Notes under the pieces: generated by a model | The model's input: the letters and a program-made list of their open reading frames with translations, nothing else | Database searches by the model: none | Told to the model about the DNA's origin: nothing | Part shown: piece by piece, positions 1 to 64,000 of the stretch | Numbering within the stretch: the stretch's first letter is position 1 | Layout: each line of letters begins with the position of its first letter | Translations under genes and position numbers: made by a program | NCBI GenBank assembly: GCA_964387845.1 | Contig: CAYLXA010000002.1 | Location: 96,001-160,000, forward strand | DNA: 64,000 nucleotides | Source: an uncultured bacterium | Lineage (GTDB): Bacteria > Omnitrophota > Omnitrophia > Omnitrophales > Abzuiibacteriaceae | Direction: 5' to 3'

Positions 1-29
1 GCTCTTACCGGATCCGTCCCAATTTATCC

Positions 30-989
30 ATGGTCCTTGGAGGAGGGGAAACTGTCCAAACCAATTCTTTTGGAATGAGATGGCGCGAGGTTTCTCCGGA
101 TAATCCTCAAAAAAAGCAAAGAATCGCATTTGTGGGCGATTCTTTTACTTTTGGAATGGCGGCCTCAAGTGTTGAAAAAACTTTTGTAGGCGTATTTGAT
201 TCGCTTATCGACCAATCGCGCTATGAAGTTTTGAATTTCGGTGTTCCCGGCTATGGTTTTCCGGATATGGAACTTGTGCTGCATGAAAAAGTGCTCCAAT
301 TCAAACCCCGCTACGTCATTTTGATGTCGTACAACGGGAATGACTTCTCGGACACATTTTTCGGGCTGAATCGCTTCAAGATTAAAAACGGCTACCTGGG
401 CCAGGGCCTTATTCAGGAGTGTGTGGATAAATTGCCAAAGCAGTACCGCACGCCGCCGCCGCAACAGTCTTTTCTGGAACGCATTGAGCTCCATAATCGC
501 ATCGCGGGATTGATGGCGAAGGTTCACGAGCGATTTTTTTGGAATGCGCCGCCTCGCATTGATTTTTGGATTGATGATAATTTTATGGGGAGCAATGTTT
601 TTTGGAGCCGGACCGATTACCCGCCGGTGGCGGTTGAGTCTAAAGACTTATCGTTGAAAACATTGGAGCGCATCAAAGCTTTTTGTGACAAGAATCAAAT
701 CGAATTAATCATCATGACTATTCCTTTTAAGGAGCAGATTTATGCAATGTCCGAAAAGGGAGAGGGTTATGACATTCAATACCCGCAAAAATATATCGCA
801 GATTTCGCAGACGGCCGAGAAATTCCTTTTTTTGACCTGCTCCCGCTCTTAAGGGCTGAACCGTTGGTTAAATCTAAAAATATATTTTCACCGGAAAGCC
901 ACTTTAGCGATGAAGGCTACGAGTTGGTCGGCAAAATTATATTTGATCTTTTTCAAAGTGAAGTTTTGCGCAAACATGCAGACAACTGA
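30..989 (+). CDS. SGNH/GDSL-family hydrolase (putative polysaccharide esterase/O-acetyltransferase-type); possibly 5'-truncated by window edge
   Basis: Block I motif FVGDSFTFG, block III YNGNDF, C-terminal HFSDEG segment; frame stays open back to nt 3 so true start may lie upstream. Confidence 0.5.
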   Translation: MVLGGGETVQTNSFGMRWREVSPDNPQKKQRIAFVGDSFTFGMAASSVEKTFVGVFDSLIDQSRYEVLNFGVPGYGFPDMELVLHEKVLQFKPRYVILMSYNGNDFSDTFFGLNRFKIKNGYLGQGLIQECVDKLPKQYRTPPPQQSFLERIELHNRIAGLMAKVHERFFWNAPPRIDFWIDDNFMGSNVFWSRTDYPPVAVESKDLSLKTLERIKAFCDKNQIELIIMTIPFKEQIYAMSEKGEGYDIQYPQKYIADFADGREIPFFDLLPLLRAEPLVKSKNIFSPESHFSDEGYELVGKIIFDLFQSEVLRKHADN

Positions 990-2016
990 TTTTAAAAGCA
1001 AGCTTCTTCTGTGGATTTTGTTACTACCGGCTTTGCTGCACGGCGTTCTAGCTGCCTATGCTGCTATCGTGAATGGTTACATGCCTTTCGGCCGATTTGA
1101 CTGCGTCATATACCTTCTTATTTTTGTGTATCTAACGGCCATTCTAATGTTGAGAAAAGACTTTGCGAAATTAACCAACCTCGCGTTGTTGATTTATTCC
1201 ATTTTAATTTCTATTTTAATTTTTGAGGCTGTGATCCGATTCGTTAAAAAAAGTGATTATTTACCGTGGGAGCCCATGCGCCGGGTGAGCGATGCGGCAC
1301 AGGGCGTTATGCCTGGCATCGAAGGTAAAATAGAGTTTTCGGTTAATCGGTATGGTGTCCGAGGCAGGGAGACAAGCTTGGATGAAGAAATTCGAATTTT
1401 GGTCATCGGCGGGAGTACGGCTGAATGTCTCTACGTGACCGATCATGCGAGTTGGCCATGGCAATTGGAAGAAAAATTAGCCCGCCGGACTGGCAAAAGT
1501 GTCTTTGTTGGAAACTCCGGAAAAGCAGGAGCTTTTACGGTTGATCATTTGCATCTCTTAAAAAATTATCATCATATCAATCAGTTCAAAACTATTTTAG
1601 TATTAAGTGGCGTCAATGATCTGGGCGCTTTTTTGAGAGGAACTTACGAGGAAAGAAAGCGCCAGGCAGCTGCCTCGGATTTTGTGCCGATTTATTATCA
1701 ACATCTTCGGCTATACAAAATTCTTAAGCGTGCACTTCCGTTAGATTTGAACAACCCCAATATCGCCTATCAGGATCCGGAAGGGTTGTGGTACGAAGAG
1801 GAAAGAAGAATTCGTAAAGCAGCAACCAAGCGAACATCGATTCCTAATGGATTTGAAGACGCCTTGACTGAGTATGGAATTAACTTAAGGGAAATGGTAA
1901 CGATCGCCAAAGCCAGGGGTCAGCAAATTATTTTTCTGACACAGCCTAGCATGTGGCAAGCAAGCATGGACCCCCTATTTAGAAAGTTTATTATGGGAGC
2001 ATACTTCAGACTCTAA
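976..2016 (+). CDS. membrane-anchored SGNH-like hydrolase, N-terminal part of a frameshifted gene
   Basis: N-terminal hydrophobic helices then SGNH-like blocks LVIGGSTAE and LSGVNDLG; start set at internal ATG 976 (track start 910 would overlap upstream gene by 80 nt); ORF stops at 2014-2016 but homology continues in +1 frame. Confidence 0.45.
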   Translation: MQTTDFKSKLLLWILLLPALLHGVLAAYAAIVNGYMPFGRFDCVIYLLIFVYLTAILMLRKDFAKLTNLALLIYSILISILIFEAVIRFVKKSDYLPWEPMRRVSDAAQGVMPGIEGKIEFSVNRYGVRGRETSLDEEIRILVIGGSTAECLYVTDHASWPWQLEEKLARRTGKSVFVGNSGKAGAFTVDHLHLLKNYHHINQFKTILVLSGVNDLGAFLRGTYEERKRQAAASDFVPIYYQHLRLYKILKRALPLDLNNPNIAYQDPEGLWYEEERRIRKAATKRTSIPNGFEDALTEYGINLREMVTIAKARGQQIIFLTQPSMWQASMDPLFRKFIMGAYFRL

Positions 2017-2035
2017 AGCATACGATGCTAAAACC

Positions 2036-2272
2036 TTGGCGCAAATGATGGATGCTTACAATCAAGTCGTGCTGGAGATTTGTAAAACGGAAAACGTGCC
2101 ATGTATCGATATCGCTTCAAAGCTTCCAAAAGACACTCGAGTTTTTTATGATGATATTCATTTCAATATTTCAGGCTGTGCGATGGTTGCCGATTTGGTT
2201 GTCGCAGGCCTTATGAATCACTACGAAAAGCATCCGGAAATCTTTGAATCGCGCATGCCGATTAATCGATAA
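2036..2272 (+). CDS. C-terminal fragment of the same SGNH hydrolase (block V DxxH: YDDIHFN) in +1 frame
   Basis: Contains catalytic-type DxxH block expected at C-terminus of SGNH hydrolases; the +1 frame is open from 1940, upstream of the 2014 stop of the preceding ORF; C5 homopolymer at 1971-1975 is a likely indel site. Confidence 0.4.
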   Translation: MAQMMDAYNQVVLEICKTENVPCIDIASKLPKDTRVFYDDIHFNISGCAMVADLVVAGLMNHYEKHPEIFESRMPINR

Positions 2273-2291
2273 GGGGATTTAAGAGCAGATA

Positions 2292-3884
2292 ATGAGCAAC
2301 GAATCGAGCATTGATTTATTTGAATTTTATTTGCAGCGGTTTTTTATGATCGCGTATGCTCTTTTTATTTGCGTTCATTTTTATGTCATTGCTGCAAATC
2401 AATTCATAGGATCATCGGATTCCGCGATTTACGCATCAACCTTACGGAATTGGGTAGAGGGAAGGGGTTTTACGGTCGATTTTATCTCCCATTTTTTTAG
2501 AGCGTATCCTCAAATTAATCACGCGCAAGATCAATACCCCGTGTTTCCCGTTATTTTGTCCGCTCCGTTTTATATCTTGTTTGGAAAATCTGTTTTTGGA
2601 GCAAAGATTTTAAATCTGTTGTTCTACCACGGTATTTTATGGATTGGTTATTGGTTTTGGCTTAAGTGGTTTAACAAAAAAGTTGCGATTCTCTCGGCTT
2701 TGATCTACATGACCTGCGTCCCGGCTTGGCAATTATCGATTTACTGCATGGCTGATTTGGGGTCCTGCTTCTTCATTTTTTTATTCATTGCAACGCTCGT
2801 GAAATTGCGTGTTATGGAAGGTTTGCAGCGCTCTGATTTATTGACGCTTATTCTGTGCGGGCTGTTCGGTGGAATGGTTGTTTTATATAAAACAGTGAAC
2901 CATATCGTCTTGTTTGCACTCCTATCATTCGTTCTTTTCCAGCCTCACGGGAAACTGTCGGAACGATTTCGCGCAGTGTTTGCAATCGGCTTGATCGCAT
3001 TGTTGATCAACCTCCCGGATTACATTCGGAACTGGCAGCTTTTTGGCTCTCCAATTTTTTCTTACGCAAGCTCTATTGCAGTTGCTGAGAAAATGGATCC
3101 CGGGCCCAACGGCGCCTATCATATTTACTTTGATAAACCTTTATCGTTTCTGACCTTGATAACCGAATTCGGTTGGGCGCACCTCATAAAACTAACCTTG
3201 TATAATTTTGAACAGTTTTTTCTTGGTTTATTTATCAAAGGCAATTTATTGCATCCGCTGGTAATGATTGCAGGTATTTGGGGAATTGCGGCAGGGTGTT
3301 TGCGGGCGCGGCTCCGATGGCTGCTTGGGTGGTGGTTTTTTGTATTTGCGGTATTGATGTGTTTTGTGCAGAGTTATCAAGTTCGTTATTACGTTGCTTT
3401 TGCACCTTTTCTAGCCGGTGGCAGTGCTTATTTGATAGTTGAGCGAGTTCTGCCGGTATTTAAAAATATACGAGGCAAGTTGCTAGTGGTTGGAATTATC
3501 GGTATAATTTCTTCATTTTCATTAGTCTTGGGGATGCTTCCCGAGGTCTTTGGCGAAAAAAAGGCCGGGTTTCTGCGTTTGGCGAGCTGGATTGCGGCCA
3601 ACACTCCTCCGGAGGCAGTCTTGATTACAAGAAGCCCTTGGGAGGTTGGCTTTCACACAAAGCGCGGAACAGTGATTACCCCAAAAGGGAGTAAGAGAGA
3701 ATTTGATCAAATAATAGAAAGATATGGCGCTTCTTATTTTGTCATTGATGGGTACCGGGAGACTTATCATCAGATTCAAGATTTAAGACCGCTTTATTCC
3801 GGAGTTGAAATGCCTGGTTTTCAGAAAGTATTTGAGCAAAAGTGGCGTTCAAAGGAGGCCTATGTTTATAAAATCATCCATTAA
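2292..3884 (+). CDS. GT-C superfamily integral-membrane glycosyltransferase (ArnT/PMT_2-like)
   Basis: 530 aa, >10 predicted TM helices, aromatic-rich loops typical of polyprenyl-phosphate-sugar dependent GT-C enzymes; by-eye family assignment. Confidence 0.4.
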   Translation: MSNESSIDLFEFYLQRFFMIAYALFICVHFYVIAANQFIGSSDSAIYASTLRNWVEGRGFTVDFISHFFRAYPQINHAQDQYPVFPVILSAPFYILFGKSVFGAKILNLLFYHGILWIGYWFWLKWFNKKVAILSALIYMTCVPAWQLSIYCMADLGSCFFIFLFIATLVKLRVMEGLQRSDLLTLILCGLFGGMVVLYKTVNHIVLFALLSFVLFQPHGKLSERFRAVFAIGLIALLINLPDYIRNWQLFGSPIFSYASSIAVAEKMDPGPNGAYHIYFDKPLSFLTLITEFGWAHLIKLTLYNFEQFFLGLFIKGNLLHPLVMIAGIWGIAAGCLRARLRWLLGWWFFVFAVLMCFVQSYQVRYYVAFAPFLAGGSAYLIVERVLPVFKNIRGKLLVVGIIGIISSFSLVLGMLPEVFGEKKAGFLRLASWIAANTPPEAVLITRSPWEVGFHTKRGTVITPKGSKREFDQIIERYGASYFVIDGYRETYHQIQDLRPLYSGVEMPGFQKVFEQKWRSKEAYVYKIIH

Positions 3885-3905
3885 ATTAATCGGCAGGAGC
3901 TCGAA

Positions 3906-4589
3906 ATGAACTGGATGCATAGAATTATCCGCGGCATTGGTTTGCGTTTGCAGAATATTTTTATACTTCGAGATGCCAAGAGCGAAATTAATAAAAAGCA
4001 GTATTTAAAAGGCGGGGAGTATGACGCCTACATTCAGAATCAATTGACTCACACGATTGGTCTCCGAACCAAGGACGCGGCGTTCCGATATAATAAATTT
4101 ATTACAACATTTTTAGAAAAAGTACCCGGCGTTGATCGTTCGAGCAAAGTCCTGTGCGTCGGTTGCCGTAACGTGCATGAACTTGACGCTTTTAGAGACG
4201 CAGGGTTTAAAAATATAGTCGGGGTTGATTTATTTTCGACCAATCCTCAAATTTTAGTCATGGATATGCATGATTTGAAATTTGATAATGATTCTTTTGA
4301 TATTTTATACAGCGCGGCAACCTTTGAAAAAGCGTATGACCCTCAAAGAGTTGCGAATGAGTTTTTAAGAGTCGTCAAATCTTCCGGTTATATTATTTTG
4401 GAAGTGGGCGCGCACTACAAAACAGGCGAAGTAGATCGCCATGATTTCGAAAATCTCCCAAATCTTTACCAGTTTTTTAAATCGTCAATGGGCTCAATAT
4501 TTTACGAAGCAGACACGGAGGATAGTTTGGTGACTATTTTCCAAGTTCAAAAATCAACCGCAAAAAGTTTTAGCGACACCCACCCATAA
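3906..4589 (+). CDS. class I SAM-dependent methyltransferase
   Basis: Motif I-like VLCVGCRNVHELDAFRDAGF, acidic motif II VGVDLF; RBS AGGAG upstream. Confidence 0.5.
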   Translation: MNWMHRIIRGIGLRLQNIFILRDAKSEINKKQYLKGGEYDAYIQNQLTHTIGLRTKDAAFRYNKFITTFLEKVPGVDRSSKVLCVGCRNVHELDAFRDAGFKNIVGVDLFSTNPQILVMDMHDLKFDNDSFDILYSAATFEKAYDPQRVANEFLRVVKSSGYIILEVGAHYKTGEVDRHDFENLPNLYQFFKSSMGSIFYEADTEDSLVTIFQVQKSTAKSFSDTHP

Positions 4590-4607
4590 GCACGTCAAAT
4601 AGTTGAC

Positions 4608-6560
4608 ATGAATACACTTTTAATTCTTGATGATTTGGCGGAGCTTCTATCATCTAAAAATAAAACCATACAAAAGCTGCTTTCGGCGTACTTGCAGCAT
4701 TTGGCGCGTTCAGCCGATGGCGCGGCTGAGGAGTTGTTGCGTGACGGTGATACGGTTTTTGCGGCAGGTCCGCAGGAGGTTTTAAGCCGTGTCACAGGAC
4801 CTTGCGAAAAGCTGGATTACGGAATCTGGTTCGATACAATCCCGTTTGCGCGCGGCGGGGAGATTGCAGGAAAGATAGTGGAGCAGATTCGGGTTTCCGA
4901 AGAGCTTAAGTCGATCTGCCCGTTTCTGTATCGGAACACGATTTCAATTCCAAAAATCGCCGCGATGCGGCTGATCATTACATTCTGCTACCACGCGGTC
5001 AATAATTATCTTTTACTTGAAAGCATCATTCGAAAAAAGCAAATTCAGAAAATCGTGGTTTTGGGGTCTGGTGCTGAAATTGAAATTTTAGGAAAAGAAT
5101 TGTCAAAGAAGCATCGCTTACAGTTTCAAGTCATGCGCCCTCATGATGTAATTTTAAAATTAAAAGTTAGGTTTGCTGATTATCTTTTTTATCGAGACAG
5201 AAAACTTCATGCCCTTCAATCGTTTCAAAACTGCGACAGCTTGCCTAAGCAAGAAATCAAGAAGAGGAACCATAAAAAATTGATCGCCATGCTTCCGGCG
5301 CATTCCCTTCATTTTAAAATCATGGACTCGCTCATGGGCGCGCTTCGCCAATCGCGCAATTATGAGCCATGCGTGCTGCTTCAAGATGCTTTTGAGCCGT
5401 ATCAAGGGGCATTGAAAAATTCGGGAATAGCATTCCGATTTCTTCATGATTTTTCGAGCAGGGAACTTATGGGAAAATTTCAAAATTATTTTAAAAATCT
5501 CAAATCTGCTTGGAAGAAATTAAGAAATTCGGATACATTTAAATCTGCGTTTGACTGCGATGGGCTCAATTGGTTCGATATTCTGAGAGTCGAAATGGAG
5601 TGGTTTTTTAAATTCAGCTATGCTGAAACGCTGGTCTTGCAGGAGCGCTTACGAAAAGCGATGGCAGATGTGCCGATAGATTCCGTTTTTACTTTTAGCG
5701 ATTCACGGTTTTTTGAAGCGGGAGGTGCGGCAATTGCACGGGAGATGAAAAAGCCCTCGTTTTTATATTCTCCTAATTTTTTATACGATACAGACGGTAT
5801 TAACGACTACGATACGGCGGAATTTGTTTTGACCGTGGGCAATCAAATGAAAGATTATATTGCGGCGCGCGGCAAGGTGAATCCGAGTCAAATTTTCACC
5901 GTTGGCGATATCCGTTTTGACGGAAGCGAAAAATGGCGAAGCAGCGATCAGGCCGAGAAAACTCGTGTACAGCTTCAAATTCCATCGGACAAAAAGGTAT
6001 TTATTCTAACCTCGTTTTACACTTGCTTTGGCTATAATGCATACGACAAGAAACGCTTCTTTGAAATGATTCGAGATGCCGCCAAAGCCAATCCGGACGT
6101 TGCGATTGTGATCAAGGCACATCCGAACGAGAGCGAAGAAGTTCTGCGGCAATTTGTTAAAAGTTTGGGCATGAGTGATTTTCCGTTAACAAAAACAATG
6201 CCGCTTTATTCGCTGTTTGGAATATCCAGCGGGCTTATTTCGTTGACGTCTCTTGCGGCAGTCGAAGCCATGGCATTGGATTTACCGGTTATCATTGCGA
6301 CGCTGCCGGATCGAAATTACGATTACTATATCCCATTTCGCCAATCCGATTCGGCAGCGTATGCTGCAAGCGCCGAAGAGCTCTCCTTGATTTTTAGAAA
6401 ATTAATTGATGAATCGAACTACAAAAAAAATTTGTTGGAACGGCATCGACAATTTGTTTCGCGTTATGTGGACCGAGGCGGGCAGAGCGCCGGCCAACGG
6501 GTTATTCAGGTTCTAGATAAAATTGTGAATTCCGAACGTGAGAATTTGGGGCAGCTCTAA
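4608..6560 (+). CDS. TagF-like GT-B glycosyl/glycerophosphotransferase family protein with HP motif (possible CMP-nonulosonate transferase)
   Basis: C-terminal half resembles CDP-glycerol glycerophosphotransferase/capsule biosynthesis family (KVFILTSFYT..., VIKAHPNESEE HP motif); sits directly upstream of CMP-sugar synthetase gene. Confidence 0.4.
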   Translation: MNTLLILDDLAELLSSKNKTIQKLLSAYLQHLARSADGAAEELLRDGDTVFAAGPQEVLSRVTGPCEKLDYGIWFDTIPFARGGEIAGKIVEQIRVSEELKSICPFLYRNTISIPKIAAMRLIITFCYHAVNNYLLLESIIRKKQIQKIVVLGSGAEIEILGKELSKKHRLQFQVMRPHDVILKLKVRFADYLFYRDRKLHALQSFQNCDSLPKQEIKKRNHKKLIAMLPAHSLHFKIMDSLMGALRQSRNYEPCVLLQDAFEPYQGALKNSGIAFRFLHDFSSRELMGKFQNYFKNLKSAWKKLRNSDTFKSAFDCDGLNWFDILRVEMEWFFKFSYAETLVLQERLRKAMADVPIDSVFTFSDSRFFEAGGAAIAREMKKPSFLYSPNFLYDTDGINDYDTAEFVLTVGNQMKDYIAARGKVNPSQIFTVGDIRFDGSEKWRSSDQAEKTRVQLQIPSDKKVFILTSFYTCFGYNAYDKKRFFEMIRDAAKANPDVAIVIKAHPNESEEVLRQFVKSLGMSDFPLTKTMPLYSLFGISSGLISLTSLAAVEAMALDLPVIIATLPDRNYDYYIPFRQSDSAAYAASAEELSLIFRKLIDESNYKKNLLERHRQFVSRYVDRGGQSAGQRVIQVLDKIVNSERENLGQL

Positions 6561-6564
6561 TCAC

Positions 6565-7281
6565 ATGGCAAAAAAAATATTACTAACCATTGCTGCCCGC
6601 GGCGGTTCAAAAGGTGTTAAGAATAAAAACATTCGAATGCTTCACGGAAAGCCGTTGATTGCCCACACAATTCATGCTGCGTTGAAATGGGGAAAGGCAG
6701 ATCGTGTAGTGGTCAGCACTGACTCGGCTGCAATTGCACGAGCAGCGCGGAAATATGGCGCTGAAGTCCCGTTCTTGCGGCCCGCTGCGTTTGCTCGGGA
6801 TTCTTCCCCAAAATGGCATGCATTAAAGCATGTATTGGAACAATCTGAGAAATTCTTCAACGAACGCTATGATTTGGTGATTGACCTGGATGTAACGGCG
6901 CCAATTCGCAGCGGGCAGGATATTGATGTGTGTCTTCAAAAGTTTTTACGCTTCAAACCCAAAACGCTTTTCAGCGTAACGCTCGCCCATAAGAATCCGT
7001 ATTTTAATATGGTGGAAGAAACAAAAAATGGTCGCGTGCGGGTCTCAAAGAAGTTGAGGACAAGCATTGTCCGGCGTCAGGATGCGCCCAAGGTTTACGC
7101 AATCAATGGTTCGATTTATGTTTATTCGCGTAATTACCTGCTCAAGTCTAAAAATCCTATTGCGACGAGCGATGATTCAATTATTCACGTGATGGATGAA
7201 CTAAGCGGTATCGACATAGACCGTGAAATCGATTTCAAATTCGTTGAATTCTTAATTCGCGAAGGCATGGTAAAGTTTTGA
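6565..7281 (+). CDS. neuA: acylneuraminate cytidylyltransferase family (CMP-nonulosonic acid synthetase, NeuA/LegF/PseF-like)
   Basis: N-terminal ILLTIAARGGSKGVKNKN motif diagnostic of CMP-NeuAc/CMP-Kdo synthetase family; start chosen at MAKKILL (6565), just after upstream stop at 6560. Confidence 0.75.
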   Translation: MAKKILLTIAARGGSKGVKNKNIRMLHGKPLIAHTIHAALKWGKADRVVVSTDSAAIARAARKYGAEVPFLRPAAFARDSSPKWHALKHVLEQSEKFFNERYDLVIDLDVTAPIRSGQDIDVCLQKFLRFKPKTLFSVTLAHKNPYFNMVEETKNGRVRVSKKLRTSIVRRQDAPKVYAINGSIYVYSRNYLLKSKNPIATSDDSIIHVMDELSGIDIDREIDFKFVEFLIREGMVKF

Positions 7282-8150
7282 AAACCACTCGCATTATTCC
7301 TCGCCTCGATATTAAAGGCCCTAACCTGGTGAAGGGAATTCACCTTGAGGGCTTACGTGTTCTTGGTAAGCCTGAAAAATTTGCTCGCTATTACTACGAA
7401 ACAGGTGCTGACGAACTTCTCTACATGGATGTTGTTGCTAGTCTGTATGGGCGAAATAGTTTGCTCGATATTATTTCCAAAACTTCAAAAGAGATTTTTA
7501 TTCCGTTAACGGTTGGCGGCGGCCTCAGATCTTTGGTTGATATGCAGGCTGTTCTTCATGCGGGTGCTGATAAGGTCGCGATCAATACTGCCGCAACGCA
7601 AAACCCGGAGATTATTCGCGAAGCCTCTAAACGCTTCGGATCTTCAACCATTGTCGTCTCGATTGAGGCCATTAAGCAACCCGACGGCACTTATCATGCT
7701 TTCATCGACAACGGACGTCAGGAAACCGGCTTGGATGTGTTCGATTGGGTTCAAAAAGTTGTCGAGTTGGGTGCTGGTGAAATTTTGCTGACCTCTGTCA
7801 ATCAAGAGGGAACGGGAAAGGGTTACGATCTTGACCTCATCAAAAAAGTTTCCGAAATGATTCCGATTCCCGTGATTGCTTGCGGCGGAGCGAAAAATAA
7901 ATCCGATGTGGCGAAAGTAATTATGGAAGGATGTGCGGATGCTGTGAGCGCTGCATCGATCTTTCATTATCATTATATTCGTGAAAACAGGTCAACCTCA
8001 GATTTTGAAACCGAAGGCAACGTTGAATTCTTAAAAAGCGGCAAGGGATTCAGCCAGTTTGACACAGTGACAGTTCGCGATGTTAAAAAGCATTTAACAG
8101 ATTTAGGGATCGAATGTCGTTATGAAAAAGGTTTGGTGGAACATGGCTAA
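7278..8150 (+). CDS. hisF: HisF-like cyclase subunit paralogue (WbuZ-type, polysaccharide amidotransferase system)
   Basis: Strong HisF similarity (RIIPRLDIKG, TVGGGLRS, GADKVAINTAA, GAGEILLTSVNQEGT, IACGGAKN); located in sugar cluster next to HisH paralogue and PP-loop amidotransferase, not in a his operon. Confidence 0.8.
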   Translation: MKTTRIIPRLDIKGPNLVKGIHLEGLRVLGKPEKFARYYYETGADELLYMDVVASLYGRNSLLDIISKTSKEIFIPLTVGGGLRSLVDMQAVLHAGADKVAINTAATQNPEIIREASKRFGSSTIVVSIEAIKQPDGTYHAFIDNGRQETGLDVFDWVQKVVELGAGEILLTSVNQEGTGKGYDLDLIKKVSEMIPIPVIACGGAKNKSDVAKVIMEGCADAVSAASIFHYHYIRENRSTSDFETEGNVEFLKSGKGFSQFDTVTVRDVKKHLTDLGIECRYEKGLVEHG

Positions 8151-8817
8151 ATCCAAACCGCGAGTCGCTATTGTCAATTACGGCATGGGAAATCTGTTCA
8201 GCGTGCAGCAAACCTGTGCTCATGTTGGCCTTGAAGCCGTGGTTACAAACCAAAAAAGGGATCTCCAAACGGCTGACGGAATCATTTTGCCTGGCGTTGG
8301 GGCATTTGGAGATGCTATGGACAACCTAAACCGTTTAGATATTACAGAAACCCTCCAGAAGGCCATTTTATCTGAAAAAAAGCCTTTTCTAGGGGTCTGC
8401 CTGGGCCTGCAATTACTTATGGAGGAAAGTGAGGAATTTGGGTATCATAGAGGCCTTGGTGTAGTCAAGGGGAAGGTAATTCGCTTTGGCGATCAGATAA
8501 AGGGCAGGGATGGCAGGGCAGCGAAAGTCCCTCAAGTCGGTTGGAATCAGATATATCCTACGCCAAGCGGAAGTGAATGGAGCCAGTCGCTTTTGTCCGG
8601 AGTTTCAGAGGGCGATTTCATGTATTTTGTGCATTCATACCACATTGAGCCAGAAGATAGAGGCGTTCGTTTGTCAATGACGCGCTATGGTAATTTTGAA
8701 TTTTGCTCCAGTGTACAGAAGGGAAATATCTTTGGCTGTCAGTTTCATCCGGAACGAAGCGGTGCCAAGGGCGTTACGGTTTACCAAAATTTTTTGAAAT
8801 TATTTTCTAAATCTTAG
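8143..8817 (+). CDS. hisH: HisH-like class I glutamine amidotransferase paralogue (WbuY-type)
   Basis: RVAIVNYGMGNLFSV, GVCLGLQLL (Cys nucleophile), FHPERSG; start set at MAKSKPRVAIV overlapping hisF-like by 8 nt. Confidence 0.8.
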   Translation: MAKSKPRVAIVNYGMGNLFSVQQTCAHVGLEAVVTNQKRDLQTADGIILPGVGAFGDAMDNLNRLDITETLQKAILSEKKPFLGVCLGLQLLMEESEEFGYHRGLGVVKGKVIRFGDQIKGRDGRAAKVPQVGWNQIYPTPSGSEWSQSLLSGVSEGDFMYFVHSYHIEPEDRGVRLSMTRYGNFEFCSSVQKGNIFGCQFHPERSGAKGVTVYQNFLKLFSKS

Positions 8818-8825
8818 GAGCAATA

Positions 8826-9659
8826 ATGAGTGTACTTTCAGCAAGTGTTTCATTAATGCGGCGATTTACTTTATCGCTTCCCAAACCCATTTCAAACCAT
8901 GCCGCAAAAGCATACGAAAAGATTGGATCAACATTCATTGGGCTTTCAGATCAAATGAATTTTGTTCAAAGCGCATCGGGAATACGAAATGATACAGAAT
9001 CTTTTCGACGTGATCTGTTGTGCAAGTTTAACCGTATTCAAAATAATATGATCTGCGCACATCAACCAAATGAGCTTCTCATATTGTCAGACACGATTTT
9101 AAAACTCTCAATTCCCGGCGATATTGTAGAGCTGGGTTGTTATAAAGGAGGTTCATCTGCCAAATTAAGCTGGATAGCGGCGACTACGGGTCGAAAATTG
9201 TATGTTTGCGATTCATTCGAGGGGTTGCCACAGCCTAACGAGCACGATCAATTCCACAAATCGCTCATTGGGCGAGATAAGCATTACAATCAGGGAGATT
9301 ATTGTGGTCAGCTAGACGAAGTAAAGGATAATATTAACCGTTATGGCAGCATGGCGTCTTGCGAATTTATAAAAGGTTTTTTCTCAAATTCGTTAAAAGA
9401 TCTAAAAGTAAAACCAGCACTCATTTTTATGGATGTGGACCTTATTGATTCAGCGCGTGATTGCCTCATTCATTTATGGAATAAGCTGGAAAAGGGCGGA
9501 AAATATTTTACTCACGAAGCCACGATGTTAAATTTTATAACTGAACTTACGAATCATGATTGGTGGCAAAGAAATTTTGGGCATCCAGCTCCTATTCTAA
9601 TGGGAGTCGGATTTGGCATGTCAGATCAAGCAAAAAATCTTGCTTTTTTCCAAAAATAA
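8826..9659 (+). CDS. TylF/MycF-family class I SAM-dependent (O- or N-)methyltransferase
   Basis: VELGCYKGGSSAKLS glycine-rich SAM motif, DSFEGLP, FMDVDL; family typical of sugar methyltransferases. Confidence 0.5.
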   Translation: MSVLSASVSLMRRFTLSLPKPISNHAAKAYEKIGSTFIGLSDQMNFVQSASGIRNDTESFRRDLLCKFNRIQNNMICAHQPNELLILSDTILKLSIPGDIVELGCYKGGSSAKLSWIAATTGRKLYVCDSFEGLPQPNEHDQFHKSLIGRDKHYNQGDYCGQLDEVKDNINRYGSMASCEFIKGFFSNSLKDLKVKPALIFMDVDLIDSARDCLIHLWNKLEKGGKYFTHEATMLNFITELTNHDWWQRNFGHPAPILMGVGFGMSDQAKNLAFFQK

Positions 9660-9661
9660 TT

Positions 9662-10495
9662 ATGACCAAAACAATGCCATCGATAATGATAAATTTAAAT
9701 AAAAAAGCATTGCTCGATATCGCTGAGCAAAAACACCATGAATATGTGACTGCAAGTCCGTTCCCGCATATAGTGATTGATGATTTTCTTCCTCCAGATA
9801 TTTTAGATGTTGTTTTAGAAGAATTTCCAAACCCAGGCGATCCTGTTTGGCTTCAGCATGTTCACGCGAATAGTAAAAAAATGGCATGTAACGATGTTGA
9901 TAAAATGGGACAAATCACTCAACAACTTTTTTATCAATTTAATTCTGCGCTTATCATTGAGTTTCTAGAGAAGCTAACCGGCATTTCGGGACTAATTCCA
10001 GACACAAATTTTACAGGTGGAGGACTTCATTGTATTGGAGAAGGGGGATTTCTAAAAATCCATGCGGATTTTAATTTTCATGAAAAATTAAAATTAGACC
10101 GACGTCTCAATCTACTTGTTTACCTCAACAAAAATTGGAAAGAAGATTACGGCGGCCATTTGGAATTATGGGACAAGAAAATGACTCATAGCGTTAAAAA
10201 AATTCTCCCCATTTTTAATCGTTGTGTTGTATTTGATACCACCGATTTTTCGTTTCATGGCCATCCCGATCCTTTGCAATGCCCTAATAACGTCTATCGA
10301 AAGTCATTAGCTCTCTATTATTATTCCAATGGACGTCCCCTGGAAGAGAAGTCAGATTCGCACTCTACTCTCTATCAGGCGCGGCCACATGAAATTCGGA
10401 TGAAGCACGTTGTTAAAAAGCTATTACCTCCGATTATTTTTGATTTTCTTGTGGATGCAAAAACAAATTTAAAGAAAAAATCTAAAAAAGCATGA
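9662..10495 (+). CDS. 2OG-Fe(II) oxygenase superfamily protein
   Basis: HADFNFH...H motif (HxD...H facial triad pattern: IHADFN, HGHPDP), family commonly found in LPS/glycan loci; start at MTKTMPS (9662). Confidence 0.45.
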   Translation: MTKTMPSIMINLNKKALLDIAEQKHHEYVTASPFPHIVIDDFLPPDILDVVLEEFPNPGDPVWLQHVHANSKKMACNDVDKMGQITQQLFYQFNSALIIEFLEKLTGISGLIPDTNFTGGGLHCIGEGGFLKIHADFNFHEKLKLDRRLNLLVYLNKNWKEDYGGHLELWDKKMTHSVKKILPIFNRCVVFDTTDFSFHGHPDPLQCPNNVYRKSLALYYYSNGRPLEEKSDSHSTLYQARPHEIRMKHVVKKLLPPIIFDFLVDAKTNLKKKSKKA

Positions 10496-10499
10496 AGCT

Positions 10500-11723
10500 A
10501 TGACGCAATCTGAAACTCAAAATAAATTTAAAACCAAGTACGGTTTGCCGTCAGAAGTAATTTTCTGCAAGCGTTGCGTCATGTCAAACCAGCGGCCCGC
10601 TTCAAGTAAAGAATTCAAGCATACCAAATCTCAAAAACACACAACGCTTAATATTCCAAACGATGGTATCTGCGATGCGTGCCGTTACGCGGATAAAAAA
10701 GAAGAAATCAATTGGAAAAGCCGAGAAGCCGAACTTTTGAAACTGCTCGACCGCCACCGCAAAACGGACGGAACTTACGATTGCATTGTTCCTGGAAGCG
10801 GCGGAAAAGACAGTGTTTATGCAGCGCACTTGCTCAAATACAAATACGGTATGCATCCTTTGACGGTCACTTGGCCGCCAATTCTTTACACCGATATTGG
10901 TTACGCGAATTTTAGAAATTGGCTCTACAAAGGCGGTTTCGATAACATTTCGTTTAATTACAACGCCAAAGTTCATGCACTATTAACAAGACTCGCCATC
11001 GAAAACCTTCTTCATCCTTTTCAACCTTTTATTCTTGGACAAAAAAACCTCGCGCCCAAGCTCGCTTTAAAATATGAAGTGCCTTTGATTTTCTACGGTG
11101 AAAGTGAAGCAGAATATGGAAATCCGCTTGCAGAGACCGCAACCTCGCTCCGCGATAAATCTTATTTCACGATGGAAAATCTTTCCGATATTCATTTGGG
11201 CGGCGTAAGCGTGAAAGAACTTCAGGAAAAATACAAACTCACAATCAACGACATTATGACTTATTTGCCGCCGACGGCATCCGAGGTCGCCAAAATGAAT
11301 ATGGAAGTTCATTACCTTGGTTATTATTTAAAATGGACACCGCAGGAAGCCTATTATTACTCGGTTGAAAATGTGGGTTTTCAGGCAAATCCATTCCGCA
11401 CCGAAGGCACTTACAGCAAATACAACAGTTTGGATGATAAAATAGACGGCTTCCACTATTACACCACTTTCATTAAATTTGGCTTAGGTCGCGCAAGTTA
11501 CGATGCATCACAAGAAATTCGCAACAAACATTTGACGCGGGAAGAAGGTATAGCGCTTGTCCGCAAGTTTGACGGGGAGTTTCCTCAAAAATATTTTCAG
11601 GAAATCATGGACTATATCGGCATGAAGCCCGATCATTTTCTGGATCTTTGCGACCAATTCCGGTCTCCGCATTTATGGAAAAAAGAAAATGGGAAGTGGA
11701 TCTTGCGCTATCCGGTCAATTAA
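10500..11723 (+). CDS. N-acetyl sugar amidotransferase (PP-loop ATP pyrophosphatase, WbuX/PseA-type)
   Basis: PP-loop SGGKDS within CIVPGSGGKDSVYAAHLL; N-terminal Cys cluster CKRCVMSN...CDACRY; genomic pairing with hisH/hisF paralogues as in WbuXYZ systems. Confidence 0.75.
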   Translation: MTQSETQNKFKTKYGLPSEVIFCKRCVMSNQRPASSKEFKHTKSQKHTTLNIPNDGICDACRYADKKEEINWKSREAELLKLLDRHRKTDGTYDCIVPGSGGKDSVYAAHLLKYKYGMHPLTVTWPPILYTDIGYANFRNWLYKGGFDNISFNYNAKVHALLTRLAIENLLHPFQPFILGQKNLAPKLALKYEVPLIFYGESEAEYGNPLAETATSLRDKSYFTMENLSDIHLGGVSVKELQEKYKLTINDIMTYLPPTASEVAKMNMEVHYLGYYLKWTPQEAYYYSVENVGFQANPFRTEGTYSKYNSLDDKIDGFHYYTTFIKFGLGRASYDASQEIRNKHLTREEGIALVRKFDGEFPQKYFQEIMDYIGMKPDHFLDLCDQFRSPHLWKKENGKWILRYPVN

Positions 11724-11747
11724 GCCGGTATTTACCGAGCGATTTTT

Positions 11748-13547
11748 ATGACACAGCCGCAAGCAATCAAATACAGCTCTCTGCTTTATTTTATATTGCA
11801 GTATAAAAAAAATTTTTTTGTTTTATTAACTGCAACTCTCGCCGTATCATTTTTTGAAATTTGTCAATTGGCCGCAATGCTGCCAATTTTGAACCGTTTA
11901 ATTCCTGCCACGTCACCCAACGTGCCTGTGCCCGGGTTAAAATTTTTTGAAGGTGCCATTGCAATGGCTCCCTTCAAAGAAACACTAATCTCGGCCGTGG
12001 CTGTGTTTGCTGTTGTTGTGATTGTGCGTTTTTTTATTGTATTCACCGCCGAGCTTTTAAATCATCGAACAACCCAGGAAATCATCTATCAAACAAAAAG
12101 AAAAATTCTCAAAAAAACCTTGGCATCCAAGTACCAATTTTTCCTCGACAGTAAGCACGGAGACCTTTTTTTTATTTGCATTACGGCGCCCGAGAATGCC
12201 GGCGCTTATTTGTCTATTTTCGTTTCAGCTGTGATTTACTTTTTTACCACCATTGCAATTCTAGGGTTTTTGCTATCGATCAATTTTGTTGTCACTTGTT
12301 CCATTATTTTACTCGGGCTTTTGTATTATTTAGGTACGCGGAAGATTTCCGTGCGCGTTTCGTATGTAGGTGGCCAAAAAAGGATCGGTTTGATCAAAGA
12401 ACAACATGGTCTGATTCAAGAATCTCTGCAAGGCATTAAATACATCATTACTTATGGAAAACAGGAGCCTTTGCAGCGAGTGTTTGACCGATCAAGCCGT
12501 GCATTTTGCGATCAAGTCCATCGAGACACTTTCTGGCAGACTCTATTGCAAAAAGTACCAGAGCCAGCACTTTTACTTCTCGCTTCTTCAGGCATCATTC
12601 TGTTGGTAACGTCTATCGGTCAACAAGCCGTCGGAAGTTATCTCAACATCATCGGCGTTTACTTTTTTGCAATCCAAAGAATTATTCCCGCCTTAAATAA
12701 ATTCAGCACCTCTGCTTTTCAAGTGCTGGCCGGCATGCCCAACTTAGAGGCGTGTCAGAATTTTTTGGAAGCTCCTATTGAAAAACAGGCTGACGGCAGC
12801 ATCGCCGTTGATCAGCTTAAGGATGCGATCAGATTTGAGAATGTCAGTTTGACATATCCAAACGGTAAGCATGTCTTGAAAAGTGTGAGTATGATTTTTA
12901 GGAAGGGGAAAACAACCGCAATTGTCGGGGAATCCGGATCCGGTAAGACTTCGGTGGTTAATTTAATTTTGGGCCTGCACCATGCGAGTAACGGCTCTAT
13001 CCTCATTGACGAACATTCGCTGAGCGATGTCAGAATGAGTACTTTGCTGAGCAAAATCGGCTATGTTGGGCAGGAGACATTTCTACTCCACGCCAGCGTT
13101 AAAGATAACATTGCTTTTTACGATCAGTACTCGGATGAAAAAATCATGGAAGCTGCCAAAATGGCGGACGCGGCTGAATTTATCGAAGAACTGCCAGATC
13201 GATATGACACCATTGTGGGGTCCGGAGGTATGAAGCTTTCGGGCGGCCAGCGTCAACGGCTTGCGATTGCGCGCGCATTGTTGCGGCGGCCGGAGATTTT
13301 AGTGTTAGATGAGGCAACCAGTAACTTGGATAGCATTTCAGAAGGCGTTGTGCAGCAAACCATCAATCACATTGCTCAGTATTATACGGTTATTGTCGTT
13401 GCGCACAAATTATCAACGGTGAAAAGTGCCGATCAGATCTACGTACTGCACGATGGTCAAATAGCAGAATCCGGTACGCATGAAGCATTGATGGAAAGAC
13501 GCGGAAAATATTACCAGCTGCATTTTATTTCCAGCGGTTCTGATTAA
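11748..13547 (+). CDS. ABC exporter, fused permease/ATPase (MsbA-like)
   Basis: 6 N-terminal TM helices; Walker A GESGSGKTS, signature LSGGQRQRLAIARAL, Walker B ILVLDEATSNLD. Confidence 0.85.
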   Translation: MTQPQAIKYSSLLYFILQYKKNFFVLLTATLAVSFFEICQLAAMLPILNRLIPATSPNVPVPGLKFFEGAIAMAPFKETLISAVAVFAVVVIVRFFIVFTAELLNHRTTQEIIYQTKRKILKKTLASKYQFFLDSKHGDLFFICITAPENAGAYLSIFVSAVIYFFTTIAILGFLLSINFVVTCSIILLGLLYYLGTRKISVRVSYVGGQKRIGLIKEQHGLIQESLQGIKYIITYGKQEPLQRVFDRSSRAFCDQVHRDTFWQTLLQKVPEPALLLLASSGIILLVTSIGQQAVGSYLNIIGVYFFAIQRIIPALNKFSTSAFQVLAGMPNLEACQNFLEAPIEKQADGSIAVDQLKDAIRFENVSLTYPNGKHVLKSVSMIFRKGKTTAIVGESGSGKTSVVNLILGLHHASNGSILIDEHSLSDVRMSTLLSKIGYVGQETFLLHASVKDNIAFYDQYSDEKIMEAAKMADAAEFIEELPDRYDTIVGSGGMKLSGGQRQRLAIARALLRRPEILVLDEATSNLDSISEGVVQQTINHIAQYYTVIVVAHKLSTVKSADQIYVLHDGQIAESGTHEALMERRGKYYQLHFISSGSD

Positions 13548-13550
13548 GCT

Positions 13551-14693
13551 ATGAAGTCCGTTTTATTTATCAAGCCGCCGATGCGGTACGGTAAGTTTTA
13601 TTTTCGGATCGCGCAATACATCGAGTATTTCAAGAAAAATGATTGGGAAATTAACGTTTTATATCCGGCTCCGGACGGCGCGACACTGGTTCAAAAGCTT
13701 TCAGCGGCGGACATTTTTTATAAAGCATGTCATTTGCTGGCGCAATTTCCAAAGTTTTTGGTAGATCTGGCAAAGTGCGACCTGGTTATTGTATTTCCTT
13801 CGCCCACGATGGTACTTTATGCGGTTTGGGTTGGCTTGTTTCAGAAAAAAATGCTAATTGAACACACGGTTTCTTACATCTCTCACCGGGATGTGTGGCC
13901 TTGGTATCCTGTTTGGCTGGACAGGTTGCTATATCGGCAGTCAGCCGCGGTCATGACTCATACCGAAAGTATGCGCGAAAGCTTGGTGAAGCAGTTTAAG
14001 CTTCCTGGCCGTCAAGTTGTTGCGTCGTACTGTAATGTGGATCTGGAGAAATTTTCTCCCCGATACGATAATGAGGTTTTGTCGTTAAAGAAAAAGTTAG
14101 GCATTCTTTCGAAGAAAGTAGTGTTTTATCATGGGCTGATGCATGAGTGGCATGGCGTGGACTTGATTTTAGAGGCGGCAAATCGAGTATCCCAAAAACA
14201 TTCGGATGTTGTATTCGTGTTCATGACAGGCGTATCGGATATTTTTAACGGATTACCGGATTATATTTTGCATCTAAACGAACGCGATTACTATACGTGG
14301 GAAACGTTGCCGGTTTTTATTCAATTGGCGGATATTTGGGTTAGTGGATTTCGAAATGTTCAGCGCGGCGATCAAACGTTTGGATCTACTTTAATTCAGG
14401 CGCTGGCCATGGGTCGAACCGTTATTACATCCGACAGCCCGGAAAAAAGAAAATTCTTAAGAAATCAAGAAAATGCATTGCTGGTAAAGTCCGAATCCGC
14501 TTCGGCGATCGAGGAAGGTATTTTGTATTGCTTGAGTCATGAATCAGAGAGTAAAAGACTGGGCGCCGAAGCCAGAAAGATAGCGGAGCGTTCTTTCTCG
14601 ATTCAAGCACTCGAGGAAAAGCTTGATCAACTGAGCGCGCATAATTCCGACCGTGCAATTAAAGAATCGCAGCAGAAAGTTTTTGCGCCATGA
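13551..14693 (+). CDS. glycosyltransferase family 4 (GT-B, retaining)
   Basis: Glycos_transf_1-like C-terminal domain (VFYHGLMHEWHGVDL, GRTVITSDSPE). Confidence 0.6.
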   Translation: MKSVLFIKPPMRYGKFYFRIAQYIEYFKKNDWEINVLYPAPDGATLVQKLSAADIFYKACHLLAQFPKFLVDLAKCDLVIVFPSPTMVLYAVWVGLFQKKMLIEHTVSYISHRDVWPWYPVWLDRLLYRQSAAVMTHTESMRESLVKQFKLPGRQVVASYCNVDLEKFSPRYDNEVLSLKKKLGILSKKVVFYHGLMHEWHGVDLILEAANRVSQKHSDVVFVFMTGVSDIFNGLPDYILHLNERDYYTWETLPVFIQLADIWVSGFRNVQRGDQTFGSTLIQALAMGRTVITSDSPEKRKFLRNQENALLVKSESASAIEEGILYCLSHESESKRLGAEARKIAERSFSIQALEEKLDQLSAHNSDRAIKESQQKVFAP

Positions 14694-15355
14694 AACCGGC
14701 AATGGATTCATTGTCATATACTTTCCGAAGGCGGTTGTTGGATAATTCTTTAAATCGCCACTGTGCTCATTTGGAAGAGCCGGTCGTTGAGATTGGGAAC
14801 GGCACCCGCGACCGGCGCGGGCGGTATCAACCGCGGCAATCTAAATGGTTTGTTGTTGATATCGAAAATAGCAAACGCCCTAATTTGCTCGCTGATGGAG
14901 AGCAGCTGCCGTTTCACGACCAATCAGTAGCAACCGTAGTTGCGCTTGAAGTTTTAGAACATGTAAAAAGGCCCGAGCATTTCTTAAAAGAAATTCACAG
15001 GGCGTTAAAACCAAACGGAGAATTTCTTTTAAGCATGCCTTTTTTGTACCGATATCACGCGGCTCCTCATGATTTTCAGCGGTATACGGAACCTAAATTG
15101 AGAACGATTCTGGCGGAATCCGGTTTTTCGATTGAGCAACTTGAATATCACGGATTTTATTTTACGGTGATGAGCGAGCAGATTAAATCGCTGCTGGCTA
15201 GAATTGCACCCAAGTGGTTGCGGCAGTTGTTGGGCATTATGGTGTTGCCGTTTTTATGGTTTCTTGTTTTTCTTGATCGCACATCATGGGTTGCAAAATC
15301 TGATTTTTTGACGAGTTATACAACAGGTTTTTTTGTCGTAGCACGCAAAGCCTAG
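14690..15355 (+). CDS. class I SAM-dependent methyltransferase (Methyltransf_11-like)
   Basis: LKPNGEFLLSMPF motif; ATGA overlap with upstream gene. Confidence 0.5.
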   Translation: MKPAMDSLSYTFRRRLLDNSLNRHCAHLEEPVVEIGNGTRDRRGRYQPRQSKWFVVDIENSKRPNLLADGEQLPFHDQSVATVVALEVLEHVKRPEHFLKEIHRALKPNGEFLLSMPFLYRYHAAPHDFQRYTEPKLRTILAESGFSIEQLEYHGFYFTVMSEQIKSLLARIAPKWLRQLLGIMVLPFLWFLVFLDRTSWVAKSDFLTSYTTGFFVVARKA

Positions 15356-15368
15356 AACGGAGAAACAA

Positions 15369-16379
15369 ATGAATCTTAAAGGCAAAAGAGTTCTGGTTAC
15401 CGGAGCCGATGGTTTTATCGGTTCTCATTTGACCGAAGCGCTGGTGAGGCGTGGATGTAACGTACGCGCGTTCGTATTTTACAATTCGTTCAATTCATGG
15501 GGCTGGCTGGATGAGTCGCCAAAGGATATCAGAAAGTCTTTGGACGTGGTTGCTGGAGATGTCCGCGATCCGCACGGTGTCCGAGAAGCCGTAAAGGGAT
15601 GTGACGTTGTCATGCACCTGGCAGCGCTTATTTCAATTCCGTTTTCGTATCATTCGCCGGATGCTTTTGTTGATACAAACATAAAGGGGACTCTCAACGT
15701 GTTGCAGGCATCTCGAGATTCAAAAGTAAGCAAAATTATTCATACCTCCACGAGCGAAGTTTACGGAACCGCGCAGTTTGTGCCCATTACGGAAGAGCAC
15801 CCATTGCAGGGCCAATCACCCTATTCGGCCTCAAAAATTGGGGCTGATCAGATGGCTACGGCTTTTCACTCAGCGTTCCAAACACCGGTTTGTATTTTTC
15901 GGCCGTTCAATACATATGGTCCAAGGCAGTCAGCGCGCGCGGTTATTCCTTCTATTATTATTCAAATCGCAACGGGAAAGAGTGAGATCAAGCTTGGATC
16001 TGTCCATCCAACTCGAGATTTTACCTATGTATCCGACACGGTCGAAGGTTTTATCAAAGCCGCGGAATCAGAAAAGTCGGTTGGCGAGGTGATTAACGGG
16101 GGTAGTAATTTTGAGATCTCAATTTCGGATACCGTAAAATTGATTAGCAAAATCTTAAACCGAAAAATTGCGGTCATAAGCGATAATCAAAGAATTCGCC
16201 CGAAAGCAAGCGAGGTGGAGCGATTGTGGGCTGACAATAAGAAGGCAAAAAAACTACTTAACTGGAAGCCTGCGCATAGCGGTTTAGAAGGTTTTGAAAA
16301 GGGGCTAAGAAAAACCGTGGACTGGATCTCGCAAGCGGATATTTTAAAGCGATACAAAGAAGAGATTTATAACATTTAA
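15369..16379 (+). CDS. NAD-dependent sugar-nucleotide 4,6-dehydratase/epimerase, extended SDR (LegB/PseB/RmlB-like)
   Basis: Rossmann VLVTGADGFIGSHL, catalytic YSASK (SPYSASKIGADQ); RBS GGAGA. Confidence 0.8.
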   Translation: MNLKGKRVLVTGADGFIGSHLTEALVRRGCNVRAFVFYNSFNSWGWLDESPKDIRKSLDVVAGDVRDPHGVREAVKGCDVVMHLAALISIPFSYHSPDAFVDTNIKGTLNVLQASRDSKVSKIIHTSTSEVYGTAQFVPITEEHPLQGQSPYSASKIGADQMATAFHSAFQTPVCIFRPFNTYGPRQSARAVIPSIIIQIATGKSEIKLGSVHPTRDFTYVSDTVEGFIKAAESEKSVGEVINGGSNFEISISDTVKLISKILNRKIAVISDNQRIRPKASEVERLWADNKKAKKLLNWKPAHSGLEGFEKGLRKTVDWISQADILKRYKEEIYNI

Positions 16380-16381
16380 CA

Positions 16382-17557
16382 ATGAAGCGAATAAAATCCA
16401 ACATAGACGCCACAAGTGTTCTGAAGGCTGTTAGGAAGTGCTTGCCCGGGGACAGTCGCCCCATCCAACTTCACGAGCCCTGGTTTGCCGGCAACGAGCA
16501 GAAGTATGTCAGTGCGTGCATTAAGAGCGGGATTGTTTCATCGATCGGGCCTTATGTTGAACAGTTTGAGAAACAATTGATCCGATTGACAGGCTCAAAA
16601 TTTGCAATTGCCACGATCAACGGAACAGCTGGGCTTCATACGGCACTCCGAATGGCCGGAGTAGAGGCAAATGATGAGGTTTTAGTGCCGTCATTGTCAT
16701 TCGTTGCAACATCAAATGCGATCGCGTATTGCGGCGCTATTCCTCATTTTATTGACAGTGAGATGCGGGCGCTTGGCGTTGATCCGCACAAGCTTCAGGA
16801 TTATTTGGTAAAAATATCCAAACGGCGAAATAGCGGCTTCATCAATAAAACAACAGGCCGGAGAATAAGAGCGGCGGTTGTGGTGCATACATTCGGCCAC
16901 CCGGCGGATCTTGACGCTATCCAGGCAGTTTGCAAAAAATTTAAACTTCCACTAATTGAAGATGCTGCAGAATCGATCGGATCCTATTACAAAGGGAAGC
17001 ACACCGGTACAATCGGAGACTTTGGTGTTTTAAGCTTTAACGGCAACAAAACAATCACGTCAGGCGGCGGAGGCGCGATTTTAGTACAGAATCAAAAACT
17101 GGCAAAACATCTCCGGCACATTACAACCACCGCTAAAATACCTCATGCTTGGCGTTATTATCATGATGAAATCGGATATAATTATCGGCTTCCCAATCTA
17201 AACGCTGCGCTTGGCTGTGCGCAATTGGAGTCGCTGCCGATGTTTATCAAGCGCAAACGGGCCTTAGCCAAACGTTACGAGAAGGCTTTCTCCCATATTA
17301 ATGGAGTTAGTTTTATTAAGGAACCTCCTTTTGCAAAAAGCAACTACTGGCTAAATGCTGTCAGGCTGGAAGGTGTTGGATTGCGGGAAAGAGATCGGTT
17401 TTTAACGCTTATGCACACGCACAACATTAAAACAAGGCCGGTGTGGACACTGACGCATCGTCTTCCTATGTATCGAAATTGCCCGCGAATGGATATGTCC
17501 GTATCAGAGAAAATTGAAAAAGAAACTATTAACCTGCCCAGCAGCCCAGCGTTATGA
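16382..17557 (+). CDS. DegT/DnrJ/EryC1/StrS-family PLP-dependent sugar aminotransferase (LegC/PseC-like)
   Basis: Family-typical segments GDEVLVPSLSFVATSNAI, FGVLSFNGNKTITSGGGGAIL (PLP-lysine region). Confidence 0.8.
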   Translation: MKRIKSNIDATSVLKAVRKCLPGDSRPIQLHEPWFAGNEQKYVSACIKSGIVSSIGPYVEQFEKQLIRLTGSKFAIATINGTAGLHTALRMAGVEANDEVLVPSLSFVATSNAIAYCGAIPHFIDSEMRALGVDPHKLQDYLVKISKRRNSGFINKTTGRRIRAAVVVHTFGHPADLDAIQAVCKKFKLPLIEDAAESIGSYYKGKHTGTIGDFGVLSFNGNKTITSGGGGAILVQNQKLAKHLRHITTTAKIPHAWRYYHDEIGYNYRLPNLNAALGCAQLESLPMFIKRKRALAKRYEKAFSHINGVSFIKEPPFAKSNYWLNAVRLEGVGLRERDRFLTLMHTHNIKTRPVWTLTHRLPMYRNCPRMDMSVSEKIEKETINLPSSPAL

Positions 17558-19737
17558 AGCGAAGAATTTGTGTAGTTACTAGTTCGCGCGCCGATTTTGG
17601 TCATCTGCAGTGGGTCATGACCTATCTGAAAAAAGATCCGAGAGTTCGCTTGCAAGTTGTGGTGACCGGCTCACACTTATCTCGCGCGCATGGAACCACC
17701 TTGCGCGAAATTCAGGACGCGGGAATTTCTGAATCTGCTCGGATTCCAATCATTGCAAAAGGGGATTCTGTTGTTGCGATAACGCAAGCGGCTGGAATGG
17801 CATTGAGCAGATTTGCAAAGGTCTTTGACAGGCTCAAACCCGAATTGCTGCTGGTTGTGGGAGATCGTTATGAAATTCATTCGGCCGTAACGGCGGCGCT
17901 TCTCGCTAAAATTCCGGTTGCACATATTGCCGGTGGCGACATTACGGAAGGGGCATTCGATGACGCGTTGCGGCACAGTATCACCAAAATGGCTCATTTG
18001 CACTTTGTGACAAATGCCGTGTCGGCGAAACGAATTCGGCACATGGGAGAAAACCCTTCGCATATTTTTAACGTTGGAAATCCTGCGCTTGACCATGTAA
18101 CGAAATCAAAATTATTCACTAAAAACGAAATTGAGGAGAAGCTTGCTTTCAAAATGCGCTCACGCAATATCTTGATTACGTTTCATCCGGTTACGCTGGA
18201 CACCGAACCATCTGACCGGCAATTTAAACAGTTGCTGAGCTCGCTGAATCGGTTGGGAGACGAATATGGCCTTATTTTTACTAGGCCCAACGCGGATCCG
18301 GCAGGACAAAAGATATCTAAATTGATCGATCATTTTGTCAAAACGCATTCAAACGCTATTGTAAAAGCCTCGCTAGGTCATTTGTTATACTTAAGCATCA
18401 TGAATGAAGTTGATTTGGTTGTCGGAAATTCATCAAGCGGGATTTATGAGGCGCCAACATTTAAAATTCCCACAGTTAACATCGGAAACCGGCAAAAAGG
18501 CCGCTTGCGAGCGGCTTCTGTGATTGATTGCGCGCCGAGCAGGGCGGCAATTAGCCGAGCAATTCGGTCAGCTCTAGCAAAGGATTGCTCGCAGGTTGAA
18601 AATCCTTACGGACGGGGAAATAGTTCCGAGCAAATTTATAAGATTATTCGCTCTGTCCAGAACCCAAAAACACTAATTCAAAAGAAATTTTATGATGCCG
18701 GCGTGCCCACTAAAACTGGGCCGGTTTATGTGATCGCCGAAGCGGGGGTGAATCATGGCGGCTCGCTGAAACTTGCAAAAAAACTGATCGACGCAGCTTC
18801 GCAAGCCGGCGCTAATGCGGTCAAGTTTCAAACTTTTGATTCGGATATGCTGGTAACGCGACAAGCTAAAAAAGCAAAATACCAGCAAGACACAACCGGC
18901 AAAAATGGGTCTCAATATGAAATGCTCAAAAAATTAGAACTCAGCCAGAAAGATCATTTTGCGCTGAAAGCTCACTGCAAAAAAAGAAAAATTGATTTTT
19001 TATCGACCCCTTTTGATTTAAAAAGCCTTGATTTCTTAATCAACAATCTGCAGGTCCGGAAAATTAAAATATCTTCAGGCGATATTACCAACGGGCCGCT
19101 ACTGTTGAAAGCTGCGGAATCAAAACTTCCGATTATTTTATCAACCGGAATGTCAACGCTTGACGAAATTGAAGCTGCCGTAAGATTGATCGAGAAAGGA
19201 TATCGATCCAGCGCCTCTCTTTTAAAATCAAACTTAAAACTGCTTCATTGTACAAGCGAATATCCGGCCTCATTTTCTGATATGAATTTGTTATCGATCG
19301 ATTTTTTAAGAAATTATTTTCAATTGGATGCCGGGCTGTCAGATCATTCGAGCGGGATAGCAGCTGCAATTGCAGCCGTAGGGCGCGGCGCATCCATTAT
19401 TGAAAAACACATTACTTTGAATAAAAGCATGGCAGGCCCCGATCACCGCGCATCGCTTGATCCGAATGAGTTTCGAGAACTGGTTCGATCAATTCGCCAA
19501 GTCGAAGAAGCTATGGGATCCTACGTAAAAAGGCCGGCAGCGTCAGAATTAAAAAACCGAAGCGCAGCCAGAAAGAGCATCGTCGCTTCCAAGCCGATTA
19601 AACGCGGAGAAAGGCTGACCCGTCACAATCTGGCGCTGAAGCGTCCCGGTGTCGGGATCAGCCCCATGAATCTTTCGGAAGTCATAGGACGACTATCAAC
19701 CAAAAATTATAAAAAAGACGATATCATTGTTATCTAA
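17554..19737 (+). CDS. bifunctional fusion: N-terminal hydrolysing UDP/GDP-HexNAc 2-epimerase (NeuC/LegG-like) + C-terminal nonulosonic acid synthase with SAF domain (NeuB/LegI-like)
   Basis: N-term RICVVTSSRADFGHL...VVTGSHL, LLVVGDRYEIHS (NeuC family); C-term YVIAEAGVNHGGSL...NAVKFQTF, LLHCTSEYPA, SDHSSG (NeuB TIM barrel) and C-terminal SAF/antifreeze-like domain. Confidence 0.8.
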   Translation: MKRRICVVTSSRADFGHLQWVMTYLKKDPRVRLQVVVTGSHLSRAHGTTLREIQDAGISESARIPIIAKGDSVVAITQAAGMALSRFAKVFDRLKPELLLVVGDRYEIHSAVTAALLAKIPVAHIAGGDITEGAFDDALRHSITKMAHLHFVTNAVSAKRIRHMGENPSHIFNVGNPALDHVTKSKLFTKNEIEEKLAFKMRSRNILITFHPVTLDTEPSDRQFKQLLSSLNRLGDEYGLIFTRPNADPAGQKISKLIDHFVKTHSNAIVKASLGHLLYLSIMNEVDLVVGNSSSGIYEAPTFKIPTVNIGNRQKGRLRAASVIDCAPSRAAISRAIRSALAKDCSQVENPYGRGNSSEQIYKIIRSVQNPKTLIQKKFYDAGVPTKTGPVYVIAEAGVNHGGSLKLAKKLIDAASQAGANAVKFQTFDSDMLVTRQAKKAKYQQDTTGKNGSQYEMLKKLELSQKDHFALKAHCKKRKIDFLSTPFDLKSLDFLINNLQVRKIKISSGDITNGPLLLKAAESKLPIILSTGMSTLDEIEAAVRLIEKGYRSSASLLKSNLKLLHCTSEYPASFSDMNLLSIDFLRNYFQLDAGLSDHSSGIAAAIAAVGRGASIIEKHITLNKSMAGPDHRASLDPNEFRELVRSIRQVEEAMGSYVKRPAASELKNRSAARKSIVASKPIKRGERLTRHNLALKRPGVGISPMNLSEVIGRLSTKNYKKDDIIVI

Positions 19738-19746
19738 AGACGCGTC

Positions 19747-20340
19747 ATGAGAGAAGAGATTGATAAACCCATTATTGTGATTGGGGCTGGAGGGCATGCC
19801 AAAGTCCTGATCGACGCACTGCGGTTAATGGGATGCCAGGTGTTGGGCGCAACCGAAAAAAAACCGGAAATAATTGATCAGGCAAAACTTCCGGTGAAGC
19901 TTTTGGGAAACGACGATGAAATATTAAAGCATTCACCCGACAGCATACTGCTCGTTAACGGTGTAGGCCAAGTTGGGGTAGGGCCAAGTCGCTCTCAGAT
20001 ATTTGATAGATATAAATCAAAAGGCTATCGGTTTGCAATCATCCAACATCCCCGAGCCGTTGTCGCGGCTGATGTTGAATTGCATGAGGGCGCACAAATT
20101 ATGGCTGGTGCAATCATTCAAACTGCTTCCAAAATTGGCTGTAACACCATTGTGAATACAGGCGCATCGATTGACCATGATTGCCAAATTGAAAGCCATG
20201 TCCATATTGCGCCTGGAGCCATTTTGTGCGGGATGGTTGAAGTGGGAGAGGGATCTCATATTGGCGTTGGTGCTATTCTCATTAACAATACAAAAGTGCC
20301 GCGAAACAGTTTTATTAAGTCCGGTACTCTGGTGAAGTAA
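19747..20340 (+). CDS. NeuD/PglD/LegH-family sugar N-acetyltransferase (hexapeptide repeat, left-handed beta-helix)
   Basis: N-terminal IIVIGAGGHAKVLIDAL Rossmann-like segment followed by hexapeptide repeats (IGCNTIVNTGASIDHDCQI...). Confidence 0.7.
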   Translation: MREEIDKPIIVIGAGGHAKVLIDALRLMGCQVLGATEKKPEIIDQAKLPVKLLGNDDEILKHSPDSILLVNGVGQVGVGPSRSQIFDRYKSKGYRFAIIQHPRAVVAADVELHEGAQIMAGAIIQTASKIGCNTIVNTGASIDHDCQIESHVHIAPGAILCGMVEVGEGSHIGVGAILINNTKVPRNSFIKSGTLVK

Positions 20341-20350
20341 GGAGTTTGTT

Positions 20351-21397
20351 ATGGAAATTTGGAAAAAAACGCTCGTATCAAAGTTAACGCCGATCAAAGA
20401 AGTGATTAAAGTAATCGATGCGGGATCTTTGCAAATTGCTTTGGTCGTTGATGAAAATTATAAGCTTTTAGGAACCGTTACCGACGGTGATGTTCGCCGC
20501 GGCATTTTAAAAAACATATCCATGAATGATCCCGTGCACAAAATTATGCAGTCGAAACCAGTCATTGCAAAACTGGGCGAGGAGCGAGAAAAAGTTTTGG
20601 TACGCATGAAAGAAAAGCAGATCAATCAAATTCCATATCTTGATCAAGCGGGGCGTGTCAAAGGACTTGAAGTTATCCATGATTTGCTTAACGGATCCGC
20701 AAAAGATAATCCTGTATTATTGATGGTGGGCGGCCTGGGAAGCCGGCTGCAACCAATCACAAACGATCTTCCGAAGCCGCTCATTAAAGTCGGTGGCAAG
20801 CCGATTTTGGAACGCATTTTAGAGGATTTGATTGAATACGGCTTCCGGAAGTTTTACTTTTCCGTATTTTATAAATCCGAAATGATTCAAGAATATTTCG
20901 GTGATGGCAGCCGCTGGGATGTGGAAATTCGGTATATTCGCGAGCAAAAGAGAATGGGCACTGCCGGCGCCTTGAGCCTTCTTCCTGAAAAGCCTTCGGC
21001 ACCAATTTTAATTATGAACGGAGATTTGGTTACAAAAGTTAATTTTCAGCATCTTTTTGATTTTCATCAGCAGCAATCCGGCGATTTGACCGTGTGCGTC
21101 CGTGAGTATGATTTTCAAGTGCCTTACGGCGTTATTAAAATGAACGGTCATCTTATTTCAGGCATCGACGAAAAACCGGTGCATAAGTTTTTTGTAAACG
21201 CCGGAATTTATTTGATGGAGCCTGCGCTTTTGCGAAACATATCCAAAAACCGTTTTTTAGACATGACCCAGCTGATTGAAAAATTGAAGTCCAAAAAGAA
21301 AATTCTCGCATTTCCGATCCGTGAATATTGGCTCGATATCGGCCGGCACGACGACTTAAAGCGTGCAACCGAAGAAATCGAGTCGTTGTTTAAATAA
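20351..21397 (+). CDS. CBS-domain pair fused to sugar-phosphate nucleotidyltransferase (PtmE-like)
   Basis: Two CBS-like segments at N-term then LLMVGGLGSRLQPITNDLPKPLIKVGGKPILE nucleotidyltransferase signature; strong RBS AAGGAG. Confidence 0.65.
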   Translation: MEIWKKTLVSKLTPIKEVIKVIDAGSLQIALVVDENYKLLGTVTDGDVRRGILKNISMNDPVHKIMQSKPVIAKLGEEREKVLVRMKEKQINQIPYLDQAGRVKGLEVIHDLLNGSAKDNPVLLMVGGLGSRLQPITNDLPKPLIKVGGKPILERILEDLIEYGFRKFYFSVFYKSEMIQEYFGDGSRWDVEIRYIREQKRMGTAGALSLLPEKPSAPILIMNGDLVTKVNFQHLFDFHQQQSGDLTVCVREYDFQVPYGVIKMNGHLISGIDEKPVHKFFVNAGIYLMEPALLRNISKNRFLDMTQLIEKLKSKKKILAFPIREYWLDIGRHDDLKRATEEIESLFK

Positions 21398-21420
21398 GCC
21401 GTCGTGGCTCCTCAAGATTT

Positions 21421-22224
21421 ATGAACTCATCAACCGTACCCCAAATCAGCATTTTACTTTGTGTTCACAACGGTGAACGAACAGTTGAGCAAGCGATCAA
21501 CAGTCTTCTTGCTCAGACGTTTAAGGATTTTGAGCTCATCGTGATCAATGATGGGTCAACCGATTCTACTCTCGCTCAGTTAGAGAAATTTCAAGACCCA
21601 AGAATCTTCATTCAAAGCATCCCCCGGCGCGGACTCACGAAAGCGCTCAATGTGGGGCTTGCTCAATGCCGCGGTGAATTCATTGCGCGCGTCGATGCTG
21701 ATGATGTTGCGCTGCCTAATCGGCTTGAGCGCCAGGCTGTATTCTTAAATAAGCATCGAAGCGTGGGCGTGATTGGGACCGGGTATGAAATTTTAACTGA
21801 AAACGGTTCGCGAAAACGGGCGACCGTCCCTCTCCTGGAAACCGATTATGAAATCAAGCAAGCTCTTCCGAAATTTAACCCGTTTCACCACGGGTCAGTC
21901 ATGATTCGCCGGCAAATTTTGATCGAAGAGGGCGGCTATGATGAAAATTTTAAACTGGCTCAGGATTATGAACTGTGGCTCAGGCTATCAGGACGTTGCC
22001 AAATGGCTAATATCGGGGAAGTTCTGATGGTGCGCAGAGAGGGCCGAGAAACACTCAAAAAAGAACGCGAACAAAATTGGTACGGAATCAAGGCCAGATT
22101 GAAAGCAATTCAGCGAGGGAATTTAAGTTTTTGGAACGTGATCTACATTCTTCGCCCATTTTTAGTTGTGCTAACACCGGACTGGATAAAATCCGTTATT
22201 CGAAAATTGATCCGAAATGCCTAA
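21421..22224 (+). CDS. glycosyltransferase family 2
   Basis: ISILLCVHNGERTVEQAINSLLAQTFKDFELIVINDGSTDST (GT2 N-terminal signature), DxD-type ARVDADD. Confidence 0.7.
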   Translation: MNSSTVPQISILLCVHNGERTVEQAINSLLAQTFKDFELIVINDGSTDSTLAQLEKFQDPRIFIQSIPRRGLTKALNVGLAQCRGEFIARVDADDVALPNRLERQAVFLNKHRSVGVIGTGYEILTENGSRKRATVPLLETDYEIKQALPKFNPFHHGSVMIRRQILIEEGGYDENFKLAQDYELWLRLSGRCQMANIGEVLMVRREGRETLKKEREQNWYGIKARLKAIQRGNLSFWNVIYILRPFLVVLTPDWIKSVIRKLIRNA

Positions 22225-24412
22225 AATTAAAATCCTATTCATTGATTCTCGCGGAGACTTTGGCGGGGGATCGAACCATCTGCTGTCCATTTTGGAATCT
22301 CTGGATCCGAATAAATTCGACGCATTTGTTGCAGCGCCGTCCGGTCAAGGCAATTCGGAGAAATACCGGAAACTTTGCCGTGCATTCTGTGATATTCCAT
22401 TCCGGAAATTTTCACTCGATGCTTTTCGTGATTTAGTTGAGTTTGCCGAAACCCACCAAGTTCATTTTGTCCATTCCCACGGCCGCGGGGCTGGCATCTA
22501 TAGCCGCTTTATTTTTTGGAAAACCAAAATTCCGGCCATTCATACTTTTCACGGAATTTCTTATGGATTCTTCGGAGCATTCATCGACCGCTTTTTAAAA
22601 AAATGGACAGCCAGGTTTATCCATGTTTCTGATTCTGAGCGGGAAGCCGCGGCTAATCTTGGGGTTTCCGATCCGCGCAGGGCAGTGACCATCTACAACG
22701 GGATCGACTACAGGTGTTTTCAATCGGGTAAAAGCAGAAAAGATGCAAAAGCATCGCTTGGGTTAAGTTTAGATCATTTTGTCATTGGATGCGTGGCTAG
22801 ATTTGATGCTTGCAAGCGCCACCAAGATTTAATCGAAGCCTTGGCTTTATTGACTACTCGCTATCCCAATCTGCGTTTAGTGCTGGCTGGTGACGGCGAA
22901 ACGCGTATAAAGATCGAGCAATTGGCAAATGAATGTGGTGTCTTGGGTAAAGTTTTATTTTTGGGAGAACAAAAAAATCCTCAAATCGTTTATGCGGCAT
23001 CTGATGTATTCGTGCTCGCATCCGAATTTGAGGGCCTTCCTTTAGCGCCTCTGGAGGCGATGGCAGCGGGTTGTGCGGTTGTGTTATCGAATGTGCGCGG
23101 CAACCGGGATGTGGTTCAGGATGAAAAAGACGGCCTGCTATTCGAAGCAAAAAATCCGGAAGCGCTTGCTGCTGCCATTGCGCGGTTAATCGGCAGCCAG
23201 GAGCTGCAGTCAAGACTTATCGAATCGGCCCACAGGACCGTGATTGAGCGATTTTCCATCGATCGCATGCGTGCACAAATTTATGCTTTTTATGAAACCC
23301 TTGTTCCGGTTCCGAAATTCCGGAAAGCCGCGTTGACGCACGACTGGCTTTTTCATATGCGCGGAGGGGAAAAAGTTTTGGAGTCCATCGGAGAACTTTT
23401 TCCGCTTGCGCCCATCTACACGCTTTTTCTCGATCAGAAAAAACTGTCTGAATCCATTAACCGGCACCAGATAATTGCCTCGTGGCTGAACCAGATCCCT
23501 CTCATTGCCGGGTTTTACCGGTATCTACTCCCCCTATTTCCGTTGGTGATGAAGCAATTTGATATCAAAGATCATCTTTTAATCGTTAGCAGCAATCACT
23601 GCGCTGCTAAATCTATCTCGAAGGGGAGGCGCGCGCTACACATTTGCTATTGTCACGCACCAATGCGCTACGCATGGGGTTTTGAATCAGAATATTTTGG
23701 CCGGTTTCCGTTTTTTCTCCGCAGTCTGATCAGGACAGTTCTGAGCTGGCTTCGTTATCGCGATCTCGGATCTAATCCCGGCGTCGATCACTTTATTGCA
23801 AACTCTCAGAATATTAGAAAACGCATCAACCAATACTATGCAAGAGAAGCTGATGTGATTTACCCGCCGATTCAGAAGCGGTTGAAACAGTGTGAGCCTG
23901 CCCAATCGAGCGAGTACTTGATTGTCTCGGCGCTCGTTCCTTACAAACGGATCGATATAGCCGTGCAGGCATTCAACGAATTACAGCTTCCGCTAACAAT
24001 CATCGGGTCCGGCCCCTTATTGCCATCTCTGCAAAAGCAAGCGAAATCGAATATCCGGTTTTTGGGTTGGCAGCCTGATCATGAAGTCGCAAAATATTAT
24101 GCCAGCTGCAAAGCGCTCATTTTTCCGACCGAAGAAGACTTTGGCATGGTTCCGGTTGAGGCAATGATGTACGGAAAGCCGGTGATTGCGTTTGCGTGCG
24201 GCGGCGCGCTTGAAACCGTGATTCCCGGAAAAACAGGACTGCTTTTTGATGCACAAACACCGGAAGCGCTAACCAACGCCGTAAAACAGTTTTCCATTAA
24301 TCAGTTTGACTCTAAAGCCATTACAGCCTATGCTCAGAAATTTAGCGCCGAGCACTTTAATGATGCCGTTATAAAACTTTTGTCGGAATTTACCAATGGT
24401 CAAGCAAACTAA
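22217..24412 (+). CDS. two-module GT4 glycosyltransferase (tandem GT-B domains)
   Basis: 731 aa; first module ends with EFEGLPLAPLEAMAAGCAVV (EX7E), second with EDFGMVPVEAMMYGKPVIAF; ATG overlaps upstream stop. Confidence 0.6.
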   Translation: MPKIKILFIDSRGDFGGGSNHLLSILESLDPNKFDAFVAAPSGQGNSEKYRKLCRAFCDIPFRKFSLDAFRDLVEFAETHQVHFVHSHGRGAGIYSRFIFWKTKIPAIHTFHGISYGFFGAFIDRFLKKWTARFIHVSDSEREAAANLGVSDPRRAVTIYNGIDYRCFQSGKSRKDAKASLGLSLDHFVIGCVARFDACKRHQDLIEALALLTTRYPNLRLVLAGDGETRIKIEQLANECGVLGKVLFLGEQKNPQIVYAASDVFVLASEFEGLPLAPLEAMAAGCAVVLSNVRGNRDVVQDEKDGLLFEAKNPEALAAAIARLIGSQELQSRLIESAHRTVIERFSIDRMRAQIYAFYETLVPVPKFRKAALTHDWLFHMRGGEKVLESIGELFPLAPIYTLFLDQKKLSESINRHQIIASWLNQIPLIAGFYRYLLPLFPLVMKQFDIKDHLLIVSSNHCAAKSISKGRRALHICYCHAPMRYAWGFESEYFGRFPFFLRSLIRTVLSWLRYRDLGSNPGVDHFIANSQNIRKRINQYYAREADVIYPPIQKRLKQCEPAQSSEYLIVSALVPYKRIDIAVQAFNELQLPLTIIGSGPLLPSLQKQAKSNIRFLGWQPDHEVAKYYASCKALIFPTEEDFGMVPVEAMMYGKPVIAFACGGALETVIPGKTGLLFDAQTPEALTNAVKQFSINQFDSKAITAYAQKFSAEHFNDAVIKLLSEFTNGQAN

Positions 24413-25616
24413 AGCAGTTCTTATTTTGGATCAAATAGTACATATTGCGGTAGCGCTTGCTATCATGTCTTATATTTTTTCACGTGGGCTCTTGCTTGTC
24501 GGTATTTATACAGCGCTGATTGCTTGGCTGCTTGGCCGAATCTTAAAGCGAAAGACCATGCTTCCGCACACAGAGTGGAATATTTATCTGGGAATTATTT
24601 TGACTGCACTCATAGCTTCGGTGATCGTAAACGGAAATTGGTACGAAGGAGCGCGGGGCCTGCACAAGTGGCTAAGAGCTCTATTGCTATTTCTATTTGC
24701 CGCTGATTACCTGAGAGATAAGGAAAGCAAAAAAAACGTTTTACTGGCCCTTGGCACCGCGTTTTTGGTTGCTGTACTAGACGGGATTGCGCAGTATTTT
24801 ACTGGCAGAGACTGGATCCGCGGATTTGAGCTTGGGTATGCCGATTTTGTACCGCGCGTGACTTCATCGTTTGGTTATTTTGGCATGTTCGCTTCGTTCC
24901 TGGTCATGGCAGGGCCTATTGTATTTTGGTTTTTTTGGAAAAATTCTTCAAAACTAATCCGTTACGGACTTCTAGGAATTTCAATGTCTTTGGGTCTTCT
25001 AAATCTTTATCTGACTCGGGCGCGCGGTGCGTGGATTTCGCTGGCAGCAATGTTCGTTGCTTATTTGGTAATTACAAAGCGATGGGTCATGATTACGGTG
25101 CTGGCAGTAGCAACCGCTGCATTTTTGTTTTTACTGCCTCGCGACATTGTGCTGCACAGTCCAAAGGAAGTGGGAATCGACAAAACAATTCACCACCGCA
25201 TAATCTTATCCAACGAAGCCCTGACGATTTGGAGAGCGAACCCGCTTTTTGGATGCGGGCTTAATACGTATGTGCAGAATGTGGAAAAATATAATTTACC
25301 AAATTCACATGAGGTTAGAAATTATTACGCTCACAATGGCTACCTTCAATATGGCGCAGAGACCGGTATTGTTGGTTTTTTAGCGCTCGTATTCTTTTTA
25401 TTTCGGTATGGGATGGTGGCTATCTATAAATGCATTACTGAGCGCGCCGCTAGATTTTCTTTGAATCACGCATTATTAGTTTCAAACGGCAGTTTCCTCT
25501 TTTACATGTTTTTTGATACAATTTTTCACAATTTACAGCCATTTTTACTTTTTTGGTTTTTGCTTGGTTGGCATGCGTCTGTATTGCGGTATTCCCATGA
25601 AAACATTACGTCATAG
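24396..25616 (+). CDS. O-antigen ligase / Wzy_C-family membrane protein (WaaL-, Wzy- or PglL-like)
   Basis: ~11 TM helices; conserved LTRARGAWISL and HNGYLQYGAETG motifs of the O-antigen ligase family; start uncertain (alternative ATG 24465). Confidence 0.6.
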   Translation: MVKQTKAVLILDQIVHIAVALAIMSYIFSRGLLLVGIYTALIAWLLGRILKRKTMLPHTEWNIYLGIILTALIASVIVNGNWYEGARGLHKWLRALLLFLFAADYLRDKESKKNVLLALGTAFLVAVLDGIAQYFTGRDWIRGFELGYADFVPRVTSSFGYFGMFASFLVMAGPIVFWFFWKNSSKLIRYGLLGISMSLGLLNLYLTRARGAWISLAAMFVAYLVITKRWVMITVLAVATAAFLFLLPRDIVLHSPKEVGIDKTIHHRIILSNEALTIWRANPLFGCGLNTYVQNVEKYNLPNSHEVRNYYAHNGYLQYGAETGIVGFLALVFFLFRYGMVAIYKCITERAARFSLNHALLVSNGSFLFYMFFDTIFHNLQPFLLFWFLLGWHASVLRYSHENITS

Positions 25617-27024
25617 ACGGAAGCGGAAAGGCGACTTTTTATCTTCTGTTATATTCCTAGCGTCCGATATTGCATCAATCTCAGCCGCGTTTGTTGTAGC
25701 TTATTTGGCGCGGTTCGACTGGCTCCAAAATTTCTTTCAAAAAGAGCCGCCCGACTTTAACCGGTACTTGTATGTGCTACCGGTAGTGATTGCCATCTTT
25801 ATCGCCACATTCCGGCAAAAGCAAATTTACGTTTTTGATACGCTTCGGAGGCGCCTCGATGAGATCGGTATTCTTTTTGCTTCGGTCGTTATTGCCGGCA
25901 TCCTGCTGATGGCACTCACGTTCTTGTACCGTGATTTTTCATATTCAAGAACATTTTTTGCCCTTCATTTAATCTTGTCATTTGTATTAATTTGTTTTTT
26001 TAGACATTTAGCCTATTGGCTGGATGGTGCAGTTAGATTAGCGACCGGAACCCGGATTCGGATTCTGGTAATGGGCGCTAACCGCAGCGCGCGTCAAATT
26101 ATTCGCCGAATTAACAAGAGCTACCGGAATCGATATGAGGTTGTCGGTGTATTGACAGGAGGGAAATCTCACGGTGAAAAGCATTTTGAACAGGCGCCGA
26201 TTGTCGGAAGTCTTGAGGATGTCTTTAAAAAAATGCCGCAGCTAAACGCCGATGAAGTGATTTTGACGGTTTCCGATTTTCCGGATGAAAAACTAACCGA
26301 GCTTTTCCTGAAATGCGAGAATGAAATGGTTTCATTTCTTAAAATTCCAGATTTATTCGGCATTTTCACAAGCGGAGTGGATATTCATTATATTGACAAC
26401 GTCCCTTTGATCGGGATTAAAAAATCGCCGCTCGATAAATTTGTGAACCGGCTTTTTAAGAGGTCTTTTGACCTTGCCACATCCCTGGTCGGCGTTGTTT
26501 TGCTCTCACCGGTTTATGTGGTGATTGCCATATTGGTAAAATGCACGGACGGCGGGCCGATTTTGTATCGCCAGGACCGGACCGGGATGGACGGGCGGAG
26601 TTTTTTTATGTATAAATTCAGAACCATGCGCGTAGATGCCGAATCGAAGTCAGGGCCCGTATGGGCAGTGGCTGACGATCAGCGGGTGACATCGGTCGGG
26701 AAATTTTTACGCCGCTTTAATCTCGATGAATTGCCGCAGTTTTTTAACGTTTTGCGCGGAGAAATGAGTATCGTGGGGCCCCGTCCGGAGCGCCCTCACT
26801 TTGTAGGGAAATTCCGCGACCAAGTGCCTCGATACATGGCGCGTCACAAAATCAAATCCGGAATCACAGGATGGGCACAAGTAAACGGCTTTCGCGGTAA
26901 CACGTCTATCGCGGAGCGCACCAAATACGACCTCTATTATTATGAAAATTGGTCGTTATTCTTAGACATTAAAATCATTCTCCTAACTTTGTTTTCACCG
27001 AAAGGTTTTCAAAACGCGTATTGA
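25597..27024 (+). CDS. polyprenyl-phosphate sugar phosphotransferase (WbaP/EpsB-like initiating transferase)
   Basis: N-terminal TM helices, central Rossmann-like domain, C-terminal bacterial sugar transferase domain ([25 protein letters not shown]); start chosen at MKTLRHRRK. Confidence 0.75.
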
Positions 27025-27025
27025 T

Positions 27026-27793
27026 ATGTCCAAAACCCCGATCACCATTGCTGTCATGGCAAAAAACGAAGAAAAAAGATTGCCGGCATGCCTCGAGTCT
27101 GTGCGCTGGGCAGATGAAATTCTGATTCTGGATGACGAAAGTACGGACCGTACCGTTCAAATTGCAGAATCTTTCGGTGCTCGCGTGATCAAGCGAAAAT
27201 TGGATGTTGAGGGCCGTCACCGCAATTTTCTATATGCACACGCCAAAAACGAATGGGTCTTGAGTTTGGATGCCGATGAGCACGTAACGCCCGAGCTCGC
27301 TAAAGAAATTGACGAAGTAATCAAGAAAAACGACCCGGGATTCGCCGGTTATTCCATGCCGATGCAGATTTTTATCGGAACCCGATGGATCCGAGGAGCG
27401 GGTTATTACCCATCCGCGCGCTTAAAAATGTTTCGCCGCGATAAATTCAAATACGAGGAAACCGGTGTTCATCCGCGCGTTTTTCTCGATGGGAAGTGTG
27501 GACGCTTAAAAGGAGAGCTGCTTCATTATTCTTTCCGGGATTTCTCGCATTTTATTGCCAAATTCAACCGGGAAACCGATTTGGAAGCCGTGAAATGGCT
27601 TGAAGATAAGCGTAAAATGAGTTTTGGGCTTGCGTTTTACAAGTCGACCGACCGTTTTTTCCGCGCATTCATTACAAAAAAGGGTTACCGCGATGGTTTT
27701 CTCGGATTTATTCTGTCTTGTTTTTCATCCTGGTATCAACTTGTGACTTATGCCAAATACTGGTTCGCAAAGCAAAACCAAGCGCCCCAATAA
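27026..27793 (+). CDS. glycosyltransferase family 2 (LPS-core-type)
   Basis: ITIAVMAKNEEKRLPACLESV...ILILDDESTDRT. Confidence 0.6.
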   Translation: MSKTPITIAVMAKNEEKRLPACLESVRWADEILILDDESTDRTVQIAESFGARVIKRKLDVEGRHRNFLYAHAKNEWVLSLDADEHVTPELAKEIDEVIKKNDPGFAGYSMPMQIFIGTRWIRGAGYYPSARLKMFRRDKFKYEETGVHPRVFLDGKCGRLKGELLHYSFRDFSHFIAKFNRETDLEAVKWLEDKRKMSFGLAFYKSTDRFFRAFITKKGYRDGFLGFILSCFSSWYQLVTYAKYWFAKQNQAPQ

Positions 27794-28343
27794 TTTTCAA
27801 AATGTTGTCTTCGTTGACCGCGACGGCGTCATTAATTATGACAATCTTGCCGGTTACATTACGCAATGGAAATATTTTAAGTTCATTCCGGGGTCGCTCA
27901 AGGCTCTCGCTCAGTTAACGAAAGCAGGGTTCAAGATCGTGATCATCTCCAACCAAGCCGGAATCGGTGACGGTGTTTACCCTAAAAAAGCACTGATCGA
28001 TATCACGTGGAGAATGAAACGCAAGATGAAGCAATCGGGAGTTGAAGTCGTTGGAATTTATTACTGTTTACATGGCAAAAAAGCCGGCTGCAAATGCCGC
28101 AAACCCGAAACCGGGCTTTTCAAAAAAGCCGCGCGGGATTTTCGTTTTAACAAAAAGAAAACTTATTTTATCGGTGATAAAATTTCTGATTTATTGGCAG
28201 GAAAGCGTTTTGGTCTGCGGACCGGTTTTGTGTTAACCGGTCACGGAAAACATGAAGCTCCGAAAATTCCCGTGCGCCTCAAACCGGATGTTCGCGGCGC
28301 TAATTTACTCCAGTTAACCCGCCGTTTATTGAAATCTTTATGA
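27750..28343 (+). CDS. gmhB: D,D-heptose 1,7-bisphosphate phosphatase, HAD-IIIA (GmhB-like)
   Basis: HAD motif I VFVDRDGVIN, zinc-binding CLHGKKAGCKCRKPETGL, motif GDKISD; 44-nt overlap with upstream gene so start uncertain. Confidence 0.6.
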   Translation: MPNTGSQSKTKRPNNFQNVVFVDRDGVINYDNLAGYITQWKYFKFIPGSLKALAQLTKAGFKIVIISNQAGIGDGVYPKKALIDITWRMKRKMKQSGVEVVGIYYCLHGKKAGCKCRKPETGLFKKAARDFRFNKKKTYFIGDKISDLLAGKRFGLRTGFVLTGHGKHEAPKIPVRLKPDVRGANLLQLTRRLLKSL

Positions 28344-29455
28344 AGATTTTTGTTTTGTATTCCTGCGCCGGTGAAGGACATAAAAAAATTGCGGAAGCGG
28401 CGATCCAAGAATTAGAAAGGCAGAATCTCGGCGCCATTCATGGATTCGATGCTTTTGAAAAAACATTGCCTGTATTTCGGGACGCCTATCCGGCTGTTTA
28501 TTTCTATCTGGTTAAATATGCCACGCAGTTTTGGAGTTTTCTTTATCATGCATCAGACTATCCGCTGGTAGCGCGCCTTTTAGTGCCGTTCCGGCGGCTG
28601 TGGAACCGGTTTCATTCGATCGGATTACGGAAATACTTACGGGAAGAAAAACCGGATATTATGATTGTGACGCATTTTTATGCTGCAGAAGTCATTGCTT
28701 CCGCAAAATTATGCGGTGAAATCTCCGGCAAATTAATTACTATTATTACCGACGCAATGCCGCATGCGTTTTGGATCAATGACGGCACGGATTATTATTG
28801 GGTCATGTGTGAGGAAAATAAAAAAGTTCTCATGCAGCGGGGCGTTTCGGAAAATTGTATCCGAGTCGGCGGCATTCCGGTCCGCCACGAATTTGCGGAG
28901 CCTGCGGATCGCCGCGCATTAAGGCAAAAACACGGACTTCAGCCGGATCGGTTTACGATATTGTTTACGAGCGGTAGTTTTGGATTAGGCCCGACCGAAG
29001 AGCTCTTAAAAGCTCTGGAAGATTTTAAAGACCGCATTCAAGCGGCGGTTGTTTGCGGTAGAAATCAGGCGCTCTATGATCATCTGACAAAGCAAACCTG
29101 GCAATATCCTGTCATTGTAACGGGTTTTACCGATGTGATGCACGAATGGATGAGCGTGGCGGATATCATGATCGCAAAGTCGGGCGGTTCGACGATGTGC
29201 GAGGGGCTTGCCAAAACTCTGCCGATGCTGATTAGTGCGCCAATTCCGGGACAAGAGACCCGAAATCGCGATTGGCTTTTTGCGCACCAGGCTGCTGTCG
29301 GAATTGAATCGGCAGATGATGTGAAGAATTTAGTGCGGACACTTTTGTCGGATCCTAAAAAATTAACCGAATTGCACAACAATATACAAAAAATTGCAAA
29401 ACCAGCCGCTGCAGCGGATTTGACAGCGTTTGTCTCCCAAATTTCCAAATCATGA
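28340..29455 (+). CDS. GT28-family glycosyltransferase (MGDG synthase/UgtP/MurG-like)
   Basis: MKIFVLYSCAGEGHKK N-terminus and C-terminal AKSGGSTMCEGLAKTLPMLI typical of GT28. Confidence 0.55.
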   Translation: MKIFVLYSCAGEGHKKIAEAAIQELERQNLGAIHGFDAFEKTLPVFRDAYPAVYFYLVKYATQFWSFLYHASDYPLVARLLVPFRRLWNRFHSIGLRKYLREEKPDIMIVTHFYAAEVIASAKLCGEISGKLITIITDAMPHAFWINDGTDYYWVMCEENKKVLMQRGVSENCIRVGGIPVRHEFAEPADRRALRQKHGLQPDRFTILFTSGSFGLGPTEELLKALEDFKDRIQAAVVCGRNQALYDHLTKQTWQYPVIVTGFTDVMHEWMSVADIMIAKSGGSTMCEGLAKTLPMLISAPIPGQETRNRDWLFAHQAAVGIESADDVKNLVRTLLSDPKKLTELHNNIQKIAKPAAAADLTAFVSQISKS

Positions 29456-30165
29456 CAGATCCAAGATTGAGCAAGCTGATTAAATCCATCGAATCTAAGT
29501 TTGAAGCCATGCGCACCGATGGCGTTCAAATATTAACACTGCCGAAAGTAGGCACTGGGCCAGTTGCTGAGAAATCGGAGTCAGTCCAAACCGCCTCGGC
29601 CACATCACCAAAAAATATTTTGATTCAATTCAAGAATGAAGTCAGTCAATGCACAAAGTGCGGTGAGCTGGCATCGAGCCGCCAAAACGTTGTTTTTGGT
29701 GCGGGGAATGCAAAAGCAAAATTAGTTTTTGTCGGCGAAGCCCCCGGACGGGATGAAGATGAGCAAGGCTTGCCATTTGTGGGGCTTGCGGGCCAGCTTT
29801 TAACCAAAATGATCGAAGCGATCGGGATGAGCCGCAACGAAGTCTTTATTTGCAATGTATTGAAATGCCGGCCTCCGCAAAACCGGAACCCGATGCCGGA
29901 AGAAATCATTAATTGCTCGCCTTATCTGTGGCGCCAACTTGAATTAATTCAGCCGAAAATGATTTGCGCGCTGGGTAAATTTGCCGCACAAACCTTACTT
30001 AATTCCACTGCGTCAATTTCACAGCTGCGCGGCACGATTCACGACTGCCGCGGGTTTAGATTGATTTGCACGTTTCATCCCGCTTACTTACTGCGCAATC
30101 CGGCTGACAAAAGGAAGGCGTGGGAAGATTTGAAGCGGGTCAAAGCCGAATTGGTTGAAGCTTAA
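29452..30165 (+). CDS. uracil-DNA glycosylase, family 4
   Basis: Fe-S Cys CTKCGELASSRQ, GEAPGRDEDEQGLPFVGLAGQLL, FHPAYLLRNP. Confidence 0.8.
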   Translation: MTDPRLSKLIKSIESKFEAMRTDGVQILTLPKVGTGPVAEKSESVQTASATSPKNILIQFKNEVSQCTKCGELASSRQNVVFGAGNAKAKLVFVGEAPGRDEDEQGLPFVGLAGQLLTKMIEAIGMSRNEVFICNVLKCRPPQNRNPMPEEIINCSPYLWRQLELIQPKMICALGKFAAQTLLNSTASISQLRGTIHDCRGFRLICTFHPAYLLRNPADKRKAWEDLKRVKAELVEA

Positions 30166-30179
30166 AGAAAGATTCCGCG

Positions 30180-32222
30180 GTGAACACACTTTTCGAAGAA
30201 GCAAAAAAAACCGACCTACAACTGATCCAAGTTGCCATTCCACTGGCTGTCGATGACCCGTTTACCTATGCGGTGCCTCATGAATTCTCCGGAAAAATAA
30301 AACCCGGCGTCCGCGTCCGAATTCCGTTTAAAAACCGCGACATCGTCGGCTATGTGGTTGGAATTTCAGAATCCGAACCTACAGCCAAGATTAAAAATGT
30401 CCTTGAGGTTTTAGATGAATCTCCTGTGATTTCCGAACATTTTCTTGAGTTGTCAAAGTGGATCAAAAATTATTATTTTTCCAGTTGGGGAGAAGCCATT
30501 CAAACCTGCATTCCGAAACAATACCGGCAAGCCAAGACATTAAAAGAAAAGAAGAGCAAAGCAGAAATCGCAAAAGATTCTGCGGTGGCCTTTAAAGATT
30601 TTTCACTCACCAGCGAGCAGAAGAATGCATTGGAGAAGATTTTGTCGCTTGTGCGTTCAGAAAAGTTTTCCGAGATTGTTCTTCTGGGCGTGACCGGGAG
30701 CGGAAAAAGTGAAATTTACATTCGCGCAATGAAGGAGGCAATTGCGAGCGGAAAATCGGCGATTTGTCTGGTTCCCGAAATTGCGCTCACCGAACAAATC
30801 GAGCGGTTTTTTGAAGGCCATTTTGGCGATCAATTGGAAATTATTCACAGCAAATTGTCAGACGGTGAACGTTGGCAAGCCTGGGAACGCATCCGCCGCG
30901 GTGAGAAAAAAGTCGTATTGGGTGTTCGCTCTGCGATTTTTGCGCCCATTCATCACTTAGGCCTGATTATTATTGATGAGGAGCAGGAGCCTTCGTACAA
31001 ACAAGATCAAACACCACGTTACCATGCGCGTGAAGTGGCAAGGTGGCGCGCTGAGCATCTCGGAGCAACGCTCGTCATGGGCAGCGCAACGCCTTCGATG
31101 GAAGTACTGCATGAAGCGCAAACCGGCCGCATTCACATGATGGAACTTTCCGGGCGAATCGGAAACCGGCCCATGCCCGAAATCCAAATTATTGACCTCA
31201 AACAAGCGCAGCAAATTTCACGCGAGAAGGTTATTGTTTCATCAACGCTTGCACAAGCCGTTCAATCAGCGCTTGAGAAAAAAGAAGGCGTTATGCTGAT
31301 GCTGAATCGGCGTGGCTTTTCAACACAGGCGCAGTGCCTGCAGTGCGGAAAAGCGATTATGTGCCGGCATTGCGATGTCGCGCTCACATTTCATCAAGCT
31401 GATCAGAGGCTCTTGTGCCATTACTGTAATTACGCGATCGGCGAGTCGGATAAGTGCGTATATTGCCAACACCCGCTTTTCCGGTATATGGGTGCCGGCA
31501 CGGAAAAAGTAGAGAGCGAAGTCGCACGCCTCTTTCCGCAGGCAAGAGTCGCGCGGCTCGATTCGGATACCGCCCGCAAAAAGGGAAGCCATCAGGCGAT
31601 TTTGGCCAAATTTAGAGCGCGCGAAATCGATATCTTGGTCGGCACGCAGATGATTGCCAAAGGCTTCGATTTTCCGCACGTCAGTCTCGTGGGCGTCATT
31701 TTGGCGGACACGGCACTTTTACTGCCGGATTACCGCTCCAGCGAAAAAACATTTCAACTGGTCACGCAGGTGGCGGGCCGTTCAGGCCGGGGCGAGCAAG
31801 CCGGTAAGGTAATGGTCCAAACGTTCTCACCTTTTCATTACAGCATCCAATGCGCTAAAAATCACGACACCAAAGGTTTTTACACTGAAGAACTTAAGCA
31901 TCGGCAGGAGTTTTCTTATCCGCCGTTTGTTAAATTAATCAACATCATTATCCGGTCAAAGACTGAAAAGAAAGTTATAGAACAGGCAGAAATTTTGAAA
32001 TCAGAAATCTCCAAGTCTTTGTCCAATGCTCAAACTGAGATTTTGGGCCCGGCGCCGCTGCCGTTCTATAGGTTAAGAGGCCATTTTCGCTGGCATCTAA
32101 TGATAAAAGTCAAAAACCAGACCGAGCATCCGCTGCTCGCAATTCGCCAGGCGATTCAATCAGCTAAAAAAGTCAGCAAAGTCTTTATGGCGGTTGATAC
32201 GGACCCGGTCTCCATTCTCTAG
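30180..32222 (+). CDS. priA: primosomal protein N' (PriA helicase)
   Basis: GTG start; Walker A GVTGSGKSEIY, DEEQE, Cys-rich zinc-binding insert CLQCGKAIMCRHCDVALTFH...CHYCNY...CVYC, helicase C motifs. Confidence 0.9.
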   Translation: MNTLFEEAKKTDLQLIQVAIPLAVDDPFTYAVPHEFSGKIKPGVRVRIPFKNRDIVGYVVGISESEPTAKIKNVLEVLDESPVISEHFLELSKWIKNYYFSSWGEAIQTCIPKQYRQAKTLKEKKSKAEIAKDSAVAFKDFSLTSEQKNALEKILSLVRSEKFSEIVLLGVTGSGKSEIYIRAMKEAIASGKSAICLVPEIALTEQIERFFEGHFGDQLEIIHSKLSDGERWQAWERIRRGEKKVVLGVRSAIFAPIHHLGLIIIDEEQEPSYKQDQTPRYHAREVARWRAEHLGATLVMGSATPSMEVLHEAQTGRIHMMELSGRIGNRPMPEIQIIDLKQAQQISREKVIVSSTLAQAVQSALEKKEGVMLMLNRRGFSTQAQCLQCGKAIMCRHCDVALTFHQADQRLLCHYCNYAIGESDKCVYCQHPLFRYMGAGTEKVESEVARLFPQARVARLDSDTARKKGSHQAILAKFRAREIDILVGTQMIAKGFDFPHVSLVGVILADTALLLPDYRSSEKTFQLVTQVAGRSGRGEQAGKVMVQTFSPFHYSIQCAKNHDTKGFYTEELKHRQEFSYPPFVKLINIIIRSKTEKKVIEQAEILKSEISKSLSNAQTEILGPAPLPFYRLRGHFRWHLMIKVKNQTEHPLLAIRQAIQSAKKVSKVFMAVDTDPVSIL

Positions 32223-32274
32223 AGCTATTTTCACATCTTTTCCGCTTTTCTGAATCGTGCTAAAATATGCCGCT

Positions 32275-32763
32275 ATGGCGATTCTAAAAGTGCTGACATA
32301 TCCCGATCCGATCCTCAAAAAGAAGGCAGAGCCTGTTCAAACAATCGGCCCCATAGAGAAAAAACTCATCCGCGACATGATCGAGACCATGTATACCGAT
32401 GACGGAGTCGGCCTTGCAGCGCCGCAGGTCGGTGTATCGAAACGCATTTTTGTAGCCAGCCCGCACGCAAAGCCCGGAGAAGAAATGGTTTTCATTAATC
32501 TTGAGATTCTAGAATCCTCCGGAACTCAAACCGGGCCGGAAGGGTGCTTGAGTCTTCCCGGCGTATCCGGACAAGTTCAGCGCGCCAGGAAAATTAAATA
32601 CAAAATGATGACTGAGGACGGCAAATGGGTCGAGGGTGAAGCCGCTGATTTCTTGGCACGAGTTATTCAGCATGAATTAGACCATTTGGACGGAAAATTA
32701 CTGATTGATCGCGTTGATTTTACGCAGCGCCAGGAAATCCTCAGCGAGTACCAGCTCATATAA
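32275..32763 (+). CDS. def: peptide deformylase
   Basis: GVGLAAPQVG, EGCLSLPG, HELDHLDG metal-binding motifs; start set at MAILKV (track start 32257). Confidence 0.9.
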   Translation: MAILKVLTYPDPILKKKAEPVQTIGPIEKKLIRDMIETMYTDDGVGLAAPQVGVSKRIFVASPHAKPGEEMVFINLEILESSGTQTGPEGCLSLPGVSGQVQRARKIKYKMMTEDGKWVEGEAADFLARVIQHELDHLDGKLLIDRVDFTQRQEILSEYQLI

Positions 32764-32770
32764 ATACCCG

Positions 32771-33706
32771 ATGAAACTTGTTTTTTTTGGCTCTTCCGAT
32801 TTTTCCATTTCTGTATTAAACGTGCTCACGGACTCTGATCATCAAGTCGTGTGCATCGTCACAACGCCGCCCCGCAAAAAAGGCAGGGGACAAAAAGAAT
32901 CTCCGACGGTCGTGCAAAGCTGGGCCGAAAATAAATCAATTCCCGTTTTAGCGCCTGAAAAAATTAATACGCCGGAATTTGTCGAAAAAATAAAATCCTT
33001 ACAACCGGATTGTTTGGTAGTGGCTTCGTATGGAAAAATGATTCCTGATGCGGTGTTAAAAATCCCCGCACAGCAGCCGCTGAATGTACACCCCTCCTTG
33101 CTTCCAAGGTATCGAGGTGCAGCGCCCATCGCGCGGCAGCTTTTAAACGGAGAAGCGATCAGCGGCGTCACAATTGCACGCATCACATCAAAATTGGATG
33201 CCGGTGAAATCATTGCCCAGCAGCAAGTTAAGATTCTGCCGGATGATAATGGTATTTCGCTCGCCCTTCGGCTGGCAAAATTGGGCGGAGATCTAGCGCT
33301 TAAAGTACTTGGTGAAATTGCCAAAAATAAAATCAAACTTACACCCCAAGATGAATCAAACTCCAGTTATGCCGAGAAGCTCAGGCCTGAAGAGGGGCGA
33401 ATTGATTGGAGCCAATCGGCTGATCAAATAAATCGGCAAGTACAGGCCTTGGTTCCGTGGCCATGCGCTTACGCATTTTTCAATAAAATCCGCATCAAGG
33501 TCCTGGAGGCCGGCGTGGGGCAAAAAATCTCGGAAGATTTACAACCTGGAAGCATTGTTAAAATTGACCCGAAAGGTACCCTTGCCATTCAAACGGGATC
33601 GGGAATCTTAAATCTTAAGACAATTCATCCGGAATCAGGAAAAGCAATGAATGCTTATCAATTCGCGCTCGGGCGGCATCTGAAAGCGGGCGATCTTTTC
33701 TTATGA
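32771..33706 (+). CDS. fmt: methionyl-tRNA formyltransferase
   Basis: MKLVFFGS N-terminus, NVHPSLLPRYRGAAPI, C-terminal Fmt domain; start at 32771 (track start 32705 overlaps def). Confidence 0.9.
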   Translation: MKLVFFGSSDFSISVLNVLTDSDHQVVCIVTTPPRKKGRGQKESPTVVQSWAENKSIPVLAPEKINTPEFVEKIKSLQPDCLVVASYGKMIPDAVLKIPAQQPLNVHPSLLPRYRGAAPIARQLLNGEAISGVTIARITSKLDAGEIIAQQQVKILPDDNGISLALRLAKLGGDLALKVLGEIAKNKIKLTPQDESNSSYAEKLRPEEGRIDWSQSADQINRQVQALVPWPCAYAFFNKIRIKVLEAGVGQKISEDLQPGSIVKIDPKGTLAIQTGSGILNLKTIHPESGKAMNAYQFALGRHLKAGDLFL

Positions 33707-34860
33707 ACAAAACAAAAATACTACATCTAACGACCCATTTGAATATTGGCGGTATCACAACCTATATTTATTTATTGGGCAAGGGACTTGACTCGGCTCA
33801 TTATGAGACCTCTGTTTTTTCAAGCGGCGGTGAAATGGAAAAACAATTCAACAAGTCCGGAATTCGTACTTACGCGTCACCATTCAGAACCAAGAGCGAA
33901 TTAAGCCCGAAGCTTTATTTCGCCATTCCGGAAGTAATTCGCATTATTAAAAACGAAAATATTAATTTATTGCATGCACACACCCGCGTTACGCAAGTCA
34001 TGGCGTGGTGGATCCAGAAAATCACCGGGATTCCTTATGTCTCAACCTGTCATGGTTTCTATAAAAGACGGCTAGGCAGGCGTTTGCTGCCGGCTTGGGG
34101 CAATAAAGTAATCGCGATTAGCCCGCCGGTGGCTGACTCTCTGGTAAACGAATTTAAGGTTCCTGCTGAAAAAGTTAAAACCATTTTGAATGCTATCGAT
34201 ATTGATACTTTAGAGGATTTGGTTCGACAAAAAAATCAGTCAAGCATTACCATCGAATATGATTTGCAATCCACAAAACCTATTTTGGGAATAGTGGCTC
34301 GGATTGTAAAAGATAAGGGGCATGAATATTTGCTTAAGGCCTTCGCGCAGCTGCTGCCTCAATATCCGGACTTGAAATTATTGGTGGTTGGAACCGGCAG
34401 TTATTTGTCCGACGTTAAAAAGCTGGCTGATCAGTTAAGCCTCACTAAAAATTTAACATTTGTGGGCAATCTTAATGATGTTACGAAAGCGCTGGCAGTG
34501 ATTGATATTTTTATATTACCCGCTGTCTGGCGCGAGGGTTTTGGCTTGTCGATTGTCGAGGCGATGGCATTAAAGAAACCAGTTATTGCAACCAATATCT
34601 GGGCTCTCAATTCATTGGTCCAAAACAAAGTGAACGGACTTTTGATTCAACCCAAAAACGTTACAGAGCTGGCTAGTGCGATTACGGAGCTGATTGAAAA
34701 TCAAGACCTGAGAAGAGCGGTAGGTGAAAAAGCTTACAAAACCGTGCAGGAACAATTCTCAATCAAGCGAATGACACGGGATTTCGATCGCCTATATCAA
34801 CAAATACTGCAATCTGACAGCAGATTAGCCGGCAAGAAATCTTCAGCGATGGCGCGTTGA
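33703..34860 (+). CDS. glycosyltransferase family 4
   Basis: NIGGITTYIY N-term, EGFGLSIVEAMALKKPVIAT (EX7E). Confidence 0.65.
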   Translation: MNKTKILHLTTHLNIGGITTYIYLLGKGLDSAHYETSVFSSGGEMEKQFNKSGIRTYASPFRTKSELSPKLYFAIPEVIRIIKNENINLLHAHTRVTQVMAWWIQKITGIPYVSTCHGFYKRRLGRRLLPAWGNKVIAISPPVADSLVNEFKVPAEKVKTILNAIDIDTLEDLVRQKNQSSITIEYDLQSTKPILGIVARIVKDKGHEYLLKAFAQLLPQYPDLKLLVVGTGSYLSDVKKLADQLSLTKNLTFVGNLNDVTKALAVIDIFILPAVWREGFGLSIVEAMALKKPVIATNIWALNSLVQNKVNGLLIQPKNVTELASAITELIENQDLRRAVGEKAYKTVQEQFSIKRMTRDFDRLYQQILQSDSRLAGKKSSAMAR

Positions 34861-34884
34861 CAGTCTTTTCAGTATCTGTATAAT
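34857..34884 (+). promoter_or_regulatory. consensus sigma70-type promoter TTGACA-N16-TATAAT for gap
   Basis: TTGACA 34857-34862 (overlapping upstream stop), TATAAT 34879-34884; RBS GGAGGAAAA before ATG 34944. Confidence 0.55.
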
Positions 34885-34931
34885 ACCGAGATTGCGTCTT
34901 TTTAAAATGTTTAGTCATTTAGTGTCATTAG

Positions 34932-36047
<1,116 letters not shown>

Positions 36048-36084
36048 CCCGGACTACTTTTCTTAAATTCCTAAAGGTGGGGAA

Positions 36085-36381
36085 ATGCTGAAGTTCCGCC
36101 TTCAAGTAATGAGCCTGAAAAGAATCTTGTTTGACGCTGACGTCGAACAAGTTCATATTTTCGGCGATGAGGGCGAGTACGATCTTTTGGCCTATCACTA
36201 CCCTATTATTGGCGCCTTGCCGGAAGGCGAGGTCCACATCAAAGACCACAAAAACATCCCGCTTCGGGCAGGTGTGGCGCTTTTTCGTCAGAACCGCTGC
36301 CTGATTATTATCGAAGAAAAGGATGCGGAAGGCGCACCAACCGACAAGCCTTCCATCAACCCAATAGGCAAGAAAGACTAG
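36085..36381 (+). CDS. ATP synthase epsilon-subunit-like beta-sandwich protein (orphan atpC-like)
   Basis: 98 aa; pattern LQVMSLKRILFDADVEQVHIFGDEGEYDLLAYHYPIIGALPEGEVHI matches AtpC N-terminal domain consensus (V.S...F.G.V..V...G.EGE.GIL.gH.P....L..G...I); good RBS AAGGTGGGG; not in an atp operon. Confidence 0.4.
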   Translation: MLKFRLQVMSLKRILFDADVEQVHIFGDEGEYDLLAYHYPIIGALPEGEVHIKDHKNIPLRAGVALFRQNRCLIIIEEKDAEGAPTDKPSINPIGKKD

Positions 36382-37143
36382 ATGTGGCTTTCAGCGTTTG
36401 CTTTTATTGTTTCCATCGTTTTTCTGATCCGCAGTCTTGAAATAATTCCCGGCGGCCAGCCGCTTTTAAATGCATTGGTGTGCCTATTTTCACTGTTAGC
36501 AGCCCTCTTCTTTCTTCCTGGCGAGTTGATTAGTTCGGCAATTTTAGAGGGTTTCGGGTGGTTTGTTGCAATCTTTGCCGGCAGTCTTGTTTTGATTGAA
36601 TTTGTTCAATTGATTTTTAAAAGACTTTTGCGGTGGGGATCGCTCCGATTGCAAACCACGGCCGGTCTTTCTCCGGAACATGACGAAATTTGCAAAGCGC
36701 TTGATCACATGGCAAAGCAGAAAACCGGCGCCCTTATCGTCCTTGAACGTAAAGGATCATTGAAGCATTTGTATGAAAATGGGTTTCAATTCGATAGTGA
36801 TGTTCGAGCTGAAGTCATCATCTCGCTTTTCGACAAAAATTCGCCGTTGCATGACGGCGCAATGATTATCAGCCAAAACCGGATCAAAGCATTAAAAATC
36901 ATCCTTCCATTAACTACGCGTTCTGATGTACCGCTCGGGATCGGGACCCGCCACCGTTCGGCAATCGGCCTGACTGAGACAACGGATGCCATTGCGCTTA
37001 TCTCATCGGAAGAGCGGGGCATGCTAAGCATTTCTTACCAAGGCGCTTTGGTAGTAGCCAACTCTAAAAACCAGTTCGCAGAACTCTTAAAACGAGCACT
37101 GAAGGGCTTTCCGATCATTGAGCCTGTGCAAGAGTCTGACTAA
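36382..37143 (+). CDS. cdaA: diadenylate cyclase CdaA (DisA_N/DAC domain, membrane-anchored)
   Basis: 3 N-terminal TM helices; DAC motifs DGAMII and GTRHRSA; translationally coupled to upstream atpC-like gene (TAG-ATG). Confidence 0.85.
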   Translation: MWLSAFAFIVSIVFLIRSLEIIPGGQPLLNALVCLFSLLAALFFLPGELISSAILEGFGWFVAIFAGSLVLIEFVQLIFKRLLRWGSLRLQTTAGLSPEHDEICKALDHMAKQKTGALIVLERKGSLKHLYENGFQFDSDVRAEVIISLFDKNSPLHDGAMIISQNRIKALKIILPLTTRSDVPLGIGTRHRSAIGLTETTDAIALISSEERGMLSISYQGALVVANSKNQFAELLKRALKGFPIIEPVQESD

Positions 37144-37158
37144 TTTTGTCATATTTTC

Positions 37159-37186
37159 TTGATTTTCCGCTAAACTCGCGTATAAT
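37159..37186 (+). promoter_or_regulatory. near-consensus sigma70 promoter TTGATT-N16-TATAAT
   Basis: TTGATT 37159-37164, TATAAT 37181-37186; predicted TSS ~37193. Confidence 0.5.
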
Positions 37187-37209
37187 TACATTACTTTTTG
37201 GAAAACTCG

Positions 37210-37359
37210 ATGGAAAACACTCTGAACCTAAAACACTTTAAAAGCAGTGTAAAACCCGCGACAGGCGCCGTGTCGATGGCGTGGTCTATTATGGGCCACG
37301 GCTATTGTCATCGCCGCAAGCTCGTGGGCTTGAAGGAGGTTCAAGCGTTACTATCGTAA
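37210..37359 (+). CDS. hypothetical 49-aa micro-protein (alternative reading of the same unit)
   Basis: ATG..TAA ORF MENTLNLKHFKSSVKPATGAVSMAWSIMGHGYCHRRKLVGLKEVQALLS; only weak SD (GGAA) 8-11 nt upstream. Confidence 0.2.
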   Translation: MENTLNLKHFKSSVKPATGAVSMAWSIMGHGYCHRRKLVGLKEVQALLS

Positions 37360-37395
37360 AGTAGTTTAAAGTAGTAAAAGCAAAATCAACTTAAG

Positions 37396-37427
37396 CCCAT
37401 GGCTGAAATTCAGTCATGGGTTTTTTT
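37396..37427 (+). terminator. Rho-independent terminator
   Basis: CCCATGGCTG-aaatt-CAGTCATGGG (10-bp stem with one G.U) followed by TTTTTTT. Confidence 0.7.
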
Positions 37428-37445
37428 ATTTTCAGGAGGTTTCAG

Positions 37446-37661
37446 ATGAGACAGACAGCAAAGCTGGTCCCAAAAGCCGGCTTCTTTACGGTCAACAAGG
37501 ACCCGGTAAAATTGACGGCCCTTTTATACCTGCGGGAAGCGCTTTTGGCGGAGCAGTATGAAGAGTGCGCCGAATTTGTGCGGATCGCGGAAGAATTCGG
37601 TGCGCACGGGTTTGAAATCCAGAATTTACTGGAAGACCCGAGGCGCATGCCGAAGGCGTGA
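37446..37661 (+). CDS. small UVR-motif (UvrB/UvrC-like) domain protein, hypothetical
   Basis: 72 aa; LTALLYLREALLAEQYEECAEFVRIAEE resembles UVR motif (E.YE.AA..RD.I); RBS CAGGAGG; track start 37416 lies inside the terminator hairpin so 37446 chosen. Confidence 0.3.
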   Translation: MRQTAKLVPKAGFFTVNKDPVKLTALLYLREALLAEQYEECAEFVRIAEEFGAHGFEIQNLLEDPRRMPKA

Positions 37662-37846
37662 TTTTGGTGCCGGTGTTATGACTTTAACTAATCGCAACTT
37701 GAGATTCCTTGTTCGCCATTGGTTTTTGAAGGGGACGGGTGTGTTCGGGTTTTGTAAAATAGCGCTAGTGTTTATCGGAAGTGAACTATATAATCAAAAA
37801 CAGAAATTATTTTTTACCATTTATTCTATTGACTGCACGATGCCGT

Positions 37847-38221
37847 ATGAATCAAAAAATCGCTCTTTTCCTTTTATTGTCTGTGATTACAAGCTGTTCT
37901 GGAGGGCATGTTCTCGCTAAATGGGCGGTCGTTCAAGCGGAAGACACGTTTGCAAAAGCGTCCGATATGCGCCATGATAAGAACAAGCACGCTGGGCGCA
38001 TCCGCCTTTACGAACGTGCCTGCGCGCAGTTTGTTAAGGCTTATGAATTAGATCCGGGCGTATTTACGCTTTACCGCATTGAAAACGCAATCACCGCCTG
38101 TGCGTGGGCAGAAAACTATGCCGCAAAAGAAATCATGCAGAATTTTGAATTTGATTACATTGATCAACATCCGACCGAAGCCGAATACGGCGATGCCATG
38201 CCGCCCATAAGTTTTGAGTAA
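37847..38221 (+). CDS. hypothetical lipoprotein
   Basis: Signal peptide MNQKIALFLLLSVITSCSG with lipobox-like LSVITSC... Cys; start at internal ATG 37847. Confidence 0.4.
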   Translation: MNQKIALFLLLSVITSCSGGHVLAKWAVVQAEDTFAKASDMRHDKNKHAGRIRLYERACAQFVKAYELDPGVFTLYRIENAITACAWAENYAAKEIMQNFEFDYIDQHPTEAEYGDAMPPISFE

Positions 38222-38223
38222 TT

Positions 38224-38916
38224 ATGCCGCCAACGACTCAGAAAAACTTCAAATTATCACCCTCAACGCTAAATTTATTTCTAGACTGTCCAAGGTGTTT
38301 TTGGCTCGAGAAAGTGAAGGGGATCAAGCGGCCGCGCGGCATTTTTCCGTCGCTTCCGGGCGGCATGGACCGCGAAATCAAAAATCATTTTGATATTTTC
38401 CGCGCAAAAAAGAAACTCCCGCCGGAATTGTCATCACCGGTTTTTACGGGCATAAACCTTTTTGATGCTCAAAAACAGCTCGACTTGTGGCGCAATTGGC
38501 GCACCGGTTTGGAATATCATGACGAAGGCGGTAATGTGTTGAGCGGTGCGCTCGATGATCTGCTCGTCCAAGGCGATCTCTACATTCCGTTTGATTACAA
38601 AACGAAAGGCTCGCCGACGACCGAAGAAGATGCGGTCAAATATTATCAAAATCAATTAGACTGTTACACGCTCATGCTGGAAGCCAATGGAATGAAAAGT
38701 GCCGGATTCGGAATTCTTTTGTATTATTCGCCAAAATTAGTTTCAGAAAACGGAAGTGTTGCATTTCAAACACAACCGATTAAAATAGAAACAAAGTCGG
38801 AGCGCGCCAAATCAACCTTTGCGCGCGCCCTTAATTTAGTGAAAGGTCCAATCCCTTCGGTTAATTTTAATTGCGAGTACTGCACCTGGAACAACAAGCT
38901 GCGTGCCGCCAACTGA
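38224..38916 (+). CDS. PD-(D/E)XK nuclease with Cys4 cluster (Cas4/AddB-nuclease-domain-like), standalone
   Basis: N-terminal SPSTLNLFLDCPRCFWL (Cas4-type start with CxxC), core GDLYIPFDYKTKG (D...D/ExK), C-terminal CEYCTW; 3-nt gap to upstream gene. Confidence 0.45.
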   Translation: MPPTTQKNFKLSPSTLNLFLDCPRCFWLEKVKGIKRPRGIFPSLPGGMDREIKNHFDIFRAKKKLPPELSSPVFTGINLFDAQKQLDLWRNWRTGLEYHDEGGNVLSGALDDLLVQGDLYIPFDYKTKGSPTTEEDAVKYYQNQLDCYTLMLEANGMKSAGFGILLYYSPKLVSENGSVAFQTQPIKIETKSERAKSTFARALNLVKGPIPSVNFNCEYCTWNNKLRAAN

Positions 38917-38929
38917 GTAAAGGTGTTTT

Positions 38930-39742
38930 ATGAAACCCAATTTTGTTCCGTTTATTATTGCATTCATTGTCATCACATTTATCGCTTCGGGCTGCTCGGT
39001 CAAAGTGATCGAGGACGGCGAAGCGGGCGTCAAGGCAACTCTCGGAAAAATCGAAGACAAGCCACTGGGGCCGGGGTGGTACATTTTCTTTCCGATTGTT
39101 TCTTGGATTGAAAAATGGAACGTAAAAACACAAGAAATAAAAGAAACCGCCAGCGTTCCTTCATCGGAAGGCCTCATTTCCACGCTGGACGTTTCGGTGC
39201 TTTACAATACATCGATTGATAAGGTCGTGTCTGTCCGCACAACAACAGGCTACAATTATAAAGAAATCATCTTGGAGCCCTTTGTCCGCGAGTCAATCCG
39301 CAATGTCGTGAGCGGCTATGAAGTGAAAGCGCTTTTTAGCGAAAAAAGCAGGAAGGAAATCGGAGAAAAAATTCTTCAGTTTCTGAGAGAAAAATTAGAA
39401 AGCCGCGGCATCACGGTCCAGGACGTTCTGTTGCGTGATGTGCGCCTGCCGCAAGCGTTTAGCCAAAGCATCGAAATCAAGCTCAAAACCGAGCAAGAGG
39501 CCCTTCAAAAGGAATTTGAGCTGCAAAAAGCCAAGAAAGACGCTGAAATTGAAGTTGCGCGCGCAGAAGGCGTTGCCAAAAGCAACCGAATCATTGCCGA
39601 CAGCATCAATGAAAACTATCTTCGGTATAAATGGATTCAAGGCCTTCAAAACACGAGCTCTCAAGTGGTTTATGTGCCGACCGAAGCAAACCTTCCGATT
39701 TTAGAGGCAAATCGGTGGAAAGCCGCGGCTGAAAAGAAATAA
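38930..39742 (+). CDS. SPFH/Band-7 (prohibitin/HflKC-like) domain lipoprotein
   Basis: Signal peptide + IASGCS lipobox; SPFH core and coiled-coil region (EIKLKTEQEALQKEFELQKAKKDAEIEVARAEG). Confidence 0.65.
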   Translation: MKPNFVPFIIAFIVITFIASGCSVKVIEDGEAGVKATLGKIEDKPLGPGWYIFFPIVSWIEKWNVKTQEIKETASVPSSEGLISTLDVSVLYNTSIDKVVSVRTTTGYNYKEIILEPFVRESIRNVVSGYEVKALFSEKSRKEIGEKILQFLREKLESRGITVQDVLLRDVRLPQAFSQSIEIKLKTEQEALQKEFELQKAKKDAEIEVARAEGVAKSNRIIADSINENYLRYKWIQGLQNTSSQVVYVPTEANLPILEANRWKAAAEKK

Positions 39743-39747
39743 TATCA

Positions 39748-40302
39748 ATGAACAAAAAAGCTTTGGTGATACTGGCAAATGGTTGCGAAGAAATCGAAGC
39801 CGTTACTCCGATCGACGTCCTGCGCCGTGCAGGCGTTGAAGTAACGGTTGCAGGCCTGGATAGCAAGGTCATTACGGGCGCTCAAGGTATTAAATTCGAG
39901 ACAGATTTATTGTTGAAAGATTACAAAGTAACGCCGGATGCCATTATTTTACCCGGCGGTGCCCAGGGTGCGCGGAATTTAAGCCAATCCAAAGAAGTTT
40001 TGGAAGTCGTAAAATACTTGCACGATCAAAAGCGGCTCGTGGCTGCCATTTGCGCGTCTCCGGCTGTTGCATTATCGCCGACTGGGATTTTGGCAAACCG
40101 CCAGGCCACTTGCTATCCCGGCTTCGAGAAGGAATTCCCGAGAAATGTTATTTTTAAAGAAGACCGCGTCGTGATTGATCAAAATATCATTACGAGCCGC
40201 GGCCCCGGATCAGCGCTTGAGTTTGCACTTAAAATTGTCGAAGAATTGGTATCCAAAGAAAAGGCGCAGACACTCAGGGAAGGGATGCTTGTGAAGGTAT
40301 GA
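39748..40302 (+). CDS. DJ-1/PfpI-family protein (ThiJ/YajL-like)
   Basis: KALVILANGCEEIEA, nucleophile elbow VAAICASPAV, ITSRGPGSALEF. Confidence 0.8.
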   Translation: MNKKALVILANGCEEIEAVTPIDVLRRAGVEVTVAGLDSKVITGAQGIKFETDLLLKDYKVTPDAIILPGGAQGARNLSQSKEVLEVVKYLHDQKRLVAAICASPAVALSPTGILANRQATCYPGFEKEFPRNVIFKEDRVVIDQNIITSRGPGSALEFALKIVEELVSKEKAQTLREGMLVKV

Positions 40303-40421
40303 TTACCGAGAGCAAATGTCCGGCCTGCAATTCGGAGTTGGTGATAAAAAAAGCAAAATTCATCTGCTCGGTCTGTCATTTAATTGTTGAAACTTGCTGC
40401 GACGGCGGAAAGTGTGATTAA
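40299..40421 (+). CDS. 40-aa zinc-ribbon micro-protein (not in ORF track)
   Basis: MITESKCPACNSELVIKKAKFICSVCHLIVETCCDGGKCD: CPxC...CxxC ribbon plus CC..C tail; ATGA overlap with DJ-1 stop and TAATG overlap with next gene start. Confidence 0.4.
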   Translation: MITESKCPACNSELVIKKAKFICSVCHLIVETCCDGGKCD

Positions 40422-40690
40422 TGGCTAAATTTTTTGACCGGCACTTCAAAACAGCGCTTGTGGTCCTTGCCGCGGTTTTTCTGTGGATTTATTACGTAAG
40501 CAGCCAAAACGGGCGTTATCAGGTAGAGCGCTACGATACGGATATTCATATTTTTGACACTCAGCGCGGCATTTACTATAAAACCACTTCCAGCGGTTCT
40601 GTTGATGTCATCGATCCGATCGGCGGGTCTGTTAAGTTCAAAAAACTTCCCTTTATGATTAAAGAGCGGAAATTCATTGCCCGCGAATAG
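40421..40690 (+). CDS. hypothetical small membrane-anchored protein
   Basis: 89 aa, N-terminal TM helix ALVVLAAVFLWIYYV; translationally coupled to zinc-ribbon ORF. Confidence 0.35.
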   Translation: MAKFFDRHFKTALVVLAAVFLWIYYVSSQNGRYQVERYDTDIHIFDTQRGIYYKTTSSGSVDVIDPIGGSVKFKKLPFMIKERKFIARE

Positions 40691-40746
40691 TTTGATAAAC
40701 CCCCTGGAAAGCCCTCTTTTTATCTGACCCAAATCCTCCGAACGGC

Positions 40747-40775
40747 TTGTAACTTCGCGCAGTCAGCGCTATAAT
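40747..40775 (+). promoter_or_regulatory. sigma70-like promoter TTGTAA-N17-TATAAT upstream of glgB
   Basis: TTGTAA 40747-40752, TATAAT 40770-40775; RBS AGAGAGGGA before ATG 40816. Confidence 0.45.
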
Positions 40776-40815
40776 AAAAGCCTTTTCCTAACTATAATCA
40801 AGAGAGGGACTTGGG

Positions 40816-43062
40816 ATGGCAGTAAAAAAATCACTGCAAAAAACCTCGCACCTGTCCAACGAACGCGATAAACGCATCGAACTCATCGCGCGATTCGAAG
40901 ACGATCAACCGGCGCTTACTTTAGGAGCCCATCTTTTATCCGATCCCGATAAAAGAATCATTATCAGCGCTTATTTGCCGCGCGCTGCCGAAGCTTGGGT
41001 AAAACCGCTCAACGGCAAACAAAAAAAGCAGCCGATGAAAAAAATTCATCCCTCCGGGCTGTTTCAAACCGTTTATACCGATGAAAAGAGCTTGTTTCCG
41101 TATCGTTTCGAATCCGTTGATGATTCCGGTTATCGCACGGAATTTGATGATCCGTATGTCTATTCAACCGATATTACGGACTATGATCTGCATTTGATGG
41201 GTGAGGGAAACCATTTCAAAAGCTATGAAAAGTTGGGCGCAAGAGTCAAAACATTCAACGGAGTAAGCGGCGTTCATTTTTCCGTCTGGGCACCGAATGC
41301 CAAAAGCGTTAGCGTTATCGGCAACTTTAATCATTGGCAGCCGGGCGTGCACCCGATGAATCGACTGCAATCCAGCGGTGTCTGGGCATTATTTATTCCC
41401 GGGCTTAAATCCGGAGAAGTCTATAAATATGCGATTAAATCCTGGGTGGATGGTAAAATTCGGGAAAAATCAGACCCCTACGCATTTCAAACCGAACTCA
41501 GGCCGCGCTCGGCTTCAGTGGTCCCCTCAACAATTCCATACAACTGGCACGACTCCGGCTGGCTTAAAGAACGTGCGCAAACCGATATTTTCCGCAAGCC
41601 AATCGCAATTTACGAAGTGCATCTGGGCTCTTGGAAACGTGACGAAAAGAAAAATTGTGGGTTTCTGAATTACAGAGAGCTGGCGCACCAGTTGGTGGAA
41701 TATGTGAAGTGGATGGGATATACCCATATCGAATTATTGCCGATCGCGGAACATCCGCTCGATGAATCGTGGGGCTATCAGGTCATTAATTATTTTGCAC
41801 CGACCAGCCGGTTCGGAACGCCGGATGATTTTCGTTACTTTATTGATCATTGCCATCAAAACCAAATCGGCATCATTTTAGATTGGGTACCCGCACATTT
41901 TCCGAAAGATGATCATGGGCTTGCCGATTTCGACGGAAAACAAATTTACGCATATGAAAATTGGAAAAAGGGCGAACACAAAGAATGGGGAACTTACGTT
42001 TTTGACTACGGGCGCAACGAAGTCCGGAACTTTTTAATCTCGAACGCTCTTTTCTGGCTCAGCGAGTATCACATTGACGGGCTCCGGATTGATGCGGTTG
42101 CTTCAATGCTTTACTTGGATTATTCGCGCGCAGAAGGAGAATGGGAACCAAATGAGCACGGCGGCAGGGACAATCCCGAGGCGGTACAATTCCTCAAGCA
42201 ATTAAATGAAGTGGTGCATTCAAATTATCCCGGCGTTTTGACCATCGCCGAAGAATCAACCGCGTGGCCCGCAGTTTCCAGGCCGACCTATATGAATGGC
42301 CTTGGCTTCAGCATGAAATGGAACATGGGTTGGATGCACGACATGCTGGACTACTTTTCAAAAGAACCGGTTCACCGGAAATTCCATCAAAACATGCTTA
42401 CATTTTCAATGCTCTATGCATTCACAGAAAATTTTATCCTTCCGATTTCGCATGATGAGGTTGTGTATGGAAAGCGTTCTCTTTTTGAAAAAATGCCTGG
42501 CGATGACTGGCAGAAATTTGCAAATACACGGCTCTTTTTGGCTTACATGTACGCACATCCGGGTAAAAAACTGCTGTTTATGAGCAGTGATTTTGGCCAG
42601 CGATCTGAATGGGATGCGTCGCGATCTATTGACTGGCACTTCATGGACTACGAACCGCACAGACGGCTGAGCCAGTGCGTGCGTGATTTAAATCAAATTT
42701 ACAAAAACCACCGGGCGCTCTACGAAGTTGATTTTGACTGGCCCGGTTTCGAGTGGATCGATTTTTCAGATGCTGATACCAGTTTGATTAGTTTTGCGCG
42801 ATGGTCGCTGGATAAAAAGCAACTCGTCATTTGCGCATTTAATATGACACCCGTGCCGCGCATGCAATACCGAGTCGGGGTTCCGCGAGATGGATACTAT
42901 CAGGAAATTTTTAACAGTGATGCAAAAGAATACGGCGGCAGCGGAATTGGTAATTGCGGCGGGTTTCATTCCGAGAGCATCCCGTGGCACGGCCAGTCAC
43001 ACTCGCTTCATTTAAATCTACCGCCTTTAGGCGCCGTTATATTTTGCTTAAACCAAACGTAA
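40816..43062 (+). CDS. glgB: 1,4-alpha-glucan branching enzyme (GH13)
   Basis: N-terminal CBM48-like region (HFSVWAPNAKSVSVIGNFNHW), GH13 catalytic motifs (DGLRIDAVASMLY, TIAEESTAWP, FILPISHDEVV). Confidence 0.92.
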   Translation: MAVKKSLQKTSHLSNERDKRIELIARFEDDQPALTLGAHLLSDPDKRIIISAYLPRAAEAWVKPLNGKQKKQPMKKIHPSGLFQTVYTDEKSLFPYRFESVDDSGYRTEFDDPYVYSTDITDYDLHLMGEGNHFKSYEKLGARVKTFNGVSGVHFSVWAPNAKSVSVIGNFNHWQPGVHPMNRLQSSGVWALFIPGLKSGEVYKYAIKSWVDGKIREKSDPYAFQTELRPRSASVVPSTIPYNWHDSGWLKERAQTDIFRKPIAIYEVHLGSWKRDEKKNCGFLNYRELAHQLVEYVKWMGYTHIELLPIAEHPLDESWGYQVINYFAPTSRFGTPDDFRYFIDHCHQNQIGIILDWVPAHFPKDDHGLADFDGKQIYAYENWKKGEHKEWGTYVFDYGRNEVRNFLISNALFWLSEYHIDGLRIDAVASMLYLDYSRAEGEWEPNEHGGRDNPEAVQFLKQLNEVVHSNYPGVLTIAEESTAWPAVSRPTYMNGLGFSMKWNMGWMHDMLDYFSKEPVHRKFHQNMLTFSMLYAFTENFILPISHDEVVYGKRSLFEKMPGDDWQKFANTRLFLAYMYAHPGKKLLFMSSDFGQRSEWDASRSIDWHFMDYEPHRRLSQCVRDLNQIYKNHRALYEVDFDWPGFEWIDFSDADTSLISFARWSLDKKQLVICAFNMTPVPRMQYRVGVPRDGYYQEIFNSDAKEYGGSGIGNCGGFHSESIPWHGQSHSLHLNLPPLGAVIFCLNQT

Positions 43063-43077
43063 ATTGAGCGGAGCCGT

Positions 43078-45573
43078 ATGTCAAAAAATGTTTTTATTGC
43101 AGTTCATGGACATTTTTACCAACCGCCGCGGGAAAACCCTTGGCTGGAAGAGATCGAGGCGCAGGATACGGCAGCTCCGTTTCATGATTGGAATGAGCGG
43201 ATTTATCATGAGTGCTATTTGCCCAATGCTACTGCGCGCGTTCTGGATGAGCATGGGAAAATCATCGATATCGTAAACAATTACGAATCGATCAGCTTTA
43301 ATTTTGGCCCGACACTCCTGACTTGGCTCCAGCACAAACATCCTGAAATTTATCAAAGAATAATTGAAGCCGACAAAAAGAGCTTGTCAGCCCAAAACGG
43401 CCATGGCAATGCAATTGCGCAAGCCTATAGCCACCTCATTATGCCGCTCGCTAATACAAGGGATAAAGAAACGCAGGTGCGGTGGGGGATTGAAGAATTC
43501 AAATTCCGGTTTAATCGAGCGCCAGAATCTATGTGGCTTCCGGAAACGGCCTGCAATGAGCAAACGCTTGAGGTTTTGGTTGCTCACGGCATCCGGTTTA
43601 TCATCCTAGAACCCAATCAAGCAGAAGCTGTCCGGCCGCTGGGCCATCATGATTGGCAGGATGTTTCATCCGGTACAATTGACCCGAAACACCCATACCG
43701 GTGTTTTCTAAAGAATAATCCTCACCAATTCATCGATATTTTCTTTTATGATGGCCCGATCTCAAAAGATATTGGTTTTGCAAATTTGGCTTTTGATGCA
43801 AAAATTTTTGTAGATCGCTTGATCCACTCGATCGATCACCACAACACTCAAAACCAAATTATTCATACGGCAACGGATGGTGAAACTTACGGTCATCACA
43901 AGGCATTTGGTGAGCGGGCGCTGGCGTATTTATTGCAAAGGGAAATTCACAATCATAACATTCAGCTCACCAATTACGGCGAATACCTGTCCAAAAATCT
44001 GCCGCAACACGAAGTGAAGTTAAAAGAAGGAATTAACGGGCTCGGTACCAGCTGGAGCTGTGCGCATGGCGTGGGCCGTTGGATGGAAAATTGCGGATGC
44101 CGCGGCGGCGGGCCCGCGTCTTGGACGCAGCATTGGCGCAAACCGCTTCGGGAAGCGTTGGACTGGCTGCGCGATGAACTGTCAAAAGTTTATGAAGAGT
44201 TTGGCGGTAAATATTTGAAGAATCCCTGGGAAGCGCGCAATCAATATATCCGCGTCGTGCTCGACCGCAGCGATCAAAATGTCAAAAATTTCTTATCGGA
44301 GCAGGCGCATTCGCTTAATGATATCCCGGCCTGCTTGAAACTGCTTGAGATGCAGCGCCATGCAATGCAGATGTATACCAGTTGCGGCTGGTTTTTTACG
44401 GAACTTTCCGGAATTGAAACCGTTCAAATCATGCAATATGCAGCGCGAGCCATTCAGCTTGCCCGCGAATTGACCGGAAAATCTCTCGAGGAAGAATTTG
44501 TGGAACGGCTTTTCCATGCCAAAAGCAACGTAGCGGAATTTAAAGACGGACGGGGTGTTTATGAAAAACTAATCCGGCCGAAAGAGATCACGCTAAATCA
44601 TATTGCGGCTTATTACGCAATCACGTCGCTTTTTGACGACGACGAGACGCACCGCGATGAAGTCGACCTTTATTGCTTCAAGCTTAAAATTCATCATTAT
44701 CACAGCGAATCGTTCGGTAATTTAAAACTGACCTACGGCCGCGCTTCAGTCAAATCTCAACTGACCTGGGAAGAAAAAGATCTGGCCTTTACCGTTTTGC
44801 AGTTTGGGCTTTACGATTTCCGGTGTTGCGTCAAAGATTTCACCGAAGAACAAAAATTCGAATCGGAAGGGAGGGTCCTGTCAGAGGCCCTCCATTCACT
44901 TGATTTGGTGGGATTGCTCCGGAAAATCGATTCCTTTTTCGGCGATGTTAATTTTTCGCTCCGCGATTTGCCTTATCCCGAGCGGCACAAAATCGTTTCA
45001 ACGCTGTCTAAAGAGGCCATCGAAAAAATCAGCGCTGCTTACGAAACGCTTTATGCAGAAAACAGTAAAATGAATAAAATTTACCGAGACATCAACTTGC
45101 CGATTCCGGCCGAGATACGCTTTGCCGTTCAGCACACACTCGGGAAGCAGTTGGAATTACAGCTTAAGAAATTATCCGCTGCCGGTTTTCAGGCTAAAAA
45201 AGCCCAAAGCGTTTCACGCACCATCGAAACAGCAAGATCTCTGGGCGTTGAAATTAAAACGGAAGCGATCACGCACATGCTCAGCCACGAACTCGCTCAG
45301 AAAGCGCGGCTATTGGCGGTTGAAATGAAGGCTGAGTTTATCTCCGAATGCCTTTATATTTTGCGGATTGCGAAAAAATTGGGCACAGAATTGGAAATCC
45401 GGGAGGCGCAGGATTATTTGTTTAATTTCCTCCAAAAATCAAAACAAGGCGTCAATGCTGCGGCTGAAATCATTAATAACCCGGCGAATCATCTCGCTCA
45501 ATTGGTGACCAATTTAAACATGCATCCTCATTTAATTCCGAAGTCAGCCTCAAAACAGGAGCAGGCGTGTTGA
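43078..45573 (+). CDS. glycoside hydrolase family 57 alpha-glucan-active enzyme with ~300-aa C-terminal extension
   Basis: GH57 N-terminal signature VHGHFYQPPRENPW; catalytic-region WLPETA and TDGETYGHH; 831 aa versus ~500 for core GH57. Confidence 0.7.
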   Translation: MSKNVFIAVHGHFYQPPRENPWLEEIEAQDTAAPFHDWNERIYHECYLPNATARVLDEHGKIIDIVNNYESISFNFGPTLLTWLQHKHPEIYQRIIEADKKSLSAQNGHGNAIAQAYSHLIMPLANTRDKETQVRWGIEEFKFRFNRAPESMWLPETACNEQTLEVLVAHGIRFIILEPNQAEAVRPLGHHDWQDVSSGTIDPKHPYRCFLKNNPHQFIDIFFYDGPISKDIGFANLAFDAKIFVDRLIHSIDHHNTQNQIIHTATDGETYGHHKAFGERALAYLLQREIHNHNIQLTNYGEYLSKNLPQHEVKLKEGINGLGTSWSCAHGVGRWMENCGCRGGGPASWTQHWRKPLREALDWLRDELSKVYEEFGGKYLKNPWEARNQYIRVVLDRSDQNVKNFLSEQAHSLNDIPACLKLLEMQRHAMQMYTSCGWFFTELSGIETVQIMQYAARAIQLARELTGKSLEEEFVERLFHAKSNVAEFKDGRGVYEKLIRPKEITLNHIAAYYAITSLFDDDETHRDEVDLYCFKLKIHHYHSESFGNLKLTYGRASVKSQLTWEEKDLAFTVLQFGLYDFRCCVKDFTEEQKFESEGRVLSEALHSLDLVGLLRKIDSFFGDVNFSLRDLPYPERHKIVSTLSKEAIEKISAAYETLYAENSKMNKIYRDINLPIPAEIRFAVQHTLGKQLELQLKKLSAAGFQAKKAQSVSRTIETARSLGVEIKTEAITHMLSHELAQKARLLAVEMKAEFISECLYILRIAKKLGTELEIREAQDYLFNFLQKSKQGVNAAAEIINNPANHLAQLVTNLNMHPHLIPKSASKQEQAC

Positions 45574-47435
45574 TCGACTCTGAATCAAACAAACTCGGAG
45601 CCGGGCATGCCGATGAGCGTTACGCTTACTTTTTGTCGGCTCCCAGCGCCGAACATTGGAAACGCATCGGCCTGCGCCGGCGCGGTGGAATTTTGGCGCC
45701 TCTTTTTTCGATTTATTCTGAAAGCAGTATCGGAATCGGGGAATTTCCGGATCTTCGACTGCTGGCAGACTGGTGCAGAGACACGGGTCTTTCCATCATC
45801 CAGTTATTACCGCTCAACGATGTCGGATTTACTTTCCGTCCTTACGATGCCGACAGCACCTTCGCAATTGATCCGATGTATTTATCGCTTGATCGCTTAG
45901 TCGGAGTTGACCCAAGGCCCCTTCGGATGCGGTCGGCGGTTCTGCGTGCGCGCTATCCTCGCAATCATTCGAGAGTCGATTATGGAATCAAGCGTGCTAA
46001 ACTGGATTTTTTATGGGAAGCTTTCGCCAAATCCGAGCACAAACAAAATTCCAGATTTCTCGAGTTTGTGCGCCAAAACGCTTATTGGCTCAGCGATTAC
46101 GCCATGTTCCGCGTTCTAAAAACTCTCCACAAAGAAAAATCCTGGGAAGCTTGGCCTGAAAAATTCAAAAGCCGAAACAAATCGGCCCTGCGAGAAGCAG
46201 AGAACGAACACAGAGAGAAAATTGAATTTCACAAGTGGGTTCAGTGGCAGGTTTTTGAACAATTTCGCGGAGCCAAAAACGATTTAGCGCAAAGAAATAT
46301 TTTGCTGATGGGTGATTTGCCTTTCTTGGTTTCGCGCGATAGTGCCGATGTGTGGTCTCATCCGAATTTATTTAAACTCGACCGCCTGGCCGGCGCGCCT
46401 CCCGATCTTTACTTTGCGTTGGGGCAGCGCTGGGGAATGCCGCCTTACAATTGGGAGAATATTGAAAGCGAAAATTTTTCTTATTTAATTGAACGGCTTC
46501 GCTACGCGGAAAATTTTTATGACTGCTTCCGTATTGATCATTTTGTCGGGCTTTTCCGAATCTGGACAATCGCAGCTGATGAACCACTTGAAAACGGCGG
46601 TTTAAACGGCGCATTTGATCCGCCGGAAGAAACGAAGTGGGAAGAACACGGAAGACGCATTTTGTCGGTCATAACTCGGAATACAAAAATGCTCCCGTGC
46701 GCCGAAGACCTCGGCGTTGTGCCGCCGTGTTCGTTTAAAGTCCTTGAAGAGTTCGGCCTGCCCGGTATGGACATCCAGCGCTGGATGCGCGACTGGGGAA
46801 AAACGTACGAATTTTTGAATGCCGAACGTTACCGGAAAAATTCCTTGTCTACCATTTCGACGCACGATATGTCTATCTTCGCTGCCTGGTGGCAATTTGA
46901 GGCCGGAACCGTCGACGAGGAGCTGTATCGGCGCGCTTTAAAAAAGGCCGGGCTTGATTTCGAAAAACTCAAAAATCACTTATTTGATATCAAGCATTCG
47001 ATGCACAAAAAATTACGGTGGAAAAAAGACATCAAAACTGTTTCAAAGTATCTTCAGATATTGCAAATTCCCGAAACTGCGGCCGGAGAGTTAATTTATT
47101 TGTTTGTGTCATCGTTTGATGAAAAGGAAAAAGCGCTCAGGTTTTTTGATTTTGAGAACGGAGCAAAATCGCCGGAAGTCCGCGAGCTCCTGAAAACCGC
47201 GATCCGTAAAAATTTGGAAACCGATTCCATTTTCAATATCCAATTAATCCAGGATTGGCTGTGCCTTTCGGAAAATTGCTTCGCCGACGCTTGGAATGCA
47301 CGGGTTAATTTTCCGGGTATAATGAGCGACCAAAATTGGTCAATCGTGATGCCGATATCGCTGGAAGAAATGCGGCAGCTGGAAATCAATCCTTTCATCA
47401 AGTCTATGGCCGAGGCTTCTTACCGCACAGAATAA
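45567..47435 (+). CDS. malQ: 4-alpha-glucanotransferase (amylomaltase, GH77) with C-terminal extension
   Basis: GTG start overlapping GH57 stop; RRRGGILAPLFSIYSESSIGIGEFPDL N-terminal GH77 signature, IDHFVGLFRIW, LPCAEDLGVVP. Confidence 0.85.
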   Translation: MLIDSESNKLGAGHADERYAYFLSAPSAEHWKRIGLRRRGGILAPLFSIYSESSIGIGEFPDLRLLADWCRDTGLSIIQLLPLNDVGFTFRPYDADSTFAIDPMYLSLDRLVGVDPRPLRMRSAVLRARYPRNHSRVDYGIKRAKLDFLWEAFAKSEHKQNSRFLEFVRQNAYWLSDYAMFRVLKTLHKEKSWEAWPEKFKSRNKSALREAENEHREKIEFHKWVQWQVFEQFRGAKNDLAQRNILLMGDLPFLVSRDSADVWSHPNLFKLDRLAGAPPDLYFALGQRWGMPPYNWENIESENFSYLIERLRYAENFYDCFRIDHFVGLFRIWTIAADEPLENGGLNGAFDPPEETKWEEHGRRILSVITRNTKMLPCAEDLGVVPPCSFKVLEEFGLPGMDIQRWMRDWGKTYEFLNAERYRKNSLSTISTHDMSIFAAWWQFEAGTVDEELYRRALKKAGLDFEKLKNHLFDIKHSMHKKLRWKKDIKTVSKYLQILQIPETAAGELIYLFVSSFDEKEKALRFFDFENGAKSPEVRELLKTAIRKNLETDSIFNIQLIQDWLCLSENCFADAWNARVNFPGIMSDQNWSIVMPISLEEMRQLEINPFIKSMAEASYRTE

Positions 47436-47438
47436 CCG

Positions 47439-47466
47439 TTTGACAAGTCGTCGGAATCTCCTAAAA
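47439..47466 (+). promoter_or_regulatory. sigma70-like promoter TTGACA-N16-TAAAAT upstream of pgk
   Basis: TTGACA 47439-47444, TAAAAT 47461-47466. Confidence 0.45.
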
Positions 47467-47497
47467 TACAGTTTTCGCTACCCATCCGGAACAGATT

Positions 47498-48691
47498 ATG
47501 AATAAGCAGACCATTTCAGATATCGATGTCAAAGGCAAGCGCGTTATTATCCGTGCCGATTTCAATGTGCCTCTTGATAAGTCGGGAAACATTACAGATG
47601 ATGCCCGCATTGCCAAAACCATTCCAACAATCAAAAATTTGCTCGAGCGGAAAGCAAAAGTTGTTTTAATGTCTCACTTGGGTCGCCCAAAAGGGAAGCC
47701 GGAGGCAGAGTTCAGCCTGGCGCCCGTCGCCAAACGGTTAACCGAACTTTTGAAGCAACCTATCGAACTAACGCCGGACTGCGTCGGGCCGGAAGTCGAA
47801 TCAAAAGTGAAAAACCTGAAAGATGGCCAAGCGCTTCTGCTTGAAAATTTGAGATTTCACAAAGAAGAAGAAAAGAACGATCCCGCATTCTCCAAACAAC
47901 TCGCTTCGCTTGCTGATATTTATGTCAATGACGCATTTGGCGCCGCGCACAGGGCACATGCATCAACGGAAGGTATCGCGAAGCATTTGCCGGCTGTTGC
48001 AGGCTTTTTACTTGCAAAGGAAATTGAATATTTCAGTAAGGCGCTCGAAAACCCCGACCGGCCGTTTGTAACGATCCTGGGCGGAGCCAAAGTTTCGGAC
48101 AAGATTAAAGTCATTGAAAACCTGCTTTCAAAAGTAGACGGGTTGTTGATCGGCGGCGCCATGGCATACACGTTTTTAAAATCGCAGGGACTGGCAATCG
48201 GAAAATCCAAACTCGATGAGCCCGGCATCGATATTGCCAAACAGATTTTAGCGAAGGCAAAGCAAGAAAAAATAGAAATTCTGCTTCCTGTCGATCATGT
48301 CGTGTCGCAGGAGATTTCTGAAAATGCCCCTACTAAAGTTGTCGACGAGATTCCTGAGGGCTGGATGGCGGTCGATATCGGTCCTAAAACCGTTCAGGAA
48401 TTTTCAAAGCGTTTATCCGCCTCCAAAATGGTGATTTGGAACGGCCCGGTGGGCATATTTGAAATGAAACCATTCGCTAACGGAACCAAACAACTTGCCG
48501 ATACATTAAGCAAGTTAAAAGCAACTACCATTATCGGCGGCGGAGACACGGCTGCAGCGGTTAAAGAATTTGGATACGAAGAAAAAATGTCGCACGTCTC
48601 AACCGGCGGCGGCGCATCGCTTGAATTTCTAGAAGGAATTGAACTTCCGGGCGTTCGTGCGCTGAACAACAAATCGAAAGCAAAGGTTTAA
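47498..48691 (+). CDS. pgk: phosphoglycerate kinase
   Basis: [25 protein letters not shown] motifs. Confidence 0.95.
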
Positions 48692-48692
48692 T

Positions 48693-49478
48693 ATGAATCG
48701 TCCTCTGATTGTCGGAAATTGGAAAATGTACAAGAACATTCCGGAAACGGTTTCGCTCATTAACAGCATCAAAGCCGGCGTTCATTCCGTGACGAATGTC
48801 GATATTGTCGTCTGTCCGCCGTTCACCGCGCTCGCATCAGCGTCTACGGCCTTAAAAGATAGCAAGATTGATTTGGGTGCTCAGGATATGTATCACGAAA
48901 CGGAAGGCGCATTTACGGGCGAGGTTTCGCCGTTGATGCTAAAAGATGTGGGTTGTCGGTATGTCATCTTAGGCCATTCGGAACGCCGCACGATTTTCAA
49001 AGAACCGGACGAGCTGATTGAAAAGAAGCTGCTCGCTGCAATGAAGTACAGTTTTATTCCGATTTTATGCATTGGTGAAACCTTGGAAGAGCGGGAAGCC
49101 CGCAAAGCGTTCGAAGTCGTGAAGCGTCAGTTTGACATCGCCATGGTCCACATTGATCCCAGCGAAATGGAAAGGATCGTCATTGCCTATGAACCCGTGT
49201 GGGCGATTGGTACCGGGCGCACAGCAACGCCGGAACAGGCTGAACAGATGCATTCTTATATCCGAAGATTGCTGCATGAAAAGCACGGTGACGACATCGC
49301 GCAAAAAGTAAAAATTCTTTACGGCGGCAGCGTGAAGCCGGATAATATTGCACAGCTCATGGAACGTCCGAATTTGGACGGCGCTCTTGTCGGCGGCGCT
49401 TCCTTGAAAGCCGAATCATTCATTCAAATCGTTAAAAATTCCGTTGCGCTTGAAACCCAGGAGAAATCCTCATCATGA
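48693..49478 (+). CDS. tpiA: triosephosphate isomerase
   Basis: GNWKM, ILGHSERR, AYEPVWAIGTG. Confidence 0.95.
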   Translation: MNRPLIVGNWKMYKNIPETVSLINSIKAGVHSVTNVDIVVCPPFTALASASTALKDSKIDLGAQDMYHETEGAFTGEVSPLMLKDVGCRYVILGHSERRTIFKEPDELIEKKLLAAMKYSFIPILCIGETLEEREARKAFEVVKRQFDIAMVHIDPSEMERIVIAYEPVWAIGTGRTATPEQAEQMHSYIRRLLHEKHGDDIAQKVKILYGGSVKPDNIAQLMERPNLDGALVGGASLKAESFIQIVKNSVALETQEKSSS

Positions 49479-49867
49479 CCGTTCTTATTACAGCGATTCA
49501 TATTCTCGTTTGCTTGGTTTTAATTTTAGTAATTCTATTGCAAGCCGGGCGCGGAGCTGGTTTGAGCTGGGGTTCTTTCGGCGGCGACCCGCAATCCGTA
49601 TTCGGAACCAAGTCAGCTACATTCTTAAAAAAAGCAACCACCGTGTCTGCGATTTTATTTTTATTAACCTGCATCGGGCTTAATATTATCGAGACGCATA
49701 AGTCAAAATCACTTTTTTCGACCGGTAATACGCAAGTCGACATCGAAAAAATCAAGCAGGCATTAGAGCAAGTGAAAGCCGAAGAAGCGAAAAACCCCCA
49801 GACCGCTACGCCGGCAGCCGGCGCGACAACGGAAACACCGGCCGCTGAAACCAAATCCGAAAACTAA
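49475..49867 (+). CDS. secG: preprotein translocase subunit SecG with Ala/Thr/Glu-rich C-terminal tail
   Basis: ILVCLVLILVILLQAGRGAGLS SecG signature; ATGA overlap with tpiA. Confidence 0.85.
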   Translation: MTVLITAIHILVCLVLILVILLQAGRGAGLSWGSFGGDPQSVFGTKSATFLKKATTVSAILFLLTCIGLNIIETHKSKSLFSTGNTQVDIEKIKQALEQVKAEEAKNPQTATPAAGATTETPAAETKSEN

Positions 49868-49887
49868 ACCAGCATTGACTGGTTTTT
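49867..49887 (+). terminator. weak intrinsic terminator-like hairpin after secG
   Basis: AACCAG-cattga-CTGGTT followed by TTTTTG; short stem, low confidence. Confidence 0.3.
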
Positions 49888-51976
49888 GAGTCGGCCGATG
49901 ATTCAATCTCAGACTCACGCAGCCAGCAAGCCTGTCCGATATTTAAAGGGGATTGGCCCTAAACGCTCGGAAGCATTGGAGCGCTTGGGAATCAAAACCA
50001 TCTACGATCTCTGTTTTTTCCTTCCGCGCCAATACCAAGACCGCAGCAACTTTGCCCAAATTGCGGATATACGCCCAAATACTTATGTAACCTTAAAAGG
50101 AAAGGTGTCTGCCGTGACGTGGCGCCCCATGAAACGGATCGGGGTTCTAGAATTGTGGCTTCAGGACAAAAGCGGGGCTATTCTTGCTATTTGGTTCAAC
50201 CAGCCGTTTCTTAAGAAAAATTTTCAGGAAGGCGCGGAGCTTATTTTAAGCGGAAAAGCAGAAGTTTATAAAAACCGGCTGCAAATTGTATCACCGGAAT
50301 ACGAGATCGTGGATGCGCAAGATGACGATACGGTCCATACCGGCAGGATTACACCCATCTATCCGCTGAGCGAAGGACTTTTTCAGCGTTCAGTACGCCT
50401 GGCGATGAAAGAGCTGGTTGATCATCATTTGGCCGAAGAGGTGAGTGACTACATGCCAGATGCTATCAAAAAAGAACACAAGCTTTTGAATTTGATTGAA
50501 GCAGTCCGAGAACTTCATTTCCCATCCGAATTTGACGCGTTAAAAAAAGCACAAGACCGGATCATTTTTGATGATTTCTTTTTATTCGAGCTTCAGTTGC
50601 TTAAAAAAATGCAGCAGATCAAAGAAAAATATAAAAGCGCCTCGATTCCATTTTCGGAAAGTGACCTAGAGCAGTTTGAAAAAACTTTGCCGTTCCGATT
50701 AACCCAAGGACAGCGAAAAGCCATCCAAGAAATCGGTGCCGAGATTGCATCGCCGATGCCGATGAGCCGGCTGCTGCAAGGCGAGGTCGGATCCGGAAAG
50801 ACGGTGGTTGCGGCATTCTTTTTTCAACTCGCCGCCAAATGTAAAATACAGTCTGCCTTTTTAATCCCAACCGAGGTGTTGGCAGAGCAGCATGAAGCAA
50901 CGCTTAAAAAAACACTCGAGCAATATCCGGTCCGGGTTGAGCTGCTCACAGCAAGCGTTGATGATCAAAAGCGCGGTGAAATTTTACGCGATTTGCAGCT
51001 TGGAAAAGTCGATGTCCTGGTCGGAACGCACGCCATGCTTCAGGAGTCGGTTTCTTTCCGAAAGTTGGGCTTTGTTGTGATTGACGAACAGCACAAGTTC
51101 GGCGTCCGGCAGCGAGCCCAACTCTTGAGCCGAGATCCGCGGCCGCATCTTTTGGTGATGTCTGCAACGCCGATTCCCAGGACTTTGGGGCTGACGTTAT
51201 ACGGCGACCTCAGTATTTCAACCATTCGCGAACTTCCCAAAAACAGAAAGCCGATTAAAACCGAATGGATGCCTGAAGCAAGGCGGACTGATGTCTATAA
51301 GCAAGTCAAAACCCGTATTGCAAAAGGCGAGCAGGCTTACATGATGTTCCCGATTATCGAAGAAACCGAAAGATTAGATTTGCAGGCCGCTTCACAGGAA
51401 TTTGAAAAATTAAAACGCGGCGAATTTAAGGATTTCCGTTTGGGACTGATTCACGGCAGAATGTCGAAAGACGAGCGCAATAAAGCGATGAGTGATTTTA
51501 AATCGGGCAAATTGCATATGTTGGTCAGCACATCCGTCATCGAGGTCGGCGTCGATAATCCAAATGCCACAATGATGATCATTCAACACGCGGACCGGTT
51601 TGGCCTTTCGCAGCTCCACCAAATCCGGGGCCGGATCGGCCGGGGAGAGCTAGAGTCAATTTGTTTTTTAATCGCCGATCCCAAAACGGAGAATGCCAAA
51701 ATCAGGCTTGAAGCGCTTGTCAAAACAAACAACGGCTTTGAAATTGCGGAGGAAGATTTAAAATTGCGCGGGCCCGGTGAATTTTTCGGGCTTCGGCAGA
51801 GCGGCGCACCTATGTTTCGGCTGGCCGATATTACGCGCGACTATCAAGTGCTGGAAACTACTCGGGAAAGTGCAAAGCGAGTTTTAAAATCAGACCCAAG
51901 CCTCTCCCGCGAGGACCATCGTCTTCTTGCTCGGGAATTAATAAAGCAATACGGCGGAGGCTCGGCTCAAGAATGA
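49886..51976 (+). CDS. recG: ATP-dependent DNA helicase RecG
   Basis: Wedge/OB N-terminal region, Walker A GEVGSGKT, DEQHKFG, helicase C-terminal motifs QIRGRIGRG. Confidence 0.92.
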   Translation: MSRPMIQSQTHAASKPVRYLKGIGPKRSEALERLGIKTIYDLCFFLPRQYQDRSNFAQIADIRPNTYVTLKGKVSAVTWRPMKRIGVLELWLQDKSGAILAIWFNQPFLKKNFQEGAELILSGKAEVYKNRLQIVSPEYEIVDAQDDDTVHTGRITPIYPLSEGLFQRSVRLAMKELVDHHLAEEVSDYMPDAIKKEHKLLNLIEAVRELHFPSEFDALKKAQDRIIFDDFFLFELQLLKKMQQIKEKYKSASIPFSESDLEQFEKTLPFRLTQGQRKAIQEIGAEIASPMPMSRLLQGEVGSGKTVVAAFFFQLAAKCKIQSAFLIPTEVLAEQHEATLKKTLEQYPVRVELLTASVDDQKRGEILRDLQLGKVDVLVGTHAMLQESVSFRKLGFVVIDEQHKFGVRQRAQLLSRDPRPHLLVMSATPIPRTLGLTLYGDLSISTIRELPKNRKPIKTEWMPEARRTDVYKQVKTRIAKGEQAYMMFPIIEETERLDLQAASQEFEKLKRGEFKDFRLGLIHGRMSKDERNKAMSDFKSGKLHMLVSTSVIEVGVDNPNATMMIIQHADRFGLSQLHQIRGRIGRGELESICFLIADPKTENAKIRLEALVKTNNGFEIAEEDLKLRGPGEFFGLRQSGAPMFRLADITRDYQVLETTRESAKRVLKSDPSLSREDHRLLARELIKQYGGGSAQE

Positions 51977-52557
51977 GAATCATCGGAGGAGAATTCAAAA
52001 GCCGTAAAATCAAGTTCCCAAAGTCAAAAAAAACACGTCCTGCCACCGACCGGAGCAAGGAAACGATTTTTAACATTCTCGGAGAAACAGTCCAAGACAG
52101 CCGTGTTTTGGACCTTTTTGCCGGAAGCGGAAGCTTAGGTCTCGAAGCGCTGAGCCGCGGAGCAAAAATGGTTTATTTTGTCGATTCCGGCGATTTTGCC
52201 TGCAAAGTCATTAAAAACAACCTCAAAACGTTCAAACTTTGGGACAAAAGCCGTGTTCACTGCATGCCGGTTGAGCGGGCCATTAAAATTTTGGCGAAGC
52301 GCAAGGAAATGATGAATCTCGTGTTTCTGGATCCCCCTTATAATAAAGGACTTATAAAAAAAATATTGCGCCTTCTGAACCGTTTTGATATAGTGGCTCC
52401 CTTTGGAAAAGTGGTGATTGGGAGGTCTCGTTTAGAGGATTTGCCGTTAGAATTAGGTAAATTTAAGGTGGAGCGGGATCAAGCGATCGGGCAAGCATTT
52501 TTAAGTATTTTATATTTTGATCCGAAATTATCTGTCATTCAATCTGAAGGCGCTTGA
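51973..52557 (+). CDS. rsmD: 16S rRNA (guanine966-N2)-methyltransferase
   Basis: DLFAGSGSLGLEALSRGA, LDPPY motif. Confidence 0.85.
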   Translation: MRIIGGEFKSRKIKFPKSKKTRPATDRSKETIFNILGETVQDSRVLDLFAGSGSLGLEALSRGAKMVYFVDSGDFACKVIKNNLKTFKLWDKSRVHCMPVERAIKILAKRKEMMNLVFLDPPYNKGLIKKILRLLNRFDIVAPFGKVVIGRSRLEDLPLELGKFKVERDQAIGQAFLSILYFDPKLSVIQSEGA

Positions 52558-52569
52558 GCAGTTAAAAAA

Positions 52570-53058
52570 ATGCCAGCTTCAAAACGCATCGCTCTATATC
52601 CCGGCAGTTTCGATCCACTGACCTACGGCCACCTTGATCTTATTGAGCGCGCACTTGAACTTTTTGATCAAGTACATGTCGCGATTGCGAGAAATCAGGA
52701 TAAAACAGCGCTCTTTAGCACCGAGGAACGTCTGGAAATGGCCGGGAAAGTGTTGAAAGGCAAGCGAGTTGTCGTAGAAACCTTCGACGGCTTGGTGGTG
52801 GATCATGCGAAGCGGAAAAAAATCAGGACAATTATTCGCGGCCTGAGAGCAACCTCAGATTTTGATTATGAATTTCAGATGGCGCTCACGAATCGCGGTT
52901 TGGCGGCCAATATCAACACGATTTTTCTAATGCCGTCAGAGAATCATTTTTATTTATCGTCTCGATTAGTCAAAGAGATTGCACAGCTCGGCGGGAACGT
53001 CCGGAAGTTCGTACCCGCACTGGTTGAAAAAGCGTTGAAAGAAAAGCTCTCGTTTTAA
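52570..53058 (+). CDS. coaD: phosphopantetheine adenylyltransferase
   Basis: IALYPGSFDPLTYGHLDLIERA (H/TxGH nucleotidyltransferase motif). Confidence 0.95.
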   Translation: MPASKRIALYPGSFDPLTYGHLDLIERALELFDQVHVAIARNQDKTALFSTEERLEMAGKVLKGKRVVVETFDGLVVDHAKRKKIRTIIRGLRATSDFDYEFQMALTNRGLAANINTIFLMPSENHFYLSSRLVKEIAQLGGNVRKFVPALVEKALKEKLSF

Positions 53059-53089
53059 TTTTGATTTATTTTTTGAATTAGGATTTGAT

Positions 53090-53566
53090 ATGATCATCCT
53101 CGTCGCTTCTTTGAAAGAAGGAAAGCCGGAACCGGTTGTCGAAGAGCTTGATGCGAAAGAAATCGACGTTGAATTCAGTGATTTACAGTATCTGGGTAAA
53201 ATAAAGGTCGATGGCACGGTTGAGAAAAGCATGAGCATGGTTACTTTTAAAGCCACGCTCAATCGCAATGTCAGACACTCTTGCGCCCGGTGCTTGTCGG
53301 AAGTAGACGAAAGTCTTTCTGGGCCGGTTGAATTTAATTACGATGCTTCGAACATCGAAGAGATTGACACGCTGCCGGATATCCGGGACGAACTGATTTT
53401 GTCGCATCCGGACCGGTTTTTGTGCAAAGAAGATTGCAAAGGGCTGTGCCCGAATTGCGGAACCAATTTGAACACTTCAAAGTGTAAGTGTTCTGTAAAT
53501 CCGTCGCAGAATGCTTTTTCAAAGTTGTCAAAATTAAAAAAAGAAAAAAATAAAAGTAACGAGTAG
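53090..53566 (+). CDS. yceD: YceD/DUF177 family protein (ribosomal-subunit accumulation/23S maturation associated)
   Basis: CxxC...CxxC pattern (SCARCL, CKGLCPNCG), conserved position upstream of rpmF-plsX. Confidence 0.8.
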   Translation: MIILVASLKEGKPEPVVEELDAKEIDVEFSDLQYLGKIKVDGTVEKSMSMVTFKATLNRNVRHSCARCLSEVDESLSGPVEFNYDASNIEEIDTLPDIRDELILSHPDRFLCKEDCKGLCPNCGTNLNTSKCKCSVNPSQNAFSKLSKLKKEKNKSNE

Positions 53567-53583
53567 AATCACAAGGAGTTGTC

Positions 53584-53790
53584 ATGGGTCTTCCTAAAAG
53601 GCGCCACTCAAACGAAAGAACGCGCACGCGCCGCGCGCATGATTTTCTGACGGCGACTGCACTGGCGAAGTGTGCCAATTGCGGAGCGCCGAAACTATCG
53701 CACAGAATTTGCCCGTCCTGCGGCTACTACCGGGGCAAGCAAGTCATCACCATTAAAGTTAAATCCAAGAAAGAAGACAAGGCATCATGA
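53584..53790 (+). CDS. rpmF: 50S ribosomal protein L32
   Basis: MGLPKRRHS N-terminus, zinc ribbon CANCG...CPSCG; RBS AAGGAG. Confidence 0.9.
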   Translation: MGLPKRRHSNERTRTRRAHDFLTATALAKCANCGAPKLSHRICPSCGYYRGKQVITIKVKSKKEDKAS

Positions 53791-54860
53791 TCCGAATCGC
53801 GGTCGACGGGATGGGCGGTGATTTTGCCCCTCAAACCGTAGTAGACGGCGCTGTGGACGCTGCGATCAGCTTTCCCGAAATCGATGAAATCGTCATCGTG
53901 GGAAAAGAAGACGCGATTAAGCGCGAACTTAACCGGCACAAAATTCCGGGCGGTCGAATCTCAATTCACCATGCTTCAGAGGTGGTGGAAATGGGGGAAT
54001 CACCGGTTCAAGCAATTCGTAGGAAAAAAGATTCTTCGCTGGCGGTCTGCATTAATTTACTCAAAAATAAAAAAGTCGATGCCGTCATTACAGCGGGAAA
54101 CACAGGCGCTGCGGTAGCTGCCTCAACTTTGAATCTGGGCTTACTCGCAGGTGTTAAACGGCCCGGTATCGCCATCACATATCCGACCACCCATGGCGTT
54201 TCGCTCGTAATCGACGTCGGCGCCAATATTGACCCCCACCCGGAGCACTTACTGCAGTATGCGGTCATGGCTGAAGTTTTTTCGCGTTATCTTTTAAAGA
54301 AAAAGCGTCCGACCGTCGGACTCCTCAATATCGGCGAAGAAGAATCAAAGGGAACGGAAGTGCTGCAGGAAGCTTACAAACTCATCCGGGATTCCGGCCT
54401 TAATTTTGTCGGCAATATCGAGGGCAGGGATTTCTTTACCGGCAAAGGCGACTGTATCGTGACCGACGGCTTCGTGGGAAATGTTGTCTTGAAGATGGTG
54501 GAGAGCGTGATCGAAATTTTTGTCAGCCTCATTCGAACGGAAATCAAAAAGGATGTTTTGGCGCAGATCGGTGCGCTTTTCATGAAGAATACGTTTGACT
54601 CCATCCGCAAGCAAACCAATTACGAAGAAGCGGGCGGTGCACCGCTCTTAGGGGTCGACGGAGTTGTGATGATCGGCCACGGCATTTCATCCGCGCGCGC
54701 GATCCGGAATGCAATTCGCGCCGGTTATAAAATGGTCGATTGCCAAATCAACGAGCATATCGTCGAAGAAATTAAAAAGAAAAGTTTGAAAAACGGTTCC
54801 GCTGCTAACGGCGACGAGCATAGCCGATTTAACATTGACTCGATGGACATCCCCGCATGA
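53787..54860 (+). CDS. plsX: phosphate:acyl-ACP acyltransferase PlsX
   Basis: IAVDGMGGDFAP N-terminus, PlsX core; ATGA overlap. Confidence 0.95.
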   Translation: MIRIAVDGMGGDFAPQTVVDGAVDAAISFPEIDEIVIVGKEDAIKRELNRHKIPGGRISIHHASEVVEMGESPVQAIRRKKDSSLAVCINLLKNKKVDAVITAGNTGAAVAASTLNLGLLAGVKRPGIAITYPTTHGVSLVIDVGANIDPHPEHLLQYAVMAEVFSRYLLKKKRPTVGLLNIGEEESKGTEVLQEAYKLIRDSGLNFVGNIEGRDFFTGKGDCIVTDGFVGNVVLKMVESVIEIFVSLIRTEIKKDVLAQIGALFMKNTFDSIRKQTNYEEAGGAPLLGVDGVVMIGHGISSARAIRNAIRAGYKMVDCQINEHIVEEIKKKSLKNGSAANGDEHSRFNIDSMDIPA

Positions 54861-55843
54861 GCCAAGACCCTGTTTGCATTCTCGGGGTCGGCGCAAGCCT
54901 TCCTCCGAAAATCCTTACCAATGCCGATCTCGAAAAAATAGTCGATACGACTGATGAGTGGATCCAGACCCGCACCGGCATCAAAGAACGCCGGATCGTT
55001 GAAAAAGGGGTCGGCGCCAGCGACCTCGGTTCGGAGGCAGCTCAAATCGCGCTCAAGCAAGCCGGAATTTCTGCGACTGATTTGGATTTAATTATTGTCG
55101 GCACTGTCACAGCCGACATGATTTTTCCCTCCGCTGCATGTCTCATCCAGAAAAAGATCGGCGCCAAATGCCCGGCTTTTGACGTATCGGCCGCCTGTTC
55201 GGGTTTTGCTTACGCACTTGGAACCGGCGAAGCTTTCATCAAAGCCGGAGTGCATCGGTATGTCCTGATCGTTGGCGCCGAAATTACATCATCATTCGTA
55301 AACTGGAAAGACCGATCGACCTGCGTTTTGTTTGGGGACGGCGCGGGCGCTGCTGTTCTCGGCCGTAAAAGCGACGATGGCCACGAGGTTCTTGCAAATT
55401 TGCTTGGAGCCGATGGCAATGAGGCAGACATTCTCAAAATCCCTGCCGGCGGATCGATATGCCCGATCAATGAACAAGTTATGAAAGATGGGTTGCAGTA
55501 TCTTAAAATGGACGGCGCAGAGGTTTTTAAAATTGCTATCAAAACGATGGGTGATGCAATTCAGCAAGTCTGCAAAAAAGCCGGGTTGACGTTAAACGAT
55601 ATTGATTGCCTGATTCCACACCAAGCCAATATGCGGATTTTGAATGCAGTTGCCGATCGCGTTAAAATCCCTGCAGAGAAAGTATTTATCAATGTAGACC
55701 GTTACGGTAATATGTCGGCCGCATCAACCATTGTCGCGCTTTACGAAGCAGCCGAGCAAAAGGTCATTAAGAAAGGGTCTATCGTGGTTTTGGTCGCTTT
55801 CGGCGGCGGTCTAACCTGGGGCGCTAGTGTGATTCGGTGGTAA
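54857..55843 (+). CDS. fabH: 3-oxoacyl-ACP synthase III
   Basis: Active-site AACSGF Cys, HQAN, GGGLTWGA. Confidence 0.95.
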   Translation: MSQDPVCILGVGASLPPKILTNADLEKIVDTTDEWIQTRTGIKERRIVEKGVGASDLGSEAAQIALKQAGISATDLDLIIVGTVTADMIFPSAACLIQKKIGAKCPAFDVSAACSGFAYALGTGEAFIKAGVHRYVLIVGAEITSSFVNWKDRSTCVLFGDGAGAAVLGRKSDDGHEVLANLLGADGNEADILKIPAGGSICPINEQVMKDGLQYLKMDGAEVFKIAIKTMGDAIQQVCKKAGLTLNDIDCLIPHQANMRILNAVADRVKIPAEKVFINVDRYGNMSAASTIVALYEAAEQKVIKKGSIVVLVAFGGGLTWGASVIRW

Positions 55844-55847
55844 TACT

Positions 55848-56780
55848 ATGAAATCTTACGCGTTTTTATTTCCCGGGCAAGGCGCTCAATATGCGGGAAT
55901 GGGGAAAAATGTCTACGAATCGTTTTCAGAGGCGAAACAAACTTTTGATCAAGCCGATCAAATTCTCGGTTTCCCGCTTTCGAAATTGTGTTTTGAGGGC
56001 CCGGAAGACGAGCTGACTAAAACAGTCAACGCGCAAATCGCAATTTTCGTAACCAGCATCGCAACACTTCGCGCTCTTCAAGCGCGTCGGCCGGATTTAA
56101 AGCCTGCTGCGACTTGCGGCCTGAGTCTCGGTGAATTTAGCGCGCTCGTTGCGTGCGAATCGCTTTCATTTGAAGATGGTGTAAAACTCGTCAAGCGGCG
56201 CGGCGAACTAATGCAGGAAGCGGGCAAAAAAAATCCGGGCTCTATGGTGTCCGTGATTGGCTTACCGCAAGCAGATTGCCAGACAGTTTGCGAGGAAGCG
56301 GGTGTCCAGATCGCCAACATCAATTCCTCGGAGCAGATTGTTCTGTCGGGTACCGTGCAGGGCATCGAAAAAGCAGCTGCTTTAGCAACACAAAAGGGAG
56401 CTAAGAAAGCCATTATATTGAAGGTGAGCGGCGCGTTCCATTCTCGCCTCATGCAAGACGCCATGAACGGGCTTGTAGAATACCTAAAAAACATTCAACT
56501 TAAAGACCCAAAGGCCGTATTTATTCCCAATGTAACCGGGTCTCCGGCAGGCACAGCCGATGAAATTCGCAAGCTCCTCGGAGAGCAAGTTACTCAATCG
56601 GTTCTCTGGACAAAGACGATCAGCTATTTGAAAACAAAAAATTTTTTAGATGCATTTGAAATCGGCCCCGGTAAGGTTTTAAAAGGTCTTGCGCGGCGCA
56701 TCGAGCCAACGATCCAAGTGGTCAATCTTGAGTCCAAAGATGATATCGAGCAGACGGTTAAAATTTTGGAAACGGTTTAA
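55848..56780 (+). CDS. fabD: malonyl-CoA:ACP transacylase
   Basis: FPGQGAQY, GLSLGEFSAL active Ser, GAFHS. Confidence 0.95.
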   Translation: MKSYAFLFPGQGAQYAGMGKNVYESFSEAKQTFDQADQILGFPLSKLCFEGPEDELTKTVNAQIAIFVTSIATLRALQARRPDLKPAATCGLSLGEFSALVACESLSFEDGVKLVKRRGELMQEAGKKNPGSMVSVIGLPQADCQTVCEEAGVQIANINSSEQIVLSGTVQGIEKAAALATQKGAKKAIILKVSGAFHSRLMQDAMNGLVEYLKNIQLKDPKAVFIPNVTGSPAGTADEIRKLLGEQVTQSVLWTKTISYLKTKNFLDAFEIGPGKVLKGLARRIEPTIQVVNLESKDDIEQTVKILETV

Positions 56781-57523
56781 TGAAACTCGCGGGTAAAGTC
56801 GCTATCATTACGGGGGCGGGGCAAGGAATCGGACGTGCGATTGCCGTTCAATTCGCAAAAAATGGAGCATCTACCGTTTTGGTTGGCCGGAGACCGGAGC
56901 CGCTTCAGCAGGTAGCGGATGAAATTTCAAAGAATTTCAACCAAAAATCAATTTGTTTGACATGCGATGTGTCTGATGTTAAACAAGTTGACGAAGTTAT
57001 CAAGAAAACGCTTGACACCCTAGGTCGCATCGATATACTTGTCAACAACGCGGGGGTCACGCGCGATCAATTGCTTGCGCTGATGACCGAAAGCGATTGG
57101 GACTCTGTTCTTTCGACAAACTTGAAAGGCTGTTTCTTATTCACGAAAGCGGTGTCGCGTCAAATGATCCGCCAGAGATGGGGCAGGGTTATTAACATGT
57201 CATCCGTGATCGGCGTAATGGGAAATGCCGGACAAGCCAACTATGCAGCATCGAAGGGCGGCATTATCGCCTTCACGAAAAGTGTCGCAAGGGAACTAGC
57301 CAAGCGAAGTATCACCGTGAATGCAATTGCGCCTGGGTTTATTGATACAGCAATGACTGCAGAGTTAAAAGAAGAAGCAAAAAAAGAACTCTTAAATCAA
57401 ATTCCTTTGGGAAGATTTGGAGTCCCTGATGATGTGGCCCATTCAGCTGTTTTTTTAGCGTCAGATGAAGCGGGTTATATCACCGGTCAGGTACTGCAAG
57501 TTTGTGGTGGAATGTTGACTTAA
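56780..57523 (+). CDS. fabG: 3-oxoacyl-ACP reductase
   Basis: ITGAGQGIGRA, NNAG, YAASKGG SDR motifs. Confidence 0.95.
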   Translation: MKLAGKVAIITGAGQGIGRAIAVQFAKNGASTVLVGRRPEPLQQVADEISKNFNQKSICLTCDVSDVKQVDEVIKKTLDTLGRIDILVNNAGVTRDQLLALMTESDWDSVLSTNLKGCFLFTKAVSRQMIRQRWGRVINMSSVIGVMGNAGQANYAASKGGIIAFTKSVARELAKRSITVNAIAPGFIDTAMTAELKEEAKKELLNQIPLGRFGVPDDVAHSAVFLASDEAGYITGQVLQVCGGMLT

Positions 57524-57547
57524 CGCTACTAACGAGGGAGAGACTAA

Positions 57548-57787
<240 letters not shown>

Positions 57788-57837
57788 GTGAGCGCATTCG
57801 CACTTCAAGTTGTCCAATTAATTAGTCTTCCTCTCAT

Positions 57838-59088
57838 ATGAAATCACGTGTCGTTGTCACCGGCGTTGGAGCCTTAACGCCGGTCGGCAACACAACTCAA
57901 CTCACATGGCAAAACATCGTCCAGGGCAAAAGCGGTACCGGACGGCTTACGCAGATTCCCCAAGAAATCGCGTCACACTTTAACTCCCAGGTTGCCGCCG
58001 AAATCAACAGCTTCGATCCGGCGCTTTACGTCACGCCGAAGCAAATCAAAAAAACCGACCGTTTTGTGCAATTTGCGCTCGCCGGTGCCAAAATGGCCAT
58101 CGAAAACGCCAAGCTTGATTTTTCGAAAGAAGATCCGTCTCAAGTCGGAGTTTTAGTCGGTTCGGGAATTGGCGGGCTTCGAACAATCGAAGAGCAATAC
58201 CAAACCATGCTGGAACGCGGGCCCGAAAAAATTTCGCCGTTTTTGATTCCCATGTTAATCGTTAATATGGCTCCGGGCCAAATTTCGATTCAGTATGGGC
58301 TAAAAGGGCCTAATAACTGCGTTGCAACCGCCTGCGCAACGGGCGCACATGCCATCGGCGATGCGTTCAAAATCATTCAGCGCGGTGAGGCAACCATTAT
58401 GCTTACGGGCGGCACCGAATCCTGCATTACGCCGCTTGGTTTCGGCGGATTTGATTCTATGAAAGCTTTGAGCACACACAATGAAGCGCCGGAAACGGCG
58501 TCGCGCCCCTTTGACAAAACCCGGAATGGTTTTGTGATGGGTGAAGGCTGCGGCGTTTTGGTTCTTGAAGAGCTGGAGCATGCGTTAAAGCGCAACGCTA
58601 CTATATATGCTGAAATTGTGGGTTATGGCATGACGTCTGATGCATCCCATATGACAGCCCCCGATCCGACGGGCGACGGAGCTTCCCGGTGCATGATCCG
58701 CGCCATGACCGATGCGGGTTTGAAGCCGGATGACATTGATTACATCAATGCGCACGGCACTTCCACAAGTTTAAATGACAAGGTCGAAACTTTGGCAATT
58801 AAGAACGCGCTTGGCCACGAGAGGGCTAAAAAAGTCATGGTCAGCTCCACCAAATCAATGACCGGGCATTTGCTAGGTGCGGCGGGCGGGGTAGAAGCCG
58901 TGTTTTGCGTTTTGGCTATCAAAGAAGGGATTGTGCCGCCCACCATTAACTATAAAAATCCGGACCCGGATTGCGACTTGGATTATGTGCCCAATGAAGC
59001 CAGAAAGTTTCAAATCCGTGCTGCGTTGTCGAATTCTCTCGGATTTGGCGGCCACAATGCCTCGCTTTGTTTCAAGAAGTACGCGTAA
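57838..59088 (+). CDS. fabF: 3-oxoacyl-ACP synthase II
   Basis: Active-site [30 protein letters not shown]. Confidence 0.95.
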
Positions 59089-59198
59089 AACCATCGCCTC
59101 ATAAACCACACCTTACATTTATCTGATATTTCTGCTAAACTTCTCCTTCTGACGGACGATAAATAAGTAATCAAATAACGTTGATTGGCATTTAGATT

Positions 59199-62100
59199 AT
59201 GCACCTTAAAAAATTAGAACTTTCTGGATTTAAATCCTTCTGCGATCCCACCGAAGTCGTTTTCGAAAAAGGTGTCACTTGCGTTGTCGGCCCAAACGGC
59301 TGCGGTAAGAGCAATATCTCAGACTCCATTCGCTGGGTTCTCGGCGAGCGTAGCGCTAAACTGCTCCGTGGTTCTAAAATGGAAGACGTGATTTTCCAGG
59401 GAACCGATTCGCGAAAGCCCGTCAATTTCGCCGAAGTATCACTCACGATCGATAACTCCGACCATTCGCTTCCGATCCAATATGAAGAAGTCGTCATTAC
59501 GCGCCGCTTGCACCGCTCCGGCGAAAGCGAATATTTGATTAATAAAACCGCATGCCGCTTGAAGGACGTTCAGAATTTGATTCTCGACACCGGGCTCGGC
59601 TCCAACACTTATTCAATGATCGAGCAGGGCCGCATTGATTACATTTTAAATGCCGAAGCCGAAGAGCGCCGCTTTTTGATTGAAGAAGCGGCGGGGATTT
59701 CGAAATTCAAAGTCAAAAAGGAAGAGGCGCTTCGAAAGCTAGACCACACCGAACAAAATTTGCTCCGCTTAAACGATATCATTGCCGAGGTTGAGCGGAA
59801 TATTAAATACGCCGAACGTCAGGCGCGGCGCGCTGAGAAATACAAAGAACATTTTGAAAAATTAAAAACACTCGAACTCACACGCCTTGCTCATACGGTT
59901 TCAAGGTTCAAAGAGCAGCTCGGTGCTTATTCCGGTGACCACGCATCGCTTCAAAAACTTACCGCCGAAGCCACGCAACAACTAAACGCATTGACCGAAA
60001 CGCTCCGTTCGGTTGAATCGGATTACAACACAGCTGAAAGCGCCTATCTAGAAGCAGAGCAAAACCGAATCAACGCCGAACATCAATTGACGTCAACATC
60101 GCGTGAAAGAGAAACGGTTCAGGAGCGCTATCATGAAACCAGAGCGCAAATCACTAAAACCGAGCAGGAAATCCAGAGCTTGATTGAAACCCTGGGTCAA
60201 CTCACGCAAGATTTAAAAGTAAAAGAATCCGAAATTGCCGTTTTTGAAGACAAAAAGCAGGCGCTTGAGCATGAAAAATCTGCTTTCGATACCCGATTGT
60301 CTCAACTTCTCGCCGAACTCAATCAGCGCAATGCGCAGTCTGTTGAATATCGTAACCAAAATTTTGAAATCGCAAGCCATATCGCGCAGGCTAAAAGCGA
60401 GCTCGGAAAATTGACGCTTGCGAGCGCAAACCGTTCCGATCAAAAGAATAAAATTTATGAATCAGCAGGCAAAACCACGGAAGAAATTAAATCTCTTCAA
60501 GCAACCCTTAGCAGCGCTGAACGCGCTTTGATTGACCTGAAGTCTGACGCCGGAACTAAAGAGAAAGTTGCGGAGGATTTGTTCCATCAAAAAGAAAATC
60601 TGGTTACTGTGCTTTCGCAAACCAGCGAAGAGCTGGTTATGACCAAAGAAAAGCTTTCTCAGACCGTTCACCGGCTCGAGCTCTTGAATGAACTAGACGG
60701 TGCAGGCTATGCCTGTGTCAAAGAAATGCTGGAAAAACGCAGCGACCTGGGCGAGCTGGAGCCGGGCAGTGTTAATGCATTCTTGGATTTGCTAGAAATT
60801 GAGGAAGGCTACGAAGTCGCTGCCGCTGCAGTGTTGGCCGATGTTTCGAAAGCCGTTGTCGCAGACAACGCCAAAACGGCGATTCAGCTTTTAAAACACA
60901 TTCAAACAAAAGGCCATCACCAGGCAACCATCCTCATCAAAGAGTTCTCTCAAAATCAATCCGCACCCAATCAGTCGACTGAGATCAAACACGAACTGAT
61001 TCAGACACGGCTCCTGGACAAAATCAAAATTAAAGAAGGTTACGAGGCAATGTTTCAAAGCCTTTTGGGCGATGTTTATGTGGTGGAGGAAATCACGCAT
61101 GAAAATTCCGCCCAACTTGCACCTTTGACCGAACAAAACCGGATTGTGTCGAAACGTGGTACCTATCTTAGCAACGGTTTTCATTTAGGGCTTCGCAACG
61201 GTTCCATCAAGCCGATTCAAGATTATTTAAATCGTGAACGTGAAAAGGGAGAGCTGATTCAGCTAGCCGATGAATTAAGCGCCGGATTAATCAAACTTAA
61301 TGAAACAAAAATTAAAGTTGAATCTGATTTAAAAGAGCTGGAAAGCAAAACAAAATCACACAATGCAGAGTTGATGGAAGCGCAAGTAGAGCTGCAGCGC
61401 CAAGAGTTGGCAATGCAATCCCTTCAGCAGCAATTGACTCGGTGCAACCAGGAAGTCGAGCTTGGCCAAACCGATTTACACGAACTAACACAGGAAGAAA
61501 AAAGTCAGTTGGAGTTGCGTGCCCAGCTAGAACAAACCGTTTCCGAACTAGAAGCAAAAGAACAAGAGGTTCTTGCTCATTTACAAACCAATGAGTCTTG
61601 GCAAGAGCAAAAGAAAACTGAAAAAGAAAATCTCATTATTGAAATTACGCGCTTCAAGACTTTGATTGAAGGCCAGACTGCAAGCGAAGCGCAGCTTGTC
61701 AAAACCGCGGAATTCCTAAAAACCAGCCAAGCAGACGGTGAAAGACGCCTTGAAAACCTCCGCCAAGAACTTCAAAGCCTTCAAACACGGACGGAATCGC
61801 TAAACACAAAATCACAAACCCTTGCATCGCAGGCCGAGCAGCTTCAAGCTGACTTAATTTCTTATTCAACGAAATCCGCACAGAAAAAGGAAGTTAGAGA
61901 CACTTTGTCGGTTAAAAAGTCGGAAGTCGCACAGCAAAATTTTGACCTTCAGCAGCAGCTCTCAGAAATCAAGACCAAAGTATACGATTCCGAGAAAAAA
62001 ACGATGGAACTCGAATATCAAAAAAATGCGGCAATTGAAAAAGTAAGAAATGTCTATCAGCTCACGATTTCAGAAGAAGATCTGGCGCGATATTCTCAGG

Positions 62101-62822
62101 ACGGGCTGAATTTAGAGCCGCTCGAAGCTGAACTTGCGGAGCTCAAATCAAAGGTAGAGTCAATCGGCACCGTTAACTTGCTGGCCATCGAAGAATATGA
62201 AGAAATGAAACAGCGTTTTGAATTTATGTCCGGCCAACGAAAGGACTTGGAGGACTCAAAGGAGCAATTAATCGAAGCCATTCGTAAAATCAACCGTGAA
62301 ACCAAAAAGCTTTTCGATGAGACGTTCGTCAAGGTCAGGGAAATGTTCCAGGCTTATTTCAAAATCTTATTTGAGGGCGGCCATGCTGATCTTGTGTTAG
62401 TCGATGAAACTAATCCTTTAGATTCCGGAATTGATATCATTGCACGCCCTCCGGGCAAAAAACCGCAGCACATTTCGCTATTATCAGGCGGCGAAAAGGC
62501 ATTAACGGCCATGGCTCTTTTATTCGCACTCTTCAAAGTCAAGCCGTCGCCTTTCTGCGTTCTGGACGAAGTCGACGCACCGCTTGATGAAGCCAACAAT
62601 GAGCGCTTTGTCCGCGTCGTGAAAGAATTTATCAACAACACGCAGTTTGTGATTGTGACCCACAGCCGCAAGACCATCGCGATGGGTAACACGCTTTACG
62701 GTGTGACCATGGAAGAGCCTGGCGTTTCTAAAATTGTCTCGGTCAAGGTCGGACACGACGGCAGCAGTCTCGAGCACGAAAACTCCAAGATTCAGAAAGA
62801 ACTCAATACGATTCTGCAATAA
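59199..62822 (+). CDS. smc: chromosome segregation protein SMC
   Basis: 1207 aa; N-terminal Walker A GPNGCGKSN, long coiled coils, hinge, C-terminal signature LSGGEKALTAMALLFAL and Walker B CVLDEVDAPLD. Confidence 0.95.
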   Translation: MHLKKLELSGFKSFCDPTEVVFEKGVTCVVGPNGCGKSNISDSIRWVLGERSAKLLRGSKMEDVIFQGTDSRKPVNFAEVSLTIDNSDHSLPIQYEEVVITRRLHRSGESEYLINKTACRLKDVQNLILDTGLGSNTYSMIEQGRIDYILNAEAEERRFLIEEAAGISKFKVKKEEALRKLDHTEQNLLRLNDIIAEVERNIKYAERQARRAEKYKEHFEKLKTLELTRLAHTVSRFKEQLGAYSGDHASLQKLTAEATQQLNALTETLRSVESDYNTAESAYLEAEQNRINAEHQLTSTSRERETVQERYHETRAQITKTEQEIQSLIETLGQLTQDLKVKESEIAVFEDKKQALEHEKSAFDTRLSQLLAELNQRNAQSVEYRNQNFEIASHIAQAKSELGKLTLASANRSDQKNKIYESAGKTTEEIKSLQATLSSAERALIDLKSDAGTKEKVAEDLFHQKENLVTVLSQTSEELVMTKEKLSQTVHRLELLNELDGAGYACVKEMLEKRSDLGELEPGSVNAFLDLLEIEEGYEVAAAAVLADVSKAVVADNAKTAIQLLKHIQTKGHHQATILIKEFSQNQSAPNQSTEIKHELIQTRLLDKIKIKEGYEAMFQSLLGDVYVVEEITHENSAQLAPLTEQNRIVSKRGTYLSNGFHLGLRNGSIKPIQDYLNREREKGELIQLADELSAGLIKLNETKIKVESDLKELESKTKSHNAELMEAQVELQRQELAMQSLQQQLTRCNQEVELGQTDLHELTQEEKSQLELRAQLEQTVSELEAKEQEVLAHLQTNESWQEQKKTEKENLIIEITRFKTLIEGQTASEAQLVKTAEFLKTSQADGERRLENLRQELQSLQTRTESLNTKSQTLASQAEQLQADLISYSTKSAQKKEVRDTLSVKKSEVAQQNFDLQQQLSEIKTKVYDSEKKTMELEYQKNAAIEKVRNVYQLTISEEDLARYSQDGLNLEPLEAELAELKSKVESIGTVNLLAIEEYEEMKQRFEFMSGQRKDLEDSKEQLIEAIRKINRETKKLFDETFVKVREMFQAYFKILFEGGHADLVLVDETNPLDSGIDIIARPPGKKPQHISLLSGGEKALTAMALLFALFKVKPSPFCVLDEVDAPLDEANNERFVRVVKEFINNTQFVIVTHSRKTIAMGNTLYGVTMEEPGVSKIVSVKVGHDGSSLEHENSKIQKELNTILQ

Positions 62823-62827
62823 CACCT

Positions 62828-63397
62828 ATGGATTACGTTTCAATCCGTAATCTGCCTAATTATTTAACCATTTTGAGAATTTTGCTCGTTCCGGCTTTTT
62901 ATACCATGCTGGTTTACTATCGTCCGGAAAATGATCAATATCGCTGGTACGCGCTAAGTCTTTTTATCTTTGCAAGCCTCACAGACGCCGCGGATGGTTT
63001 TATCGCACGCCGCTGGAAATGCAAAACCGAATTCGGGACCTTTTTAGACCCGTTGGCTGACAAACTGCTTCTGGTCTCGGCCTTTATTGGAATCAGTGTT
63101 TCTGCGCTTCCTGTCAAGCCGCCGCTTTGGGTTTTGTCTATCGTTATATTCCGGGAAATCATCATCCTGATCGGCTTGGCAGCGATTTTCGCCGCCACAC
63201 AATCACTTAAAATTCAACCGAACATGCTCGGAAAGGCCACAACTTTTTTTCAAATGCTGGCCATTATCGTATTGCTTGCCCAATACAAAATCGCCCTTTT
63301 TTTCTGGTTTCTCACCGCGAGCTTGACCGTCGCTTCGGGAATCGTCTATATTGTGCGCGAAATGAGGCGACTCAATGGTATCTCAATCTCCAAGTGA
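62828..63397 (+). CDS. pgsA: CDP-alcohol phosphatidyltransferase (phosphatidylglycerophosphate synthase-like)
   Basis: DAADGFIARRW...GTFLDPLADK CDP-OH_P_transf motif; 5 TM helices. Confidence 0.85.
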   Translation: MDYVSIRNLPNYLTILRILLVPAFYTMLVYYRPENDQYRWYALSLFIFASLTDAADGFIARRWKCKTEFGTFLDPLADKLLLVSAFIGISVSALPVKPPLWVLSIVIFREIIILIGLAAIFAATQSLKIQPNMLGKATTFFQMLAIIVLLAQYKIALFFWFLTASLTVASGIVYIVREMRRLNGISISK

Positions 63398-64000
63398 ATC
63401 AATTAAATCCCTGACTTCGACGCTGCAAAAGGTGGTTATCGTCGGCCGCCCCAATGCGGGCAAATCAACGCTTTTTAACCGCATTCTAGGCCGCCGCAAG
63501 GCCATTGTGCAGCATGAAAGCGGTACCACCCGCGACCGTGTTTATGGGAAAGTTTCCTGGCAGCATCGAAATTTTACCATGATCGATACCGGTGGCTTTA
63601 ATTTTAAAACCCAAACCGAGCTCGAGAACCTCGTAAACCGGGAAATTGAAAAGGGAATTAGGGAAGCGGCTTTGGTCGTTTTTCTGTGTGATGGCTCTAA
63701 CGGCCTTAATCCCATGGATGAACGCCTCTCGGAAAAATTACGCCGCCTAAAACACAAGGTCATCGTGTGTGTCAATAAACTGGATGAGCCTAAAAATTTT
63801 GCGCAAGGAGACGAATTCTTCAAACTTGGATTTCAAAATCTCGTCAAAATTTCGGCGCTTCACGGAATAGGCGTCGATGATCTACTGGACAGCATCGCCA
63901 AGCTTCTTCCCACGGAATCAAGCATCGCGACTTTGCCTGAGGATATCCTTTTCACTTTAAGCATTGTCGGCGAGCCCAACGTCGGAAAATCGACGTTTTT
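63375..64000 (+). CDS. der: ribosome-associated GTPase Der/EngA (3'-truncated by window edge)
   Basis: Open frame to window end not in ORF track; G1 GRPNAGKST, G3 DTGG, G4 NKLD, second GTPase domain begins GEPNVGKST at window end; alternative GTG start at 63432. Confidence 0.85.
   Translation, partial: MVSQSPSESIKSLTSTLQKVVIVGRPNAGKSTLFNRILGRRKAIVQHESGTTRDRVYGKVSWQHRNFTMIDTGGFNFKTQTELENLVNREIEKGIREAALVVFLCDGSNGLNPMDERLSEKLRRLKHKVIVCVNKLDEPKNFAQGDEFFKLGFQNLVKISALHGIGVDDLLDSIAKLLPTESSIATLPEDILFTLSIVGEPNVGKSTF

Follow-up and report, generated by a model that had tools for sequence, protein, structure and literature searches.

A predicted acetamidino-legionaminic acid operon with a probable methyltransferase–oxygenase cassette insertion

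The window (the whole stretch of DNA that was analyzed, 64,000 nucleotides) contains six tightly packed genes between positions 6565 and 11723, all on the + strand (Table 1). They encode, in order, a CMP-sugar cytidylyltransferase, a HisF-like protein, HisH, a TylF-family methyltransferase, a 2OG-Fe(II) oxygenase and a PP-loop N-acetyl sugar amidotransferase (NASAT). With the exception of the hisF/hisH overlap, gaps and overlaps across the six genes are at most 8 nt. The gene set had been described before from the sequence alone (the sequence-only reading); its coordinates, strand and family matches were confirmed. The HisF-like gene starts with TTG and overlaps the stop codon of the cytidylyltransferase gene. 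The start of hisH is ambiguous, and 8143 is likelier than 8122 because the overlap with hisF is then 8 nt, as it is in the related locus L088. The oxygenase gene could start at 9662, 9674 or 9686.

Table 1. Features of the acetamidino-legionaminic acid locus and the profile matches behind their assignment
Feature	Position	Strand	Evidence
650-aa protein, weak candidate nonulosonate (Leg) transferase	4608..6560	+	sub-threshold matches; role inferred
CMP-nonulosonate cytidylyltransferase (LegF/NeuA-like)	6565..7281	+	CTP_transf_3 PF02348, 70.2 bits
HisF-like (beta/alpha)8 barrel, WbuZ-like presumed ammonia-channel subunit	7278..8150	+	His_biosynth PF00977, 214 bits
HisH-type class-I glutaminase (WbuY-like)	8143..8817 (ORF open from 8122)	+	TIGR01855, 209 bits (cut-off 105)
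TylF/MycF/NovP-family SAM-dependent methyltransferase, cassette gene 1	8826..9659	+	PF05711, 80.5 bits
2OG-Fe(II) oxygenase, prolyl-hydroxylase-like fold, cassette gene 2	9662..10495	+	2OG-FeII_Oxy_3 PF13640, 70 bits; PF13661, 43 bits
NASAT, PtmG/LpNASAT type	10500..11723	+	TIGR03573 (WbuX), 347.4 bits (cut-off 203.2)
MsbA/PglK-like ABC exporter, candidate flippase for lipid-linked glycan	11748..13547	+	PF00005; sub-threshold HepA-family, MsbA, PglK
LegB, NAD-dependent 4,6-dehydratase	15369..16379	+	TIGR04180, 521.9 bits (cut-off 475)
LegC-family aminotransferase	16382..17557	+	TIGR04181, 524 bits (cut-off 420)
Fusion of hydrolysing 2-epimerase (NeuC/LegG-like, aa 3-365) and nonulosonate synthase (NeuB/LegI-like, aa 391-725)	17554..19737	+	TIGR03568, 434 bits (cut-off 236); TIGR03569, 461 bits (cut-off 400)
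NeuD/PglD-type N-acetyltransferase (LegH-like)	19747..20340	+	TIGR03570, 181 bits (cut-off 161)
CBS-domain sugar-1-phosphate nucleotidyltransferase (PtmE-like)	20351..21397	+	nucleotidyltransferase models at aa 123-341, KpsF-like CBS stretch before

A complete legionaminic acid (Leg) pathway starts 3.6 kb downstream of the NASAT region. The cytidylyltransferase reached 131 bits on the PseF model, below the cut-off of 205.7. The surrounding locus also encodes glycosyltransferases, an ABC exporter, a Wzy_C protein and an initiating phosphotransferase, and two more class-I methyltransferases lie at 3906-4589 and 14690-15355. The 650-residue protein upstream of the six genes gave sub-threshold matches to TIGR04396 (surface carbohydrate biosynthesis; 52 bits, cut-off 125), the BFO_1060 family glycosyltransferase model (37.7 bits, cut-off 200) and Capsule_synth (22 bits), and may be a Leg transferase; a homologue was not found in the related NASAT loci.

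The sequence-only reading had taken the PP-loop protein for an N-acetyl sugar amidotransferase, and it is a bona fide one. It scores well above the cut-off of TIGR03573, a "subfamily" model that spans enzymes with different substrates, among them WbuX of the WbuX/WbuY/WbuZ system of E. coli O145 and WbpG of P. aeruginosa O5 (PMC10607449). It is 59% identical over 398 residues (E-value 9e-162) to the L. pneumophila enzyme LpNASAT (PDB 8WEX, UniProt A0A3A6V1D8). The motifs that define the family, SGGXDS and CXXC...[GN]XCXXC (PMC10607449), are both present, the first as the PP-loop SGGKDS (residues 100-105, nt 10797-10814) and the second as a tetracysteine zinc motif of CKRC and CDAC pairs (nt 10566-10577 and 10671-10682), as in LpNASAT. 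Between the cysteine pairs, the two proteins have a 15-residue insert in common that other NASATs lack (PMC10607449); it is also absent from a second NASAT paralogue of locus L089. A 17-residue C-terminal insertion of LpNASAT is absent from the window protein.

Five other NASAT loci (L087, L088, L089, L170 and L171), from unrelated lineages, were used for comparison. In all five, the hisF-like, hisH and NASAT genes are contiguous with no insert between them (HisF and HisH are fused in L087), and a CTP_transf_3 gene stands alongside. This pairing of a HisH-like with a HisF-like partner follows the logic of the E. coli O145 and P. aeruginosa O5 systems. The HisH protein of the window is 50-54% identical to those of L087-L089, and has its catalytic Cys in GVCLGLQ and HPE at residues 202-204. 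The HisF-like protein fell below the curated cut-offs of all three NCBIfam models considered: WbuZ (TIGR03572, an equivalog model and the best match; 274.4 bits, cut-off 299.7), hisF (267.5 bits, cut-off 294.6) and AglZ/HisF2 (207 bits, cut-off 310). It retains D11 as well as the residues of the ammonia gate and of the phosphate-binding sites. Where Thermotoga maritima HisF has the cyclase residue D130, it has Glu (VVSIEA). The earlier statement that both proteins carry full catalytic motifs is thus imprecise where the HisF-like protein is concerned.

Could the two genes encode the genuine histidine-pathway imidazole glycerol phosphate synthase of this organism, placed in a glycan locus by chance? 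HisH passes its model (Table 1), the HisF-like protein scores almost equally on the hisF and WbuZ models, and its D11, gate and phosphate sites are conserved. Against this, it reaches the cut-off of neither of these models. It is 61-66% identical to the NASAT-adjoining HisF-like proteins of L087-L089 and only 45-51% identical to real HisF. The NASAT-linked copies have the D130 to Glu and C9 to Arg substitutions and a C-terminal insert of ~30 residues in common, all absent from real HisF. No other his gene was found in the 64-kb window, and the trio recurs as a contiguous unit in the five other loci. We regard the chance of a true histidine synthase as close to negligible; as first proposed, the two proteins are NASAT partners.

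All five comparison loci are nonulosonate clusters, and in each of the six loci NASAT sits among NeuB, NeuC, CMP-synthetase and PtmE-like genes. The CBS and NTP_transferase architecture of the PtmE-like protein recurs in L088 and L089. L171 lies on a plasmid of Rhizobium sp. WL3 (NZ_CP042825.1, 603.8-615.2 kb, annotated by PGAP) and matches the window in gene content, with LegB, LegC, NeuC, NeuB, an acetyltransferase, a nucleotidyltransferase, a cytidylyltransferase, NASAT, WbuZ and HisH; an ABC transporter lies beyond them. It differs in its uninterrupted NASAT-WbuZ-HisH order and in having NeuC and NeuB as separate genes, and its DNA is only ~65% identical to the window over short stretches. 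Annotations of the amidotransferase module itself already exist in public genomes.

The locus is very probably an ordinary bacterial surface-sugar operon whose product is an acetamidino form of Leg. With the complete Leg pathway adjacent, the 5-acetamidino modification suggested in the sequence-only reading would be a reasonable outcome. The adjacent LegB/C/H/G-I/F and PtmE-like enzymes would supply CMP-Leg5Ac7Ac, which the three-protein amidotransferase would convert to CMP-Leg5Am7Ac in a glutamine-dependent reaction. HisH would hydrolyse glutamine, the ammonia would travel through the HisF-like barrel, and NASAT, with its zinc and PP-loop, would use ATP to activate the N-acetyl carbonyl, releasing AMP and PPi, and would swap O for NH. 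Homology alone points to N5 rather than N7 as the site. The activated sugar would then enter the surface glycan assembled by the surrounding locus. There are precedents for such a substrate: PtmG (Cj1324) and PseA of Campylobacter jejuni/coli are NASAT-family enzymes that act on CMP-nonulosonates (PMC3766260, PMC13317340). Unlike the Campylobacter flagellin glycosylation island, the locus described here is of the polysaccharide type, and the window contains no flagellin gene. In L. pneumophila, a NASAT gene likewise belongs to a Leg-producing surface-glycan locus, the LPS locus, where the ptmG homologue ORF 28 (lpg0748), which may be the gene for LpNASAT, is credited with making CMP-Leg5Am7Ac (PMC3766260). 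The window differs from L. pneumophila in that two foreign genes stand between its hisH and NASAT genes.

The trio might instead amidinate another N-acetyl sugar. WbuX and WbpG act on hexosamine derivatives (L-FucNAc and ManNAc3NAcA, respectively) and not on a nonulosonate, TIGR03573 covers enzymes of differing substrates, the pocket residues of NASAT vary among homologues (PMC10607449), and the locus is rich in glycosyltransferases without assigned donor sugars. We consider a substrate other than Leg very unlikely, given the nonulosonate surroundings of NASAT in all six loci. In addition, no genes of the FucNAc or diacetamido-mannuronate pathways were recognised in the locus, and the window enzyme falls in the LpNASAT-type subgroup, which is defined by the common insert.

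The two genes that separate hisH from NASAT are of a different kind. The TylF-family protein contains ELGCYKGG, DSFEG and DVD. In alignments with the solved enzymes of the family, its SAM-binding glycine motif and the acidic positions DSF(E/Q)G and DxD match theirs. Its best PDB match is weak (E-value 2.7e-14, 56 bits), and its best solved relatives (5I10, 4CDZ, MycF and NovP) are sugar O-methyltransferases, not N-methyltransferases. The targets of TylF, MycF and NovP are deoxysugars carried by macrolides or aminocoumarins, which these enzymes methylate during antibiotic biosynthesis, whereas the window gene forms a pair with a 2OG oxygenase gene and is part of a surface-glycan locus. The oxygenase carries the motif HAD...H(G)H...R, in which H134-x-D136, H199/H201 and R213 are invariant in 30 homologues. 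Its AlphaFold model (pLDDT 87) has Tpa1, OGFOD1, PHD2, PolD and PasI as its nearest folds, with the double-stranded beta-helix and the HxD...H iron triad in common; at 15-21% identity and a query TM-score of 0.5-0.6, their substrates are not transferable. It belongs to a separate and very large family of proteins of ~275 residues (at least 7,998 homologues) that are encoded in polysaccharide loci and are 55-63% identical across phyla. Homologues at 59-61% identity occur in Wzx/Wzy loci without NASAT or Leg genes, and no nonulosonate genes were seen in the polysaccharide loci examined around oxygenase homologues.

Genomic context and composition set the pair apart from its neighbors. None of 160 loci with a TylF homologue had a gene for NASAT, HisF or HisH in the flanking sequence that was examined. 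A 2OG oxygenase gene lay no more than 1.5 kb from the TylF homologue in 16 of them, and the four closest TylF relatives with known context (P0139, P0138, L007 and L090) are all paired with one. GC3 is 0.335 for the methyltransferase gene (z = -4.0) and 0.302 for the oxygenase gene (z = -4.9), compared with 0.479 +/- 0.036 across the remaining 50 ORFs of the window, where the lowest value is 0.404. Because NASAT trios are contiguous in the five comparison loci, and because of these co-occurrence counts, the consistent pairing among close relatives and the low GC3, we interpret the two genes as an autonomous inserted cassette. Judged from sequence comparisons, the pair is a tailoring cassette that occurs across many phyla with no amidotransferase alongside, stands apart from the amidino-forming machinery and was inserted here between hisH and NASAT. 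We put the probability that the locus is an acetamidino-Leg operon of standard type, with a TylF/2OG cassette of different origin inserted within it, at roughly 75%.

Most likely, the oxygenase of the cassette would hydroxylate first, and the methyltransferase would then O-methylate a hydroxyl of a sugar or glycan. In cephamycin biosynthesis, CmcJ/CmcI, a 2OG hydroxylase and a methyltransferase, install a methoxy group. By analogy, and on a different substrate class, the adjacent oxygenase and SAM methyltransferase could convert C-H to C-OCH3. The contexts examined for both families are mostly polysaccharide loci, with genes for Wzx, Wzy, glycosyltransferases, sulfotransferases, YfhO or GtrA. 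Some cassette copies lie amid unrelated genes, as in P0138 (beside ApbE and carboxylase genes) and L094. Such copies, together with the closeness of the oxygenase fold to the ribosomal and HIF prolyl hydroxylases Tpa1, OGFOD1 and PHD2, would suit a cassette that is a mere passenger in the operon and modifies something other than a glycan, for example by protein prolyl hydroxylation. The predominance of polysaccharide loci and the sugar hydroxyls methylated by characterised TylF-family members make this quite unlikely.

An inserted cassette could still act on Leg itself: it is co-oriented and tightly packed in the operon, only 8 nt from hisH and 4 nt from NASAT, and is therefore probably co-expressed with the Leg genes. 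In the sequence-only reading, which drew on the example of C. jejuni PtmH, the methyltransferase and the oxygenase may both decorate acetamidino-Leg; the former would N-methylate the 5-acetamidino group and the latter hydroxylate the same sugar, giving a multiply decorated nonulosonate. N-methylation of Leg5Am7Ac by a methyltransferase does occur in C. jejuni (PtmH) and L. pneumophila (ORF 8) (PMC3766260), and high-carbon sugar nucleosides are the substrates of PolD and PasI, two enzymes with this 2OG fold. This proposal did not hold up well, and we consider it unlikely. The TylF homologues kept no company with NASAT, HisF or HisH in the 160 loci, the five other NASAT loci lack the insert, the pair is compositionally foreign, and the oxygenase family is found across phyla in loci without nonulosonate genes. 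The solved members of the TylF family are metal-dependent sugar O-methyltransferases. As candidates for an N-methyltransferase, the two other class-I methyltransferases of the locus are equally available.

Six closely spaced, co-oriented genes on the forward strand make up the run at 6565–11723. The sequence-only reading had recognized all six, and their motifs are real: SGGKDS and CKRC/CDAC in the amidotransferase, the cysteine and His-Pro-Glu of HisH, and HxD...H plus arginine in the oxygenase. The run is enclosed by a surface-glycan locus of ∼29 kb that also encodes a GDSL-like protein, a large membrane protein, several methyltransferases, an MsbA/PglK-like ABC exporter, GT2 and GT4 glycosyltransferases, a Wzy_C protein, and an initiating polyprenyl-phosphate sugar phosphotransferase. 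Past ∼29.5 kb the content changes to housekeeping genes: a member of the uracil-DNA glycosylase family, then priA, fmt, gap, glgB, malQ, pgk, tpi, recG, plsX, fabH/F, and smc. The only unusual feature of the locus is a foreign cassette of two genes, encoding a TylF-family methyltransferase and a 2OG-Fe(II) oxygenase; the pair recurs elsewhere, is uncharacterized, and is of modest general interest.

Genes of the run, with the profile matches of their products
Feature	Position	Strand	Profile match
CMP-sugar cytidylyltransferase	6565-7281	+	PF02348, 70 bits
HisF-like barrel	7278-8150	+	PF00977, 214 bits; top NCBIfam model WbuZ, 274.4 bits
HisH	8122/8143-8817	+	TIGR01855, 209.1 bits (cut-off 105.4)
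TylF-family methyltransferase	8826-9659	+	PF05711, 80.5 bits (gathering 23)
2OG-Fe(II) oxygenase	9662/9686-10495	+	PF13640, 70.2 bits (gathering 27)
PP-loop N-acetyl sugar amidotransferase (NASAT)	10500-11723	+	TIGR03573 (WbuX), 347.4 bits (cut-off 203.2)

A match to TIGR03573 had been set beforehand as the test of the PP-loop protein. The score is above the cut-off, and the match spans profile positions 2–342 of 344. NASATs are defined by a PP-loop, SGGXDS, and a zinc-binding motif, CXXCXn[GN]XCXXC (PMC10607449). In the window NASAT the PP-loop (SGGKDS, residues 100–105, nt 10797–10814) is invariant in the family alignment, and the tetracysteine motif reads C23-K-R-C26 ... G56-I-C58-D-A-C61. 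The protein is 59% identical over 398 residues (E = 9e-162) to the Legionella pneumophila enzyme (LpNASAT, PDB 8WEX), which carries between its cysteine pairs a ∼15-residue segment missing from other NASATs (PMC10607449). When the sequences were aligned, this segment was present in the window NASAT, in 8WEX, and in NASATs from three other loci (L087–L089), and absent from a second NASAT of L089. The segment and the adjoining legionaminic acid (Leg) genes place the window NASAT in the LpNASAT-type, Leg-associated subgroup. In C. jejuni, PtmG turns CMP-Leg5Ac7Ac into CMP-Leg5Am7Ac, the 5-acetamidino form, and the NASAT of the L. pneumophila LPS locus (ORF 28) is regarded as its homologue (PMC3766260). 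A homologue search with the window NASAT returned at least 8,000 matches. The best 120 of these are 71–77% identical. Among the few with a named source, several bacterial phyla are represented (by Margulisiibacteriota, Scalindua, Armatimonadetes, and Smithellaceae), as is one archaeon of the Thermoplasmata. Judged by sequence, the window NASAT is a common, highly conserved enzyme. The L089 locus (GCA_044225175.1) has two NASAT paralogues, at 5995–7191 and 10001–11209, within one nonulosonate cluster. The LpNASAT-type paralogue is 76% identical to the window NASAT and has the 15-aa insert; the generic one is 50% identical and lacks it. The two paralogues could serve two different amidinations.

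The HisF-like and HisH proteins had been credited with full catalytic motifs. This holds for HisH, which retains its triad residues, including the cysteine in GVCLGLQ and the HPE motif at aa 202–204. The HisF-like protein retains D11, all four ammonia-gate residues (R5, E46, K99, and E167), and the glycines and Ala-Ser that bind phosphate, but the cyclase residue D130 of Thermotoga maritima HisF is replaced by Glu. WbuZ (TIGR03572) is the top-scoring model for this protein, although its score of 274.4 bits is below the cut-off of 299.7. The scores against AglZ/HisF2 (NF038364; 207.1 bits, cut-off 310) and hisF (TIGR00735; 267.5 bits, cut-off 294.55) are also below threshold. We therefore treat the protein as a probable functional counterpart of WbuZ and do not class it as a WbuZ equivalog. 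The TIGR01855 model has no power to separate WbuY-type proteins from histidine-pathway HisH, and PGAP names the copy on a Rhizobium plasmid “HisH.”

Two further lines of evidence bear on these proteins. The HisF-like, hisH, and NASAT genes are directly contiguous, and lie in nonulosonate clusters, in all five other NASAT loci compared (L087, L088, L089, L170, and a plasmid of Rhizobium sp. WL3); L170 holds the closest NASAT relative among the matches listed (77% identity). The window HisF-like protein is 61–66% identical to those of L087–L089, versus 45–51% to genuine HisF. All four NASAT-linked proteins share Glu at D130, Arg at C9, and a ∼30-residue insertion before the last helix, none of which is found in genuine HisF. 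A role for the two genes in histidine biosynthesis was rejected on the HMM scores and these shared signatures; a search of the 64-kb window for histidine-biosynthesis genes found none besides the NASAT-linked pair. On comparative grounds, the hisF-like and hisH genes are NASAT partners and not histidine genes. Automated pipelines still call such partner proteins histidine enzymes, and the residues at D130 and C9 together with the C-terminal insert provide simple signatures for parting NASAT-linked HisF paralogues from histidine-pathway HisF. In L087 (8423–9985) the HisF-like and HisH proteins are fused into one 520-aa protein encoded directly upstream of the NASAT gene, which offers independent support for a physical complex of the two in such systems.

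A complete Leg gene set begins 3.6 kb downstream of the NASAT gene. It encodes LegB (TIGR04180, 522 bits, cut-off 475), LegC (TIGR04181, 524 bits, cut-off 420), a NeuD-type N-acetyltransferase (TIGR03570, 181 bits, cut-off 161), a 727-aa NeuC-NeuB (LegG-LegI-like) fusion (TIGR03568, 434 bits, cut-off 236; TIGR03569, 461 bits, cut-off 400), and a CBS-domain nucleotidyltransferase. LegB, LegC, acetyltransferase, 2-epimerase, synthase, and cytidylyltransferase are all present, and the pathway would make Leg or an epimer of it. The fusion (17554–19737) joins a hydrolyzing 2-epimerase to a nonulosonate synthase; in L087, L088, L089, and the Rhizobium plasmid these are separate adjacent genes. The PGAP annotation of that plasmid lists a comparable run: LegB, LegC, NeuC, NeuB, an acetyltransferase, a nucleotidyltransferase, Gfo/Idh/MocA, a cytidylyltransferase, an SDR, “N-acetyl sugar amidotransferase,” “WbuZ,” and “HisH.” A search of the related NASAT loci for a homologue of the 650-aa protein encoded upstream of the cytidylyltransferase gene (4608–6560) found none.

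The family match of the NASAT, the contiguous trio in other genomes, and the adjacent Leg pathway bear out the earlier proposal of an amidino-forming system whose likely product is Leg5Am7Ac. HisH would make ammonia from glutamine, and the ammonia would be conducted through the HisF-like barrel to the NASAT. The latter would use ATP (yielding AMP and PPi) on the acetamido carbonyl of CMP-Leg5Ac7Ac, the presumed substrate, and then form the amidine at N5, giving Leg5Am7Ac as the likely product. The same scheme is generally assumed for WbuXYZ-type systems. What we observed directly is the parts list and its linkage; channeling, the ATP chemistry, the substrate, and the N5 position are carried over from homologues. 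The amidino module is already well known and is named as such by automated annotation of other genomes. Its presence here adds another lineage, that of an uncultured bacterium, to the many that carry Leg5Am7Ac machinery, which is useful for annotation and not surprising.

The two genes between hisH and the NASAT gene had been read as enzymes that further decorate acetamidino-Leg. The evidence does not support this. At the corresponding place, the other five NASAT loci (L087, L088, L089, L170, and the Rhizobium plasmid) contain no gene. With the window proteins as queries, we ran tblastn on 160 loci that carry a TylF homologue, half of them taken from GTDB species representatives and half from metagenomes (80 each); NASAT, HisF, or HisH was found in none of the 160 flanks. 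An oxygenase homologue lay within 1.5 kb of the TylF gene in 16 of these loci. Among the closest TylF relatives with context (47–51% identity), the oxygenase gene adjoins in four out of four (P0139, P0138, L007, and L090); in P0139 and P0138 there is a 4-nt overlap between the pair, and the neighboring genes are unrelated to nonulosonates. The third-position GC content (GC3) of the TylF gene (0.335) and of the oxygenase gene (0.302) is 4.0 and 4.9 SD, respectively, below that of the 50 other window ORFs (mean 0.479, SD 0.036, minimum 0.404). The uninterrupted NASAT loci, the lack of co-occurrence, the pairing in the closest relatives, and the foreign GC3 together argue that the cassette is separate and inserted. 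On this comparative evidence, we regard the TylF-2OG pair as an autonomous tailoring unit whose insertion separated hisH from the NASAT gene. That the genes are interleaved is a consequence of this insertion and does not speak for a functional link. The junctions of the cassette measure just 8 and 4 nt, which leaves no room for repeats.

Because the cassette is probably co-transcribed with the Leg genes, action on Leg itself retains a small share of the probability, and we regard it as unlikely. A scan of 3–22 kb for promoters and terminators speaks neither for nor against a single operon: terminator-like sites occurred at chance level, with none in the tiny intergenic gaps. Sigma-70-like promoter matches numbered 53 in 3000–22000, versus 34 ± 5 in shuffled sequence, and were mostly inside genes; AT-rich composition, rather than real promoters, probably accounts for the excess. 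One specific form of action on Leg, in which the pair would install a methoxy group on acetamidino-Leg by C-H hydroxylation followed by O-methylation (e.g., at the 9-methyl or an N-acyl methyl), is no more probable, and we consider it doubtful. If true, the product would be a previously undescribed hydroxylated or methoxylated Leg5Am derivative. Methylation of the amidine nitrogen is known from PtmH (C. jejuni Cj1325/6) and L. pneumophila ORF 8, which the papers call just “putative methyltransferase,” and the TylF protein might be an enzyme of this type, although none of the 160 TylF loci has a NASAT gene. An amidine N-methyltransferase is better sought first among the two ordinary class-I methyltransferases encoded at 3906–4589 and 14690–15355.

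A possible chemistry of the inserted cassette can be outlined from its two proteins. The TylF protein has the SAM-binding sequence ELGCYKGG, and D129, D203, and D205 do not vary among 29 homologues. The only relatives with solved structures, 5I10, 4CDZ, MycF, and NovP, are sugar O-methyltransferases that depend on a metal; the acidic positions correspond to the DSF(Q/E)G and DxD motifs of these enzymes, and alignment to 5I10 suggests that the three aspartates are metal ligands. In the oxygenase, the HxD...H iron-triad positions (H134, D136, and H199/H201) and the 2OG-binding R213 are invariant (30 homologues). Its AlphaFold model (pLDDT 87, pTM 0.82) shows the double-stranded beta-helix fold, and a fold search found it most like the Tpa1/OGFOD1/PHD prolyl hydroxylases, with PolD and PasI, whose substrates are high-carbon sugar nucleosides, at similar scores. 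Because the scores do not distinguish hydroxylases of proteins from oxygenases of sugar nucleosides, the fold does not give the substrate. In our working hypothesis, the oxygenase would hydroxylate a carbon of a sugar or glycan, and a hydroxyl group would be capped by the methyltransferase. By analogy, this resembles the oxygenase and methyltransferase logic of CmcJ/CmcI in cephamycin biosynthesis.

The oxygenase family is very large (at least 7,998 homologues) and its members, of ∼275 aa, are 55–63% identical across cyanobacteria, Streptomyces, and candidate phyla. The five oxygenase contexts examined, among them those of Planktothrix, Streptomyces, GCA_053500235.1, and an Allocoleopsis plasmid, were polysaccharide loci of the Wzx/Wzy type, in which genes for glycosyltransferases or sulfotransferases occurred and nonulosonate genes did not. 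A literature search for a characterized 2OG oxygenase of polysaccharide or nonulosonate clusters gave nothing relevant, and no characterized function was found for the TylF-2OG pair. Oxygenases with and without a methyltransferase partner resemble the window protein to the same degree, so the methyltransferase looks like an optional add-on.

Adjacent TylF and ∼275-aa 2OG genes, in either order and often overlapping by 1–4 nt, were seen in the window (8826–10495) and also in P0139, P0138, L007, L048, L051, L066, L091, L094, L119, L124, and L157. By their labels, the paired loci include Acidobacteriota and actinobacteria (Acidimicrobiia); others are several unclassified bacterial MAGs and unlabelled metagenome contigs. 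The pair recurs, with its highly conserved oxygenase, in polysaccharide loci of many phyla, and knowledge of its chemistry would account for a glycan modification that is common and unannotated. No conserved third partner was found in the cassette loci. Copies of TylF or the cassette often seem to have as neighbors GT2 genes, GtrA, or membrane proteins of the GT-C type (YfhO- or PMT_2/ArnT-like). Such neighborhoods occur at L066 8909–16171, in the contexts of P0139 and P0151, and in the window at 2292–3884; they hint at a link with periplasmic glycan modification via polyprenyl-phosphate sugars.

Three other observations concern the remainder of the window. The locus opens with two overlapping ORFs, 30–989 and 910–2016, the first encoding a GDSL/SGNH-like hydrolase (PF13472, 41 bits) and the second a protein without a family match; both may be O-acetyl-handling enzymes. 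A longer upstream gene (459 aa) is called on the L001 contig, so the window probably cuts into that gene. The 731-aa protein encoded at 22217–24412 consists of two GT4-type glycosyltransferase halves, and many models match it in two separate stretches. Between glgB and malQ, 43078–45573 encodes an 831-aa GH57 + DUF3536 protein that matches no NCBIfam model at E ≤ 1e-10 and is probably a member of a glycogen-metabolism operon.

Follow-up and report, generated by a model that had tools for sequence, protein, structure and literature searches.

In Campylobacter jejuni, LegB, LegC, LegH, LegG, LegI and LegF build CMP-legionaminic acid from a GDP-sugar that PtmE provides (Schoenhofen et al. 2009, as cited in PMC5378307). 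In Tannerella forsythia FDC 92A2/UB4, the legionaminic acid (Leg) locus extends from BFO_1074 to BFO_1060 (PMC5378307, PMC5420450); GDP-GlcNAc was the only substrate that its LegB converted and its PtmE homologue has been read as a GDP marker (PMC5378307), and transfer of the Leg derivative depends genetically on the BFO_1060/TFUB4_00887 family (PMC5420450). LegX/PtmE proteins, which combine two CBS domains with a nucleotidyltransferase domain, are genetically needed for Leg synthesis and can replace one another across the Gram-positive/Gram-negative divide (bioRxiv 10.1101/2022.03.25.485807).

The window analysed here, a stretch of 64,000 nucleotides from an uncultured bacterium that probably belongs to the Omnitrophota, holds five tightly spaced genes on the + strand at 15369-21397, with an intergenic spacing of -4 to +13 nt (Table 1). 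The preliminary description had listed a dehydratase, an aminotransferase, NeuC-like and NeuB-like enzymes, an acetyltransferase and a CBS-nucleotidyltransferase as consecutive genes, and the ORFs lie exactly where it had placed them, with matching profiles; the NeuC-like and NeuB-like functions are both present but in one 727-aa ORF, and the block therefore has five genes and not six. The profile scores of the block enzymes far exceed chance. Those for LegB, LegC, NeuC, NeuB and the NeuD family lie above the curated cut-offs, and the PseB, PseC and PseI models all remain below their own, so that the profile-HMM assignment proposed in that description comes out on the LegB/LegC/NeuB-LegI side. 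The same cassette is found in 80 loci from many phyla, with all seven genes in 31 of them, and recurs in the order LegB-LegC-LegG-LegI-LegH-PtmE-LegF or, as a variant in Campylobacterales and Bacteroidota, LegB-LegC-LegH-LegI-LegG-PtmE-LegF. Judging from sequence, we think it quite probable that the block is the pathway-specific portion of a GDP-linked route to CMP-legionaminic acid like that of Campylobacter and Tannerella.

Table 1. Features of the window that are discussed in the text
Feature	Coordinates	Strand	Profile matches
GT-B protein, 650 aa, candidate CMP-Leg glycosyltransferase	4608..6560	+	weak C-terminal matches to TIGR04396 and BFO_1060 family
LegF, CMP-nonulosonate synthetase (NeuA/LegF-type cytidylyltransferase)	6565..7281	+	CTP_transf_3
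HisF-like WbuZ homologue (acetamidino formation)	7278..8150	+	TIGR03572, AglZ/HisF2
HisH-like glutamine amidotransferase (WbuY role)	8122..8817	+	TIGR01855 209 bits, Pfam GATase
TylF-family O-methyltransferase, possible sugar tailoring	8826..9659	+	Pfam TylF 80.5 bits
2OG-Fe(II) oxygenase, possible tailoring	9686..10495	+	Pfam 2OG-FeII_Oxy_3 70 bits; weak FlmC-family match
WbuX-family N-acetyl sugar amidotransferase (PP-loop, SGGKDS)	10500..11723	+	TIGR03573 347 bits (cut-off 203.2)
Fused TMD-NBD ABC exporter (MsbA/PglK/HepA-like), candidate flippase for lipid-linked glycan	11748..13547	+	
LegB, NAD-dependent (GDP-)GlcNAc 4,6-dehydratase, 336 aa	15369..16379	+	TIGR04180, Pfam GDP_Man_Dehyd
LegC, PLP-dependent 4-aminotransferase, 391 aa	16382..17557	+	TIGR04181
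LegG-LegI fusion, 727 aa	17554..19737	+	TIGR03568 and TIGR03569 in one ORF
LegH, NeuD/PglD-type hexapeptide N-acetyltransferase, 197 aa	19747..20340	+	TIGR03570, Pfam PglD_N and Hexapep
PtmE/LegX-type CBS-pair and sugar-1-phosphate nucleotidyltransferase, 348 aa	20351..21397	+	Pfam CBS, NTP_transferase
Glycan assembly genes: GT2, double-GT4 (731 aa), Wzy_C ligase/polymerase-like, WbaP-type phosphoglycosyl transferase, second GT2	21421..27793	+	Pfam

LegB, with the motifs GADGFIG (12), TSE (128) and YSASK (152), scores 521.9 bits against TIGR04180 (cut-off 475) and fails the PseB model with 71 bits (cut-off 407.75); LegC reaches 524 bits against TIGR04181 (cut-off 420) and fails the PseC model with 223.5 bits (cut-off 423.5). 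LegH scores 181 bits against TIGR03570, the NeuD/PglB/VioB family (cut-off 160.8). The last protein of the block has a KpsF-type CBS pair at aa 9-106 and a GGLGSR motif at residue 127 and is predicted to be a GlcN(Ac)-1-P guanylyltransferase; it lies below every NCBIfam cut-off, there being no curated HMM for PtmE, and shares 31-59% identity with its positional counterparts in the cassettes of other loci (49-51% with the ptmE-position gene of Campylobacterales loci). Among solved structures, LegC, LegH and this protein come closest to enzymes that act on GDP-sugars or use GTP: LegC matches GDP-perosamine synthases with 209 bits and PglE with 187 bits, LegH matches the GDP-perosamine N-acetyltransferase PerB with 90 bits, PglB with 79 bits and PglD with 50 bits, and the PtmE/LegX-type protein matches Man-1-P guanylyltransferases with 93 bits. 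The CBS-nucleotidyltransferase had been taken from the outset as pointing to a GDP-GlcNAc-based Leg route; given its PtmE/LegX architecture and the published status of PtmE/LegX as a marker of this route, the GDP-type reading is well supported, within the limit that a sequence cannot prove substrate or stereochemistry.

Alternatively, Leg could be made via UDP-linked intermediates as in Legionella pneumophila, in which case the CBS-nucleotidyltransferase would produce a UDP-sugar or serve some other, for instance regulatory, purpose. The literature distinguishes two routes to Leg, with the UDP-based one in Legionella (cited in PMC6137143); the 2-epimerase that comes closest among solved structures carries the label GDP/UDP, and in NCBIfam the nucleotidyltransferase domain matches both uridylyl- and guanylyl-transferases (Arch_glmU, MurU, man1P_GTase, HddC). 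We nevertheless regard this route as unlikely, since the dehydratase is of the LegB type (GDP_Man_Dehyd 248 bits) and not of the Polysacc_synt_2/PglF type (71 bits), LegC and LegH resemble the GDP-perosamine enzymes more than they do PglE and PglD, 67 of the 80 loci have a PtmE-like gene linked to the cassette and the Tannerella LegB takes GDP-GlcNAc only (PMC5378307).

Upstream of the block, the Leg genes are accompanied by a WbuX/HisH/HisF trio, such as also adjoins the Leg cassette in 15 of the 80 loci. The WbuX homologue is 46% identical to its counterpart in a fused-cassette locus (L082), in which a TylF gene lies inside the Leg cassette, and the HisF-like protein scores 274 bits against the WbuZ model TIGR03572, just under the cut-off of 299.7, and 207 bits against the AglZ/HisF2 acetamidino family. 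On these gene assignments, an acetamidino derivative of Leg, perhaps with further modifications, is a more probable product than plain Leg5,7Ac2. A departure of another order, to a different 5,7-diamino nonulosonate stereoisomer (4-epi- or 8-epi-Leg, acinetaminic or fusaminic acid) or to a heavily tailored derivative of different chemistry, appears doubtful to us. Stereochemistry is not fixed by sequence, and the window has a TylF methyltransferase, a 2OG oxygenase and two class I methyltransferases for which the other 80 Leg loci showed no counterpart under the thresholds applied; against this, extra epimerase or reductase genes were not found in or beside the block, and the core enzymes fall within the cassette clade as typical members, with 44-71% identity to the others.

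The two halves of the LegG-LegI fusion, a hydrolysing NDP-diNAcBac 2-epimerase (NeuC, aa 3-365) and a legionaminic acid synthase (NeuB and SAF, aa 391-725), are joined by a linker of about 10 aa and score 434 bits against TIGR03568 (cut-off 235.9) and 460.6 bits against TIGR03569 (cut-off 399.65), respectively; the synthase half fails the PseI model with 272.5 bits (cut-off 340). Both models passed are NeuC and NeuB equivalogs, NeuB and LegI separate poorly in large phylogenies (PMC8208679), and in the PDB the synthase domain scores almost alike against PseI, NeuB and SpsE (156-173 bits). The fusion could make Neu5Ac together with NeuA and NeuD, with LegB, LegC, LegH and PtmE separately making a GDP-diNAcBac-type hexose for direct use as a glycosyl donor. 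This is very improbable: the seven genes move as one cassette across phyla, the 2-epimerase half finds its top PDB match in the GDP/UDP-diNAcBac 2-epimerase (5ZLR/5XVS) with 260 bits against 33 bits for Neisseria meningitidis SiaA, and the synthase domain groups with cassette-linked LegI proteins (44-56% identity), apart from N. meningitidis NeuB, PseI and second-copy NeuB paralogues (only 33-36%).

Among 76 comparison loci, taken from species-representative genomes, not one has LegG and LegI in a single ORF, and in six of the 76 they lie in the same frame with one stop codon between them, so that one base change would fuse them. That an error of assembly or sequencing removed such a stop codon and so created the 727-aa ORF is still less credible, however, since the identical protein is present in an NCBI contig and an independent Logan assembly (though both may draw on the same reads), the fused NeuC-NeuB architecture recurs in about 42 other metagenomic protein clusters, with a comparable P/S/G/K-rich linker of 9-12 aa when junctions of fused and unfused homologues are compared, and all three fused clusters inspected sit within the same kind of cassette.

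The cytidylyltransferase at 6565-7281, which had been named as the source of the CMP-activation step, is a real gene (CTP_transf_3 70 bits, cut-off 22.6) that lies apart from the block, about 8 kb upstream. It starts more plausibly at the ATG at 6565 (MAKKILLTIAARGGSKG...) than at the alternative GTG, 6538. Its top PDB matches are CMP-Neu5Ac synthetases (84-88 bits), the PseF model gives 131 bits (cut-off 205.7) and KdsB models at most 41 bits, and the cytidylyltransferases encoded after PtmE in other cassettes share 31-44% identity with it. The neighbouring 650-aa GT-B protein is a likely candidate for the Leg transferase. Its C-terminal part gives 52 bits with TIGR04396 and 37.7 bits with the BFO_1060 glycosyltransferase family, far below the cut-off of 200; this model is matched by 46 of 50 members of the 650-aa protein's own family, in which H505 is invariant and a K-x-H-P-x-E motif is present. 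One homologue (P0254) is fused to CTP_transf_3, a Rosetta-stone fusion, and both close homologues are encoded just upstream of a cytidylyltransferase gene, one with a single gene between. The AF2 model (pLDDT 93.7) has a GT-B fold, which matches 2-epimerases no less well than transferases.

The ABC exporter scores 345 bits with the HepA family, 331 with MsbA and 244 with PglK, each under its cut-off. Downstream of the block, the GT2 and double-GT4 genes are syntenic with a probable sister genome (60% and 68% identity), in which the five-gene block is missing from the syntenic site. The preliminary description had the polysaccharide of the organism carrying a Leg-type sugar; the Leg-type pathway is supported, but the sugar may be attached to LPS, to a capsule or to a protein glycan.

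Gene content, synteny, conservation, the fusion and the family membership of the proteins are direct observations. Beyond these, we infer a pathway in which nucleotide specificity, stereochemistry, tailoring, transferase and acceptor are all assigned by deduction: (i) PtmE/LegX would convert GTP and hexosamine-1-phosphate to GDP-GlcN(Ac), with housekeeping GlmU-type acetylation also required if the product is GDP-GlcN, (ii) LegB would carry out the 4,6-dehydration, (iii) LegC the C4 amination and (iv) LegH the acetylation to GDP-diNAcBac, (v) the N-terminal half of the fusion would release GDP and epimerise C2, and (vi) its C-terminal half would condense the free 2,4-diacetamido-2,4,6-trideoxymannose, probably passed straight between the two active sites, with PEP to Leg5,7Ac2, from which (vii) LegF would make CMP-Leg. 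Most likely, (viii) one N-acetyl group is then converted to an acetamidino group by the WbuX/HisH/HisF homologues, with the TylF methyltransferase and the 2OG oxygenase as enzymes that may tailor the sugar further, and (ix) the 650-aa protein most likely places the sugar on an undecaprenyl-linked glycan that would be started by the WbaP-type protein and extended by the GT2 and GT4 proteins, with the ABC exporter as its presumed flippase and the Wzy_C protein as its presumed ligase or polymerase.

The GDP-GlcNAc-specific LegB pathway and PtmE homologue of T. forsythia FDC 92A2/UB4 (PMC5378307) are matched by the LegB and PtmE types of the window, and, in parallel to the tailoring and transfer predicted here, T. 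forsythia makes a tailored, N-glycolyl-bearing Leg derivative with a dedicated nonulosonate transferase encoded beside the pathway genes (PMC5378307, PMC5420450). The 650-aa protein shares the BFO_1060-type C-terminal domain with its HP motif, but its score is far from that family's cut-off and its N-terminal part of about 400 aa is unrelated; phylum and gene order also differ. The C. jejuni pathway is paralleled in enzyme set, inferred chemistry and CBS-pair nucleotidyltransferase, the sequences compared being those of Campylobacterales loci and not C. jejuni's own. Unlike C. jejuni, the window has LegG and LegI as one polypeptide, the order LegB-LegC-LegG~LegI-LegH-PtmE instead of one ending in LegI-LegG-PtmE, a detached LegF, neither flagellin nor Maf context and no PtmF, PtmA or PgmL genes. 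With the WbuX/WbuY/WbuZ acetamidino systems (TIGR03573, TIGR03572; AglZ/HisF2) it shares a WbuX above cut-off and HisH/HisF-like partners in the same locus, but the HisF-like protein falls just short of the WbuZ cut-off and the trio is interrupted by the methyltransferase and oxygenase genes. TIGR04180 and TIGR04181 were built for a seven-gene [quoted passage not shown] cassette, first described in an LPS locus of Leptospira interrogans. Two functions are fused in the window and NeuA/LegF is displaced, but none of the seven functions is lacking, and LegB and LegC each pass their marker model: this is a legionaminic acid cassette of the standard, widespread kind for a sialic-acid-like surface sugar, with two small twists, the fusion of two enzymes into one protein and the upstream position of the activating enzyme.

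The preliminary description had read window positions 15369-21397 as the core of a legionaminic acid (Leg) pathway, and this reading holds: when families were assigned with Pfam and NCBIfam profile models with curated cut-offs, the LegB, LegC, NeuC, NeuB and NeuD-family models scored above their cut-offs and the pseudaminic acid (Pse) models below theirs. The consecutive genes described there were recovered as five ORFs with exactly matching ends, except that the NeuC-like and NeuB-like enzymes are one polypeptide. For PtmE/LegX no curated model exists, and this gene was assigned by its architecture, its position in the cassette and its identity to counterparts in the same cassette position (31-59%). 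Within the Leg block the intergenic spacing is -4 to +13 nt, every neighbouring gene between 2292 and 30165 is likewise on the plus strand, and the NAD-binding and catalytic motifs of the 4,6-dehydratase LegB are intact. The cytidylyltransferase that had been proposed for the CMP-activation step is indeed a CTP_transf_3 protein with CMP-Neu5Ac synthetases as its nearest solved relatives; it is 31-44% identical to LegF genes of other cassettes, and with the ATG at 6565 as its start the protein has the typical N-terminus ...IAARGGSKG.

Coordinates and family assignments of Leg genes and associated genes (window positions unless stated; cut-offs in brackets)
Feature	Position	Strand	Profile evidence
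Candidate transferase, 650 aa	4608-6560	+	
LegF (CMP-nonulosonate synthetase)	6565-7281	+	CTP_transf_3 70 bits (22.6)
HisF-like protein	7278-8150	+	WbuZ model 274 bits (299.7, just above score)
HisH-like protein	8122-8817	+	209 bits (105.4)
WbuX-family amidotransferase	10500-11723	+	347 bits (203.2)
LegB	15369-16379	+	TIGR04180 521.9 bits (475)
LegC	16382-17557	+	TIGR04181 524 bits (420)
LegG-LegI fusion, 727 aa	17554-19737	+	NeuC + NeuB models
LegG/NeuC half	fusion residues 3-365		TIGR03568 434 bits (235.9)
LegI/NeuB half	fusion residues 391-725		TIGR03569 460.6 bits (399.65)
LegH (NeuD/PglB/VioB family, 4-N-acetyltransferase)	19747-20340	+	TIGR03570 181 bits (160.8)
PtmE/LegX-type nucleotidyltransferase, 348 aa	20351-21397	+	Pfam CBS pair + NTP_transferase
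Double-GT4 protein, 731 aa	22217-24412	+	Two full Glycos_transf_1 modules in tandem
ORF in the glgB-malQ interval, 831 aa	43078-45573		

The alternative that the block specifies plain Neu5Ac, which bears on both halves of the fusion protein, was rejected. NeuB and LegI were not separable in a published large-scale phylogeny (PMC8208679), so that the call of the synthase as LegI depends mainly on context, and comparison of the synthase domain with PDB sequences did not discriminate (PseI 173, NeuB 164 and SpsE 156 bits). The domain nevertheless stands apart from Neisseria meningitidis NeuB: it shares 44-56% identity with cassette-linked LegI, against 33-36% with PseI, N. meningitidis NeuB and the NeuB paralogues that occur as second copies, and N. 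meningitidis NeuB clusters with one second-copy paralogue, away from the cassette-linked LegI sequences. Likewise, the epimerase half has as its best solved match a GDP/UDP-diNAcBac hydrolysing 2-epimerase (260 bits) and scores only 33 bits against N. meningitidis SiaA. A Pse pathway is rejected, as its models all fall below their cut-offs (PseB 71 against 407.75, PseC 223.5 against 423.5, PseI 272.5 against 340 and PseF 131 against 205.7 bits), also where LegB is set against PseB and the synthase against PseI, and the Leg block carries a 2-epimerase, an enzyme that is not known to take part in the Pse route.

The preliminary description had further placed this Leg pathway on the GDP-type route, with which the evidence, indirect and all pointing one way, is consistent at the level of sequence. 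UDP-type Leg routes have a PglF/PglE/PglD-like start, as in Legionella. Such a start, with a PglF/CapD-type dehydratase of the Polysacc_synt_2 family, was rejected for the block: the dehydratase is LegB-type, with Pfam scores of 248 bits for GDP_Man_Dehyd and 192 bits for Epimerase and only a secondary match of 71 bits to PF02719 Polysacc_synt_2, and a scan of ORFs in 30-32222 brought up no PglF/CapD-type dehydratase gene. In comparisons with solved structures, the aminotransferase LegC ranks nearer to GDP-perosamine synthase than to PglE, the nearest match of LegH is the GDP-perosamine N-acetyltransferase PerB, followed by PglB and PglD, and the nearest relatives of the PtmE nucleotidyltransferase domain are mannose-1-phosphate guanylyltransferases; for the structures 7B0M and 5ZLR, no relevant paper was found in the literature. 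Of five nucleotide-GlcNAc substrates, Tannerella LegB converted GDP-GlcNAc alone, and the PtmE homologue of Tannerella has been read as a pointer to GDP (PMC5378307). LegX/PtmE, which combines two CBS domains with a nucleotidyltransferase domain, is needed for Leg-dependent flagellin glycosylation and has been suggested as a bioinformatic marker for Leg pathways (bioRxiv 10.1101/2022.03.25.485807); the PtmE-type protein of the window has the same architecture.

The junction in the fusion protein (...LIQKKFYD-AGVPTKTGP-VYVIAEAGVNH) was compared with the ends of unfused relatives, in which LegG terminates in ...KKxFYE(xx)stop and LegI begins with M(x3-8)IIAEAGVNH, and this comparison shows a simple end-to-end fusion via a short linker. 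LegG and LegI domains are both present in 76 of 80 comparison loci from species-representative genomes, and in none of these 76 do they form one ORF; in six unfused loci (L002, L003, L006, L007, L021 and L067) the two genes lie in frame, one stop codon apart. Other NeuC-NeuB fusions are found in the protein database as about 42 metagenomic clusters (~745 aa; 42-55% identical to the fusion in the window, the nearest homologue having 55% identity). Their linkers are similar in being P/S/G/K-rich, the three fusions inspected all lie within the same Leg cassette, and neighbour-joining divides the fused proteins into about 12 groups, two of them large and the others of one or two proteins. The identical fusion protein is present in both an NCBI contig and a Logan assembly. 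We found no description of a NeuC-NeuB or LegG-LegI fusion in the literature; a natural fusion of this kind could make the enzymatic synthesis of legionaminic acid simpler. In protein P0052 (982 aa, Nanoarchaeota MAG), Epimerase_2, NeuB, SAF and CTP_transf_3 domains occur together, so that the epimerase, the synthase and the CMP-activating enzyme appear to be joined in a triple fusion.

Directly upstream of LegF lies the gene for the 650-aa protein, which we regard as the best candidate in the locus for a CMP-nonulosonate transferase, an activity for which, to our knowledge, few enzymes are known. Its AlphaFold model (pLDDT 93.7) has a GT-B fold with 2-epimerases, TagF and WaaA as structural neighbours, a set that does not single out one activity. 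The protein failed the BFO_1060 model NF046086 (37.7 bits, cut-off 200), with only its C-terminal 160 residues aligned, and shows weak C-terminal similarity to TIGR04396 too; among 50 aligned relatives, 46 match the BFO_1060 model (best E = 3.3e-35). An exhaustive HMMER search gave 1107 representative relatives, most of them 600-670 aa long. The HP motif KAHPNE (K-x-H-P-x-E) is at residues 503-508, and H505 is invariant in the 50 sequences. A link to CMP activation recurs: an 894-aa relative (P0254) is fused to a CTP_transf_3 domain, and in all three contexts (the window and the nonulosonate loci L089 and L087/L088) a cytidylyltransferase gene lies just downstream of the gene for the protein or its close homologue, adjacent in L089 and with one gene between them in L087/L088. 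By BLAST, the 650-aa protein has no similarity to the ~630-aa proteins of the Leg loci L083 and L085. We suggest that this large uncharacterised GT-B family provides good candidates for CMP-nonulosonate transferases; in Tannerella, the transfer of Pse or a Leg derivative has been shown by genetics to need members of the BFO_1060 family (PMC5420450).

The WbuX, HisH and HisF homologues, a trio found 3' of the Leg cassette in 15 of the 80 loci, predict an acetamidino Leg derivative. Between 7278 and 11723 the trio is interrupted by genes for a TylF O-methyltransferase and a 2OG-Fe(II) oxygenase, which, along with two methyltransferases of class I, are candidates for tailoring the sugar. The other 80 Leg loci yielded neither of the two interrupting genes, although a TylF gene does occur in L082, a locus with a fused cassette.

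Upstream of the Leg block are an MsbA/PglK-like ABC exporter and a GT4, and downstream follow a GT2, the double-GT4 protein, a Wzy_C protein, a WbaP-type initiating transferase and a second GT2; from their family assignments these genes would complete a lipid-linked glycan assembly locus. At its upstream edge (30-2016, 2292-3884) we observed two GDSL/SGNH hydrolase-like proteins and a PMT_2-type GT-C glycosyltransferase, which may act in O-acetyl handling and as a periplasmic transferase, respectively. The flanks consist of housekeeping genes of the chromosome (priA, fmt, gap, glgB, malQ, pgk, recG, fabF and smc); for the ORF that separates glgB from malQ, NCBIfam gave no hit at E <= 1e-10. 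In the upstream part of the glycan locus (2000-14000) the G+C content is 0.41-0.45, with its lowest value of ~0.41 at 8-12 kb, and it is higher, mostly about 0.46-0.50, in most of the downstream housekeeping region; lower G+C is common in surface-glycan loci. An Rfam scan of the whole window gave no match, and scanning for promoters and terminators gave no more than chance-level results, which were uninformative on operon limits. Every named RecG homologue, at 52-55% identity, comes from a Candidatus Omnitrophica MAG, and by this single marker the organism is provisionally assigned to Omnitrophota, a candidate phylum of the PVC group. No link between legionaminic acid and Omnitrophota was found in the literature, and our analysis adds a predicted legionaminic-acid-decorated surface glycan to what is probably this phylum.

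L087/L088 is probably the locus of a sister genome. The methyltransferase and the GT2 that flank the Leg block in the window abut each other at 19472-20940 of L087, with nothing in between, so that 15369-21397 is exactly one presence/absence module at a conserved site. The syntenic genes of L087 and the window are 38% (methyltransferase), 60% (GT2) and 68% (double GT4) identical. Upstream, L087 carries another nonulosonate set, comprising NeuB (41% identical), cytidylyltransferase, FkbH-like, MaoC and SDR genes. No repeats were found flanking the Leg block, and hence nothing points to a mobile-element mechanism. The two loci illustrate the exchange of nonulosonate modules at one fixed site of the chromosome. 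Joining these observations, a tentative and on balance rather unlikely scenario would be that (i) the free trideoxy-mannose intermediate is channelled within the fusion from one active site to the other, (ii) the product is an undescribed Leg derivative with an acetamidino group and an O-methyl and/or hydroxylated acyl group, (iii) this sugar is attached by the ~650-aa GT-B family, and (iv) the Leg module is swapped for another nonulosonate module between sister lineages. If true, the module swap would constitute a system for surface-antigen diversification.

When the window proteins were compared by BLASTP with the ORFs of the 80 loci, among which the source genome is not included, two gene orders recurred: LegB-LegC-LegG-LegI-LegH-PtmE-LegF and, in Campylobacterales and Bacteroidota, LegB-LegC-LegH-LegI-LegG-PtmE-LegF. 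All seven functions are present in 31 of these loci, a PtmE-like gene in 67, and LegF lies immediately 3' of PtmE in 35. The TIGR04180 and TIGR04181 models were built around this seven-gene cassette. The characterised Tannerella locus, BFO_1074 to BFO_1063, follows the second of the two orders (PMC5378307). Our findings leave the understanding of the pathway unchanged. The locus is a widely distributed, well-known cassette, and what is new here is the fused LegG-LegI and the displacement of LegF, which in contrast to the usual cassette lies ~8 kb upstream of the Leg block; both are minor variations.

Follow-up and report, generated by a model that had tools for sequence, protein, structure and literature searches.

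Legionaminic acid is a sialic-acid-like sugar of bacteria. The closest described counterparts of the locus reported here are LegG (Cj1328) and LegI (Cj1327) of Campylobacter jejuni and BFO_1065/BFO_1066 of Tannerella forsythia, enzymes of the same two families that catalyze consecutive reactions and are encoded by separate, adjacent genes. In the GDP-linked pathway to CMP-legionaminic acid of these bacteria, their partners are LegB, LegC, an N-acetyltransferase, PtmE, and LegF (PMC5378307). Solved structures exist for both families. Acinetobacter baumannii NeuC/LegG (5XVS/5ZLR), a hydrolyzing GDP/UDP-N,N'-diacetylbacillosamine (diNAcBac) 2-epimerase, is a stand-alone protein of ~380 aa; Neisseria meningitidis NeuB (NmNeuB; 1XUU/1XUZ), which makes Neu5Ac from ManNAc, is a stand-alone, domain-swapped dimer of a TIM barrel plus SAF protein. 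The only nonulosonate fusions found described are GNE and a Leptospira protein. In GNE a homologous hydrolyzing 2-epimerase domain, which acts on UDP-GlcNAc and is allosterically regulated by CMP-Neu5Ac (PMC13214540), is joined to the next enzyme of its pathway, a kinase. In Leptospira interrogans, NeuB carries a C-terminal phosphatase-like partner, a natural fusion from which the course of that pathway was inferred (PMC3438082). The full-text literature searched, which mostly excludes subscription journals, yielded no account of NeuC joined to NeuB, or LegG to LegI, in nature.

In the stretch of DNA analyzed here (64 kb, referred to below as the window), LegG and LegI lie instead on one polypeptide, joined, as judged from sequence alone, by a linker of ~10 residues. 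The logic is the consecutive-step logic of GNE with a synthase, rather than a kinase, as the partner, and the epimerase is N-terminal, unlike the C-terminal partner of Leptospira NeuB. The operon partners of C. jejuni and T. forsythia are shared (LegF as a candidate only), and a PtmE homologue is present in both cases. The features of the locus are as follows.

6538-7281, + strand: candidate CMP-nonulosonate synthetase (LegF-like cytidylyltransferase; Pfam CTP_transf_3, 70 bits)
15369-16379, + strand: LegB-type NAD-dependent 4,6-dehydratase, step 1 (TIGR04180, 522 bits, cut-off 475)
16382-17557, + strand: LegC-family aminotransferase, step 2 (TIGR04181, 524 bits, cut-off 420)
17554-19737, + strand: predicted fused LegG-LegI bifunctional protein (single ORF, 727 aa plus stop)
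17554-18690, + strand: hydrolyzing NDP-sugar 2-epimerase domain, NeuC/LegG type, residues 1-379 (TIGR03568)
18691-18723, + strand: inter-domain linker, residues 380-390 (YDAGVPTKTGP), the segment of lowest conservation
18724-19527, + strand: nonulosonate synthase TIM barrel (NeuB/LegI), residues 391-658 (Pfam NeuB, TIGR03569)
19573-19728, + strand: SAF (antifreeze-like) domain of the synthase, residues 674-725 (Pfam SAF, 38 bits)
19747-20340, + strand: NeuD/PglD-family N-acetyltransferase, LegH-like, step 3 (TIGR03570, 181 bits, cut-off 161)
20351-21397, + strand: PtmE-like protein with CBS and nucleotidyltransferase domains, indicative of the GDP-linked route (Pfam CBS, NTP_transferase)

The fused ORF is uninterrupted in the ORF listing of the window, and its ATG overlaps the stop codon of the LegC-like gene that precedes it (ATGA at 17554-17557). 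A first-pass annotation had read it as a complete 2-epimerase followed by a complete synthase barrel and SAF domain, with limits at residues ~1-380 and ~385-727; full-length Pfam and NCBIfam matches bear out this architecture, and the limits were right to within a few residues. The fusion of a full 2-epimerase to a full nonulosonate synthase is real.

The N-terminal half belongs to the epimerase family defined by NCBIfam TIGR03568 and Pfam PF02350. It matches NeuC_NnaA (TIGR03568) over residues 3-365 (model positions 1-365 of 365; 434 bits, cut-off 236) and Epimerase_2 over residues 25-366 (profile positions 3-347 of 347; 280 bits); the non-hydrolyzing WecB model, TIGR00236, gives 97 bits, under its cut-off of 210. 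Among solved structures, its closest relative is the 2-epimerase of A. baumannii (260 bits, residues 3-372), with which it has the motifs GDR-E, GG(D/E)-TEGA-D, and GNSSSG-E in common, and GNE (4ZHT) gives 169 bits. An AlphaFold2 (AF2) model of the whole 727-aa protein has a mean pLDDT of 90.3 and a pTM of 0.68. In Foldseek comparisons it matches 5XVS_B with a TMt of 0.96 (rmsd 1.9 A) and GNE 4ZHT with a TMt of 0.92; as modeled, this half has a two-Rossmann-domain (GT-B-like) fold that superposes on the solved hydrolyzing epimerases. Residues D104, R105, E107, H124, D136, R140, K145, H150, and H211 are invariant among 25 aligned fused homologues. The catalytic acidic triad of this family is D100/E122/D131 in N. 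meningitidis SiaA, equivalent to D112/E134/D143 in GNE. Of the GNE triad, D112 and D143 have their counterparts in D104 and D136, and Ala126 occupies the position of E134; in this column the solved enzyme of A. baumannii has His, and the fused homologues have A, H, G, or C.

The C-terminal half belongs to the synthase family of NCBIfam TIGR03569 and Pfam PF03102 plus PF08666. The match to NeuB_NnaB (TIGR03569) covers residues 391-725 (model positions 1-329 of 329; 461 bits, cut-off 400) and that to Pfam NeuB residues 411-658 (profile positions 1-240 of 241; 303 bits). Across the fused protein, E-values of the domain matches run from 1e-83 to 1e-138, which excludes chance matches to both families. 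The AF2 model aligns with 1XUU and 8H2C at a TMt of 0.78-0.88; for NmNeuB, whose identity to the window protein is ~33%, the TMt is 0.78. E396, K424, H598, E617, H619, and D630 align with NmNeuB E25, K53, H215, E234, H236, and D247, and R697 in the SAF domain aligns with R314; all seven are invariant in the alignment of the 25 fused homologues (alignment A1). In NmNeuB, H215/H236 are the metal-binding His pair, E25/E234 the catalytic Glu residues, and R314 the SAF Arg that closes the active site of the partner. A loop of ~20 aa in the synthase barrel, present in most fused homologues, is missing from the window protein. Specificity was also sought from solved synthases, with NmNeuB, CjPseI, and B. 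subtilis SpsE giving 163, 173, and 158 bits, respectively; these scores are too alike to separate Leg, Neu, and Pse.

Between the two domains, conservation drops to a majority fraction of 0.36, versus 0.60 and 0.67 for the domains themselves; the invariant anchors F379 and I394 lie 12-24 aa apart across homologues, and the block 381-390 has a mean pLDDT of 64, weaker than both confident domains. In unfused relatives LegG ends in KKFY(D/E)-x and LegI starts 5-12 residues ahead of IAEAGVNH; the window's linker lies at the site of their legG stop and legI start. Two other readings were considered and rejected. In-frame GTG codons 384, 393, and 399, candidates for an internal LegI start, lack an upstream Shine-Dalgarno-like motif. 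Programmed stop read-through leaves no sign either: ~10 of ~47 closely adjacent legG-legI pairs are in-frame, a share that does not exceed the third to be expected at random. An Rfam scan of the 64-kb window gave zero matches.

The two genes are normally separate, as had been assumed from the outset: among the matches listed in a scan of GTDB species representatives (600 stretches, a set that excludes the window's own genome), the two genes are unfused in 75 of 75 loci that have both next to each other. A search for orthologous fusions, suggested by the first-pass annotation, turned up 43 further 90%-identity clusters with the NeuC-NeuB order and ~42-59% identity per domain. Members of this group (P0002-P0043; e.g. 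MGE5390773.1, from a Deltaproteobacteria MAG) match the window protein in their NeuC-NeuB-SAF order, are uncharacterized, and align continuously across a conserved junction; the only named sources of fused homologues are a Deltaproteobacteria MAG (P0003) and a Nanoarchaeota MAG (P0052). By its NeuC domain, the window protein groups within a clade of 25 proteins, of which 22 are fused. There are two NeuC-NeuB clades in all, together with ~12 fusions in the reverse, NeuB-NeuC order and one NeuA-NeuB-NeuC triple fusion. Fused proteins make up only ~14 of the best 150 50%-identity clusters, so that the architecture deserves the description "uncommon"; however, it is less singular than that first description implied, since public databases already list it with the domains in either order. 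The JGI name for these proteins is [quoted passage not shown], while NCBI names give a single function, "N-acetylneuraminate synthase" or "UDP-GlcNAc 2-epimerase". By these counts the fusion is rare yet recurrent, occurring in the predicted proteins of dozens of other uncultured microbes.

The gene order in the window is legB-legC-[legG-legI]-legH-ptmE. The same order surrounds the fused homologues (three loci examined) and is found at many unfused loci, and a PtmE-like gene follows legH both at the loci of the fused homologues and in operons with the common BCGIHEF arrangement. The LegH-like protein has PglD_N and Hexapep domains, and the model that it matches, TIGR03570, is that of the NeuD/PglB/VioB subfamily. 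The PtmE-like assignment is one of architecture plus conserved synteny, the libraries used holding general models for this protein and none specific to PtmE. The LegF-like candidate fits its family and lies 9 kb upstream; it scores 131 bits against the PseF model (cut-off 206) and falls under the cut-off of every specific model. Because the operon context is that of the Leg pathway, the most likely product is legionaminic acid, built from precursors linked to GDP, and not Neu5Ac. According to PMC5378307, PtmE is indicative of GDP-linked precursors, which suggests GDP rather than UDP as the carrier. None of the enzymes that make GDP-GlcNAc from fructose-6-P (PtmA, PtmF, PgmL, GlmU-like) was recognized among the scanned ORFs of the window, and these may be encoded elsewhere in the genome. 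The specificity of LegI for 2,4-diacetamido-2,4,6-trideoxy-D-mannose is likewise suggested by context only, and the chemistry of both halves would be that expected from family membership and context. The first-pass annotation had called the halves NeuC-like and NeuB-like and had named both neuC/neuB and legG/legI as known systems; the context favors LegG/LegI (legionaminic acid) over NeuC/NeuB (Neu5Ac). Its statement that the two enzymes act at consecutive steps is supported.

The ORF thus probably encodes, with good confidence from the sequence comparisons, a genuine bifunctional LegG-LegI enzyme that was born in a Leg operon by loss of a stop codon. A single gene could also be mimicked by an error of sequencing or assembly that erased the stop between two genes. 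In six unfused loci (L002, L003, L006, L007, L021, and L067) legG and legI share a reading frame that one stop codon interrupts, and changing one base would be enough to join the two. Moreover, the identity of window positions 16554-20737 with the Logan assembly of run SRR15237813 (L001; 0 mismatches in 4184 nt) carries limited weight, since both assemblies probably derive from common reads and are hence not independent with respect to sequencing error. However, the agreement is perfect; inspection of the raw window sequence found no stop, no change of frame (18680-18730), and no long, error-prone homopolymer at the junction, where the first-pass annotation had advised a check for a missed stop or frameshift (18680-18720); the nearest 43 protein clusters are all fused alike; the fused proteins form clades; and one fused homologue (P0017) lies on 6 contigs, the two that were read coming from different JGI samples. 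Since the 43 clusters share both the architecture and a conserved junction and the second assembly is identical, an artificial read-through is so unlikely as to be nearly negligible. It is also very improbable, if slightly less so, that one domain is a decayed, non-catalytic remnant and the protein effectively monofunctional. Ala126 does replace a Glu that is catalytic in related hydrolyzing epimerases, and the ~20-aa barrel loop is missing; yet the solved and active A. baumannii enzyme likewise lacks that Glu, and N. meningitidis NeuB lacks the loop. Both halves are full-length and score above curated equivalog cut-offs, every other mapped catalytic or metal-binding residue is invariant, and the window holds no second copy of either gene to supply a missing step. 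Both halves look active, because the mapped catalytic residues, Ala126 excepted, are conserved, the LegG half is nearest to a solved diNAcBac 2-epimerase, and the AF2 model is confident.

A real fusion might nevertheless make another nonulosonic acid, either Neu5Ac from UDP-GlcNAc or 4-epi- or 8-epi-legionaminic acid. The matching NCBIfam models carry the names NeuC and NeuB, and similarity to solved Neu, Pse, and Leg synthases is equal. Against this, the gene is set between LegB and LegC equivalogs that score above cut-off and a LegH-like acetyltransferase, enzymes that make a 2,4-diacetamido-6-deoxy substrate for which Neu5Ac synthesis has no need; among solved structures, the epimerase half is best matched by a diNAcBac 2-epimerase; and the fused gene supplies the sole LegG and sole LegI, the only epimerase and only synthase of the window. 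In addition, the PseI model gives 272 bits on the synthase half, under its cut-off of 340, which argues against Pse specificity. A product other than legionaminic acid is therefore unlikely. Somewhat more open to debate, and still doubtful, is the idea that the fusion forms a true substrate channel, with a buried path or an obligatory pairing of active sites that would keep the free hexose from equilibrating with the cytoplasm at all. The reactions are consecutive and the shared intermediate is the pathway's sole sugar that is not nucleotide-bound; fusions of the same two domains have also arisen again and again, in either order and in one case with NeuA as well, which argues for an advantage of physical linkage. 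However, the linker is short, variable in length, and not conserved, the occurrence of both domain orders is hard to square with one inter-domain geometry, and the model, with a pTM of 0.68 and high per-domain pLDDT, does not clearly fix how the domains are oriented to each other. Furthermore, among the matches listed, the large majority of lineages that carry this operon lack the fusion. The first-pass annotation had spoken of channeling an unstable sugar; no support for instability of free 2,4-diacetamido-2,4,6-trideoxy-mannose was found in the full-text literature, and the only remark on lability encountered there, in PMC5378307, concerns unspecified biosynthetic intermediates and the GDP that they release. 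True channeling is possible; the benefit of linkage is most likely a fixed 1:1 stoichiometry and the nearness of two enzymes that pass on a free, non-nucleotide-bound sugar.

For the bifunctional LegG-LegI enzyme, the following route can be proposed. The fused gene would have arisen within the widespread legB-legC-legG-legI-legH-ptmE-legF operon when the legG stop codon was lost, so that LegG, ending at its natural C-terminus, leads by way of ~10 non-conserved residues into LegI at its natural N-terminus. The LegG half would strip the nucleotide from NDP-2,4-diacetamido-2,4,6-trideoxy-glucose (probably GDP-linked) and invert C2, releasing free 2,4-diacetamido-2,4,6-trideoxy-D-mannose; the LegI half would then condense this sugar with phosphoenolpyruvate to yield N,N'-diacetyl-legionaminic acid.

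These enzymes and their pathway are well known, and the biology itself is not new. The single-function names in databases, however, mask a bifunctional protein, one that is a ready-made candidate for a one-polypeptide catalyst from an NDP-diNAcBac precursor to legionaminic acid, attractive for the chemo-enzymatic synthesis of this sialic-acid mimic. The locus also places a complete set of genes for a legionaminic-acid surface glycan (LegF being a candidate) in a probable uncultured Omnitrophota bacterium. Finally, the fusion provides "Rosetta-stone" evidence, at the level of sequence, that epimerase and synthase gain from physical linkage, and in organisms whose genes are separate a complex of LegG with LegI, or of NeuC with NeuB, becomes an idea that can be tested. 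A bolder and rather improbable extension is that LegG-LegI acts as a two-step module handing the hexose from site to site, and that unfused LegG/NeuC and LegI/NeuB also form a physical complex; if this is true, the repeated independent fusions would amount to a prediction of a nonulosonate "metabolon" in ordinary bacteria.

The fused gene is a single ORF whose start codon overlaps the upstream gene's TGA stop as ATGA, and domain searches of its product match complete models in both halves:

17554..19737, + strand, fused epimerase-synthase ORF (read here as LegG-LegI), 727 codons
residues 3-365, NeuC_NnaA (NCBIfam), 434 bits against a cut-off of 236
residues 25-366, Epimerase_2 (Pfam), complete (profile 3-347 of 347)
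residues 391-725, NeuB_NnaB (NCBIfam), 461 bits against a cut-off of 400
residues 411-658, NeuB domain (Pfam), complete (profile 1-240 of 241)
residues 674-725, SAF domain (Pfam)

The NCBIfam models for WecB (non-hydrolysing) and PseI both score below cut-off. Because one ORF carries these complete Pfam and NCBIfam matches, the first-pass annotation, which had described two complete domains within this ORF, was correct in both description and coordinates.

The same annotation had raised the possibility that two genes were joined by an artificial read-through. Inspection of the junction sequence reveals no stop, frame change or long homopolymer, and the protein is present both on the NCBI contig (275.6 kb) and on the Logan assembly of SRR15237813, whose contig is identical to the window along 4184 nt. 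Stronger evidence against an artefact than this matching assembly comes from homologues. Querying 5.8 billion proteins gave 57 matches with a length of 600 aa or more, nearly all of which contain both domains. When the query is split into halves, 43 further clusters show the NeuC-then-NeuB arrangement too, at ~42-59% identity per half, and are fusions of the kind that the annotation had proposed looking for; one homologue (P0017) is present on six contigs, and the two examined come from different JGI samples. Judged by these comparisons, chance read-through cannot explain a fused state that is common to the window's closest relatives.

An alignment of 25 fused homologues spans the junction continuously, with the end of the epimerase marked by invariant K377 and F379 and the start of the synthase by invariant I394-A-E-x-G-V-N-H. 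In unfused relatives, the epimerase C-terminus reads ...KKFY(D/E) plus 1-10 residues and then a stop, and the synthase begins 5-12 residues ahead of IAEAGVNH. The window's ...KKFYDAGVPTKTGPVYVIAEAGVNH is nothing more than these natural epimerase and synthase termini joined. The spacing from anchor to anchor in fused homologues is 12-24 residues (median 15), and this Pro-, Ala- and Val-rich linker is less conserved than any other stretch of the protein (majority fraction 0.36 versus 0.60 and 0.67 in the domains). An AlphaFold2 model built with the 25-sequence alignment has a mean pLDDT of 90.3, dipping to an average of 64 in block 381-390; since its pTM is only 0.68, the domains are confident and their relative orientation less so. 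In Foldseek comparisons the N-terminal half superimposes on A. baumannii NeuC/LegG 5XVS (TMt 0.96) and the C-terminal half on NeuB 1XUU (0.78) and PseI 8H2C (0.88); no solved chain among the matches covers both halves.

Alignment to N. meningitidis NeuB pairs E396, K424, H598, E617, H619, D630 and R697 with NmNeuB E25, K53, H215, E234, H236, D247 and R314, residues that ligate metal, act in catalysis or, in the case of R314, supply the arginine of the SAF domain; all seven are invariant across the fused family. The window synthase barrel lacks a ~20-residue loop carried by most fused homologues, as does N. meningitidis NeuB. Invariant residues of the epimerase half are D104, R105, E107, H124, D136, R140, K145, H150 and H211. 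Ala126 (codon 126, 17929-17931) aligns with GNE E134, the catalytic Glu, equivalent to SiaA E122. The solved A. baumannii enzyme has His at this position and the column varies among fused homologues (A, H, G or C), and so a Glu here does not seem to define LegG-type enzymes.

Features of the surrounding locus that bear on the pathway are the following:

directly upstream of the fusion, LegB 4,6-dehydratase (TIGR04180, 522 bits against a cut-off of 475)
directly upstream of the fusion, LegC aminotransferase (TIGR04181, 524 bits against 420)
directly downstream, NeuD/PglD-family N-acetyltransferase (LegH-like)
directly downstream, CBS-nucleotidyltransferase (PtmE-like)
6538..7281, CTP_transf_3 cytidylyltransferase (LegF candidate)
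7278-8150, WbuZ/HisF-like gene
8122-8817, HisH glutaminase
8826-9659, TylF-like methyltransferase
10500-11723, WbuX N-acetyl-sugar amidotransferase (347 bits against 203)

Among solved structures, the closest to the epimerase half carries the annotation GDP/UDP-N,N'-diacetylbacillosamine 2-epimerase, and apart from the fusion the window encodes no epimerase or synthase. Given this relative, the Leg gene context and the sole copy, the protein is best read as LegG-LegI rather than as NeuC-NeuB in the Neu5Ac sense, with the identity of the product inferred. A PtmE homologue is the hallmark, in T. forsythia and C. jejuni, of the GDP-linked route to legionaminic acid, where LegG and LegI are consecutive (PMC5378307).

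The operon lies in a surface-polysaccharide locus with an ABC exporter, several glycosyltransferases, a Wzy_C protein, an initiating sugar transferase and a WbuX/HisH/WbuZ-like amidotransferase set. The four genes at 7278-11723, next to the LegF-like gene, suggest conversion of a sugar acetamido group to acetamidino, possibly with its methylation, as in Leg5Am7Ac-type derivatives. In a 650-aa protein (4608-6560), the C-terminal ~170 residues show weak similarity, below cut-off in each case, to TIGR04396 ("surface carbohydrate biosynthesis protein") and to the model for BFO_1060-family glycosyltransferases; BFO_1060 adjoins the Leg locus of T. forsythia, which makes this protein a candidate for the transferase of legionaminic acid. 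A 731-aa protein (22217-24412) has Glycos_transf_1 twice, making it a tandem (double) GT4 glycosyltransferase and a second fused gene of the locus.

Every one of the 53 ORFs that reach 150 aa in the whole 64 kb lies on the + strand, an unusually strict bias; cumulative GC skew climbs almost monotonically along the window and GC content is 41-49%. The RecG encoded at 49886..51976 has "Candidatus Omnitrophica bacterium" MAGs (52-55% identity) as its only organism-named relatives, and judged by this one marker protein the window probably belongs to an uncultured Omnitrophota genome. The presence of ordinary housekeeping genes indicates that the locus is chromosomal:

40816-47435, glycogen-metabolism block (GlgB, GH57 with DUF3536, 4-alpha-glucanotransferase)
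53787-59088, fatty-acid block plsX-fabH-fabD...fabF
59199-62822, SMC, after the fatty-acid block

Among the best 80 loci of GTDB species representatives, drawn from many phyla, legG and legI are separate in all 75 that hold both (G-then-I in 53, I-then-G in 22); with 0 of 75 fused, the architecture is uncommon, as first supposed. The order legB-legC-legG-legI-legH-ptmE-legF is a widespread operon, complete in 21 of the 80 and often met in partial form. P0021, P0035 and P0017, all fused homologues, occupy the same operon as the unfused genes; therefore, the fusion formed in place when the legG stop was lost. In six unfused loci of species-representative genomes (L002, L003, L006, L007, L021 and L067), legG and legI share a frame and are separated by a single stop (TAA or TGA, at ~9140-9186 within each locus), and a change of one base would be enough to fuse them. 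Pairs in the same frame are no commoner than expected by chance, and thus nothing suggests programmed read-through between the two genes. The genome of P0035 (L083, JGI 3300057240, a 1.5 Mb contig) also has a stand-alone NeuB+SAF gene (2398-3471, - strand), 4.5 kb upstream of the fused gene on the opposite strand, and so a second nonulosonate synthase.

Searched exhaustively with HMMER, 1.84 billion 50%-identity representatives yielded 7860 proteins at E<=1e-30, and the best 150 of these include only 4 full-length NeuC-NeuB fusions and ~10 NeuB-NeuC fusions. In neighbour-joining trees, one per domain, the window belongs to a NeuC clade in which 22 of the 25 members are fused; another clade, of 15 and purely fused, is set apart by unfused lineages. 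Since the trees are without bootstrap support, this is moderate evidence that the NeuC-NeuB order had at least two origins. Reverse-order fusions form ~12 clusters at 90% identity and have a different gene context. One of them (P0044, 765 aa; L086, Logan SRR22387949) adjoins a 702-aa CTP_transf_3-Aminotran_3 fusion (3911-6208 and 9266-11374, respectively). P0052 (982 aa; L087, 8001-10949), from the Nanoarchaeota MAG GCA_030697505.1, is a triple fusion of CTP_transf_3 (NeuA), NeuB/SAF and Epimerase_2 (NeuC), placing three nonulosonate steps on a single archaeal polypeptide. An N-terminal extension of 200-245 aa is seen in some NeuB-type synthases (P0173, P0185, P0197, P0222, P0226 and P0245), and some NeuC-type epimerases (P0161, P0186 and P0194) continue C-terminally for 230-350 aa without matching the synthase half of the query; such extensions are probably other fusion partners of the two enzymes.

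The bifunctional architecture is intact and has been kept long enough to diverge to ~40% identity, and the mapped active-site residues are preserved in both halves except at Ala126. From family and context, the N-terminal half would hydrolyse and 2-epimerise NDP-diNAcBac to a free manno-configured hexose, which the C-terminal half would condense with PEP to give Leg5Ac7Ac; LegF would then activate this product with CTP. Because fusion recurs independently, some advantage of linkage is argued for. Both domain orders occur, the linker is short and variable, and fusion is rare; all of this argues against a specific engineered tunnel and fits enforced 1:1 stoichiometry and proximity better; true channelling is improbable.

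Neither the enzymes nor their pathway and operon are new, and GNE, an epimerase-kinase fusion, is a known case of a nonulosonate enzyme joined to a neighbouring step. A NeuB-phosphatase fusion is present in Leptospira (PMC3438082). The epimerase-synthase fusion is itself in public databases, where JGI gives it a dual name; no published description or characterisation was found in the full-text literature, to which subscription journals are mostly external. The advance is modest: the fusion is a clean, real and rare Rosetta-stone case, which has some practical appeal for making legionaminic acid enzymatically but which specialists would find unsurprising.

Follow-up and report, generated by a model that had tools for sequence, protein, structure and literature searches.

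The 64,000-nucleotide stretch of DNA considered here (the window) belongs to an Omnitrophota bacterium and carries, between gap and the diadenylate cyclase gene cdaA, a small gene whose product resembles the epsilon subunit of ATP synthases. Which machine does such a solitary subunit serve, and does its position beside cdaA mean anything? The earlier note on this DNA had left two answers: a regulator of CdaA built on a borrowed epsilon fold, or the genuine atpC displaced from its operon.

The epsilon gene and its surroundings

The gene (36085-36381, + strand) starts with ATG, encodes 98 amino acids and is assigned as an epsilon-type subunit gene by Pfam, NCBIfam, a PDB profile search, AlphaFold2, Foldseek and its orthologues in ATPase clusters. 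The good ribosome-binding site noticed earlier can be read directly in the sequence 5' of the ATG as the Shine-Dalgarno-like AGGTGGGG (36075-36082, +). The stop codon of gap is separated from the start of the epsilon gene by 37 nt. At its other end, the TAG stop codon (36379-36381) does abut the cdaA ATG at 36382, with zero spacer, as the note had stated.

PF02823 (ATP-synt_DE_N), the profile on which the note had proposed to check its AtpC-like N-terminal beta-sandwich, is the sole Pfam match of the protein and covers residues 4-77 with an E-value of 2.2e-10 and 40.8 bits, above the gathering cut-off of 27; YbbR or GlmM (phosphoglucosamine-mutase) domains were absent in the same Pfam search. 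A PDB search with the family profile returned 35 matches (best E 4e-11), exclusively ATP-synthase epsilon or mitochondrial delta chains. Among the NCBIfam models, 15 for epsilon matched the protein and all 15 remained far under their cut-offs, the best being TIGR01216 (36.3 bits at a cut-off of 67.25) and the second best NF009983 (35 bits). By profile and by fold the protein is thus a member of the F-type ATPase epsilon family; it stays below the score of a curated AtpC equivalog, and its gene is not encoded within an atp gene cluster but has gap and cdaA as neighbours.

The AlphaFold2 model, computed from a 43-sequence alignment (mean pLDDT 86), folds residues 1-80 into a beta-sandwich of eight strands (pLDDT >90) and leaves residues 82-98 as a disordered tail. 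Compared by Foldseek, it matches the E. coli epsilon subunit 1aqt with a TM-score of 0.73 and an rmsd of 1.6 A over 80 columns, and the top 50 PDB matches listed are ATP-synthase epsilon or mitochondrial delta chains, with the exception of one integrative model. The beta-sandwich suspected from the sequence pattern is therefore borne out by profile and model alike. So is the short tail: the C-terminal helical hairpin, i.e. the inhibitory or ATP-binding domain, was not found in the model, and residues 82-98 contain no helix. The whole family is devoid of this hairpin, including the copies that reside in ATPase clusters; the short tail is a family-wide trait and not a consequence of orphan status. 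Since the C-terminal helices are missing, the epsilon of the window cannot serve as a classical inhibitory latch.

Upstream, gap (34944-36047, +) encodes a glyceraldehyde-3-phosphate dehydrogenase (Pfam Gp_dh_N and Gp_dh_C). It is preceded by a promoter-like site, TTGACA-16-TATAAT (34857-34884, +), which agreed with the sigma-70 consensus at 12 of 12 positions in a consensus scan. Because this perfect consensus stands before gap, the three genes gap, epsilon and cdaA look like, and judging from the DNA alone likely are, a single transcription unit. Downstream, cdaA (36382-37143, +) encodes a CdaA-type membrane diadenylate cyclase of 253 aa with three N-terminal hydrophobic, presumed transmembrane, helices and a DAC domain (PF02457, 125.8 bits); its best NCBIfam model is TIGR00159 CdaA, with 140.5 bits under a cut-off of 188.8. 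A CdaR/YbbR gene after cdaA was found in the window neither by Pfam nor by tblastn with the YbbR C-terminal fragment of locus L002.

The window holds no further atp genes, in agreement with the note: tblastn of the 64 kb with alpha, beta, gamma, b/delta, c and PilB of a related cluster recovered the epsilon gene alone, and Pfam identified housekeeping genes among about 30 other large ORFs. Besides gap, epsilon and cdaA, the stretch comprises genes for polysaccharide synthesis and a GT4 glycosyltransferase, priA and fmt. In addition, the window holds two small ORFs, genes for a PD-(D/E)XK nuclease, an SPFH protein and DJ-1, the glycogen-related glgB, GH57 and malQ, as well as pgk, tpi, recG, plsX-fabHD..F and smc.

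Some further observations concern the window as a whole. All 49 of its ORFs of at least 180 aa lie on the + strand, so that the entire 64 kb is co-directional. A 727-aa fusion of UDP-GlcNAc 2-epimerase, NeuB and SAF domains (17554-19737), related to sialic or nonulosonic acid synthesis, is embedded in a large block of glycosyltransferase, Wzy and sugar-transferase genes. Rfam and tRNA scans of the window gave nothing at threshold. Between cdaA and the next ORF, however, lies a candidate for an unclassified small RNA or leader (37159-37432, +). It has a promoter-like TTGATT-16-TATAAT; about 205 nt after this site are predicted to form a very stable fold (-89 kcal/mol, z = -6.9), and the element terminates with a 14-bp stem and T-run terminator. 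Rfam assigned no family to it at threshold, the weak match to His_leader scoring 27 bits. Compared with the sister species of the window organism (L101, L102), about 90% of the alignment columns of the element are kept, at 65% identity of the flanking CdaA protein, and its central hairpin carries a compensatory change from CGTGG/CCACG to CATGG/CCATG. A 53-aa ORF (37198-37359) is an alternative reading of this stretch.

Epsilon genes inside and outside pilus-linked ATPase clusters

An HMMER scan with the family profile over 1.84 billion representatives yielded 271 proteins at E <= 0.001, the best of which are mostly 75-110 aa long. Applied to a larger collection, a 30-sequence profile recovered 161 clusters, whose organism-named members are mostly Omnitrophica, plus Lentisphaerae and Kiritimatiellae. 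The nearest relatives that reside in ATPase gene clusters share 54-70% identity with the window protein. Three of the recovered proteins (P0204, P0207 and P0175) are encoded between alpha and c in clusters that join ATPase and type IV pilus genes (L016-L018), and the window protein is about 63-64% identical to P0204, the epsilon of L016. These clusters have the order repeat protein, about 440-aa protein, alpha, epsilon, c, OSCP-type b/delta, gamma and beta, and 3' of beta follow pilB (MshEN-T2SSE-PilZ), pilC, pilins and pilM/N. In total we found 16 clusters with epsilon: in 13, namely L016-L018 and ten metagenome clusters, it lies between alpha and c, and in three elsewhere in or beside the cluster. 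Two clusters (L034 and L037) have the order epsilon-c-delta-alpha-gamma-beta, and the contig of L033 holds only the alpha-to-delta segment of its cluster. The Walker A motifs of alpha and beta are GGAGCGKS and GDKxTGKT and not the canonical ones, the c subunit carries the conserved carboxylate (Glu), and a Pfam-recognisable subunit a was not found in any cluster inspected among L016-L037.

These clusters correspond to the ATPase that Seymour et al. (2023; PMC10066038) describe as a non-respiratory 'symbiotic' type-2/3-like F-type ATPase located by type-4a pili throughout the Omnitrophota. Alpha and beta of the cluster are treated there, and in the portions of the supplementary files that our search covered no mention of an epsilon subunit was found (PMC10066038). 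A literature search for F1-like ATPases combined with pili returned nothing else of relevance.

Several features of the clusters deserve a record of their own. Two tandem alpha-like genes are present in L018, L035 and L036. Control by c-di-GMP is suggested by the MshEN and PilZ domains of the PilB that adjoins the ATPase genes. The first gene of the cluster (L016 3-2333; L017 1-1923; L021 126-2339; L025 72-8507) encodes dozens of about 17-residue repeats with the consensus ...GVNWTD..., reaches 2811 aa in L025 and ends in a non-repetitive, coiled C-terminus. The second encodes a conserved protein of 440-470 aa that has a signal peptide, is anchored in the membrane by its C-terminus and lacks a Pfam match.

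Outside such clusters, the window gene is not alone. A word-indexed search gave four other clusters of sequences at 59-85% identity to its product, with Candidatus Omnitrophica CG11_45_26 as the named relative; the supplement of Seymour et al. (PMC10066038) lists this organism as Abzuiibacterium crystallinum, class Omnitrophia. Altogether, orphan epsilon genes were found in four different genomic contexts, three of which are without cdaA and hold orthologues at 53-71% identity. In Abzuiibacterium (L001-L006) the orphan, 71% identical to the window protein and located on contig PFGO01000089.1 in L001, follows the gene of a 2267-aa protein and precedes those of a 141-aa protein and an HMA protein. 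In two groundwater lineages (L007-L011) its neighbours are a sulfite/nitrite-reductase gene on one side and convergent leuD-leuC on the other, and in a third lineage (L013) it comes after znuA-znuB. The order fmt-GT4-gap-epsilon-cdaA is repeated only in the sister species of the window organism (L101-L103). A further match, in dnaN of a Chthoniobacteraceae genome (L015), was false and discarded; the same contig search gave three true loci.

Apart from pgk-tpi, no synteny was found to link the window with the other orphan loci. This gene pair is situated 11 kb downstream of the epsilon gene in the window (47498-49478) and, in L013 (4265-6371), follows the orphan at a distance of about 2 kb. This proximity may be the remnant of a shared landing site near glycolytic genes, or chance; it is too weak to distinguish one relocation from several by synteny.

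What do the ATPase clusters of lineages with an orphan look like? Searching with the alpha subunit of L016, we recovered P0288 from Abzuiibacterium and P0276, an alpha of the pilus-linked type that is 77% identical to L016 alpha and putatively assigned to the genome of the window. The Abzuiibacterium cluster (L020; PFGO01000060.1, GCA_002781965.1) stems from the same assembly as the orphan locus L001. It reads repeat protein, protein of the 440-470-aa type, alpha, c, b/delta, gamma, beta and then pilB onward, with about 40-70 nt from alpha to c, and tblastn of L020 with six epsilon queries at E <= 10 gave no match. The question raised in the note, whether the atp operon of the genome already has an atpC, can be followed in relatives: in Abzuiibacterium, within one assembly, the cluster is without epsilon. 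A metagenome scan with P0276 returned a second such case (L021), with an alpha 97% identical to P0276. Here alpha stops at 5336 and c starts at 5358, so that 21 nt and no epsilon lie between them, and the other subunits from alpha to beta have normal Pfam matches; putatively, L021 is the cluster of the sister species that carries the orphan P0155. A further epsilon-less cluster (L029) stems from the groundwater assembly that also contains the orphan locus L009. Clusters without epsilon are hence shown for lineages with an orphan epsilon in Abzuiibacterium, in the sister species (by way of the putative L021) and on one groundwater contig, and it is in these relatives, rather than in the cluster of the window strain itself, that the epsilon-less state was read.

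In neighbour-joining trees the orphans, which share about 53-70% identity with nearby in-cluster copies, are nested within the clade of the nearest in-cluster epsilons at two or three places: the window protein, L101 and L001 next to L022; L007 with L011; and L013 next to L025/L026. In a neighbour-joining tree of alpha, the epsilon-less clusters are scattered. Since about 80 aligned residues make such trees weak, we give no more exact figure than one to three relocation events.

The orphans have not lost the character of the family. Of the 21 positions at which the seven nearest in-cluster copies are all identical, they retain 18-20 (19 in the window protein), and their mean pairwise identity is 63%, compared with 59% among in-cluster copies. 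Between window and sister species the protein identity amounts to 93% for gap, 94% for epsilon and 65% for cdaA, at synonymous sites near saturation (pS 0.69-0.79). The epsilon gene has a dN of 0.043 and a dN/dS of about 0.02, and its dN is the lowest of the five genes compared (gap 0.056, PD-(D/E)XK nuclease 0.155, GT4 0.238, cdaA 0.259). As judged from these substitution rates, strong purifying selection on the epsilon gene is shown.

Origin and role of the orphan gene

We conclude, with a probability of roughly three in four, that the window gene is a displaced but functional epsilon of the Omnitrophota pilus-linked F-type-like ATPase that has moved out of its cluster. Of the second answer in the earlier note, the genuine atpC displaced from its operon, the displacement holds; the source, however, would not be a canonical atpBEFHAGDC operon but the pilus-linked Omnitrophota cluster, in which epsilon lies between alpha and c. 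The partner genes would be found elsewhere on the chromosome, in the order repeat protein, 463-aa membrane-anchored protein, alpha, c, b/delta fusion, gamma and beta, with pilB (MshEN-T2SSE-PilZ), pilC, pilins and pilMN directly after beta. In this lineage the epsilon gene would have left that cluster for its present place between gap and cdaA, and the promoter-like site before gap probably drives all three genes. As in solved F1Fo structures, the beta-sandwich of the protein would be expected to dock onto the foot of gamma and onto the top of the c-ring, and the protein may accordingly be pictured as assembling with gamma and c of the distant cluster. Having no inhibitory hairpin, it would act as a structural rotor connector and not as an ATP-sensing brake. 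The neighbourhood of cdaA would be a by-product of genome rearrangement; the TAG/ATG junction would permit coupling by termination and reinitiation in this strain, yet the junction is not conserved.

Among the alternatives, a paralogue that has acquired a new, ATPase-independent role retains a small share of plausibility. In that case the clusters lacking epsilon would either function without it or be decaying, which could suit the finding of orphans in four contexts and no fewer than three or four lineages, as well as their variable tails. However, constraint on the orphans is neither relaxed nor redirected, as seen from the 18-20 of 21 retained positions and similar branch lengths, and the epsilon-less clusters have intact ORFs for alpha, c, b/delta, gamma and beta with normal Pfam matches.

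A more far-reaching variant, which we regard as doubtful, keeps the link to the ATPase and assumes that epsilon left the cluster more than once, is a regulated and possibly sub-stoichiometric factor, and became wired to gap-cdaA in the genus of the window. Its basis is that the orphans look polyphyletic, occupy four contexts and are accompanied by three distinct lineages of epsilon-less clusters. If true, separate expression of epsilon would be favoured, as a regulated assembly or coupling factor of the rotary machine, and activation of the pilus-associated ATPase would be tied to glycolytic flux and c-di-AMP status.

It is unlikely that a canonical respiratory F1Fo ATP synthase, encoded outside the window, has its only atpC in this gene. 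Some Omnitrophota orders do encode F-type ATPases that are scored as respiratory by Seymour et al. (PMC10066038), and the one KO list found there with a near-complete F-type set names, in the portion covered, a, b, c, alpha, beta, delta and gamma, and not epsilon (K02114). The window protein, however, is 54-70% identical to pilus-linked epsilons as against about 14-25% to solved canonical chains, it scores below all NCBIfam epsilon cut-offs, and P0276, the alpha putatively belonging to the window's genome, is of the pilus-linked type with 77% identity to L016 alpha.

Very improbable, in our view, is the first answer of the earlier note, namely a CdaA partner or regulator with an epsilon fold that replaces the missing CdaR and is held at a fixed ratio by translational coupling. 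The idea is tempting, given the TAG/ATG abutment, the lack of a YbbR/CdaR gene after cdaA in the window and the retention of the epsilon-cdaA order in the sister species, and it could also draw on a YbbR gene (L001 1-238) that precedes the orphan epsilon of Abzuiibacterium by about 10 kb. The latter is the only hint at c-di-AMP outside the window's genus, and we treat it as a coincidence. The synteny of cdaA neighbours in relatives, which the note had named as a check, speaks against such a partner: adjacency of epsilon and cdaA is absent from L001-L006, L007-L011 and L013, i.e. from the three other orphan contexts, and is seen only in the window's genus. Even there, 36 nt separate the TGA of epsilon from the conserved cdaA start (MWLS...) in the sister species, and consequently the abutment in the window is due to a deletion at strain level rather than being a conserved device for coupling. 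Furthermore, the dN of cdaA is about sixfold that of epsilon (0.259 vs 0.043), unlike in a co-evolving pair, and the closest relatives of the window protein are bona fide ATPase-cluster genes, from which the orphans show no shift at conserved positions. The regulator fails because of all three: a neighbourhood that is not conserved, unequal evolutionary rates and orthologues in ATPase clusters. With it, the notion of an epsilon-fold regulator of c-di-AMP is removed.

Finally, a decaying remnant without function, as might be suggested by the isolation from partner genes and the short, low-complexity tail, is effectively refuted by the intact ORF, start codon and ribosome-binding site, the confident fold prediction, and 94% protein identity despite saturated synonymous sites at a dN/dS of about 0.02.

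Dispersed atp genes are common in bacteria, and the protein of the window is a new member of a known family. Its parent cluster was already described in 2023 (PMC10066038); the complementarity between orphan epsilons and epsilon-less clusters, as far as the portions of the literature covered by our search extend, was not found mentioned. What the displaced epsilon adds is a detail of this machine: an F-type-like ATPase with c, gamma, epsilon and b/delta, without a subunit a in the cluster and joined to a type IV pilus locus, in which epsilon is the one component that seems to separate repeatedly from the rest. There is also a practical side, as KO or NCBIfam thresholds miss the short epsilon of Omnitrophota. 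Since this short subunit is sometimes encoded away from the cluster, ATPase clusters that are counted as 'incomplete' could be complete after all.

Comparison with known systems

With the AtpC of bacterial F1Fo ATP synthases (E. coli 1AQT, Bacillus PS3 2E5Y) the window protein shares the N-terminal beta-sandwich and a PF02823 match above threshold. It differs from AtpC in the absence of the C-terminal two-helix domain and in a gene that is not the last of an atp operon, and its identity to the solved canonical epsilon chains is only about 14-25%, with scores below the NCBIfam equivalog cut-offs. The AtpC of Bacteroidota and Chlorobiota is also naturally short and without a helical domain. The naturally short epsilons of NF009983/PRK13449 (an 88-aa model) likewise consist of the beta-sandwich only and, like the window protein, have about 80-100 aa; the window protein falls far short of the cut-off of 106 of this model and derives from another kind of gene cluster.

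The likeness to the established partners of CdaA, namely CdaR with its YbbR domains and GlmM, is limited to the position beside cdaA. The window protein has neither a YbbR nor a phosphoglucosamine-mutase domain, and the adjacency is not conserved.

The parent cluster itself can be compared with the type 2 and type 3 F1-like ATPase clusters of Mycoplasma, which also encode an epsilon-like protein. In comparison with them, the Omnitrophota cluster adds a carboxylate-bearing c and a b/delta fusion. The alpha subunit of the Omnitrophota cluster is placed with these Mycoplasma ATPases by Seymour et al. (PMC10066038).

The closest counterparts of all are the epsilons of the Omnitrophota 'symbiotic' F-type ATPase themselves. 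The window protein shares with them the length class of about 75-110 aa and the motif GDEGE[YF]ELL..H.P..G.LPEGE; what sets it apart is the location of its gene, outside the cluster and between gap and cdaA.
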